Of a stretch of 22,079 nucleotides of DNA, positions 1 to 22,079 are shown in pieces. The notes under the pieces were generated by a model, which worked only from the letters and a program-made list of their open reading frames with translations, did no database searches and was not told where the DNA came from. The stretch is taken from contig JBBCJA010000025.1 of the NCBI GenBank assembly GCA_037189585.1, positions 1 to 22,079 on the forward strand, read 5' to 3'. Every line of letters starts with the position of its first letter. Position 1 is the stretch's first letter. This DNA comes from Selenomonadaceae bacterium (GTDB lineage: Bacteria > Vulcanimicrobiota > Xenobia > Xenobiales > JADMJV01). The position numbers were made by a program, and so were the translations under genes.

Positions 1-1
1 T

Positions 2-142
2 CGCTCGATCTTTTACGGAGTGGATGGCACAGGCATGGTACCTTTTGAAGGACTTCTGACTCCGGAAGAGGTTTGGGACGTGGTCCACTTCGTCCGCTCG
101 CGACAACGAAAGCTTGAAGCGTCCTCTCCACCACAGCCCTAA
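2..142 (+). CDS. C-terminal fragment of a monohaem c-type cytochrome (5' end outside window)
   Basis: The frame is open from the window edge to TAA at 140-142. It translates to ...GVDGTGMVPFEGLLTPEEVWDVVHFVRSRQRKLEASSPPQP*. This resembles the conserved C-terminal helix of class I cytochromes c (MPxF..LxxEEIxDVVxYVRS). Its stop overlaps the convergent kinase stop (CTAA). Confidence 0.45.
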   Translation, partial: RSIFYGVDGTGMVPFEGLLTPEEVWDVVHFVRSRQRKLEASSPPQP

Positions 143-1416
143 AGTCGCTCCAACTCGGCCAGCAAGGCCGTCCCGTCAGGCGGCCTGTCGCCCGGCTCCT
201 TAGCCAGCATCCGAGCCAAGAGGTCAGCGGTGGCCTGACTGACTTCGGGAGAATATTCTCTCACATCGATGGGCGTCTTGTTGAGATGGGCCATGGCAAG
301 CTCCAGCAGGGTGGATTCATCCTCAAACGGCGCCCGGCCAGCCAGCAACATGTACCAGGTGACCCCCAGGGAATAGATGTCGGAGGGTGGTGCGAGCTCT
401 TTTTCCGCGAACTGTTCCGGGCTCATGAATTCTGGGGTTCCGAGCAGCCGATTTTCCTGAGTCAGCCGACCATCTCGAGGGTCGCTGGGCCGAGCGAGTC
501 CAAAATCGACCAGCTTCACCGCTTCCTCGGTCAACAGAATATTGGAGGGCTTGATGTCGCGATGAATGACTCCGTGAGCATGAGCCGCGGCCAAGCCCAG
601 AGCTGTCTCCTTCACGACTCGCAGAGCCGCCTCGGGCGCTAGCTTGCCTTCTCGGTCCAGCCGGCTGGCCAAACTTTCTCCCTCCACGAGCTGCATGGCC
701 AGGAAATAGCGACCCTGCCACTTCCCGACTTCGTAAATCCCCACCACGTTCGGGTGATCGATCCGGGCGGCAAGTTTGGCCTCCCGGCGAAAGCGGGCCA
801 GAACCTCCGGATTCTCATCGAAATTCGCCTGCAAGATCTTAAGCGCGACTGGCCGATCCAAGGCCTGGTTCATGGCCCGATAAACCTCGCCCATCGCGCC
901 TTTGCCCAGGATTCCCTTCAAGCGATACGGGCCAAGTATCGTACCGGGCTGAAGATCGATCACCTCAGTCAAAACTTCGCCCGTTCCCCTACCGGAAAGG
1001 TCCGGAACCTCCACCACCTCATGCCCGGCCGCGAACCGCAAAAGGCTCTGAGCTCGGATACGCGCCTCGGTGACGGCGAGATCGATCGGTTTGGTCACAT
1101 AGTCGTTGGCCCCACCGGCGAAAGCGGCGACCACGTCCGGGCTCTCGTCCCGGGCGGAAATCATGATGACGGGAAGTTCCGTTTGAGTGAACCGCTCGCG
1201 CACTTTAGCCAGAACCTCCAAACCGTTGAGTCCGGGCATCTCGATGTCCAATAGCAGCAGATCGAAACGCCCGCTCAAAGCCAGCTCCAGGGCTTCATGC
1301 CCGTCGCCGGCCTGCTCCACATGGTAGCCGCAGTTGGTCAGATGCAAGCTGAGCACCGCCCGGCCGGTCTTGTAGTCGTCGGCGATCAGAAGGCGGACAG
1401 AATGATGCTGTTGCAC
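139..1416 (-). CDS. Response-regulator receiver domain fused to a Hanks-type Ser/Thr protein kinase
   Basis: N-terminal REC motifs are present: LLIADD, a phospho-acceptor Asp in LLLLDIEMPGLNG, and a conserved Lys in VTKPIDL. C-terminal kinase motifs are GKGAMGEVY (Gly loop), VALKIL, HRDIKPSNILL (catalytic loop), DFGLAR and GTPEFMSPE. The start codon is GTG at 1416..1414, two nt after the upstream stop, which suggests translational coupling. Confidence 0.85.
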   Translation of the reverse strand: MQQHHSVRLLIADDYKTGRAVLSLHLTNCGYHVEQAGDGHEALELALSGRFDLLLLDIEMPGLNGLEVLAKVRERFTQTELPVIMISARDESPDVVAAFAGGANDYVTKPIDLAVTEARIRAQSLLRFAAGHEVVEVPDLSGRGTGEVLTEVIDLQPGTILGPYRLKGILGKGAMGEVYRAMNQALDRPVALKILQANFDENPEVLARFRREAKLAARIDHPNVVGIYEVGKWQGRYFLAMQLVEGESLASRLDREGKLAPEAALRVVKETALGLAAAHAHGVIHRDIKPSNILLTEEAVKLVDFGLARPSDPRDGRLTQENRLLGTPEFMSPEQFAEKELAPPSDIYSLGVTWYMLLAGRAPFEDESTLLELAMAHLNKTPIDVREYSPEVSQATADLLARMLAKEPGDRPPDGTALLAELERL

Positions 1417-1418
1417 TG

Positions 1419-2411
1419 TTAGTAGGAATCGACGTTGCCCAGTCGGTCTCCTATAGCGAGGTTGGCTACCATAGCTTCCCGTAGCTCCCTCGTGGTTTGT
1501 GTCGTCGCGTAAAACGAGGCCTCTCTGGCCAGGCGCCCGACCGGATGGTCGATAGCGTGAGCTCGCCCTCCCACCGTGACCAGAGCCGCCCCAACGGCAC
1601 TACCGGCAAGACTGAGAGCTTGCAATCGCAAGGTTGTGGCGGTGGTCCAGGTTGGCTCTAGTTCCCAACGGTCCATCTTTTGATGCTGGCGCTCCAAGTG
1701 GTCAAGCAGCGCTTGCCTGGCGCTGTCCGGCAGGAACACCGCGCAGGCCCTGGCGACGCCCAGAGAGCGGGCCGACTGCATGACGGTGGCGTGCATATCC
1801 GCATGATTCATGCTGGATGCGTCATTTTCTAGGACGACCTCGGACCGTCGGACGGTGACCTCCTGGAGTCCCAGAGTCGCGGTCGCGGTGGCGTTCATCA
1901 CGGCAAGCCGAGGTGGTGTCCCGACCGAAACTCCGGGAACGTCCAGGCCCACGAGCGCCATCAAGAATCTCTCCTCTGAAGTCGCACCAGCGAGCAAGAG
2001 CTTTTCCATCAACCCCACTCCGGAAAACCACGGCCCTAACCCGCTGTAGACCAGCTCCTCACCGCACTCCGCGACTCTCACCGGTGAGGGGCTACGACGC
2101 AGATGGGCAAAACAGATCCCGATCCATTCCCGGCCTGTTTCGGCCGCGGGATAAAGGGGATGTCCAGCCTGCAAGAGTCGTCGGCACGAGGCTTCGTGTT
2201 GGCTGGCCAAAAACGCCGTCGTTCCGCATGCCGAGGACAGATGGTCGAGCAGGCGGCGGCGCTCGGCCGCATCGGCTCGGGCCGTGGTGGCGAAGTAGCC
2301 GGCTTGAGCTAAAAGCTCCAGCTGTCCTTTAGGGGGCGTGACGGAAAGGTCGACTTCCGTCGCGTTCGCTCGTATCTGGTGGCAGACATCCACCAAATCG
2401 TCAATCGTCAT
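1419..2411 (-). CDS. Acyl-CoA dehydrogenase-fold protein (divergent)
   Basis: The protein is 330 aa. Its blocks align to the ACAD N-terminal, middle and C-terminal domains: ELLAQAGYF, the segment GEELVYSGLGPWFSGVG...LLAGA (like GxxWxLNGxKxFIT), FLMALVGLDVPGVSVG (like FLVxxxxPGV), and HPVGRLAREASFY (like ERxxRDA). It lies 14 bp downstream of the VIT-vWA gene in the same operon. Confidence 0.5.
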   Translation of the reverse strand: MTIDDLVDVCHQIRANATEVDLSVTPPKGQLELLAQAGYFATTARADAAERRRLLDHLSSACGTTAFLASQHEASCRRLLQAGHPLYPAAETGREWIGICFAHLRRSPSPVRVAECGEELVYSGLGPWFSGVGLMEKLLLAGATSEERFLMALVGLDVPGVSVGTPPRLAVMNATATATLGLQEVTVRRSEVVLENDASSMNHADMHATVMQSARSLGVARACAVFLPDSARQALLDHLERQHQKMDRWELEPTWTTATTLRLQALSLAGSAVGAALVTVGGRAHAIDHPVGRLAREASFYATTQTTRELREAMVANLAIGDRLGNVDSY

Positions 2412-2425
2412 GGATTTTACGTATG

Positions 2426-5400
2426 TTAGGCAGCCGCCAGGTCGCGTCGACGTAGAGCGTCGAGAGCCAGGGCCACGTCCTCACTTTTCACCGGGCGGAA
2501 AGTTGGCGGTAGTCCGGGCCTGTGCATCAGGTCGAGCACTTCCAGTCCTCGCTGCTCGAGAACCTCGGTGATAAAGCGCACCTGCTCTTCAAGATCCGCC
2601 GCGTCCAGAGCCTGTCGGTTCTCGGCGTAGATCTCCGCGACATACTGAGCCAGGCGTTGACGGTCGAGCTCTCGATCGGCCAATCCGGAAACAAGCTCTA
2701 TCAAAAGCCACGATTCGTCCAAGGCTACGTACAGTCCACCCGTGACTTTCGCCACCGTCTCGAAGACCGCTTCGGCACCTCGGAAATTTCGAATCCCGCG
2801 GCAGCCCACCGTATGAACGGTAATACCCATCTCTCGACAGCCTTCGGCCTGAGTGTACCAGTGGCGTCCACAAGGGCAGCCCTCGGGGAATCCATCGCCC
2901 TCGGGTTCCACTCCGTGAGGAGGTGCATCCCCGACCATCACCACCAGACGGGCGGCCTCGCCATCCCAGTCCAGGTTCAACAGGTCGTGCAGTCCATCGG
3001 TGACGGCCTCCGGACCGTCTCCCCCACCGCTGGCTCGCATCCGTTGCACCGCGGCCGAAATCTCGTTCCAGTCGGAAGTCAAAGGCAGAACTCTGGTCAC
3101 GAAGGTCGCATCCTGGGGCGGATGGTCGCGGAAGGTCACCAGACCAAGCCGGAGCTCGGTGCACAGAGGAGAGCTACGCAAGACATTGATCAGCTCAAGC
3201 AAACGCTCTTGAACTTCCTGAATGTAGGGCCCCATGCTGCCCGTCTCGTCTATCAAAAAGACCAGATCGAGACGGCCAACGACGAGTTCCCGAGCTCTCG
3301 CCAGCTCCTCGGCGGAATAGAGAGCACGCTCTTTGTTGCCGGTAAGGCCAACCGGAGTTTGCAGGTTCTGACCCCTAGGCGGAGGTGGGGAGGGAATCGT
3401 CCACGAGCTGCAGGACCGCTTCGGAGGGGCGGAAGAGGCGGGAGGTTTATCATCGAAGAGGCCATGAACCGGCTCGTCCTCGCCCGAAAAGAGGCCTTCG
3501 ATGACGTAGTGGTCGACATCGAAGTTGCCATCCCCGGCGGAGGACGCACCGTCGTCGTCAAAGAGGCCTTCGGAGACGCTCAAATCCGGAGCAGCGGCGA
3601 AGGACTCGCTGTCGTCAAAGAGACTACTTTCGGAGACTGGGGAGAAAGCCGGTTCGGGAGCGGTCTCGCCGACCGCTCCGAAGAGGTCGCCGCCATCCGG
3701 GAAAGGCTCTTCGAAAACGCAATCGTCATCGACGTAAGCCTCTGGACTTGGCGATGGAGGTAGTGGCGGCGAGGCGCTTCTTAGCACCACAGTCTCGGGG
3801 AAACTCCTAGCCCCCAACATCGGGCGGTGGCCCAAAGTAGGCTTCTCCGAAGCAAAGGTTCGAGACACCAACCCCTTGCGTTCAGAGCGCGCTGAGTCAA
3901 GGGTACTCAGGCGCACCGGGCGGTCGGCCGGCGCGCTCTCGGCTCTCGGAGCCGATCTGGTCGCCGAGCGCCTCAGGCCGATGTCGGGTCCAACAGATTC
4001 CGCCGCGTCCACCGTGTGGGATGGTCCCTCGGGATCCACCGTCACCTCCTGGTCATCGGCCACCAACGCGGTGTACGGACTCATCAAGTGGTGCTTCAAG
4101 GCCAATCCCAGAGTCTCCAGGCGAACCTCGCTGAGACGCTCGGGATGGCGGACCAGTTGGTCCTGCAGCTCCTCGATCCTCTCACGAGCCCACACGCGCT
4201 CGATCCCGGGAGCTTCCTGGCTGTACTCGGGAAGGGTCAACCCCACCTCTTGCAAAAACGGTGTCCCGTCCGCGTTCGTCCCACGCACGCGTAGGGTGGC
4301 TGGGCCCTCACCGATGAATCGTCCGGTCAGTCTCAGAATCTGTCCAGAGAAAAGTTCGCGGCCGCCCCTGGGATAGATGTCCATCCCCTGCCCTTGCCCG
4401 CTCTCCACCTCCACCGTGACATTGGAGAGGATCGGGGCGGCCTGGGCCACTCTTTGGGCGAAACGCTCCAGCAGATGGGCCTCCCCACCCTGACTGACCT
4501 CAAAGGCGCCCCGGCCAAAACGAGCCAGCTTGTCGATCAGGTATCGGTTGGGCGTATTGCCCACACCCATCACGTAGAGTCTGGTGTCCTTGAGCCACTT
4601 GGGCAGTTCGCGCAGCAGCCGTCCCTCGTTTCCAACGGCACCGTCGGTGATCAAGACCGCGACCCGAGCTCGTCCATTTCCGGTCTCGGACCCCGCGGCG
4701 CGGAGCGCGACCTCAAGCTCGGTTCCTCCTTTGACCTTCTGTCCCTCGAGAAACTCCAGCGCGCGGACTTTGGAAGTCTCGTCGCAGGGCAACCACTCGG
4801 ACGAGAGTTCCAAAAGCTCGTGATGAAACGCGATCAGACGGAACCGGTCCGAAGGAGAAAGCTTGGAAAGGCAACTAGAAACAGCCTCCACAGCGGCCGT
4901 CAATCGACCAACCGAGGCCGAGAGATCGACCAAGAAAACGACGTCCTTACCTTCCGTGGTCTTCTCCTCCGGCTGGACCCTTTGATACACGCCGCAGTAG
5001 TCGCACTGCCAAGCATGACCTAATCCCGGAATCTCCGAGACCGCCTCTTTCGAACCCATGGGCGCTCCACAGTTGCCGCAACTATAGCCCTCCACGTTGG
5101 TGGTTTCCTGGGCTCCGAGCGCGACTGGGGCGGGGATGGTCAGGGCAAAAGTTCCGGGTTTGTCGAGGGCCCGCTCGTACCACACTTGTGGAAGTAGTCC
5201 CCGGTTCTGACAAGGCCAGACCAAAACGAAATCACGATTAGCGACTTTCTCCTCTGGGTCCAGGCTAACCCGAAAGCGGTCACCGTGAGTCTCGACTTTC
5301 ACCGCGTGAGAAGGGGAATAAGGAGCCGTCCGGCCGTCCACGGCCCTGAGCTCGAACTCGAGTGACACCGGACTCTGGCGCTCGGTCGATCGCGGGCGTG

Positions 5401-5932
5401 GGGGCCGGATCCGAGCGCCGTCCGCGACCTCGGTCGTTCCATGTCCCTCCGGCATGCCGGAATAGTAACGTTCGGAAGCCACCATCGGAAAAGCGAAACG
5501 CCACTCGCCGAAATCGTAAGCCACCGGTTCCTGATACTCCATCAAGACCTCGATGGTCGCGCCAGCGGAGATGTTGGCCACGGATAGAGTGAAGAGGTTC
5601 GGTCGCTCTTGCTCTAAAAGGGTGGCGGCGCGGCCTTCCGAGCGGGCCTTCTCGTAAACCCGGCGGGCCTCTTCCTTCTCTTTGACCACCGCCTTGACCA
5701 CCCGATCGGCGATGCGAAACTCCATACGGAAGACGGAGCCTTGATGGGGAAGCGGAAAGAGATAAGTGGCCTCTAAAGTCTCGTTTGTAGGGTTACGAAA
5801 ACTTTGCCGCACCTCCACCTGGGCCAGCGGTCCTCGGACCGAGGCTTTGACTTTCGTCCATTCCAGGGGAAGAACGCGCCCGTCGAGCGTCTGTAGAGTG
5901 CCTTCACTAATTCTGGGTTCAGTGGCTTGCAT
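2426..5932 (-). CDS. Large cytoplasmic VIT - zinc ribbon - vWA - disordered acidic-repeat linker - vWA (Cys-cluster) protein
   Basis: The ORF is open from a TTG at 6145, but that overlaps the upstream gene. The ATG at 5932..5930 (M72) lies 44 bp after the upstream stop and gives about 1168 aa. An ATG at 6028 is an alternative start. The VIT domain is aa 80-230 with the hallmark TYLFPLP. A CxxC-x20-CxxC zinc ribbon is at aa 357-384. vWA-1 has MIDAS DLSASVG at aa 405. A Ser/Pro-rich, acidic disordered region spans aa 700-940. vWA-2 begins LVFLIDETGSMG at aa 961 and has an inserted CPCGRHWYTQAEGCREMGITVHTVGC cluster. There is no signal peptide. Confidence 0.8.
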   Translation of the reverse strand: MQATEPRISEGTLQTLDGRVLPLEWTKVKASVRGPLAQVEVRQSFRNPTNETLEATYLFPLPHQGSVFRMEFRIADRVVKAVVKEKEEARRVYEKARSEGRAATLLEQERPNLFTLSVANISAGATIEVLMEYQEPVAYDFGEWRFAFPMVASERYYSGMPEGHGTTEVADGARIRPPRPRSTERQSPVSLEFELRAVDGRTAPYSPSHAVKVETHGDRFRVSLDPEEKVANRDFVLVWPCQNRGLLPQVWYERALDKPGTFALTIPAPVALGAQETTNVEGYSCGNCGAPMGSKEAVSEIPGLGHAWQCDYCGVYQRVQPEEKTTEGKDVVFLVDLSASVGRLTAAVEAVSSCLSKLSPSDRFRLIAFHHELLELSSEWLPCDETSKVRALEFLEGQKVKGGTELEVALRAAGSETGNGRARVAVLITDGAVGNEGRLLRELPKWLKDTRLYVMGVGNTPNRYLIDKLARFGRGAFEVSQGGEAHLLERFAQRVAQAAPILSNVTVEVESGQGQGMDIYPRGGRELFSGQILRLTGRFIGEGPATLRVRGTNADGTPFLQEVGLTLPEYSQEAPGIERVWARERIEELQDQLVRHPERLSEVRLETLGLALKHHLMSPYTALVADDQEVTVDPEGPSHTVDAAESVGPDIGLRRSATRSAPRAESAPADRPVRLSTLDSARSERKGLVSRTFASEKPTLGHRPMLGARSFPETVVLRSASPPLPPSPSPEAYVDDDCVFEEPFPDGGDLFGAVGETAPEPAFSPVSESSLFDDSESFAAAPDLSVSEGLFDDDGASSAGDGNFDVDHYVIEGLFSGEDEPVHGLFDDKPPASSAPPKRSCSSWTIPSPPPPRGQNLQTPVGLTGNKERALYSAEELARARELVVGRLDLVFLIDETGSMGPYIQEVQERLLELINVLRSSPLCTELRLGLVTFRDHPPQDATFVTRVLPLTSDWNEISAAVQRMRASGGGDGPEAVTDGLHDLLNLDWDGEAARLVVMVGDAPPHGVEPEGDGFPEGCPCGRHWYTQAEGCREMGITVHTVGCRGIRNFRGAEAVFETVAKVTGGLYVALDESWLLIELVSGLADRELDRQRLAQYVAEIYAENRQALDAADLEEQVRFITEVLEQRGLEVLDLMHRPGLPPTFRPVKSEDVALALDALRRRDLAAA

Positions 5933-5975
5933 TTCCACAGCTTCGAGCTTGAAGCGATCGACCCCTTGACCAAAA

Positions 5976-7211
5976 TCAACGTGCGACGACTTGAAGACTA
6001 TGGTAGATCTCACCGCTTTGAATCTCATTAAGAAACGACTCTCCGCGCAGACGTTCCCGTGTCGGATAGCTCTTGAGATACTCGTGAGCGCGCACGACGA
6101 GCGCTCGGTCGCGCACCTTGTCGGCGGCTTCGGTGAGATCCTCAAAATAGAGAGGGTAGTCCGCTCCCAAATATTCCACCACCGGAGGTAGAGGGTTCAC
6201 CAAAATCGGCGTGGTTCTCGCGATACATTCCACAATCGCGTTGTTCGCCGAGGAGTCGTAAAGGTGAACGAAAGCCACGTTCTCGCTCAGCCAGCTATCA
6301 TACTCCTGGTTGGTTAGCCCCACCACGCGACGGACGTTGGTCCAGTCGGGAGTTCCTTCGTGGGAAAGGATCAACTGGAAAGTGTCTTCCAACCCCTGCA
6401 GACCCGAGGGCACAAGCCAGATCTTCTCATAGTCGTCATAGACCGGCAGGTCAAAAATGCTGATCAGCCGGCGCAGCCACCATCCCACCTGAATAATTTT
6501 CGGCGAGGTGTTCTTGAGGAAGCGTTCCGGATCAAATTGCGCCTCGGGAAACTCCGTGGGGTGCAAGACGACTTCCACCGGTTTCCCTGTCCTCTCGCGC
6601 AGCCAAGTCGCCAAGTATTCCGACAGAGTGTAGAACCCCCGACAGTTCGGGAGACTCTCCTGGAAGGCGGGATGACTAAGAATCTGCTCTGGAGAGCCCG
6701 TACTTAGAGGATACCAGGACGGCATCTCCAGCGGATTGTGCAGAAAGCCGACCCAGTCGCGCCGATAGGGCGGCTTTCGGCCTTCCCAACATCGGCCCGC
6801 GTAACGCGCCATGGCGAAGCTGTTTTCCAAGAAGCCGTCGAGCAGAATTCCACCTTCGTTATGCAAGGGTCTCAAATGGTGCAGCGCGTAGGCCCAGCCA
6901 CTTCGATGGTGGGAAAAGCGCCGCTGACGGCGCAGGCAGAAGCGCCCCTCCGGATGGTTCACCAACTCATTGTCGGCCAGGACCTCTTCACACAGTTCGC
7001 TCAGCATGAAGAACTCCGAGTGGTCCTTGGGATAACGCCGGCAGATCTCGAGTGACTCCTGGGCCTCGCCTTCCATCAGAAGAAGCTCCGCCAGAAGCCT
7101 CCAGGCCGGTTCGTACCCGGGCTCTTTTTCCACCACCTGCCGACAGGCGGCGATCGCGGTGGGCAGGTTGCCCTTGGCGGCCCAGGCACGAGCTAAGATA
7201 AATCCTTTCAT
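5976..7211 (-). CDS. TPR-repeat protein with C-terminal domain of unknown function (possibly GT-B-like fold)
   Basis: The protein is 411 aa with an ATG start at 7211 that overlaps the upstream stop (ATGA). The N-terminus has TPR-like helices (ARAWAAKGNLPTAIAACRQVVEKEPGYEPAWRLLAELLLMEGEAQ). The C-terminal block LYDSSANNAIVECIARTTPILVNPLPPVVEYLGADYPLYF resembles the nucleotide-sugar-binding half of GT-B glycosyltransferases. I saw no sulfotransferase PAPS motifs. Confidence 0.5.
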   Translation of the reverse strand: MKGFILARAWAAKGNLPTAIAACRQVVEKEPGYEPAWRLLAELLLMEGEAQESLEICRRYPKDHSEFFMLSELCEEVLADNELVNHPEGRFCLRRQRRFSHHRSGWAYALHHLRPLHNEGGILLDGFLENSFAMARYAGRCWEGRKPPYRRDWVGFLHNPLEMPSWYPLSTGSPEQILSHPAFQESLPNCRGFYTLSEYLATWLRERTGKPVEVVLHPTEFPEAQFDPERFLKNTSPKIIQVGWWLRRLISIFDLPVYDDYEKIWLVPSGLQGLEDTFQLILSHEGTPDWTNVRRVVGLTNQEYDSWLSENVAFVHLYDSSANNAIVECIARTTPILVNPLPPVVEYLGADYPLYFEDLTEAADKVRDRALVVRAHEYLKSYPTRERLRGESFLNEIQSGEIYHSLQVVAR

Positions 7212-8281
7212 AACAAAGTTTCCAAGAGACGCGGCACCGCTTCGACATCGCTGCCCAACTCTAAAACATAGGCCGGCGCCTGCCGCAAAATCGTGGCCAT
7301 TCGCGCCAAACTGGCCTGCCCGGTGCCGGCAAGTTGAAACAGGGTTGTCGGCGCCAGGGCCAAAAGAGCCGCTGACCCGGACAATTCCTGAAGTCGACTC
7401 TCCCTGGCTTGGACCGGCGGTATGCGAGGTACGACGACCGCCTTAAGGGGAGCCTCGTTCAATACCTGTTGGGGCCGATGAGCGTGAACGTCCAGCAGAA
7501 TCTTATCTCCTTCCTCGCGTTGCCGATTCTCCACCGCGGCCGACCACTCGGGGAAACGGTCAAGGTCCATCTCTCCGACCAGTTTGGCCGTGCCGTAGAG
7601 ACACCAGATGCGCCCCTGTCCAGCCAGGCAGTAGTCGTCGGCCAGGTAGCCCATCCCGGCTCTAAGACACGACAGAGCCGTGCTGGACTTTCCCGAGCCC
7701 CCGGCCCCGGTCAGAAGTATGGCGCCGTCGGCCGAACCGACCGCCGCGGCGTGGAGATACTGCAGTCCCTGTCCTTCGGCCCACCAGTTCAGGATCGTCT
7801 GTAGTGGTGAACCCAACTCCCAATAAGGGATCTTCTTCGCGTCCTCGACCCAGTAGAGAGCCTGAGCTCTCTGTCGATCCAGGACACTCAGGATTTTGCA
7901 TGGCCCCTGACGATAGACGGTGAAAATCCTGTCGTCATTGAAACCTCTCAATTCGTGCCTGGCGTCTAGGGCCTCATAGATCGAATGATTGACGGCCGAG
8001 AAGAGAGCGCGCACCAGCAGGGGCAGATAGCGACCTTCTCCCCCACCGTCCCAAAGGGAGACAGTTAAGGAAGGAGAGGCATCGATCTGTTTCACTTTCC
8101 AAGGGCGAAGAGCTGGTACCAGGCGCTCCAAAGGCTCAGCCCCGGCACTCAGCAGACTGATCGTTTGTCCACCTAAAGCTCCGTCCCAGCGAACCTGCCC
8201 CAGCTCCGTCTCGGCCTGACGATACGTCCGAGAGAGAATGTCAAAAAACTCGACTCGTTCCTGTTCCACAGTGAAGGTCAA
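7208..8281 (-). CDS. HprK-related P-loop kinase (HPr kinase/phosphorylase C-terminal-domain homologue)
   Basis: ILLTGAGGSGKSSTALSCLRAGMGYLADD matches the HprK Walker-A/kinase core (vLitGpSGsGKSelAL..rGh.LVaDD). There is no in-frame ATG near the 5' end. The start is TTG at 8281, overlapping the GT2 stop as TTGA, or GTG at 8269. The stop overlaps the next gene's ATG. Confidence 0.7.
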   Translation of the reverse strand: MTFTVEQERVEFFDILSRTYRQAETELGQVRWDGALGGQTISLLSAGAEPLERLVPALRPWKVKQIDASPSLTVSLWDGGGEGRYLPLLVRALFSAVNHSIYEALDARHELRGFNDDRIFTVYRQGPCKILSVLDRQRAQALYWVEDAKKIPYWELGSPLQTILNWWAEGQGLQYLHAAAVGSADGAILLTGAGGSGKSSTALSCLRAGMGYLADDYCLAGQGRIWCLYGTAKLVGEMDLDRFPEWSAAVENRQREEGDKILLDVHAHRPQQVLNEAPLKAVVVPRIPPVQARESRLQELSGSAALLALAPTTLFQLAGTGQASLARMATILRQAPAYVLELGSDVEAVPRLLETLL

Positions 8282-8982
8282 GTTAGAGACTCCTGAACCT
8301 GACGACGCCTTCGCAAGGCGGCCAGGACGACCTTGGCATAGTCTTGCCTGGCCTCCGGCTTCAAGCGACCCGAGTTGTGAGCGTGCAAGCGGCGCCGAAG
8401 AACCAGTTCCGGTAAGAGCGCGAAACGCGCCCCGTTCTCTTGCGCCCGCAAAACCCAGTCGACAAATTCCGCTGCCCGATACTCGGGGGTGAAGAGCCCC
8501 GTTCTTTCAAAAACTGAACGCCTCACCATAAAAGTCCCAGGCAGCTGGGCCTGCTGACGACGCGAATCGTGCGGGAATACCCCAGGAGGGTCGCTAAACT
8601 GCTCCGCCTCTCCAAAAACTCCATCGAATTCCGGTCGCGAGGACAGATAGTTCCATCCGGCGGTCAAGCGGCCCGGCAACATCAAGTCGTCAGCATCCAT
8701 GAAGGCCAGCCACTCTCCGAGTGCCGCCTTGACTCCAAGATTTCTCGCCGCGCTGGCGCCCAGATTGTCCTGACGAAAGCATTGTACCCGCGGAAACTCT
8801 CGAGCTATCTCGAGAGTCCCATCAGTGGACCCGTCGTCGATGAGCAAAATCTCCCTCACGGGAGAAACGCTGGCGAGAACGCTCTCAAGGCATGCTCGAA
8901 GATACTTTTCCCCGTTATAGACTGGAATAATAACGCTAATATCGAGCATATTCAGCGACTCTAAGACGCGACGGTAGGCCAT
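8278..8982 (-). CDS. Family-2 glycosyltransferase (GT-A fold)
   Basis: ISVIIPVYNGEKYLRACLESV...ILLIDDGSTDGT...FRQDNLGASAARNLG...FMDADD carries the canonical GT2 motifs, including DxD. The start is ATG at 8982 or at 8949, and it overlaps the PqqD-like gene's 3' end. Confidence 0.75.
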   Translation of the reverse strand: MAYRRVLESLNMLDISVIIPVYNGEKYLRACLESVLASVSPVREILLIDDGSTDGTLEIAREFPRVQCFRQDNLGASAARNLGVKAALGEWLAFMDADDLMLPGRLTAGWNYLSSRPEFDGVFGEAEQFSDPPGVFPHDSRRQQAQLPGTFMVRRSVFERTGLFTPEYRAAEFVDWVLRAQENGARFALLPELVLRRRLHAHNSGRLKPEARQDYAKVVLAALRRRRQVQESLT

Positions 8983-9401
8983 CCCTCGGCGGCGACGTCG
9001 TGAACGGGGTCCAGAAGAAGAAGACCTTCCATATCCTCGTGGCGAGCCAATACTGGCGGATGGAATTTGAGTCTGTCCCGAGTGTGGCCAGCCAAAGTCT
9101 CGTGCTGTTCGAGCACCGGCCCCTCGCTGAGCAGCCCCTCGGAAACCAGCTCTGTCAGAAATGTCTCCACCGCTCCAAGAGCCTGATCCTGTTCGACATC
9201 GTAACTTTCTAACAATAGCCCGCTCAGGGCGTGAGCGGAAAGCGACTGTTGCAAACCAGCCCAGATCAAAGCTCCCGCATCGGTCAGGCTATAATAGTGA
9301 CCCATCTTGAGGTTGACGACGACAACCTCCCCGTCGAGTGTTTCATGAACCACATCGTCCGAATTTATAACGAACCCCATCGGCGAAGTTTTAACCTCCA
9401 T
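8961..9401 (-). CDS. PqqD-family / RiPP recognition element (RRE)-like protein with C-terminal extension
   Basis: FVINSDDVVHETLDGEVVVVNLKMGHYYSLTDAGALIWAGLQ...DVEQDQALGAVETFLTELVSEGLL is the PqqD/RRE signature, a beta-strand then winged helix. The ATG at 9401 has an AGGAAT Shine-Dalgarno 9 nt upstream. The ORF could extend to an ATG at 9458. About 55 extra C-terminal residues follow the domain. Confidence 0.65.
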   Translation of the reverse strand: MEVKTSPMGFVINSDDVVHETLDGEVVVVNLKMGHYYSLTDAGALIWAGLQQSLSAHALSGLLLESYDVEQDQALGAVETFLTELVSEGLLSEGPVLEQHETLAGHTRDRLKFHPPVLARHEDMEGLLLLDPVHDVAAEGWPTVAS

Positions 9402-9456
9402 AAGATCGATTCCTGGCTCGCAGGTCGGAATTCCTTGATGTTGAACGAGGCGACCC

Positions 9457-11154
9457 ATGGTCGGCCGACTTCTACAACTTCTCGACAGTCGTGGTCGACG
9501 GCAGGCCGTGCTGTTAGCCCTTCTCAGCGCGGCCTCGGCTGCTCTGGAGTTAGGGGCGGCCGCCAGTATGGTGGCATTTATGTCAGCCGCCGCGCGTCCC
9601 GACCTTTTGAGCCGTGTTTCCTACTATCAGCATCTTGGGCAGCCCAGCCTCTCGAGCTTGATGATCGGGCTAGGAGTTCTTTGTCTGGTCACCTTGTCTT
9701 CGAGCAATCTTCTGATGAGCCTATGTAACCTGCTCAGCCTGAAGTTTTCTCATGAACAGCAACGCCGCCTGTCGACCCGCCTCTTTCGTCTCTACCTCAA
9801 CCAGCCGTACGAATGGCACCTGCGCCGGCATCCGTCAACGCTTGTTTATCACCTCGGTCAGGCTCGCCAGCTCGCGCCCCAGGGCTTTCTACCGCTTCTC
9901 CAGATCGTTTCTCGTTTTTTTGGCATTCTGGTTCTCGTGGGCGCGCTGCTCAAACTCCGCCCTTTGGTCACGATCGTGGGACTCCTGACCCTAGCGGTCA
10001 TCTATGCGGGAGTCTTCCGTTTCTGCCGCAAACGCTCTCTTGCGACCTACGCGGCGGAATGGGACATCGAGCAGTCGATGGGTCGAACAATAGCCGAGCC
10101 GATGGTAGGGATGCGAGATGTTCGTTTAGCCGCGGGTGAGTCGAGCTACGAAAGCTCCTACTCCGAGCAGCTTGGCGGGATCGCCGAGCAGCAGCGCACA
10201 CGACTGTTCTACTCGGAGGCTCCCCGACTCTTCTTGCAAACCCTGGTCTACTCCGTGCTGCTGGGCTCCGTCGTCCTCCTGGCTATTCTCTATGAAGATG
10301 GAGCTAAAGTGGTGGCTGAGGCGACCTTTTATGCCATCATCGCCTATCGACTGTTGCCGCTGGTTCAGCAAGTTTTGTCGAGCCTGTCGCAACTCGAGCA
10401 CGGAGAGACCATCGAGCGGATGCTTCGCGATGAGCTCAAAGCCTCCATCGCGACCCTCCCCCAGCCGTCGAAGTCGGCGCGACCGCTGGACCGAGAGTGG
10501 AGCTTGCGTGATGTCGACTTCTCTTACGACGACAGGTCCCCCCTCTTTCGAAATCTCAACTTGATCATTCCGCGGGGAGCGTGCATCGGAATCGCGGGTC
10601 CCAGCGGGCACGGGAAGACGACGCTGATCAATCTGCTGATCGGGCTGTTGACTCCTCAGCGAGGAGATATCTTAGCCGACGGGCGTCCCCTCGAAGGCTC
10701 GGAACTTCGCGCCTTCTGGACAACAGTGGGATACGTCCCCCAGGACATCTTTCTGACTGATAACAGCCTGCTCCACAACATCACGCTGGGACAGCCCCTC
10801 GACCATGAACGCGTCCGGGAGGTCGCCAGGCTTTCTCGGCTCGATGAATTCGCCGAAACGCTCCCCCAAGGTTACGAGACAAAAATCGGAGACCGAGGGT
10901 CACGCCTGAGCGGCGGCCAGCGTCAACGACTCGGTATCGCGCGAGCGCTATATCGCCGACCGAGCATCCTGGTTCTCGATGAAGCCACGAGCGCGTTGGA
11001 CCGCGGCCTCGAGGCCGATGTTATCGCTACCATTCGAAGTCTGGCCGGAACCCACACTATTCTCATGGTCGCCCATCAAAGAGCTAGTTTGAACTGTTGT
11101 GACCGCATCTACCGCGTGGAGAAAGGAGAGCTATCCCCCGAAGATGAGCTCTGA
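9457..11154 (+). CDS. ABC exporter, fused transmembrane and ATP-binding domains (peptide-exporter type)
   Basis: The protein is 565 aa. The N-terminal half is hydrophobic with about 6 TM segments. The C-terminal NBD has Walker A GPSGHGKTT, signature LSGGQRQR, Walker B ILVLDEATSALD and an H-loop. A GAGG lies 6 nt upstream of the ATG at 9457. Confidence 0.85.
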   Translation: MVGRLLQLLDSRGRRQAVLLALLSAASAALELGAAASMVAFMSAAARPDLLSRVSYYQHLGQPSLSSLMIGLGVLCLVTLSSSNLLMSLCNLLSLKFSHEQQRRLSTRLFRLYLNQPYEWHLRRHPSTLVYHLGQARQLAPQGFLPLLQIVSRFFGILVLVGALLKLRPLVTIVGLLTLAVIYAGVFRFCRKRSLATYAAEWDIEQSMGRTIAEPMVGMRDVRLAAGESSYESSYSEQLGGIAEQQRTRLFYSEAPRLFLQTLVYSVLLGSVVLLAILYEDGAKVVAEATFYAIIAYRLLPLVQQVLSSLSQLEHGETIERMLRDELKASIATLPQPSKSARPLDREWSLRDVDFSYDDRSPLFRNLNLIIPRGACIGIAGPSGHGKTTLINLLIGLLTPQRGDILADGRPLEGSELRAFWTTVGYVPQDIFLTDNSLLHNITLGQPLDHERVREVARLSRLDEFAETLPQGYETKIGDRGSRLSGGQRQRLGIARALYRRPSILVLDEATSALDRGLEADVIATIRSLAGTHTILMVAHQRASLNCCDRIYRVEKGELSPEDEL

Positions 11155-12301
11155 CCAGACCTATCCGTTCTTTCCTCAAAAAGATGCGCTCGACTTATTA
11201 AGGGCGGCCCTCGACCCCGATCATCAAAGAGCCCATCAGGCCTGGCTACGCTGGAGACAACTCCACACGCTTCAAGCCTGCGACATCAAGATGAACCGCC
11301 TGATGCCGCTCATCTATCGTCGCTTTCAGCAGGGCGGCCTGGATCCCGACGACCACAGAATCTTAAGAGGGGTTTACCGGTACAACTGGACCCGAAACCA
11401 GCTGGCCCTACGCCAAGCGCGGACGGTCTCCCTACAGCTCCAGGCGGCCGGAATCCAGGTCTTACTTCTCAAGGGGCTCCCGCTCATTCTTGACTACTAT
11501 CGCGACCTAGGTGTCAGGCCTATGTGGGATTTCGATCTTTTAGTCCATCCGGAACGTCAACGAGAAGCGCTAGAACTTCTGTCCAGGCTGGACTGGCATA
11601 ACCACGAGCCTTGCCACGAGGTATGGATAGGCCACGCCTGCGGGTTGCAGGGTCCCGGCAACATCTCGCTTGACCTTCACTGGTTCGTCATGCACTCCAG
11701 TCGTTGGGAGGGCGCCGACGACGACTTTTGGGAGCGTTCGGAAAAGCTCTCGCTTCGCGAGCCCGGTAAAGAGCTGGGTGGTCCCGTCGTGAGGGCTCTT
11801 TGCCCCGAACACCAGCTCATCCATGTCTGTATTCACGGAGCTCGCTTTGATTCGAACCAGGACCTCGGCTGGGTCAGCGACGCTTATCACATCCTGACCA
11901 ACCGAGAGTTGGACTGGGAGCTCGTCCTCGAATCGGCGAAGCGGCACCGAGTTGTCTCGGCCCTTCACCTGGCTCTGTCTTACCTGTGCGACAAACTGCA
12001 TGCCCCCGTTCCCGAGGCTGTGATGGTGCGGCTTGGCGCTGCCCCTAAAACCTGGAGCGACCGACTCTACTTTCATCTCGCGGTCAAAGGGGGTCCCCTG
12101 AATTTCTGGTTGATGCCGGTCCTCGACTATCTGCGCTGGCAGCCCCAACCGACTCTTCTCAACTTCCTTGAATATCTTCGCCAACGCTGGTTTCTGGCCA
12201 GAACTTTCCACATTCCGTTCTCGGCCGCCCAGCGAATAGCGATGCGTGCCGTGAAATGGGCTCAGAATCGAATCTCGGCGGATTCGAAGCCCTCTCGCTG
12301 A
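11144..12301 (+). CDS. Uncharacterised nucleotidyltransferase (PF14907-like, lasso/HprK-cluster-associated family)
   Basis: LLLKGLPLILDYYRDLGVRPMWDFDLLV fits the Pol-beta-superfamily motif G..x..D.D of the uncharacterised nucleotidyltransferase family. The ATG at 11144 has AAAGGAGAG 14 nt upstream and overlaps the ABC gene's end by 11 bp. The ORF is also open from 11099. Confidence 0.6.
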   Translation: MSSDQTYPFFPQKDALDLLRAALDPDHQRAHQAWLRWRQLHTLQACDIKMNRLMPLIYRRFQQGGLDPDDHRILRGVYRYNWTRNQLALRQARTVSLQLQAAGIQVLLLKGLPLILDYYRDLGVRPMWDFDLLVHPERQREALELLSRLDWHNHEPCHEVWIGHACGLQGPGNISLDLHWFVMHSSRWEGADDDFWERSEKLSLREPGKELGGPVVRALCPEHQLIHVCIHGARFDSNQDLGWVSDAYHILTNRELDWELVLESAKRHRVVSALHLALSYLCDKLHAPVPEAVMVRLGAAPKTWSDRLYFHLAVKGGPLNFWLMPVLDYLRWQPQPTLLNFLEYLRQRWFLARTFHIPFSAAQRIAMRAVKWAQNRISADSKPSR

Positions 12302-12329
12302 GACAAGACGAAGCGACGGAGAGAAAGGA

Positions 12330-12368
12330 GATGGCTTTTCTTCGTCAGAAAGGGCCATCTTGCTATGA
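12330..12368 (+). other. 12-codon upstream ORF (MAFLRQKGPSLL*) whose TGA overlaps the ATPase ATG (ATGA)
   Basis: ATG at 12330 is preceded by GGAG at 12316-12319 and AAAGGAG at 12323-12329. The stop at 12366-12368 overlaps the ATPase start at 12365-12367 in the +1 frame. Confidence 0.3.
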
Positions 12369-15055
12369 ATTCCCCTCCTGTCTCTTGGCATAGCCTTGAC
12401 TTTTTGGCTGTGGCCGAGAGTCAGAAGAGTTCTCTTGAGGGCCTGTCTCGCGAACAAGCGCGACAACGCCTGAAGACTCATGGCGCCAACGAGCTTTCCT
12501 CATTGCCTCCCCCAAACGCCCTTTGGGTGCTGTTACACCAGTTCCAGAGCCCTCTCATCTATATTCTTTTGGCGGCCGCGGTGGTGACCTTTCTGCTGGG
12601 AGACTACGCCGACTCGACACTGATCCTGGTAGCGGTCAGCCTGAACGCGGTCATCGGCTTCATTCAAGAATGGAAGGCCGAACATTCCGCTCGAGCCTTG
12701 ATGAAGCTGGTCTCGCCCAAGGCTCGGGTTGTACGCGATGGAAGGGAGCAGACCATCGAAAGCAAGGGACTTATTCCCGGGGACGTGGTGCTCTTGGAAT
12801 CCGGTGTTCGGACGCCGGCCGATCTCAGACTTTTCCAGACCACGACTCTTGCCATCAACGAATCGACTTTGACCGGAGAGTCGATTCCAGTCCACAAAGG
12901 GACCGAGGCGGTGGCCGAAACCGCTCCTTTGGCCGAAAGGCGCTGCATGGCCTACGCCGGAACCGTGGTCACCGCCGGGCGTGGCCGAGGGATCGTTGTC
13001 ACCACGGGAGCCAGAACGGAGCTTGGCACCATCGCCGCGGTGGTCCGAGAGGAAGTCTCGCCAGAAAGCCCGTTGCAACGGCGAATGACTAACTTCGCCC
13101 ACGTCATCGGATATTCCGTCGGGATCGCCGCGGTTTTGGCCTTTGTCGTCGGCATAGCCTCGGGAAAGACAGCTTCCGAGATGGTCCGTGTGGGAGTGGC
13201 GCTTGCCGTGGGAGCGGTCCCTGAAGGCTTACCGGTGGTCTTGATCATCACCCTGGCTTTGGGTGTTCGGCGCATGGCCAAACGTAACGCTATCGTACGA
13301 CGTCTTCCCGCGGTAGAGACTTTAGGTTGTACCAGTGTCATCGGGTCCGACAAGACAGGCACCTTGACGGAAAACCGAATGACCACCATGGATCTGTGGA
13401 CAAGCGATGGGTTCACCAAGGCTCCTTCGGAACGCACCTCGCCGGAGCATCTGGCCTCTCCTTTGAGAGAGACTCTAGAAGCCGGGGTCTTCTCGAACGA
13501 GGCCGAGGTCGATTGGTCCTCCGAGGAGCTCTCCGGTGACGGAGATCCCACCGAAACCGCCCTCTTAGTGGCGGCCTACAAGTTTGGTCTCGAGCCCGCC
13601 CAGGCGCGCCAGCAATGGAAAGAGATCGCGACCATCCCGTTTGAGTCCGAGCGCCAGTTCGCGGCCAGCATCCGCCGCGCTGACGAGGGAGATATACTTT
13701 ACGTCAAAGGTGCTCCAGAGGTGGTGTTAGGCATGTCCAGTCGGCTCCGTAGCGCCGACGGAACGACCGATCTCGATCCCGAAGCCGTTCTGAAAGCCGC
13801 CGACGAAATGGCTTCCAATGGATTACGGGTCTTGGCCATGGCCCGCGGTCGCGCCGAGCTCAAAGGAGAGGGAGGCGAGGTCCTGCCTCCTCGAGAGCTG
13901 ACCTTTCTCGGCTTGCAGGGTATGCTGGACCCTCCCAGGGCCGAGGTCAAAGACGCCATCGAAGGCTGTCGTCAAGCCGGGATCCGGGTGGTAATGATCA
14001 CGGGCGATCATGCACGGACAGCCGTCGCCATCGGAGCGAAGCTAGGCATCGGGGGTGACAACCCCGAGGTATTGACGGGGCGCGAGCTCGACGCCATGTC
14101 CGAAAAAGAGCTACAGGAGCACGCTGAGACGGTCTCGATTTTCGCCCGCGTCTCTCCTCAACACAAGCTGCAGGTGGTCCACGCTTTGCGCGCTCTCGGT
14201 CACGTGGTGGCCGTGACGGGTGACGGGGTCAACGATGCTCCTGCTTTGAAAGCCGCCGATATCGGGGTGGCGATGGGCAAGAGTGGAACGGACGTGGCTC
14301 GTGAAGCCGCGGACATGATCCTGGCCGACGACAATTTCGCCAGTATCTATGCCGCCGTCCACGAAGGTCGGGTGACCTTTGCCAATGTTCGCAAGGTCAC
14401 GTTCTTTTTGGTCTCCACCGGAGCCGCCATCGTCATCATGCTGTTGGCGGCTCTGGTCCTCGGCTGGCCCCTTCCCGTACTTCCCGCCCAGATTCTTTGG
14501 ATCAACCTGGTCACCAGTGGCCTGCAGGACTTAGCCCTGGCCTTCGAGCCGGCCGAGCCCGGTCTCGATGAGAAACCTCCCCGTGATCCCAAAGAAGGGG
14601 TTGTCTCCAAGCTGCTGTGGGAGCGTACGGTGTTGGCGGGCTTCGTCATGGCTATCGGGACCCTGGCCTTGTTCCGCTGGGAATATCTCCGTACGGGCTC
14701 TTTGATAGAGGCCCAAACTATCGCCCTGACCAGCCTGGTTATCTTCATGTTCTTTCACGTGGGGAACGCCCGCTCCGACACCCGCTCACTTTTGCAGATC
14801 AGCCCCATCTCTAACCCACACTTGTTTACGGTTTCGGCGGTCTCCCTCGCGGTCCACGTCGGATGCCTTTATTTCGCTCCGACTCAAGCCTTTCTGTCGG
14901 TTCATCCTCTGGATCCCCCAGCTTGGATAAGGTTGATCGCGGTCGCATCCTCGATCCTCGTGGTCGTGGAGGCTCACAAATGGATCCGGCGGCGTTGGCC
15001 ACTCGAAGGCTCTTTTCGTCAGCGCGAGCGCAAGCACCGGGCCTGGCCCTCCTAG
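12365..15055 (+). CDS. P-type cation-transporting ATPase, P2 (Ca2+-ATPase-like) subtype
   Basis: The protein is 896 aa. It has TGES, the phosphorylation site ICSDKTGTLTENRMT and the hinge TGDGVNDAPALKAADIGVAMGKSGTDVAREAADMILADDNF. It has 10 predicted TM helices and an N-terminal cation_ATPase_N helix. Confidence 0.9.
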   Translation: MNSPPVSWHSLDFLAVAESQKSSLEGLSREQARQRLKTHGANELSSLPPPNALWVLLHQFQSPLIYILLAAAVVTFLLGDYADSTLILVAVSLNAVIGFIQEWKAEHSARALMKLVSPKARVVRDGREQTIESKGLIPGDVVLLESGVRTPADLRLFQTTTLAINESTLTGESIPVHKGTEAVAETAPLAERRCMAYAGTVVTAGRGRGIVVTTGARTELGTIAAVVREEVSPESPLQRRMTNFAHVIGYSVGIAAVLAFVVGIASGKTASEMVRVGVALAVGAVPEGLPVVLIITLALGVRRMAKRNAIVRRLPAVETLGCTSVIGSDKTGTLTENRMTTMDLWTSDGFTKAPSERTSPEHLASPLRETLEAGVFSNEAEVDWSSEELSGDGDPTETALLVAAYKFGLEPAQARQQWKEIATIPFESERQFAASIRRADEGDILYVKGAPEVVLGMSSRLRSADGTTDLDPEAVLKAADEMASNGLRVLAMARGRAELKGEGGEVLPPRELTFLGLQGMLDPPRAEVKDAIEGCRQAGIRVVMITGDHARTAVAIGAKLGIGGDNPEVLTGRELDAMSEKELQEHAETVSIFARVSPQHKLQVVHALRALGHVVAVTGDGVNDAPALKAADIGVAMGKSGTDVAREAADMILADDNFASIYAAVHEGRVTFANVRKVTFFLVSTGAAIVIMLLAALVLGWPLPVLPAQILWINLVTSGLQDLALAFEPAEPGLDEKPPRDPKEGVVSKLLWERTVLAGFVMAIGTLALFRWEYLRTGSLIEAQTIALTSLVIFMFFHVGNARSDTRSLLQISPISNPHLFTVSAVSLAVHVGCLYFAPTQAFLSVHPLDPPAWIRLIAVASSILVVVEAHKWIRRRWPLEGSFRQRERKHRAWPS

Positions 15056-15220
15056 AGACCCAACCGGAAACCCGGACCGAGCCAAGCGACGGACATTTCG
15101 GGCAGGCGGAATTGGATGATTTTGCGTAATATCGGGAATATTTGGCAACAATCAGACGATTTCGCATGCACGATAATGGACGAGCTTGGCGACGGGAGGG
15201 TTTCCGGTTGGGTCTCTAGG
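15051..15220. repeat. MITE-like element with a perfect 23-bp inverted repeat flanking a 124-bp AT-rich core, bounded by CTAG
   Basis: 15051-15073 cctagagacccaaccggaaaccc is the exact reverse complement of 15198-15220 gggtttccggttgggtctctagg. A nested inner inverted repeat gccaagc/gcttggc lies at about 15081-15087 and 15184-15190. The element fills the convergent intergenic space between the ATPase and PP2C genes. The ATPase TAG stop lies inside the left arm. Confidence 0.5.
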
Positions 15221-15221
15221 C

Positions 15222-16019
15222 CTAATCCTCTCCGTGAAACAAGACCAGCAACGCGATGTTGTCCTGACCTCCCGGATGACCGTCGACTCCGTCGAGCGCC
15301 GCTTGCGCCAAACTGGTGGCGAACCGACTCGCCCTCCGTTCTAACGCCCCTTGAGGTAGGGACTCCCACAAGTTCTCGATATGGTGTGACAGCAACGAGG
15401 TCTCAGGCTTTCGATAGTGGCACTCGTCGAGCCCATCCGTGTGGAGTGCCAAAAGAGTTCCAGGCTCCAAGGTTAGCTCCACCTGTTCCCACACGTCCGG
15501 ATAGGAAAGCCGGTCCAAGCGCGCATACTCGTTGTTGTGCTGATTGTGGACCGTCCAGCCGGCCTTGGAAAGGGTGGCCAGCGTGCTGTCGCCGGTGGTT
15601 AAAGCCAGCACATAGCCCGACCGCGCGTCGTAGAGCGCCACGATGAGGGTCGTCCCCGACATGACCGGTTCGTACGGTCGCTGAATTTGAAGACATAGCT
15701 CCATCAATTCCCTTCGAGCCCCTTCCTCTCCAGGGCCCATAGAAGGGAAATCTCTTTCCGCCAACCGCTCCAGAAGCCGGTGACTAGCCTCCAAACCGAA
15801 GTGAGAGTCCGCCACCGCCAGAATGTAGAGGTCGCCATGGCGCTTGACCAAAAGCGCGTCCTCGTTGGGGCGGCTCTTGTCGGCCTTGAAGGCGAGCGAC
15901 GGGCTGTCGGCGTCGGCGCCGACGGAAAGACAAGCGGTGACCGGTCCGAGGGAACCGTGGGAGATTTTACCGTACTCGATGTGGTCATGCCCCAGCATCA
16001 AGAGAACATCGGAATTCAC
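15222..16019 (-). CDS. PP2C-family Ser/Thr protein phosphatase
   Basis: The motifs RPNEDA, YILAVADSHFG, LALTTGDS, LHTDGL and GGQDNIALLVL match the PPM metal-binding Asp motifs. The start is GTG at 16019 or ATG at 15998. Confidence 0.75.
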   Translation of the reverse strand: MNSDVLLMLGHDHIEYGKISHGSLGPVTACLSVGADADSPSLAFKADKSRPNEDALLVKRHGDLYILAVADSHFGLEASHRLLERLAERDFPSMGPGEEGARRELMELCLQIQRPYEPVMSGTTLIVALYDARSGYVLALTTGDSTLATLSKAGWTVHNQHNNEYARLDRLSYPDVWEQVELTLEPGTLLALHTDGLDECHYRKPETSLLSHHIENLWESLPQGALERRASRFATSLAQAALDGVDGHPGGQDNIALLVLFHGED

Positions 16020-16073
16020 CGGCTGTCCAGGCTTCCATAAGACCGGAATTTACCGTGGGAACTCATCTCGAAC

Positions 16074-16289
16074 CTAATGAAGAGTTCCCCTTATCAATGG
16101 AATGAGCATCAAGATTGTTATGCCCACGAAACTAAATCCCCAGAGAGACCAGAACAGACGGGGATTGTCCGTCCGGCTGACCCAGCCGCTTTCCCGAATG
16201 TAGCCGTGTACCGGTATTCTTCCGAGAATAGCACCAACCACCAAAAGAGCCTGAAAAACCAGGAGAATCATCATCATCTCTTTCGTCAT
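16074..16289 (-). CDS. Small two-TM membrane protein (hypothetical)
   Basis: MTKEMMMILLVFQALLVVGAILG...WSLWGFSFVGITILMLIPLI has two hydrophobic helices. The longer form from 16358 would overlap the AI-2E gene. The region is lower in GC than its flanks. Confidence 0.4.
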   Translation of the reverse strand: MTKEMMMILLVFQALLVVGAILGRIPVHGYIRESGWVSRTDNPRLFWSLWGFSFVGITILMLIPLIRGTLH

Positions 16290-16338
16290 ACGCTCATCTT
16301 CGTCACGCCTAGAAAATTGTCCCACAACGGATACTTGT

Positions 16339-17415
16339 CTAACCCGCCACGGTTCCATCGGGCTGGGGAGGCTCGACTGTGCTCTCAGGATTCTCGGGTG
16401 GAACCGATTCGGGAAGAGTGACTGGGGTCGGCTCCTGTCCCTCCGTCAGTTGTCTCATGCGATGTTTCCACACTTCAAGCAAGGCCGCGGTGGTGGCGAG
16501 GATCACCGGCCCCAGGATGATACCCGAGGCTCCGAACCATCCTACCCCGCCGATGACTCCGAAGAAGGTCATCAAAGGGTGAAGCTGCATGCGAGGCCCG
16601 ACGAGAAACGGGTACAGCACGTTGTCGATGGTGGAGACCACCAGGACGCCCCAAGCCGCCAGGAGAATTCCCTTCCCGACGCTTCCGCTCCAGATGAGAT
16701 AGACCGCGGCGGGAGCCCACACGAGAGCCGCGCCGAGAAACGGCAACAGCGCCAGTACGCTCATGACCATAAACCACAAGAGCGGAGTCGGAAGTCCCAG
16801 CCACCAGAACATCAAGCCGCCCAAACCGCCCTGGATGGTGGCCAGCATCAGACGTCCCCAGATGGTCGCATGAAGAATGTCGGAAATTCGGCTCGTGATC
16901 TGATCGAACTCCTCTTCGGAGAGGGGAAGCCAGGAGCGCAGATAGTCCACCATCAGCTTTCGGTCCCGAAAGAAGAAAAAGAGGCAGAAAGCGGCCACCG
17001 GGAGCTGAGTGACCGCGTTGAGCGAGTTCTTTAAAAGACCCGGGATACGACCGGCGACCTGTCTCAAGCCGTCCTGCACGTCGAGGTACTGACGTAGCGG
17101 GATCTCCTTCCACGGTTCATGCTCGATCCAGTATTGAATGGCGAGGGTCGCTTGCCGCACCAGGAGATCGCTTGCGATCCAAGCGGGAAGGATCAAAATG
17201 CAAGCTACCAGCATAACCGAGATCCCGGCCGCCACATTCGGGTTGTGCATTTTTCGGCTGAAGAAGCGATGAAGCGGACTTCCCACCACGGCGAAAGCCA
17301 GCGCCCAGGCCATGGCGGAAAGAAAGGGAGTCAAAAGCTGATAGCAGCCATACAGTGCCGCCACCACCATGGCGCCGAGGAAGATATAAGAGGCCGGCTG
17401 CCTGGTTTGATTCAC
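16339..17415 (-). CDS. AI-2E family (UPF0118/PerM-like) transporter
   Basis: The protein is 358 aa with 7-8 TM helices and the family's typical layout. The conserved C-terminal half reads ...GLPTPLLWFMVMSVLALLPFLGAALVWAPAAVYL...VVSTIDNVLYPFLVGPRMQLHPL. The GTG start overlaps the upstream stop (GTGA). Confidence 0.7.
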   Translation of the reverse strand: MNQTRQPASYIFLGAMVVAALYGCYQLLTPFLSAMAWALAFAVVGSPLHRFFSRKMHNPNVAAGISVMLVACILILPAWIASDLLVRQATLAIQYWIEHEPWKEIPLRQYLDVQDGLRQVAGRIPGLLKNSLNAVTQLPVAAFCLFFFFRDRKLMVDYLRSWLPLSEEEFDQITSRISDILHATIWGRLMLATIQGGLGGLMFWWLGLPTPLLWFMVMSVLALLPFLGAALVWAPAAVYLIWSGSVGKGILLAAWGVLVVSTIDNVLYPFLVGPRMQLHPLMTFFGVIGGVGWFGASGIILGPVILATTAALLEVWKHRMRQLTEGQEPTPVTLPESVPPENPESTVEPPQPDGTVAG

Positions 17416-17678
17416 CCGGGAAACTCCTCGTAGGCCTGAGCCCAGCGTTCGAGGTCCTGAGGCTCCATGTGCTCCATCGTCTCTTGAAAAACCAGCAGCC
17501 CCGTCCTCTCAAAAGCATAGATGTAAGCAGGGTCCGCTCCGTTATCACGCATCGCCTGAATCATCTTATCCCTGGTCTTGAGGTCGTGCTCGGCCAACCG
17601 CCGGCCGAATTCGGCTCGGGCCATTCGTTCCAACTGGTCCTGGGCGTTCTCTTTATCACTGCTATCCTGGTGGCTCAT
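17412..17678 (-). CDS. Hypothetical soluble protein (88 aa), translationally coupled to the AI-2E transporter
   Basis: The ATG at 17678 has AGGGG 4 nt upstream. It is helical and charged, with no recognisable motif. Confidence 0.45.
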   Translation of the reverse strand: MSHQDSSDKENAQDQLERMARAEFGRRLAEHDLKTRDKMIQAMRDNGADPAYIYAFERTGLLVFQETMEHMEPQDLERWAQAYEEFPG

Positions 17679-17709
17679 TCGCCCCTATTTCCCAGAGAGC
17701 TCGAAGGCC

Positions 17710-17741
17710 CCTCGCGATACAGGCGGACTCTTCGCGATACA
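17710..17741. promoter_or_regulatory. Two direct repeats c(c/t)TCGCGATACA spaced 20 bp apart in a divergent promoter region
   Basis: 17710-17721 is cctcgcgataca and 17730-17741 is cttcgcgataca, matching at 11 of 12 positions. They lie between the divergent starts at 17678 (-) and 17824 (+). Confidence 0.3.
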
Positions 17742-17823
17742 TCCCAAGCGCGGAGCCGAAAGGCCCCAATTCCACGCCGCACTTAACGAATATGTAACAT
17801 CAAGAAGATAGGATACACGCCAT

Positions 17824-18579
17824 ATGCGATATCTATTGATCCTATTCTTCTTGTTTTCCATTCCCGCCCTGGCTGAGCCCTACTATATGAGCATCGCGCG
17901 GGATCTCGAATTGACCGGCGACATAGCCTCCCACTCCGACGACTCCGACATGCGGATGACCTGGGTCTACAATCACCCCTCGTGGCTCGTGGAGGAAGGG
18001 CTTCGCGTCTTTTTAGAAGACGGCGAATACGGCCTGGAAAAGGTCGAGAAAGCGCGTTCCGACACTTACATGGAGAGCCGTTGGCTGGTCCAGGGTCGTA
18101 AGCAGATTCCCTTCACTTTAGTCGGTGCCGAGCAGATCCGGACCAAACTCAGCGCGCGCATCAAACCACTCGAGGAAAATAAAACCGAGGTGGTTTTTAA
18201 CGTCGCCTTGCAAGTTCAAGACAAAGACAGAATCAGTAGCGGCTGGGTGGATCGCGGCGAGCGGCTAGCTCGAGAGTATATCTGGATCGCGGCCAGCTCC
18301 ACCGGCGTTTCCACGCGATACCCCGATAATAAAGCGATCTTCAAACCCTTGTTGGCCGACTACAAAGCGGGAAAGCGACACGGAGTGAAAGGCTACGAGC
18401 TTCCACCCCGACAGACCGCTCAAAAGCCCCCGGAACAAAATCCAGCTACTGGAGCCAGCCAGCCAGCTAGCGGCGGAAGCTCGCTTGCCGAGGAGATCAA
18501 AAAGCTTAAGGATCTCCTCGATGCCGGCGCGATCACTCAAGAAGAGTACGACGCGGCCAAGGCCAAGCTGCTCAAGTAG
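17824..18579 (+). CDS. Secreted protein with C-terminal SHOCT domain
   Basis: The signal peptide is MRYLLILFFLFSIPALA. The C-terminus SLAEEIKKLKDLLDAGAITQEEYDAAKAKLLK is a textbook SHOCT motif. The ATG at 17824 has AGGA 11 nt upstream. Confidence 0.6.
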   Translation: MRYLLILFFLFSIPALAEPYYMSIARDLELTGDIASHSDDSDMRMTWVYNHPSWLVEEGLRVFLEDGEYGLEKVEKARSDTYMESRWLVQGRKQIPFTLVGAEQIRTKLSARIKPLEENKTEVVFNVALQVQDKDRISSGWVDRGERLAREYIWIAASSTGVSTRYPDNKAIFKPLLADYKAGKRHGVKGYELPPRQTAQKPPEQNPATGASQPASGGSSLAEEIKKLKDLLDAGAITQEEYDAAKAKLLK

Positions 18580-18616
18580 CCTGGAAATCGGTTTTCCCCC
18601 AGGAGAGCTTCTCACC

Positions 18617-19537
18617 ATGAGGAATATTCTCTTTATGAAAAACCTGGCTTTTTCCTTTTCTCTTTTGGTCATACTACTCGCATGTCCGATCCTGGCTCAG
18701 GACGTCATGCCTCCGTCAGGCTCGCGCGTGGTCGCCGGGTTGGAGGGCGTGGTGCTCAGTTGGCCGGGCGCGGCCAAGACGAAATACCTGCTCCAGATCA
18801 CCACCGGTCAAGTGATCGTCGCCGAGCAAGAAGTCACGGGCAATCGAGTGTCCTTCCAACTTCGACCGGGACTTGGCTACCAGTGGAAGGTCAGTCGGAT
18901 GACGGCTGCCGGGTTTCAAGAAATTGTCCCCACGCAAAACTTTCAGGTCGTGACCGACACCGAAGTCGCCATCAAGGGCGTGGGCGGTAAGAACGGAAAG
19001 CCGGGAACACGTGCGAGCAACTATCGCGGCGGCGACGGGGAGAGCGGAAAAAATGGACTTCCTTTGACGGCCACCCTGACTCCCATGGGCGAGTATGTAG
19101 CTCTGACCGTCACCGGAGCGCCCGCCAATCGGCAGTTTCTCCTCGCCCCAGGAGCGAGCCCTCTGCTCCTATCTTCCGTTGGCGGCTCTGGGGGCGCCGG
19201 CGGACCAGGGTACAAGGGTCGAGACGGAGAGTTCTTCATCGGTACCCGAGCCGTGTCCGTGCCCGAACCGGGCGGCGACGGCGGTCGTGGGGGCAGAGGG
19301 GGAGACGGTGGAAACATCACCGTGGTCTCCAACGGTTTGGATGTGAGGAGATTTCTCCAGTTCGACACGCGTGGCGGTGACGGTGGAGCCCCTGGCGCCG
19401 CCGGGCTGGGAGGCCGCGCTCCCGGCATTCCCATCGAGCTCCAGTACCACTACGGTTACGCCCAGCAGCCGGGATCCAACGGACAACCTGGCGTCCCCGG
19501 AATGCCGGGTCGAGACGGTCAGGTTTTCATTCGGTAA
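18617..19537 (+). CDS. Secreted Fn3/Ig-like domain protein with Gly-rich collagen-like (G-X-Y) C-terminal repeats
   Basis: The ATG at 18617 has AGGAGAG 10 nt upstream. The signal peptide is MRNILFMKNLAFSFSLLVILLACPILA. The Fn3-like beta segment is VVAGLEGVVLSWPG...YQWKV. The Gly-rich modules are GKNGKPG, GGSGGAGGPGYKGRDGEFFIG and PGSNGQPGVPGMPGRDGQVFIR. Confidence 0.6.
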   Translation: MRNILFMKNLAFSFSLLVILLACPILAQDVMPPSGSRVVAGLEGVVLSWPGAAKTKYLLQITTGQVIVAEQEVTGNRVSFQLRPGLGYQWKVSRMTAAGFQEIVPTQNFQVVTDTEVAIKGVGGKNGKPGTRASNYRGGDGESGKNGLPLTATLTPMGEYVALTVTGAPANRQFLLAPGASPLLLSSVGGSGGAGGPGYKGRDGEFFIGTRAVSVPEPGGDGGRGGRGGDGGNITVVSNGLDVRRFLQFDTRGGDGGAPGAAGLGGRAPGIPIELQYHYGYAQQPGSNGQPGVPGMPGRDGQVFIR

Positions 19538-19612
19538 GACCGACTTCTGGTTTCCCGAAGGCTCGAAGTAGCTGGAGACACCTCGTCGCGGATGGTGATT
19601 TGGACTCGTGCT

Positions 19613-19648
19613 ATTTTGATTGACCGTTCAAAATAAAATGCCTATACT
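19613..19648 (+). promoter_or_regulatory. Sigma70-type promoter (TTGACC-17 bp-TATACT) driving a leaderless TetR mRNA, overlapped by inverted repeat ATTTTGA-N8-TCAAAAT
   Basis: The -35 is at 19620-19625, followed by a 17-nt spacer and a -10 at 19643-19648. The predicted TSS is about 19655-19657 and the ATG is at 19658, with no SD. The inverted repeat arms at 19613-19619 and 19628-19634 overlap the -35. Confidence 0.5.
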
Positions 19649-19657
19649 CAGCGGCGA

Positions 19658-20230
19658 ATGCCGAAGATTGTCGACCACGAGCAGTATCGAGAAGAGTTGA
19701 TCTGGGCCTGCTACGGCGTTTTCGCCGATCAGGGTTTCGCTCGCTGCACCATGAAAGAGCTGGCCAAGGCCGCTGGAGTAACACCTGGAACGCTTTACCA
19801 CTATTTCCAGGATAAACTTCAGCTTTTCCAGTGTGTGGTGAGAACCATCGCCGAAACCGACCTGGAAGAATGGGGTCGAGTGATCGCCCGAGCGAATGGG
19901 GTAGCGAGCCGTCTCAAAGAGCTCGGCGACTACATCGACAGGAACGAGATCTATTTCGCCCGCCAATACCGTATCTGGCGCGAGGTAGCCGCTCACCTGG
20001 ACAAGGGCGACAGTTTCTCTCAAGAACTCCGCACCCTCTATGCGCGCTATCTTCAAGTCCTCGGTGAAATTTTCGACGACCAGTCGATCTCCACCGAGGC
20101 TCGCTCGCGCCTAATCATTCTTTTGGCATCGGTGGTCGACGGTCTAACCTTCCATCGTCAGGTGAAGCCGGATCACCCTACATTCTCGGAGGTCTTCACC
20201 ACCTTTGGAAGTCTTCTAGGAGCCTCATGA
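19658..20230 (+). CDS. TetR-family transcriptional regulator
   Basis: The N-terminal HTH is ARCTMKELAKAAGVTPGTLYHYFQDK. It is followed by a C-terminal ligand domain. The stop overlaps the next gene (ATGA). Confidence 0.85.
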   Translation: MPKIVDHEQYREELIWACYGVFADQGFARCTMKELAKAAGVTPGTLYHYFQDKLQLFQCVVRTIAETDLEEWGRVIARANGVASRLKELGDYIDRNEIYFARQYRIWREVAAHLDKGDSFSQELRTLYARYLQVLGEIFDDQSISTEARSRLIILLASVVDGLTFHRQVKPDHPTFSEVFTTFGSLLGAS

Positions 20231-21360
20231 TGAAGCGCGCGATTTTCCTCACCTGCCTTCTCCTGATCGGCTGTCAAACTCCCGCCATCACCTCCTCCCC
20301 TACTCCGACACCGACTCCTCAGGCTCTCCGCTCGGTCTCCGCTCTGGCCCGCTTGGAACCTTCGGGAGAGATTCATCGAGTTGCGCCTCCGGTGGGACGA
20401 GCCAACGAACCGGTCCACCGCTGGCTGGTCAAAGAGGGAGACACAGTTCGCAAGGGTCAGGCCATCGCGGTGATGGATTCCGAAACGTTATTACGGGCGG
20501 ATCTGGCCAAGGCCGAGGCCCAGGTCCAACGGGCGCTGGCCGTACAGGCCCAGGTGGAAGCGGGCCCCAAACTTGGCGAGATGCGACGCCAGGAGGCCGA
20601 GATCGAACGACTTCGACGCGAGCGCTCCATCGGGCTAGAGCAGAGCGAGTCGGCCATCCGGCGGGCTACCACGGCGGAAGACACCGCCAAACGGGAGTGG
20701 GAGAGATACCGCGCCCTGATGGCCGAAGGTGCGGTCAGTCAATCCGTCTACGATCAGAAAGAGACCGAATACTTACTTCGCCAACGCGAACGTGAGGAGC
20801 TACAGCGGGCCAGGGAGAAACTCGACGCGACCCTTCTGGCCAGCGTGGAATCGGCCCGTGGAGAGCTCGACCGGATCGCCGAGGTGCGTCCCACCGACGT
20901 TCGACTGGCTCAGACCGAGGTCGAGGCCGCGCGAGCCGAGGTCGCCCGGGTCAAAGCCGAATTGGAAAAGACCAGAGTCCTCTCCCCCATCGACGGCAAG
21001 GTCTTGGAGATCTTGACCCGTACCGGTGAGATGCCGGGGACCGACGGTCTGGTGGAGATAGGGCAAGTCGAGCGGATGGTCGCCATCGCCGAGGTTCATC
21101 AACAAGATGCCGCCCGCGTTCGCCTGGGCATGCTGGCGGAGGTTCGCTCGCCCGCTCTCTCTCAACCGATCCAGGGAAAGGTTCAAAAGCTTGGCGAGCA
21201 GGTCCTGAGGCAGCGCATCTTTAGCAACATCCCCGGTGAAAACTTCGACCAGCGAGTAGTGGAAGTGGAGATCGCCTTGGAGATGACCACGGCTCCCGAA
21301 GTGCGCCGGCTGTCCAATCTGCAGGCCGAGGCCGTCATCGAGGTCGGGCAGACCAGGTGA
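20227..21360 (+). CDS. HlyD/DevB-family periplasmic adaptor (membrane fusion) lipoprotein
   Basis: The lipobox is LLIGC. It has a long coiled-coil (AEAQVQRALAVQAQVEA...) and a C-terminal beta-barrel/MPD. It sits next to a DevC-like permease. Confidence 0.8.
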   Translation: MMKRAIFLTCLLLIGCQTPAITSSPTPTPTPQALRSVSALARLEPSGEIHRVAPPVGRANEPVHRWLVKEGDTVRKGQAIAVMDSETLLRADLAKAEAQVQRALAVQAQVEAGPKLGEMRRQEAEIERLRRERSIGLEQSESAIRRATTAEDTAKREWERYRALMAEGAVSQSVYDQKETEYLLRQREREELQRAREKLDATLLASVESARGELDRIAEVRPTDVRLAQTEVEAARAEVARVKAELEKTRVLSPIDGKVLEILTRTGEMPGTDGLVEIGQVERMVAIAEVHQQDAARVRLGMLAEVRSPALSQPIQGKVQKLGEQVLRQRIFSNIPGENFDQRVVEVEIALEMTTAPEVRRLSNLQAEAVIEVGQTR

Positions 21361-22079
21361 GTCTTTGGCGCCGCATATTGCTAGCCTGGCGGGTGCTCAA
21401 AAAAGAGCGAACCCGCCTTCTCATCGCCATCCTGGGAATAGCTTTCGCCGATGTGCTGATGCTGATGCAGCTTGCCATCCGCGATGCTCTTTTCATCTCC
21501 ACTAGCACCGTGCAGGAAGCGATCAAGGGCGACCTTTTCATGGTCAACCAAAACTTCGAGACCCTGATCGCTCCGCTACCCATCGAGCGGGCGACCCTCT
21601 ATCGCGTCCTCGGACACGAACAGGTGCGGGAAGTCGCGGCCCTCTATATGGCCATCATCCCCTGGAAAAACCCCGTCACCCGAACCGATCGTGGCATCCT
21701 GGTCATGGGATACGACCCCTATGTGAATCTCTTTGACGAAAAGATCGCCAGTCGTGCGGAAGTGGACAAGCTCAAACGGTTTGGCGACGTGCTGTTCGAC
21801 CGTCTCGGGAGACCCGAGTTCGGACCCGTCCCACAGCTGCTTGCCCAGGATGGACCGGTAACCACCGAGGTCAACAAAGTGCGGGTCCGAGTCGTCGGAC
21901 TTGCCACCATCGGGGCGGGCTTTGGAGCCGATGGGAACATTATCTGCTCGGACACCACCTTTCACCGCATCTTTCCCTATCACAAGCCTCGCGACATTGA
22001 GGTGGGAGTCATTCGTCTCCAGCCGGGGGCCGACCCGATCGCCGTCGCCCGAGACCTCAATGCGGTCACCGGAAAAACC
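21357..22079 (+). CDS. DevC/MacB-type ABC transporter permease (FtsX fold), 3' end outside window
   Basis: The GTG at 21357 overlaps the upstream TGA (GTGA). The frame is open to the window end. It translates to VSLWRRILLAWRVLKKERTRLLIAILGIAFADVLMLMQLAIRDALF..., a TM1 followed by a large periplasmic domain. This gene is absent from the supplied ATG-based track. Confidence 0.7.
   Translation, partial: MSLWRRILLAWRVLKKERTRLLIAILGIAFADVLMLMQLAIRDALFISTSTVQEAIKGDLFMVNQNFETLIAPLPIERATLYRVLGHEQVREVAALYMAIIPWKNPVTRTDRGILVMGYDPYVNLFDEKIASRAEVDKLKRFGDVLFDRLGRPEFGPVPQLLAQDGPVTTEVNKVRVRVVGLATIGAGFGADGNIICSDTTFHRIFPYHKPRDIEVGVIRLQPGADPIAVARDLNAVTGKT

Follow-up and report, generated by a model that had tools for sequence, protein, structure and literature searches.

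A conserved cytoplasmic protein in which a VIT-vWA unit carrying a predicted zinc ribbon is linked to another vWA module with integrin beta-type metal-site motifs

The gene at positions 2426 to 5932 (minus strand) of the window, the 22,079-nucleotide stretch of DNA that was analysed, was confirmed to encode a real and conserved protein, in which a VIT-vWA unit with an inserted zinc ribbon is joined to a second vWA module with a metal site. The order of domains is VIT, beta-sandwich, zinc ribbon, vWA-1, beta-sandwich with a helical hairpin, linker, and vWA-2 with a helical tail. The two modules are connected by a disordered linker, and the protein is soluble and cytoplasmic. The open reading frame extends from an ATG at 5932 to a stop codon at 2426-2428 and specifies 1168 aa. 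NCBI's copy of the protein (P0001) was 100% identical, and its start lies 32 aa further upstream; the ATG at 5932 fits the family, since mostly 8 to 13 residues precede the conserved G11 in 120 homologues. The family was sampled as at least 120 proteins with the same architecture (90% clustering), and its features are kept among sequences that are only 40 to 60% identical, which is far more than chance would allow. The assignment of VIT, vWA, and vWA in the earlier note was borne out by matches to Pfam VIT, VWA, and VWA_4.

Module 1 is a VIT-vWA unit of the ITIH/PARP4 type, with the vWA embedded in a split beta-sandwich that is followed by a helical hairpin. Within the N-terminus and VIT domain (residues 1 to 140; positions 5513 to 5932; this and all further features lie on the minus strand), residues 26 to 133 matched Pfam PF08487 (E = 5.4e-33; 113.9 bits versus a cutoff of 26.5), and the VIT domain of PARP4 aligned with E = 8e-15. 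A low-confidence loop and the first half of the beta-sandwich follow (residues 141 to 275; positions 5108 to 5512); in the AF2 model of the N-module (pLDDT 83, pTM 0.85), residues 154 to 176 were below pLDDT 50, and strands were present at residues 189 to 267. vWA-1 (residues 326 to 498; positions 4439 to 4957) matched Pfam VWA families over residues 330 to 477 (E = 1e-17 to 8e-16), including VWA with 59.3 bits (cutoff, 23.8). Its MIDAS residues D336, S338, S340, and D430 were invariant, and position 404 (T in this protein) was T or S in 120/120 homologues. The second half of the beta-sandwich (residues 500 to 570) and the helical hairpin with its closing strand (residues 575 to 632) occupy positions 4037 to 4435, as delineated from AF2 and Foldseek. 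In Foldseek, the N-module matched ITIH1 as a whole (E = 1.6e-32; about 660 columns), a Trypanosoma brucei axonemal VWFA protein (E = 1.9e-20), ArnAB (8s05; E = 3.3e-14), and Sec23/24 (E = 2.5e-10); 4fx5 was also matched.

Where the sandwich meets vWA-1, a four-cysteine ribbon is inserted (residues 282 to 320; positions 4973 to 5089), which the sequence and the model predict to be a zinc ribbon. Of the CxxC-x20-CxxC ribbon that had been proposed between VIT and vWA-1, the location and the four cysteines stood, and the spacing was corrected to x21 (C285-x2-C288-x21-C310-x2-C313; positions 5080 to 4994). All four cysteines were present in 120/120 homologues, and the region was modelled by AF2 as three short beta strands (pLDDT 72 to 85). 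In Pfam, the ribbon gave generic zinc-ribbon matches only, all below cutoff, with no specific family match and no match to zf-Sec23_Sec24 at E ≤ 10. A minority of fused relatives lack the ribbon, so the architecture does not depend on it.

Module 2 is a vWA with integrin beta-type metal-site motifs and a helical tail. vWA-2 (residues 885 to 1072; positions 2717 to 3280) was matched by Pfam VWA_4 (PF25106) over residues 890 to 982 (E = 2e-9; 37.7 to 41.7 bits versus a cutoff of 27), covering positions 2 to 86 of the 169 in the profile. It carries the motifs D895-x-T897-G-S899-M, R-D-H937-P-P-Q, G-G-G-D972-G-P-E975, and G-D1002-A-P-P-H1006-G. The D, T, S, and M of the first (D895-E-T897-G-S899-M) were invariant in the 120 homologues, and D-x-T-G-S-M, GGGDGPE, and GDAPPHG form the invariant signature of a large vWA subfamily (699 representatives at E ≤ 1e-30). 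Upon profile alignment to integrin beta-8, DETGSM, GGGDGPE, and GDAPPH, with their residues invariant in vWA-2, aligned with DVSASM, NIDTPEGG, and TDQTSH, respectively, and the top 50 Foldseek matches of the C-module model (AF2; pLDDT 88.8) were all integrin beta chains (I-like domain). The former reading of DETGS as a variant MIDAS could not be upheld, since the motif belongs to this invariant signature and the motifs align with the MIDAS/SyMBS of integrin beta. The C-terminal tail (residues 1073 to 1168; positions 2429 to 2716), modelled by AF2 as a long helix, short helices, a beta hairpin, and a final helix, was conserved along with vWA-2 in Asgard and eukaryotic homologues and had no match in Pfam or among PDB sequences.

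A loop of vWA-2 contains cysteines C1019-P-C1021, C1032, and C1044 (positions 2801 to 2878), which were kept in 120, 118, 93, and 120 of the 120 homologues, respectively. What had been called a CPCG...GC...GC insertion does have its cysteines at these positions but is an elaborated, well-ordered beta4-alpha5 loop and not a separate insert. In the wider vWA-2 family, cyanobacteria keep C1019 only, Ktedonobacteria keep C1019 and C1021, and many Asgard members keep C924 and C1044 only, while H937 and H1006 are invariant throughout. Since the loop cysteines have been gained and lost independently across this wider family, a general metal cluster is unlikely; a clade-specific metal site at the loop is conceivable.

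The disordered linker between the modules (residues 640 to 870; positions 3323 to 4015) was hypervariable in length and sequence among homologues. Its first part is basic, and residues 731 to 830 are very acidic (28 D/E versus 1 K/R), with the motif x-L-F-[DGS]-x occurring five times among them. FHA domains were present in 21/120 relatives, directly after module 1 and at the start of the linker; the protein itself has no FHA domain.

The fused architecture was found mostly in Myxococcota. Myxococcota, Armatimonadota, and a "Xenobia" MAG have the C-module joined to VIT-vWA in the order seen here, Filamoeba and Entosiphon have the two the other way round, and the C-module occurred as a free protein of 275 to 320 aa in Asgard archaea, cyanobacteria, Ktedonobacteria, Planctomycetota, Acidobacteriota, and Amoebozoa. 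In a chytrid, the C-module was fused to TROVE and a Ro60-type vWA, and at 17 bacterial loci its gene adjoined a gene for a TROVE-like vWA protein, the bacterial TROVE assignment having a profile E value of 4.9e-4. The two minor vault proteins, PARP4 and TEP1, have VIT-vWA and TROVE-vWA as their signature domains. No conserved gene neighbour was present in 48 loci, so gene context gave no functional handle. A response-regulator/Ser-Thr kinase is encoded two genes downstream in the window and is missing from an 83%-identical relative; kinases were found within 10 kb in 10/41 loci, and Myxococcota are a kinase-rich background. Neither a MoxR AAA+ ATPase nor a PP2C and kinase triad was present among the neighbours in the window. 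No family member has a known partner, ligand, or phenotype, and the description of the function as uncharacterised held for the whole family.

The metal-dependent or scaffolding function suggested in the earlier note is, we infer, the best reading of the protein. Specifically, we tentatively propose a cytoplasmic interaction scaffold that depends on cations and that, in some lineages, is coupled to phosphorylation; we regard this as a little short of an even chance. Each vWA would hold a divalent cation at its intact MIDAS and capture a partner protein by a carboxylate side chain. The modules would pair with each other, as in other vWA proteins (Sec23/24, Ku70/80, TFIIH p34/p44, and INTS13/14), or would clamp a common target, and either way the protein would act as a cation-dependent assembly scaffold. 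That the two modules work together is suggested by the C-module occurring free in some organisms, fused to VIT-vWA in both orders or to TROVE in others, and encoded beside TROVE-like vWA proteins; their pairing is suggested by the fusions only. The zinc ribbon may serve as a structural or docking element on the sandwich/helical surface, parallel to the ArnA zinc finger on ArnB, and assembly may be coupled to Ser/Thr phosphorylation in FHA-bearing relatives and perhaps, via the Ser/Pro-rich linker, in this protein.

Four other readings were weighed against such a scaffold. A secreted or surface-bound adhesin, comparable to ITIH heavy chains or marine proteobacterial sortase targets, of which the export start or route was missed, is hardly credible. 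NCBIfam TIGR03788 (marine sortase target) did match residues 26 to 632 (E = 3e-110), and ITIH1 was the best structural match, but the TIGR03788 score of 369.3 bits is well under the cutoff of 551.65. Furthermore, no signal peptide or transmembrane segment was found in the protein or its 120 homologues by hydropathy and the lengths of N-terminal extensions. The highest 19-residue Kyte-Doolittle mean in the whole protein was 1.5 and fell inside the VIT domain, neither candidate start gave a hydrophobic N-terminus (the 32 additional residues of P0001 were without a hydrophobic stretch), and a signal peptide would fit in almost none of the short extensions that precede the VIT domain in the homologues (mostly 8 to 13 aa). 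The C-terminus (...RRRDLAAA) has no LPXTG motif and no transmembrane segment, and the invariant four-cysteine ribbon and the cytoplasmic FHA domains of relatives suit a reducing cytoplasm. These results upheld the claim that the protein is cytoplasmic and without a signal peptide, also for a start further upstream. The accompanying premise that VIT-vWA proteins are normally secreted did not survive, since the best PDB sequence match was intracellular PARP4, which also argues against an adhesin, and intracellular VIT-vWFA proteins (PARP4, VWA5A, and Dictyostelium Vwa1) have been reviewed in eukaryotes and some prokaryotes (PMC10539598). A metal or redox sensor is less far-fetched but still rather improbable; here, the Cys/His-rich loop by the metal site of vWA-2 (C1019, C1021, H1024, C1044, and H1006) would coordinate Zn, Fe, or Cu, or would gate ligand binding by way of reversible disulfides. 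The near-complete retention of C1019, C1021, and C1044 in the fused family and the family-wide invariance of H937 and H1006 are in favour of a sensor, and by vWA topology the cysteines would probably be on the MIDAS face, within or beside the loop that follows beta4. However, the cysteine pattern in the wider family is not all-or-none, as that of a metal centre would be.

Of about the same standing as the sensor, or slightly above it, and likewise improbable, is a component of an RNA-protein particle akin to the vault/Ro world, with the C-module as common adaptor for VIT-vWA and TROVE-vWA proteins and the ribbon contacting nucleic acid. The C-module being fused to or encoded beside TROVE/Ro60-type proteins, its fusion to VIT-vWA in both orders, and PARP4 as the best PDB sequence match of the VIT domain would all be consistent with such a particle. 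Conversely, the ribbon matches no nucleic-acid-binding family above threshold, the bacterial TROVE call rests on the marginal profile match given above, and the connection to the vault is one of resemblance. Very unlikely, finally, is a role in anti-phage defence or in conflict systems such as those of the vWA-MoxR, vWA-ternary, or TerY-P type. In multicellular bacteria, conflict systems repeatedly combine vWA proteins with FHA, kinases, and zinc ribbons (PMC7159879), and the kinase two genes downstream matches PADLOC kinase models, but the protein itself had no PADLOC match, it is linked to neither a MoxR ATPase nor an effector or a PP2C, its neighbours are not conserved, and the kinase is not kept even in the close relative. 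The cation-dependent scaffold was retained as the preferred reading.

A broader proposal, which we consider doubtful although less so than any of these four alternatives, is that vWA-2 plus tail is an ancient dedicated partner of VIT-vWA and TROVE-vWA proteins, from bacteria through Asgard archaea to eukaryotes, and that the myxobacterial protein is a covalently linked vWA-vWA heterodimer. If true, this would be a previously unrecognised, widespread cytoplasmic assembly system; if the link reflects domain shuffling only, the protein would be an ordinary uncharacterised multidomain protein. Intracellular VIT-vWA proteins (PARP4, VWA5A, and Dictyostelium Vwa1) were already known, and there is no agreement on their molecular function. 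New are the family of at least 120 members, the C-module in free, permuted-fused, or TROVE-linked form, the ITIH1/ArnB/Sec23/24-like fold of the N-module, and the FHA domains in part of the family. With both metal sites intact and a second module attached, the bacterial family offers a model for the intracellular proteins, and its Rosetta-stone fusions lead to the concrete hypothesis that the modules interact directly or have a target in common. Purified bacterial protein would be much easier to work with than components of vaults or axonemes. The family also provides a prokaryotic parallel in which zinc finger, vWA, beta-sandwich, and helical domain are ordered as in Sec23/24, with FHA in some members as in ArnA/ArnB.

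Among known systems, PARP4, VWA5A/BCSC-1, and Dictyostelium Vwa1 likewise have VIT followed by vWA, are cytoplasmic, and have no signal peptide, and PARP4 was the best PDB sequence match for both the VIT and the vWA of the protein. Unlike the protein, they have neither a zinc ribbon separating VIT from vWA nor the vWA-2-plus-tail module, which some protist relatives have N-terminally; the protein, in turn, has no PARP, BRCT, or MVP-binding region. ITIH1 has in common with module 1 the VIT, the split beta-sandwich, the vWA with MIDAS, and the helical C-terminal part, whereas ITIH proteins (ITIH1 and ITIH4) are secreted and have neither zinc ribbon nor second module. They are glycosylated and covalently coupled to bikunin/hyaluronan. 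In ArnB of the archaeon Sulfolobus, the Sec23/24 core, and module 1, a vWA is inserted in a beta-sandwich and followed by a helical domain, and the order of secondary-structure elements in module 1 agrees with that of ArnB, although the likeness to ArnA/ArnB and Sec23/24 is at fold level only (TM-score of about 0.3). ArnB has no VIT domain, and the protein has no match to zf-Sec23_Sec24 and no gelsolin domain. A four-cysteine zinc finger accompanies this unit in cis in Sec23/24 and the protein and in trans in ArnA; the cysteine spacing is x21 in the protein, about x18 in Sec23/24, and x10 in ArnA. The predicted zinc finger of the bacterial form is at the same topological position as in Sec23/24. 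[quoted passage not shown] A vWA-STPK-FHA-PP2C operon has been described in Deinococcus (10.64898/2026.01.23.701218).

The motifs that vWA-2 shares with the integrin beta I-like domain are D-x-[ST]-x-S-M, D-x-P-E, and [TG]-D-x-x-x-H, and Pfam Integrin_beta gave a partial match of 20.1 to 24.4 bits, just under its cutoff of 24.8. Unlike integrin beta, the protein is cytoplasmic, has no hybrid or PSI domain context, and lacks the ADMIDAS Asp pair, which we take from integrin beta-3 to be the Asp-Asp after DxSxS and at which positions vWA-2 has P902 and Y903. Closest to module 2 are vWA-plus-tail proteins of the VWA_4 type from Asgard archaea, bacteria, and protists, none of them characterised, which are free (about 275 to 320 aa), fused in the other order, or joined to TROVE/Ro60, Ras, or F-box-like regions; the stand-alone proteins and the TROVE fusions are 33 to 58% identical to it over 250 to 290 residues, tail included, and carry the same invariant motifs.

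The longest open reading frame over the region extends from 2426 to 6145 on the minus strand, and the ATG at 5932 yields a 1168-residue product with the N terminus MQATEPRISEGTLQT (here, the window protein). This start agrees with the family, since the stretch ahead of the conserved Gly11 is mostly 8 to 13 residues long in an alignment of 120 homologues. P0001, a public copy with 100% identity, starts at an ATG 32 codons upstream of 5932, and the added stretch overlaps the preceding gene and contains no hydrophobic stretch. Pfam identified a VIT domain at residues 26 to 133 (E = 5e-33), a vWA domain at residues 330 to 477 (vWA-1), and VWA_4 at residues 890 to 982 (vWA-2), in agreement with the VIT-vWA-vWA order proposed in the earlier note. 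The absence of a signal peptide or membrane segment was borne out for both starts: in a Kyte-Doolittle scan of the window protein with 19-residue windows, the mean did not exceed 1.5, a maximum located within the VIT domain. As far as the sequence tells, the window protein is therefore predicted to be cytoplasmic. The ribbon cysteines (C285, C288, C310, and C313) lie where they had been claimed, with a spacing of x21 instead of x20, and the cysteine cluster of the second vWA domain (C1019, C1021, C1032, and C1044) was found as described. The observation that opened this analysis is thus confirmed.

Among 5.8 billion proteins searched, at least 120 have the same Pfam set (VIT, vWA families, and VWA_4; P0019 alone had no VWA_4 listed), with 40 to 87% identity in aligned regions. 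Nearly all named homologues are Myxococcota (Polyangium, Chondromyces, Archangium, Vitiosangium, Haliangium, Labilithrix, and Sandaracinaceae), and their database labels are either "VIT domain-containing protein" or mis-transferred, e.g., "Ca-activated chloride channel." Across the 120 sequences, all four ribbon cysteines are invariant, as are D336-x-S338-x-S340 and D430 of vWA-1 (with T or S at position 404) and D895, T897, S899, M900, G969-G-G-D972, P974-E975, and D1002-A-P-P-H1006-G of vWA-2. By these motifs, the window protein carries two intact metal sites and a conserved predicted zinc ribbon.

The N-terminal module (residues 1 to 640) was modeled with AlphaFold2 from an alignment of 60 homologues (mean pLDDT, 83; pTM, 0.85). 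In the model, the strands of the VIT beta-sandwich extend to about residue 148 and are followed by a low-confidence loop, six strands (residues 189 to 267), a ribbon of three short strands (residues 282 to 320; pLDDT, 72 to 85), the vWA fold (residues 329 to 497), seven strands (residues 502 to 567), a helical hairpin (residues 577 to 613), and a closing strand. Foldseek matched this module in the PDB to ITIH1 over about 660 columns (E = 1.6e-32), to a VWFA protein of the Trypanosoma brucei axonemal doublet (E = 1.9e-20), to the ArnA-ArnB complex (8s05; E = 3e-14), to the Catenulispora vWA protein 4fx5 (E = 1.2e-12), and to Sec23/24 (E = 2.5e-10); the T. brucei axoneme papers checked offered no lead on the VWFA chains. 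The ribbon gave many generic zinc-ribbon matches in Pfam at E ≤ 10, all subthreshold and none to zf-Sec23_Sec24 or zf-RanBP. A minority of fused relatives, an Armatimonadota protein among them, lack the ribbon, which is therefore regarded as an insertion specific to certain lineages and not as a feature that defines the architecture.

The model of the C-terminal module (residues 868 to 1168) is confident (pLDDT, 88.8; pTM, 0.85) and leads from a vWA fold through one long and then short helices to a beta hairpin and a last helix. Its best 50 Foldseek matches in the PDB are all integrin beta chains (top E = 4.7e-11), and the family profile aligns DETGSM, GGGDGPE, and GDAPPH with DVSASM, NIDTPEGG, and TDQTSH of integrin beta-8, which are its MIDAS and SyMBS loops. 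DETGS, previously read as a variant MIDAS, is a family signature and not a degenerate site. The structural and sequence comparisons with integrin beta agree in part only. Because the module scores slightly below the cutoff of Pfam Integrin_beta and lacks the ADMIDAS aspartates of integrin beta, we regard vWA-2 as a vWA domain whose metal-site motifs are of the integrin beta type, and not as an integrin beta domain. For the helical tail (residues 1073 to 1168), neither a profile run against the PDB nor a Pfam scan of 15 members returned anything meaningful. Cyanobacterial, Ktedonobacterial, and Planctomycetota tails are shorter and winged-helix-like (weak GntR/MarR matches), a likeness not seen in the myxobacterial and Asgard tail.

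The C-module, tail included, also occurs on its own. A genome scan found stand-alone copies with 35 to 49% identity in Asgard archaea (Thor-, Hermod-, and Promethearchaeota), cyanobacteria, Ktedonobacteria, Planctomycetota, Acidobacteriota, and Roseiflexaceae, and when 1.84 billion representatives were searched with a profile, 18,817 matched at E ≤ 1e-3, 10,325 still did so at E ≤ 1e-10, and 699 did so at E ≤ 1e-30. Eukaryotic C-modules, in Rhodelphis, the chytrids Hyaloraphidium and Cladochytrium, the amoebozoans Filamoeba and Endostelium, the euglenozoan Entosiphon, and the heterolobosean Pharyngomonas, have identical motifs and are 33 to 42% identical to that of the window protein. In Entosiphon and two further sequences (P0371 among the N-terminal fusions) the order is vWA-2, tail, VIT, vWA, the reverse of that in the window protein; Filamoeba has the same order followed by a Ras GTPase domain, and in Cladochytrium vWA-2 precedes TROVE and a Ro60-type vWA. 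At 17 bacterial loci, a free C-module gene lies directly 3' of the gene for a protein of about 480 to 500 residues, whose profile matches the solved "TROVE domain-containing proteins" 9l5y/9kop over nearly its full length (E = 4.9e-4). No VIT-vWA gene was found adjoining a stand-alone C-module gene. Through fusion in either order or operon adjacency, the C-module has thus been repeatedly joined to two kinds of intracellular vWA protein, VIT-vWA and TROVE type. This recurrence is the strongest available evidence, though still indirect, that the N- and C-terminal halves of the window protein would act jointly.

Several further features of these loci were recorded. The 480- to 500-residue neighbor is a helical-plus-vWA protein of cyanobacteria, Ktedonobacteria, Planctomycetota, and Acidobacteriota (loci L059 to L078; e.g., the Dictyobacter pair at about 8200 to 11800 of L066), and 72- and 330-residue ORFs recur in the same cluster in Ktedonobacteria and Roseiflexaceae. 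One Thorarchaeota contig (L054, 10001 to 11671) has two tandem free C-module genes. In Pharyngomonas, an F-box-like motif directly precedes the C-module and is itself preceded by a region matching a bacterial TROVE-like profile; the eukaryotic fusions were recorded among P0318, P0333, P0371, P0324, and P0374. An Asgard "integrin beta-4-like" family adjoins FtsZ (PMC9258230), and we claim no link to it, as no tubulin/FtsZ neighbor was present among the recurrent clusters checked at Asgard loci.

The linker between the modules (residues 640 to 870) is hypervariable in length and sequence among homologues. An FHA domain, absent from the window protein, lies immediately C-terminal to the N-module in 21 of the 120 relatives, and 14 of the 120 have extra CxxC motifs within the linker. 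The window protein linker contains 18% Ser plus Thr and 13% Pro, with an acidic block at residues 731 to 830 (nucleotides 3443 to 3742; 28 D/E versus 1 K/R) in which x-L-F-[DGS]-x is repeated five times (GDLFGA, SSLFDD, EGLFDD, EGLFSG, and HGLFDD). This block is common to the closest relatives only; many distant relatives have instead a short amphipathic GG[LMF][LF]..[LV]K motif. Since a MIDAS site binds carboxylate, one may speculate that the acidic motifs serve as its internal pseudo-ligands.

The window gene sits within a co-directional, tightly spaced string of minus-strand genes, preceded by those for a PqqD-family peptide chaperone (8961 to 9458), a GT2 glycosyltransferase (8278 to 8982), an HprK-related kinase (7208 to 8281), and a 411-residue protein with one N-terminal TPR region (5976 to 7211), the C-terminal part of which is glycosyltransferase-like by eye and has no family match. 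Directly downstream are genes for a 330-residue protein with no Pfam or NCBIfam match (1419 to 2411) and then a response-regulator/Ser-Thr kinase (139 to 1416). The latter fuses a receiver domain to a Hanks-type kinase, an uncommon one-polypeptide bridge from two-component to eukaryotic-like kinase signaling. Together with a plus-strand ABC exporter (9457 to 11154) and NTP_transf_5 nucleotidyltransferase (11099 to 12301), the genes at 7208 to 12301 on both strands resemble a RiPP-like cassette of the "HPr-rel-A" or lasso type, with all NCBIfam matches below their cutoffs. The locus of an 83%-identical relative (L079) keeps the upstream block (ABC exporter, PqqD, GT2, HprK-like, and TPR proteins) but not the downstream kinase. 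Neighbor conservation was assessed by tblastn of 10 window neighbors against 78 loci and by all-against-all ORF clustering of 48 full-length loci from species-representative genomes. None of the window neighbors was recurrent in the 48 loci, with synteny at genus level only (within Polyangium); an apparent recurrent cluster, c2, proved to be opposite-strand ORFs in GC-rich DNA. We therefore regard the window gene as a solitary unit whose context offers no functional clue.

While the architecture and modular history of the window protein are clear, its function has to be inferred. It would act as a cation-dependent interaction scaffold in which the modules either bind one another or jointly clamp a single target, with assembly in some lineages perhaps coupled to Ser/Thr phosphorylation. 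A secreted adhesin is essentially excluded. A defense function has no support: a PADLOC scan of the window protein and four neighbors had no model for the former and matched the kinase alone, to generic kinase models. A role in an RNP or vault-like particle is possible.

A Cys-based metal or redox sensor would draw on the vWA-2 cysteines, of which C1019 and C1044 are found in all 120 homologues, C1021 in 118, and C1032 in 93. This explanation is weakened by the wider C-module family, in which the cysteines are not co-conserved: cyanobacterial proteins keep C1019 only of the cluster, those of Ktedonobacteria and Planctomycetota retain C1019 and C1021, many from Asgard archaea have C924 and C1044 only, and H937 and H1006 alone are universal. 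Cysteines that are gained and lost separately between lineages do not form the pattern expected of a shared metal centre, which argues against the cluster as a metal site common to the wider family. By vWA topology, C1019, C1021, and C1044 should sit on the MIDAS face, and since the fused family keeps them, a clade-specific second site or redox switch is possible.

Intracellular VIT-vWA proteins are already known (PMC10539598), and the earlier premise that such proteins are normally secreted is not supported. What appears to be new is the zinc-ribbon-bearing two-module form and the recurrent C-module partnership, of which we found no description in the literature; the conflict systems survey of Kaur et al. 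2020 (PMC7159879) does not mention this architecture. The best solved sequence relative of the N-module, ahead of ITIH4 and ITIH1, is PARP4, an intracellular vault poly(ADP-ribose) polymerase whose VIT and vWA domains are both matched by the window protein. [quoted passage not shown] Sec23/24 have, according to the same authors, the same plan with the zinc finger in cis (PMC12852372). The window protein matches the plan of ArnB and Sec23/24 and carries its ribbon in cis, at the junction of sandwich and vWA domain.

Follow-up and report, generated by a model that had tools for sequence, protein, structure and literature searches.

Five x-L-F-x motifs were found packed in 80 residues of the disordered linker of a two-vWA protein encoded on the minus strand, at 3449..3694 of the window (the whole stretch of 22,079 nucleotides that was analyzed). 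The motifs are real and non-random, lie in sequence predicted to be disordered, and persist as a class among orthologues. The reading that we prefer, though tentatively, is that they constitute an array of putative multivalent acidic-hydrophobic short linear docking motifs, carried on a disordered, charge-patterned tether between two MIDAS vWA modules. That the motifs bind, and what they bind, we infer.

Domain layout of the vWA protein

The gene encodes 1168 aa from ATG 5932, a start that agrees with the family consensus N terminus. The sequence-only reading had placed the motifs at aa 812-900 by counting from TTG 6145, so its numbers are shifted by +71 relative to the numbering used here. 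The gene and its domains are as follows.

2426..5932, minus strand: whole vWA gene, 1168 aa, ATG at 5932 (ORF and translation)
5534..5857, minus strand: VIT domain, aa 26-133 (Pfam PF08487, E = 5e-33)
4991..5080, minus strand: CxxC...CxxC zinc ribbon, aa 285-314 (four invariant Cys)
4502..4945, minus strand: first vWA domain, aa 330-477 (Pfam VWA, VWA_2, VWA_3)
3338..4012, minus strand: disordered inter-domain linker, aa 641-865, 225 aa (AF2 pLDDT and composition)
2723..3277, minus strand: second vWA domain, aa 886-1070 (invariant metal site, integrin beta-I-like signatures)
2429..2710, minus strand: C-terminal helical domain, aa 1075-1168 (AF2 helices, pLDDT 80-98)

The order of the protein is therefore VIT, Zn-ribbon, a vWA with a split beta-sandwich and helical pair, the linker, the second vWA, and the C-terminal helical domain. 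Pfam matches in the full 1168-aa protein were VIT, VWA, and VWA_4, and its AF2 domains were confident (pTM 0.76). No signal peptide was found in the protein, which is cytoplasmic and presumably acts as a scaffold. The metal-binding residues are invariant among 120 aligned homologues: C285, C288, C310, and C313 of the zinc ribbon; the intact MIDAS motif of the first vWA (D336-L-S338-A-S340 and D430); and the metal site of the second vWA (D895-E-T897-G-S899, D972-G-P974-E975, and D1002-A-P-P-H1006). Named members of this two-vWA family come from Myxococcota and one Candidatus Xenobia genome.

The linker joins both vWA modules. It had been described as a Ser/Pro-rich disordered stretch of about 240 aa; its disorder and its Ser and Pro content (13.8% and 13.3%, respectively) held, while the length came to 225 aa. 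Thr accounts for just 4%, so that the tract is Ser/Pro/Arg rich instead of S/T/P rich. Disorder prediction, proposed earlier as a check, gave pLDDT values below 50 and no secondary structure over aa 641-865 in two AF2 runs, one of the full-length protein and one of a truncated construct containing the array and the C-terminal module. In a charge-hydropathy plot, the acidic block that carries the motifs fell in the disordered zone, and the whole linker was borderline.

Five LF motifs in the acidic block

Translation of window 3449..3694 yielded the five LF motifs exactly as they had been reported from the sequence.

3443..3742, minus strand: acidic block, aa 731-830, with five LF motifs and four acidic-Phe sites
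3674..3694, minus strand: motif 1, GGDLFGA, aa 747-753; GDFFGA in the 83%-identical orthologue
3611..3631, minus strand: motif 2, ESSLFDD, aa 768-774; missing from the closest orthologue
3554..3574, minus strand: motif 3, SEGLFDD, aa 787-793; within an indel when aligned to the closest orthologue
3482..3502, minus strand: motif 4, IEGLFSG, aa 811-817; DDLFSGG in the closest orthologue
3449..3469, minus strand: motif 5, VHGLFDD, aa 822-828; AHDLFGD in the closest orthologue

The four further acidic-Phe sites of the block are VFEE, PFPD, ESFA, and NFDVD. Over 100 aa (aa 736-835), the net charge is -25, with zero Arg and 10% Phe. The number of motifs was compared with 20,000 shuffles of a 241-aa linker. 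At least five LF dipeptides occurred in 0.07% of the query shuffles (P = 7e-4), and at least five [DEGSA]LF[DEGS] motifs in none of them (P < 5e-5). When 142 kb, comprising the window and seven related loci, were scanned in all six frames, a density of at least three such motifs per 120 aa was reached only by the vWA gene and its orthologues.

Motif array across homologues

The array is also present in six orthologues of 49 to 83% identity, which carry 2 to 6 copies each. The evidence base thus consists of seven proteins with 24 motif instances. Their linkers are otherwise unalignable, the motif positions are nonhomologous, and the spacing is variable. The consensus of the 24 instances is [DE]-x-[DSGA]-L-F-[GDS]-[DE]. 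The residue at position -1 is one of D, S, G, and A in 23 instances and that at +1 one of G, D, and S in 21, while Asp or Glu follows Phe at +1 or +2 in 16. Lys, Arg, and Pro are absent from positions -1 to +1 of all 24, the sole basic residue within -1 to +2 being one Arg at +2 (LFTVR). In shuffle tests, the LF count was significant (P < 0.02) in five of the six orthologues and the motif with its context (P ≤ 0.005) in all six. Leu precedes 25 of the 74 linker Phe residues in the seven array proteins, compared with 18 of 694 in 113 other homologues. The closest orthologue is 83% identical overall but only 58% in the linker, where three of the five motifs stand as conserved islands with ΦF cores. 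Disordered location, a fixed LF core, constrained small or acidic flanks, a frequency above that expected from composition, and retention as a class in six orthologues amid divergence are all properties of a short-linear-motif array, and the resemblance to docking motifs noted from the sequence was thereby borne out.

The search of other genomes that had been suggested succeeded for these six orthologues and failed for P0003 and for the 113 more distant homologues. P0003 is a close relative in which both domains are kept but the whole array has been lost, showing that the array can be dispensed with. All of the 113 have the same invariant MIDAS sites, most retain an acidic block in the linker, and a single acidic-aromatic "MDFM"-type motif occurs in about 20. 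In other branches, an FHA domain or zinc ribbons are inserted at the linker site, which suggests that the linker acts as an interaction hub. We dropped the array as a marker of a monophyletic clade, since the grouping received 20% support in a bootstrapped neighbor-joining analysis and array-less lineages were nested inside it.

MIDAS sites as candidate receptors

Under the docking reading, each motif would bind in extended form. Its Leu-Phe pair would enter a hydrophobic pocket, and the flanking carboxylates would make electrostatic or metal-mediated contacts. Several copies would confer avidity, and copy number could shift via short local duplications and deletions. With low confidence, we favor as receptor a vWA MIDAS site, either the protein's own (intra- or intermolecular) or one on a partner encoded elsewhere, because the classical ligand of a MIDAS site is an acidic residue of an unstructured peptide; extended or unstructured peptides are bound by such sites (PMC7159879). 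Receptor vWA domains with a complete MIDAS are available in the protein (DLSAS...D430 and DETGS...DGPE...DAPPH), and the integrin-beta-like signatures of the C-terminal domain make the protein's own sites candidates.

The integrin beta-I ligand motifs RGD, LDV, and LDT act through an acidic residue that coordinates the MIDAS metal from within a flexible peptide. The LF motif likewise places a hydrophobic residue and an Asp or Glu in unstructured sequence. The DxTxS, DxPE, and DAxxH signatures of the C-terminal domain are in register with those of integrin beta-6 and beta-8, and its top 50 Foldseek matches are all integrin beta chains. In contrast to integrins, the vWA protein is cytoplasmic and bacterial, has no alpha subunit, and lacks the ADMIDAS Asp pair in its sequence, and the order of its motif is L-F-D rather than L-D-V or R-G-D.

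It is possible, although we consider it unlikely, that in the array the protein carries its own acidic peptides of the integrin-ligand type and that these engage its invariant MIDAS sites. Such engagement would create a metal-dependent autoinhibitory latch within one molecule or, between molecules, a multivalent head-to-tail assembly of the cytoplasmic vWA scaffold. The same role would then fall to the single MDFM motif and to the acidic blocks found in other members. If true, RGD/LDV-MIDAS recognition would have an equivalent in bacteria.

AF2 docked no motif on either domain, whether in the full-length protein or in the construct of array and C-terminal module, a result weakened by the fact that metal ions (Mg2+) lie outside AF2 modeling. 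Motif pLDDT was about 30 to 36 in the full-length model. In the truncated model it peaked slightly above 50, and this was the sole signal obtained: pLDDT rose to 50 only at a set of residues that included FDDS (motif 2), FDD (motif 3), and FDD (motif 5). A clade-specific basic patch able to receive the array was not detectable beyond phylogenetic signal in the folded domains. Substitutions specific to array proteins occupy 71 columns of these domains; because the columns are mostly common to array-less sister lineages and P0003, the signal is phylogenetic and uninformative.

Comparison with other known systems

In the Mg-chelatase subunits ChlD and BchD, the C-terminal integrin-I (vWA/MIDAS) domain is preceded by an acidic polyproline linker (PMC6604950). 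Like them, the vWA protein is a cytoplasmic bacterial protein with an acidic, Pro-containing disordered linker directly upstream of a MIDAS vWA. LF motifs are not among the described features of ChlD linkers, however, and the N-terminal module of the vWA protein is VIT, Zn-ribbon, and vWA instead of AAA+. No MoxR or ChlI partner gene was found near the vWA loci, where the only AAA+ candidate was a weak AAA_3 match 6 kb away in one locus. We therefore rejected a ChlD-type assignment, which calls for an N-terminal AAA+ and a partner ATPase. Some homologues are automatically annotated as "Mg-chelatase subunit ChlD."

The N-terminal fold of Zn ribbon, vWA, and split beta-sandwich is shared with archaeal ArnA/ArnB and Sec23/24 (PDB 8s05 and 5a8j; structural matches with E = 1e-14 for ArnAB and about 1e-10 for Sec23/24), in which Zn finger, vWA, and beta-sandwich are arranged alike (PMC12852372). 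A paralogous branch of the vWA family fuses an FHA domain, as in the FHA carrier ArnA, and Sec24 is itself a platform that binds short linear motifs. The structure closest to the module is, however, that of ITIH1 (6fpy, E = 5e-32) and not ArnB, and the query has no FHA domain; ArnB regulation operates through phospho-Thr in a helical bundle rather than through an acidic LF array.

Eukaryotic adaptors recognize multivalent acidic-aromatic motifs such as DPF/FxDxF and FFAT, in addition to the W-acidic class. The array resembles these in presenting several aromatic copies in an acidic disordered tract, an arrangement that provides avidity for one receptor domain. Kinesin-light-chain TPR domains bind W-acidic and Y-acidic motifs (PMC6214655). 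In the array, by contrast, Phe directly follows Leu and the [LM]xW[DE] pattern does not occur. Pairing of a W-acidic motif with a TPR receptor was rejected: the LF core contains no Trp, and the adjacent "TPR" gene comprises about 60 aa of TPR and a glycosyltransferase-like C-terminal domain. This gene adjoins the vWA gene in two of the seven array loci and is not conserved with the array; the TPR-annotated neighbors in the query locus and in Polyangium show no relationship to each other, and the same holds for the downstream genes.

The beta-clamp-binding motif, QL[SD]LF, also ends in (S/D)LF and also occurs in disordered regions of bacterial proteins. It was discarded, as Gln three residues before Leu was seen in 0 of 24 instances, and the gene context gives no pointers to replication or repair. 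The array does not belong to the GLFG repeats of FG-nucleoporins either, having five copies and strongly acidic spacers (about -25 over 100 aa) rather than uncharged polar ones. Among the 144 newly returned proteins in the top 150 relatives of the C-terminal domain, LF-type repeats (SLFG/FG) were seen only in two chytrid proteins, P0238 and P0257, which have true SLFG/FG repeats after the homologous vWA domain.

Charge blocks of the linker

The linker is divided into three charge blocks, namely, a basic one (net +5), the acidic one (about -25 over 100 aa), and a Pro-rich/basic one (net +4). The linker also includes the following feature.

3812..3880, minus strand: basic segment RKGLVSRTFASEKPTLGHRPMLG, aa 685-707, with two [KR]PxLG mini-motifs

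This segment is the local form of a family-wide, Gly-capped amphipathic motif whose pattern is matched by 66 of 120 linkers (e.g., GGFFSKVKEAFG and GGLLGKLTDAVSRL), and KPxLG also occurs in near relatives. Of the 120 homologues, 82 have an acidic linker block (net charge of -8 or lower per 30 aa), and the order of acidic and basic modules varies among lineages. Such segregated, widespread, and lineage-dependent charge blocks, together with the freely varying number and spacing of the motifs and the lack of docking in AF2, are what would be expected if acidic block and Leu-Phe "stickers" worked without a specific docking site. A linker of this type might tune tether dimensions, mask the upstream basic amphipathic segment electrostatically, or support weak self-association or condensation of the scaffold. 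We nevertheless regard it as an improbable explanation. Pure composition needs no specific dipeptide, yet Leu precedes 34% of linker Phe residues compared with a Leu frequency of 6.9%; positions -1 and +1 are constrained; and five stickers are few for phase separation.

Origin of the motif copies

The DNA repeat pointed out earlier near 3488 and 3563 corresponds to the exact 12-mer AAGAGGCCTTCG, which is common to motifs 3 and 4 and has two copies in the window, at 3489 and 3561, where about 0.01 would be expected by chance. Motifs 2 and 3 share a 29-nt DNA pair of 72% identity, which suggests local duplication of these two. The copies had been called tandem, a term that does not apply to the DNA: Tandem Repeats Finder detected zero tandem repeats around the motifs in either the query or L001, and the motif codons hold only short imperfect pairs of 15 to 31 nt with 70 to 89% identity, those of 25 to 31 nt being 70 to 83% identical. 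We conclude that the motifs are old duplications in which the core was retained. A DNA tandem repeat produced by slippage was discounted, given that head-to-tail copies of high identity are absent from both the query and L001.

These short imperfect pairs point to duplication and would also suit a neutral origin, in which short local duplications generated the motifs incidentally, within an acidic spacer that evolves fast and serves for tethering only. The absence of motifs 2 and 3 from the 83%-identical orthologue and of the entire array from P0003 favors the same view. So would the search of 5.8 billion protein clusters with the array alone, as the 100-aa acidic block, which returned no scoring match; it says little, because the query's own entry was not retrieved either. 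Against neutrality, LF enrichment recurs independently, with constrained flanks, in seven proteins whose linkers are unalignable; the DNA of the copies has diverged to 70 to 83% identity while the LF core stays; and tandem repeats were not found. We judge that a neutral origin is probably not the explanation.

Gene neighborhood

The vWA gene lies in a same-strand run of PqqD, GT2, HprK-like, "TPR," vWA, a 330-aa gene, and REC-STK, with gaps of 2 to 43 nt or overlaps. Promoter and terminator scans of window 1..9700 remained at chance level. It had been proposed that the linker is a candidate substrate of the co-encoded kinases or the glycosyltransferases. On this view, its Ser residues, including those beside the LF motifs, would be phosphorylated by the REC-Ser/Thr or HprK-like kinase, or glycosylated by GT2, and the modification would switch partner binding. 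The same-strand gene run and the 13.8% Ser of the linker speak for this proposal, as do a 43%-identical REC-kinase located 5.7 kb from the orthologue P0016, the paralogous branch with a phospho-Thr-binding FHA domain in its linker, and the Hanks-type kinase control of the structurally related archaeal ArnA/ArnB module (PMC12852372).

The comparison of ten loci argues otherwise, as their neighborhoods differ and no neighboring gene is conserved. The HprK-like, GT2, PqqD, ABC-exporter, and NTP_transf_5 genes resemble a separate RiPP/lasso-type peptide-modification set, which adjoins the vWA gene in just two of the seven array loci, this one and that of the closest orthologue; four other array-bearing orthologues have unrelated neighbors. 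STK and the 330-aa gene are missing from the locus of the closest orthologue. REC-STK is adjacent in one array locus and 5.7 kb away in one, and a Ser/Thr kinase within 7 kb in 4 of the 10 loci is about what chance would give in kinase-rich genomes and not clearly above background. Since, in addition, Thr is scarce in the linker and the Thr phosphorylation of ArnB takes place in a helical bundle rather than in a linker, modification of this tract is the least probable of the explanations and a distinctly remote one.

Significance of the array

Short-linear-motif biology is well developed for eukaryotes but poorly mapped in bacteria. The array provides a clean, statistically supported example of multivalent acidic-aromatic motifs, copies of which are gained and lost within a tether. 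If the motifs are nonfunctional, they are merely a lineage-specific quirk of a disordered linker. If they are MIDAS ligands, they would represent integrin-style acidic-peptide recognition inside bacterial cells and would offer the first mechanistic handle on the two-vWA cytoplasmic family, which is widespread and uncharacterized.

Architecture of the two-vWA protein and position of the LF motifs

The gene encoding the two-vWA protein occupies window positions 2426..5932 on the minus strand and specifies 1,168 amino acids. Its frame stays open upstream to a TTG at 6145, where the residue numbering of the sequence-only reading began, placing its numbers 71 higher than ours. The ATG at 5932 agrees with the N terminus common to 120 homologues. 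The database entry for the protein (P0001, 1,200 aa) begins, within window 5932..6145, 32 codons 5' of this family-consensus ATG and overlaps the upstream gene. Three domains were assigned by Pfam:

aa 26-133, VIT domain
aa 330-477, vWA domain
from aa 890, second vWA domain, VWA_4 type

A zinc ribbon with four Cys residues was invariant in the 120-homologue alignment, and the protein was found to be without a signal peptide. Judged from these two sequence features, it is most likely cytoplasmic. The linker between the vWA domains carries five acidic LF motifs, numbered from the N to the C terminus, all of which were confirmed exactly where the sequence-only reading had placed them:

window 3674..3694, minus strand, motif 1, GGDLFGA
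window 3611..3631, minus strand, motif 2, ESSLFDD
window 3554..3574, minus strand, motif 3, SEGLFDD
window 3482..3502, minus strand, motif 4, IEGLFSG
window 3449..3469, minus strand, motif 5, VHGLFDD

Random shuffling of the linker (20,000 trials) produced at least five LF pairs in 0.07% of cases and never yielded five motifs of the form [DEGSA]LF[DEGS]. Scanning all six frames of 142 kb (the window and seven related loci) revealed three or more such motifs per 120 aa only in this gene and its orthologues. The repeated DNA element claimed on the plus strand is also present: the 12-mer AAGAGGCCTTCG occurs at both 3489 and 3561, with a chance expectation of 0.01 occurrences. No DNA tandem repeat was detected in the motif region, and the motif codons form only imperfect pairs of 15 to 29 nt. 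One of these pairs joins motifs 2 and 3, both missing in the closest orthologue (P0002, 83% identical). Such pairs suggest that motif copies arise by short local duplication.

Two other segments of the protein were noted. The loop RELFSGQ in the folded N-terminal module (window 4343..4363, minus strand, aa 524-530; family consensus PDLFGGQ), in which L527 is invariant, is similar to the linker motifs DLFG and GLFSG. Between motifs 3 and 4, DGNFDVDHYVIE (window 3497..3532, minus strand, aa 801-812) fits an EF-hand calcium loop at positions 1, 3, 5, and 12 (D, N, D, and E); the Gly and the hydrophobic residue that such loops usually have at positions 6 and 8, respectively, are lacking. This segment is missing in P0002.

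Disorder and charge pattern of the linker

AlphaFold2, supplied with the 120-sequence alignment, folded both halves of the protein confidently (pTM 0.76), and the linker (aa 641-865) showed a pLDDT of about 30 and no secondary structure. It was again disordered in a second run, restricted to the acidic block and the C-terminal module. In this second run, pLDDT reached ~50 only at scattered residues, some of them in motifs 2, 3, and 5 (FDD(S)); this value is marginal and no evidence for docking. Three blocks of alternating charge make up the linker, and two of its segments stand out:

aa 641-730, basic, Arg/Ser/Pro-rich block, net charge +5
100 aa containing all five motifs, acidic block, net charge about -25, no Arg, 10% Phe
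aa 836-872, Pro-rich basic block, net charge +4
window 3812..3880, minus strand, aa 685-707, basic segment RKGLVSRTFASEKPTLGHRPMLG, which represents a Gly-capped amphipathic motif in this protein
window 3338..3427, minus strand, aa 836-865, Pro-rich segment ending in PPPRGQNLQTPVG

On a charge-hydropathy plot, the acidic block falls within the disordered zone and the entire linker is borderline. Its description as Ser/Thr/Pro-rich holds for Ser (13.8%) and Pro (13.3%) but not for Thr, which accounts for only 4%. The Gly-capped basic amphipathic motif recurs in 66 of the 120 homologue linkers (e.g., GGFFSKVKEAFG and KRGGGFFSKVKEAFG); here it reads RKGLVSRTFASEK and is followed by two KPxLG mini-motifs. 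This motif could form a helix that binds membranes or proteins. The [KR]PxLG mini-motifs, repeated within RKGLVSRTFASEKPTLGHRPMLG, are common to near relatives. An RGQ/QGQ...Q.P element immediately 5' of the C-terminal domain recurs across many homologues and may extend that domain at its N terminus or represent one more conserved motif of the linker.

Distribution and evolution of the array

Of 635 homologues retrieved from the database, the top 120 were analyzed; all 120 contain VIT, vWA, linker, and VWA_4. Named homologues belong to the Myxococcota (Polyangium, Vitiosangium, Archangium, Chondromyces, and Haliangium), and P0006, 53% identical to the query, derives from a Candidatus Xenobia metagenome-assembled genome. 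The search for the motif in other genomes that the sequence-only reading had proposed revealed arrays in six orthologues (P0002, P0004, P0005, P0006, P0008, and P0016), with two to six copies in each of the seven proteins. Linker Phe was preceded by Leu in 25 of 74 cases in these proteins versus 18 of 694 in the other 113 homologues. The consensus of 24 instances is [DE]-x-[DSGA]-L-F-[GDS]-[DE]; Lys, Arg, and Pro never occur at -1 to +1, and a lone Arg is found at +2 (LFTVR).

Motif positions and spacing vary from protein to protein, and at the DNA level the orthologue arrays show old pairs that have diverged but no tandem repeats. Linker identity to P0002 is 58%, with islands of conservation at motifs 1, 4, and 5 and indels at motifs 2 and 3. 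P0003 has a linker of 122 aa with no LF motif, even though bootstrap support for its grouping with the query and P0002 is 100%. Array bearers do not form a clean clade (bootstrap, 20%), and array-less lineages are nested among them. On this sequence evidence, the array would be either ancestral with several reductions or gained repeatedly.

Acidic blocks (net charge of -8 or lower per 30 aa) were present in 82 of 120 linkers versus 8 of 120 N-terminal modules. In about 20 homologues, which belong to scattered lineages, there is one acidic-aromatic motif of the PAPAMDFM(E/P)xE type, and in one Myxococcota branch an FHA domain, at times with a double zinc ribbon, is inserted at the linker start (P0093, aa 662-725; P0095, aa 668-729 and 936-984). 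Together with the amphipathic motif, these elements identify the linker as a place where interaction modules recur. In one lineage, a general acidic-hydrophobic module seems to have been regularized into the LF array.

For the N-terminal module, ITIH1 was the best match (E = 5e-32); next in rank came the archaeal ArnAB complex, a Catenulispora vWA protein, and Sec23/24. In cores of the ArnB type, a split beta-sandwich and a helical bundle accompany the vWA domain, and these cores cooperate with a zinc finger and an FHA domain in a system controlled by Hanks kinases (PMC12852372). The FHA-bearing Myxococcota branch, with its fused zinc finger, vWA, and FHA domains, recalls archaeal ArnA plus ArnB.

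Gene neighborhood

It had been suggested that the linker is modified by the co-encoded HprK-like kinase, Ser/Thr kinase, or GT2 glycosyltransferase. In its favor, the genes for PqqD, GT2, the HprK-like protein, a "TPR" protein, the vWA protein, a 330-aa protein, and the REC-Ser/Thr kinase lie close together on the same strand. Relevant features are as follows:

window 139..1416, minus strand, Ser/Thr kinase with N-terminal response-regulator receiver domain
window 5976..7211, minus strand, "TPR" gene, with about 60 aa of TPR at the N terminus and a glycosyltransferase-like remainder of 330 aa
window 7208..12301, both strands, putative RiPP/lasso-like set (HprK-related kinase, GT2, PqqD-type chaperone, ABC exporter, and NTP_transf_5)

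However, the HprK-like, PqqD, ABC exporter, and NTP_transf_5 genes, with GT2, look from their sequences like a separate peptide-modification set. Matches were to HprK-related kinase A for the HprK-like protein and to lasso-type peptide chaperones for PqqD (E = 1.8e-14, below the model cutoff); neither a cyclase nor a leader protease nor a precursor peptide was seen at 7208..12301. The "TPR" gene start overlaps the HprK-like stop by 4 nt, and the gene therefore probably belongs to this set rather than with the vWA gene. Apart from the query, only P0002 has this set beside its vWA gene; neighbors were unrelated at P0004, P0005, P0006, and P0016 and at three more distant homologues. In 4 of the 10 loci compared, a kinase lay no more than 7 kb away, a frequency not clearly above the background of kinase-rich genomes. 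A REC-kinase 43% identical to that of the window lies 5.7 kb from P0016 (locus L005, 16709..17943), which could be loose synteny or coincidence. Modification of the linker by these enzymes is therefore unsupported, if still conceivable. Given the FHA-bearing branch and the analogy to ArnAB, a general tie to Ser/Thr signaling remains plausible.

The PqqD ORF as listed is back-to-back with the divergent ABC gene (9458 versus 9457); its orthologue is 26 aa shorter, and the true start is therefore probably near 9380. Relative to the closest related contig (L002), the window has extra NTP_transf_5 and P-type ATPase genes between the ABC exporter and a PP2C phosphatase (11099..15055), as well as an extra 330-aa acyl-CoA-dehydrogenase-like gene and the REC-kinase downstream of the vWA gene (139..2411).

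C-terminal vWA domain and possible docking of the motifs

The metal site of the C-terminal vWA domain (DETGS, DGPE, and DAPPH) was invariant in the 120 homologues. All top 50 Foldseek PDB matches were integrin beta chains, the three metal motifs were in register with integrin beta-6 and beta-8 in HMMER alignments with weak E values (0.03 to 0.6), and the Pfam Integrin_beta match was sub-threshold. These results point to integrin beta-I-like features. The family is very large (10,631 members at E < 1e-3 among 1.84 billion representative proteins), consists mostly of stand-alone proteins of 300 to 450 aa, and includes one Thorarchaeota (Asgard archaea) protein (P0142) and several from chytrid fungi. 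In two proteins of the chytrid Rhizophlyctis rosea (P0238 and P0257), SLFG/FG repeats lie downstream of the C-terminal-type vWA domain.

The MIDAS sites of vWA domains typically capture an acidic residue of an extended or unstructured peptide (PMC7159879), and in ChlD an acidic polyproline linker occurs together with a C-terminal MIDAS domain (PMC6604950). On these grounds, we propose that the LF motifs are docking motifs, a reading that is plausible but tentative. Docking would be multivalent, with Leu-Phe as the hydrophobic anchor and the flanking carboxylates contributing electrostatic or metal-mediated contacts. The motifs might dock onto either of the two MIDAS domains that the protein itself carries, in the same molecule or in another copy, or onto a partner whose gene is unlinked; a MIDAS site as the receptor is proposed with low confidence. 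AlphaFold2, whose models contain no metal ions, predicted docking of no motif. The lack of a partner gene conserved across the loci compared, the natural loss of the array in P0003, and the small sample of seven proteins also count against docking. The array itself is a real, nonrandom, lineage-restricted set of short linear motifs in the disordered tether of an uncharacterized two-vWA scaffold.

Follow-up and report, generated by a model that had tools for sequence, protein, structure and literature searches.

A 170-bp near-palindrome between the stop codons of convergent ATPase and phosphatase genes resembles the insertion of a short non-coding transposon of putative mobility

Several families of short palindromic elements have been described in bacteria, among them ERIC (127 bp, flanked by TA), Correia (104–157 bp) and Nezha (130–170 bp) (PMC3184786). 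ERIC and Correia elements alter mRNA decay via RNase E or RNase III (PMC3184786, PMC2649163), and a prokaryotic MITE family may be represented in a genome by a single copy (PMC10969869). The 170-bp element described here (positions 15051–15220 of the 22,079-nt stretch of DNA that was analysed, hereafter called the window) resembles ERIC, Correia and Nezha in its size, its terminal inverted repeats, its TA-containing flanks, its non-coding sequence and its intergenic position at gene 3′ ends, and like them it is an imperfect palindrome over its full length, expected to fold in the mRNA. In contrast to these families, it is known from one copy, its internal loops are nearly all purine on one strand, and it shares no sequence similarity with them. 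REP/BIME elements, SPRITEs and bidirectional terminators are likewise hairpins between convergent genes with a presumed role at the mRNA 3′ end (PMC3184786). REPs, however, comprise only 20–40 nt compared to the 170 nt of the element, and intrinsic terminators consist of short GC stems and U-tracts. A U-tract is missing on both strands of the element, which does not support a canonical bidirectional intrinsic terminator, one of the alternatives offered in a preliminary description of this locus. The flanks of the element (GGCCCTCC and GCCTAATCC) are without runs of A or T, and no terminator-like site was predicted in the region 14600–15700.

The element begins and ends with a perfect 23-bp inverted repeat. 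As the preliminary description had stated, positions 15051–15073 (left arm, CCTAGAGACCCAACCGGAAACCC) are the exact reverse complement of positions 15198–15220 (right arm), and the length between the arms agrees with the 124-bp core given there (15074–15197). Beyond the perfect ends the repeat carries on imperfectly (37-nt arms, 84%), and the core as a whole is likewise imperfectly palindromic, with the apical loop CGGGA (15133–15137) at its centre. On the + strand the internal loops of the core consist near-exclusively of G and A, including three tandem GA/GA loops, and eight GGA motifs are present. The 170-bp element is by a wide margin the strongest inverted repeat of the window. It had been portrayed as unusually AT-rich against a background of about 65% GC, but the window has a GC content of 59.3%, the element of 54.1% and the core of 51.6%, and other spacer in the window (16000–16350) has 44–53%, so that the GC content of the core is ordinary for a spacer here.

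Both arms contain a CTAG (15052–15055 on the left, 15216–15219 on the right), and these are putative target-site duplications, either of the entire 4 bp or of the central TA (15053–15054 on the left). The left arm can be parsed as C followed by CTAG and an 18-bp repeat, or as CTA followed by the 19-bp repeat GAGACCCAACCGGAAACCC. The 18-bp repeats bounded by CTAG that were proposed before can thus be read at these positions, but CTAG is itself palindromic and not separable from a simple extension of the inverted repeat, which continues for one further base outside the CTAG (C...G). CTAG is rare in the window, with 24 copies compared to 80 (zero-order) or 41 (Markov) expected.

Members of the IS5 family use CTAG-like targets with a 4-bp duplication, and the repeats of this group typically begin with G. 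Duplication of CTAG would give the observed flanks; the repeat of the element would then, however, begin with AGACC and not with G, and no cognate IS was found. IS630 prefers CTAG, inserts into TA and duplicates this TA, according to the study by Tenzen & Ohtsubo 1991 as it is listed in PMC2170065. In agreement with an IS630/Tc1-mariner type of insertion, the element can be read as symmetrical 19-bp repeats that start with GAG and are flanked by TA in C-TA-G, but unlike in that group, no transposase gene with the ends of the element was found in the window, whose ORFs include no transposase. By sequence, an insertion of the IS630 type fits as well as one of the IS5 type, and the two readings are indistinguishable. 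The preliminary description had named IS5-type target choice and duplication only; the CTAG flanks fit this view, but they are not specific for it.

The element takes up exactly the gap that separates the stops of a convergent gene pair. The gene on the + strand (12365–15055) codes for an intact P-type cation ATPase of 896 aa, and its TAG stop codon (15053–15055) lies within the left CTAG, as had been noticed before. The gene on the − strand (15222–16019) codes for a PP2C/SpoIIE-type phosphatase of 265 aa with a native C-terminus, and its stop codon (15224–15222) is located 2 nt outside the right arm. The right CTAG provides a second in-frame TAG on the − strand, two codons beyond the PP2C stop. 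In silico removal of the element together with one TA or one CTAG results in ...TCCTAGGCCTAATCC..., in which the two stops are 2 nt apart and both genes are unchanged; the IS630 reading (TA duplicated) and the IS5 reading (CTAG duplicated) yield the identical empty site. The reconstructed site (...TCC TAG GC CTA...) retains the same ATPase TAG, and the tail of the ATPase is of ordinary length compared to its homologues. This contradicts the initial view that the insertion defines the 3′ end of the ATPase gene. The predicted empty-site allele is CCTCCTAGGCCTAAT, with an expected junction of ...GGCCCTCCTAG to GCCTAATCC....

Spacers beside relatives of the two genes are short (0–57 nt). Relatives of the PP2C gene (59–69% identity) have a convergent neighbour 1–30 nt past the stop, while relatives of the ATPase gene are followed by a 57-nt spacer or overlap with the next gene. 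No long inverted repeat was detected downstream of the closest ATPase and PP2C relatives. Since the spacers in the relatives are short and free of long hairpins, the 170 bp are a lineage-specific addition that was inherited with neither gene. Identity does not exceed 61% for any ATPase homologue or 69% for any PP2C relative, and no orthologous empty site was found among them. The contig of the closest relative with data (L015, run ERR7179831, 89% nucleotide identity) diverges at the AI-2E stop, and synteny is lost before the site of the element.

We give about an even chance to the view that the element is a MITE-like non-autonomous foldback element that inserted at a CTAG between the convergent genes and forms a hairpin at their 3′ ends. 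The MITE-like character had been put forward before, and the anatomy, the fit to the gap and the absence beside relatives are in its favour, while neither a second copy nor an empty site was found in the sequences searched, which lack the source genome. With 170 bp and perfect 23-bp ends the element stays well within the limit of about 500 bp for MITEs, it has no transposase or other coding capacity, and TA or CTAG is present on both sides, inseparable from the palindrome. Its mobility, the transposase family, its transcription and an effect at the RNA level are inferred. The element proper would comprise 160–162 bp, to which a duplicated TA or CTAG is added. Insertion would have taken place at a CTAG that was situated between the two adjoining convergent stops and overlapped them in part. 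The element would have been mobilised by a DDE transposase encoded elsewhere, which would recognise the terminal repeat GAGACCCAACCGGAAACCC and would be either of the IS630 type, duplicating the TA of CTAG, or of the IS5 type, duplicating CTAG. At its present position it would be included at the 3′ end of the transcripts of both genes, where it would fold into an approximately 66-bp hairpin. Most likely, this structure would act as a barrier that limits read-through between the convergent genes and blocks 3′-exonucleases, and its perfect basal stem of 23 bp is a plausible site for RNase III.

A MITE family is expected to leave further traces, and we looked for copies in several collections. 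No second copy was present in the window and a further 5.3 kb of sequence from the same genome (27 kb together). The exact 19-mer of the repeat had 6 matches in GTDB representative genomes (596 Gb of species-representative genomes), 6 in JGI metagenomes and 1 in IMG/VR; all were single-arm chance matches in unrelated contexts, and several lay inside the same coding genes. The window did not come up in these scans, so that the source genome is not part of the DNA collections scanned. A gapped pattern with both arms had no match in IMG/VR, and blastn of the element against the PLSDB plasmids gave no match either. At the protein level, the concatenated six-frame peptides of the element had no match at E ≤ 10 among 5.8 billion proteins, and the fully open −1 frame had a single, low-complexity match among 1.84 billion representatives. 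Only spurious ORFs cross the element, and none of its reading frames has relatives. The hexapeptide SGWVSR is common to the right arm and to a 94-aa ORF at 16074–16358; there is no DNA similarity between the two, and we consider this a coincidence.

Should further copies exist, the element would represent a MITE family that is new to description, from a lineage with sparse sampling, probably Planctomycetota, as judged only by the names of distant PP2C homologues. It would also be a clean case of insertion precisely between two abutting convergent stops, which provides a structured 3′ end for both genes; its purine-only loops would then offer a handle on RNA-level selection of such elements. 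If there is indeed no other copy, the element is a hairpin of unusual size that is specific to this locus, and its strand bias would need a functional explanation.

The entire 170 bp fold into a single long hairpin on either strand, with 66 Watson-Crick pairs and 1–2 G.U pairs. For RNA, a folding energy of −108.8 kcal/mol (z −12.7) was calculated for the + strand and of −90.3 kcal/mol (z −9.8) for the − strand, and none of 200 shuffled sequences folded as stably as the element. Together with its rank as the strongest inverted repeat of the window, these values exclude a chance hairpin, an explanation that the preliminary description had still allowed for. The RNA fold of the + strand is thus more stable by 18.5 kcal/mol than that of the − strand, and the strands are also unequal when folded as DNA (−62.9 versus −53.2 kcal/mol). 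The difference is reflected in the imperfections of the stem. On the + strand, 25 of the 29 unpaired stem bases are purines (p = 1e-4), and the arm-to-arm mismatches comprise 11 purine.purine, 2 G.U and 1 U.U, but no A.C. Such a pattern is unlike that of a decaying repeat, and suggests that more than selfish spread has shaped the sequence of the element. The excess of purines among the unpaired bases, otherwise unexplained, points to strand-specific selection. The structured RNA that had been mentioned as an alternative before gains some support from this mismatch pattern, but has no counterpart in Rfam: no match at gathering score was obtained over the whole window, and none at E ≤ 10 in the region 14900–15400.

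These features have to be weighed for an origin without transposition. The palindrome may be a non-mobile 3′ region specific to this locus, possibly derived from a local inverted duplication, which is under selection for a long RNA hairpin on the + strand, in the sense of the ATPase mRNA, and which would either stabilise transcript ends or offer a site for processing, besides acting as a buffer between the convergent units. The exact position between the convergent stops, the extreme stability of the folds on both strands, the strand-biased imperfections with the more stable + fold, and the three tandem GA/GA loops with their stabilising effect in RNA are in agreement with this view, as is the lack of another copy in the collections searched, of which the DNA collections do not include the source genome. 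On the other hand, a hairpin of 170 nt far exceeds what is needed for termination or stabilisation, and neither a U-tract nor a terminator-like site nor an Rfam family is associated with it. Conservation of the hairpin beside relatives of either gene is not seen, their spacers being too short, and perfect 23-bp ends that finish in the rare CTAG are not predicted by such an origin. We consider a locus-specific region rather unlikely.

Instead of being a passive transposon relic, the element may have a function of its own as a structured nucleic acid that is specific to one strand, either as a rod-like RNA some 170 nt long or as a form of single-stranded DNA. The stem would then be broken on purpose by purine-only loops (G.A/A.G) and by GGA on the ATPase-sense strand, and the element may belong to an undescribed class of 3′-end elements, perhaps as a protein-binding platform or as a mobile element that is recognised as a folded single strand. 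We regard this as improbable.

We also considered a small RNA gene that is independent of its neighbours and driven by a promoter of its own, for instance for a protein-titrating RNA that would present GGA motifs as CsrA/RsmA-binding RNAs do. The element carries eight GGA on the + strand, a number reached by only 3.8% of mononucleotide shuffles, against one on the − strand, and the apical loop is CGGGA. A single sigma-70-like match within the element is also in favour, albeit on the − strand. The GGA motifs are, however, mostly located in 2x2 internal loops and not in exposed hairpin loops. There is no + strand promoter upstream, where the ATPase coding region abuts the element, and the lack of a terminator and of an Rfam match further weakens the case. 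As no conservation can be shown in addition, a small RNA gene is very improbable.

The inequality of the strands as DNA is in agreement with a site that is folded as single-stranded DNA, in which the bias would serve strand choice. This could be a solitary attC-like site outside any integron, or a terminus of some other mobile element whose hairpin is recognised. attC sites have the consensus RYYYAAC for R″ and GTTRRRY for R′, an unpaired central spacer and L boxes with extrahelical bases, and their pairing is confined to the boxes. ACCCAAC (15058–15064) and GTTGGGT (15207–15213) fit these motifs in the R″/R′ orientation, with an estimated chance of about 2% for such motifs in a 23-bp arm, and the position at gene 3′ ends would also be suitable. 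The motif was, however, noticed after several kinds of motifs had been tried, which lowers its significance. In place of an unpaired central spacer past the R box there are nine perfect pairs, pairing runs 7 bp outside the R boxes, unlike in attC sites, and the length of 156–170 bp exceeds that of usual attC sites. A second site, a cassette array or an integrase is missing in the window, and the adjacent ATPase gene, with its 2.7 kb, is not a cassette-sized ORF. A folded single-stranded DNA site is thus extremely unlikely.

Other identities were rejected as well. A K-turn would need a 5x2 loop, which is not present, and 6S RNA is excluded by the missing central bubble and the lack of an Rfam match. 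Retrons, bridge RNAs and omega RNAs were dismissed, since no RT, recombinase or TnpB gene is located nearby. The element differs from dif and parS sites in size and sequence, and candidates for an IHF site or a sigma-54 promoter were unconvincing by eye.

An assembly palindrome or other artefact can be excluded by the imperfections of the arms and by two Logan contigs of SRR27999909 that reproduce the sequence at 100%. The k=31 Logan assembly of this data set breaks within the left arm, where one contig ends at 15088 and the other starts at 15063, with an overlap of 26 nt. The break may be due to an exact repeat of about 34 nt common to another locus (the surrounding segment 15059–15092 is CCCAACCGGAAACCCGGACCGAGCCAAGCGACGG) or to a local gap in coverage, and lends weak support to a MITE. 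The core and the right arm are crossed by a Logan contig without a break, which argues against an abundant, near-identical second copy of these parts in that sample. For practical purposes the effect is minor, in that short-read assemblies of the organism are prone to breaks at the element.

Among the inverted repeats of the window, the near-palindrome at 15051–15220 is the strongest by a large margin. The arm at 15051–15073 (CCTAGAGACCCAACCGGAAACCC) is the exact reverse complement of 15198–15220, and the perfect 23-bp inverted repeat that the preliminary description had reported was thus borne out. Inward of these arms complementarity is imperfect (extended arms of 37 nt at 84%), and the entire 170 bp form a single hairpin with 66 Watson-Crick pairs, 1–2 G.U pairs and the pentaloop CGGGA at its apex (15133–15137). 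RNA folding of both strands, suggested earlier, gave a long hairpin each time, with −108.8 kcal/mol (z −12.7) for the plus strand and −90.3 kcal/mol (z −9.8) for the minus strand, and none of 200 shuffled sequences came near these values. An assembly palindrome was rejected because the arms are imperfect; moreover, in an independent Logan assembly (run SRR27999909) two contigs match the element with 0 mismatches. Chance and assembly artefact are excluded as origins of the hairpin. The base composition had been described as an AT-rich core against a background of about 65% GC. The window measures 59.3% GC and the element 54.1%, and the 51.6% of the 124-bp core is unremarkable, since the spacer at 16000–16350 has 44–53%.

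The gap between the two convergent flanking genes is exactly the element. A P-type cation ATPase of 896 aa (12365–15055, plus strand) has its TAG stop within the left CTAG, and a PP2C/SpoIIE phosphatase of 265 aa (15222–16019, minus strand) stops 2 nt beyond the right arm. Both C-termini lie at the same place as in homologues: PP2C ends 4–6 residues past the conserved GGQDNIALL motif, as it does in five relatives, and the ATPase has a basic C-terminal tail of the usual length. In silico deletion of the element plus one TA (or one CTAG) gave ...TGGCCCTCCTAGGCCTAATCC..., in which the ATPase TAG is unchanged and only 2 nt separate it from the PP2C stop. Therefore, the insertion does not define the 3′ end of the ATPase gene, as had been assumed; rather, the TAG would have belonged to the insertion target. 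A second in-frame TAG for PP2C (15218–15216, minus strand), two codons past the stop at 15224–15222, stems from the right CTAG of the element.

The leading explanation, to which we give about an even chance, is that a MITE-like foldback element (miniature inverted-repeat transposable element) entered a CTAG between two abutting convergent stop codons, through the action of an IS630- or IS5-type transposase whose gene lies elsewhere. The 22 kb of the window contain 24 copies of CTAG, whereas base composition predicts 80 and a Markov estimate 41; it is rare here, and thus a repeat ending in CTAG is not trivial. CTAG is also a target of IS5 elements, which duplicate all four bases. The flanking CTAGs had been read as such a duplication, and 18-bp repeats starting with AGA are indeed bounded by CTAG, but the IS630-type reading, a TA duplication with symmetrical 19-bp repeats starting with GAG, leads to an identical empty site. 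For IS630, CTAG is the classical target and the central TA is duplicated, according to the work of Tenzen & Ohtsubo (1991) as cited in PMC2170065. As CTAG is self-complementary and the repeat is one base longer, a duplication is indistinguishable from the palindrome in a single copy. Neither a transposase nor an integrase, a tRNA or an Rfam-recognisable RNA was found in the window. The arms contain ACCCAAC and GTTGGGT, which fit attC R boxes, and could mark an attC-like or other single-strand-DNA site. This is extremely improbable: the matches lie within the perfect 23-bp stem and have no unpaired spacer, pairing runs 7 bp outside them, and there is neither array nor integrase.

The relatives of the neighbouring genes have other arrangements at this position. 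PP2C relatives on three contigs (59–69% identity) have a different convergent gene 1, 27 and 30 nt past the stop, while in ATPase relatives (~60% identity) the next gene follows after 57 nt or overlaps. On these contigs (~36 kb in total) there was no long inverted repeat and no similarity to the element. Considering these short spacers without a hairpin, the 170 bp are a lineage-specific addition at a spot nearly devoid of spacer in related genomes, and the element was not inherited with its neighbouring genes. A contig of a closer relative (L015, run ERR7179831) is 89% identical at the nucleotide level across the AI-2E transporter region (window 16338–18609). Its synteny ends at the AI-2E stop (window 16338, L015 position 2226), and L015 is therefore uninformative on the element site. 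Given the complete divergence at this point, the segment of PP2C, element and ATPase is rearranged between close relatives.

The hairpin is striking and most probably adds a new member to the bacterial MITEs that are already known to form hairpins; for this class, repeat copies are the decisive criterion. No second copy was present within the window and 5.3 kb more sequence of the same genome. The genome, metagenome and viral DNA collections scanned for the repeat did not return the window itself, so they do not include the source genome. An exact 19-mer of the repeat had 6 matches in 596 Gb of species-representative genomes (source genome not included), another 6 in JGI metagenomes and a single one in IMG/VR; each is one arm in an unrelated context, in line with chance. 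The two-arm pattern had 0 matches in IMG/VR, and blastn of the element against plasmids gave 0 matches. The element was also translated in six frames, so that other copies might be recognised from spurious or extended ORFs running across them; the peptides had 0 matches among 5.8 billion proteins, and the fully open −1 frame had no meaningful match in an exhaustive scan of 1.84 billion representatives. The k=31 Logan assembly of SRR27999909 is broken within the left arm, where SRR27999909_30058 reaches as far as 15088 and SRR27999909_60825 begins at 15063, with an overlap of just 26 nt (region 15059–15092). This suggests either a ~34-nt exact repeat common to another locus or, equally, a local or systematic coverage gap at the hairpin. 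SRR27999909_60825 is unbroken across the core and right arm, and therefore no near-identical second copy of these parts is abundant in the sample.

Neutral decay of a palindrome should lead chiefly to transition mismatches (G.U, A.C), with purine.purine and pyrimidine.pyrimidine mismatches equal in number. Arm-to-arm mismatches in the element comprise 11 purine.purine, 2 G.U, 1 U.U and 0 A.C; the purine.purine mismatches are mostly G.A and A.G and include three tandem GA/GA loops. Purines account for 25/29 unpaired stem bases on the plus strand (binomial p=1e-4), GGA occurs 8 times on this strand versus once on the minus strand, and the plus-strand fold is more stable by 18.5 kcal/mol as RNA and by about 10 kcal/mol as DNA. 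These data point to selection on the folded plus strand, the sense of the ATPase mRNA; such selection could have taken place either here or on the master copy from which a family derives. No feature other than the purine-only loops could raise the interest of the element. K-turns are not formed by the stem loops. A structured 3′ region specific to this locus would agree with the strand bias and with the failure to find other copies, but is rather unlikely, given that the sequence is not conserved, has no U-tract and ends in CTAG. An independent small RNA is very improbable, as no promoter or terminator supports it. As an inserted MITE-like element, the sequence would be co-transcribed with the ATPase and with PP2C. 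Its RNA hairpin would probably limit read-through and 3′-exonucleolytic decay, and by analogy to Correia and ERIC elements (PMC3184786, PMC2649163) the 23-bp perfect basal stem would be a plausible RNase III site.

The best ATPase relatives are just 57–61% identical and belong to other phyla (Vicinamibacterales, Chloroflexota, Acidimicrobiia); the named PP2C relatives are Planctomycetota. Horizontal transfer may thus have brought in the ATPase. The lowest GC content nearby (44–53%) is found at 16020–16340, and a hydrophobic 94-aa ORF with 0 Pfam matches lies at 16074–16358 (minus strand). An ORF of the same length is located immediately upstream of the PP2C homologue on contig L019, so the 94-aa ORF is probably genuine and encodes a small membrane protein paired with PP2C. 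Beyond the AI-2E stop, L015 has a 2Fe-2S-type gene in place of this ORF and PP2C. A divergent cluster at 8278–12301 encodes a family-2 glycosyltransferase, a PqqD-like protein, an ABC exporter and an NTP_transf_5 nucleotidyltransferase, a combination that recalls peptide-maturation (RiPP-like) loci; a 24-bp tandem repeat (x2, 9347–9395) is close to its divergent starts. The regions 139–1416 and 2426–6145 (both minus strand) contain signalling/adhesion-like genes unrelated to the element: a 425-aa fusion of a response-regulator receiver domain with a Ser/Thr protein kinase, a VIT and multiple-VWA protein (1239 aa), and then TPR and unannotated ORFs.
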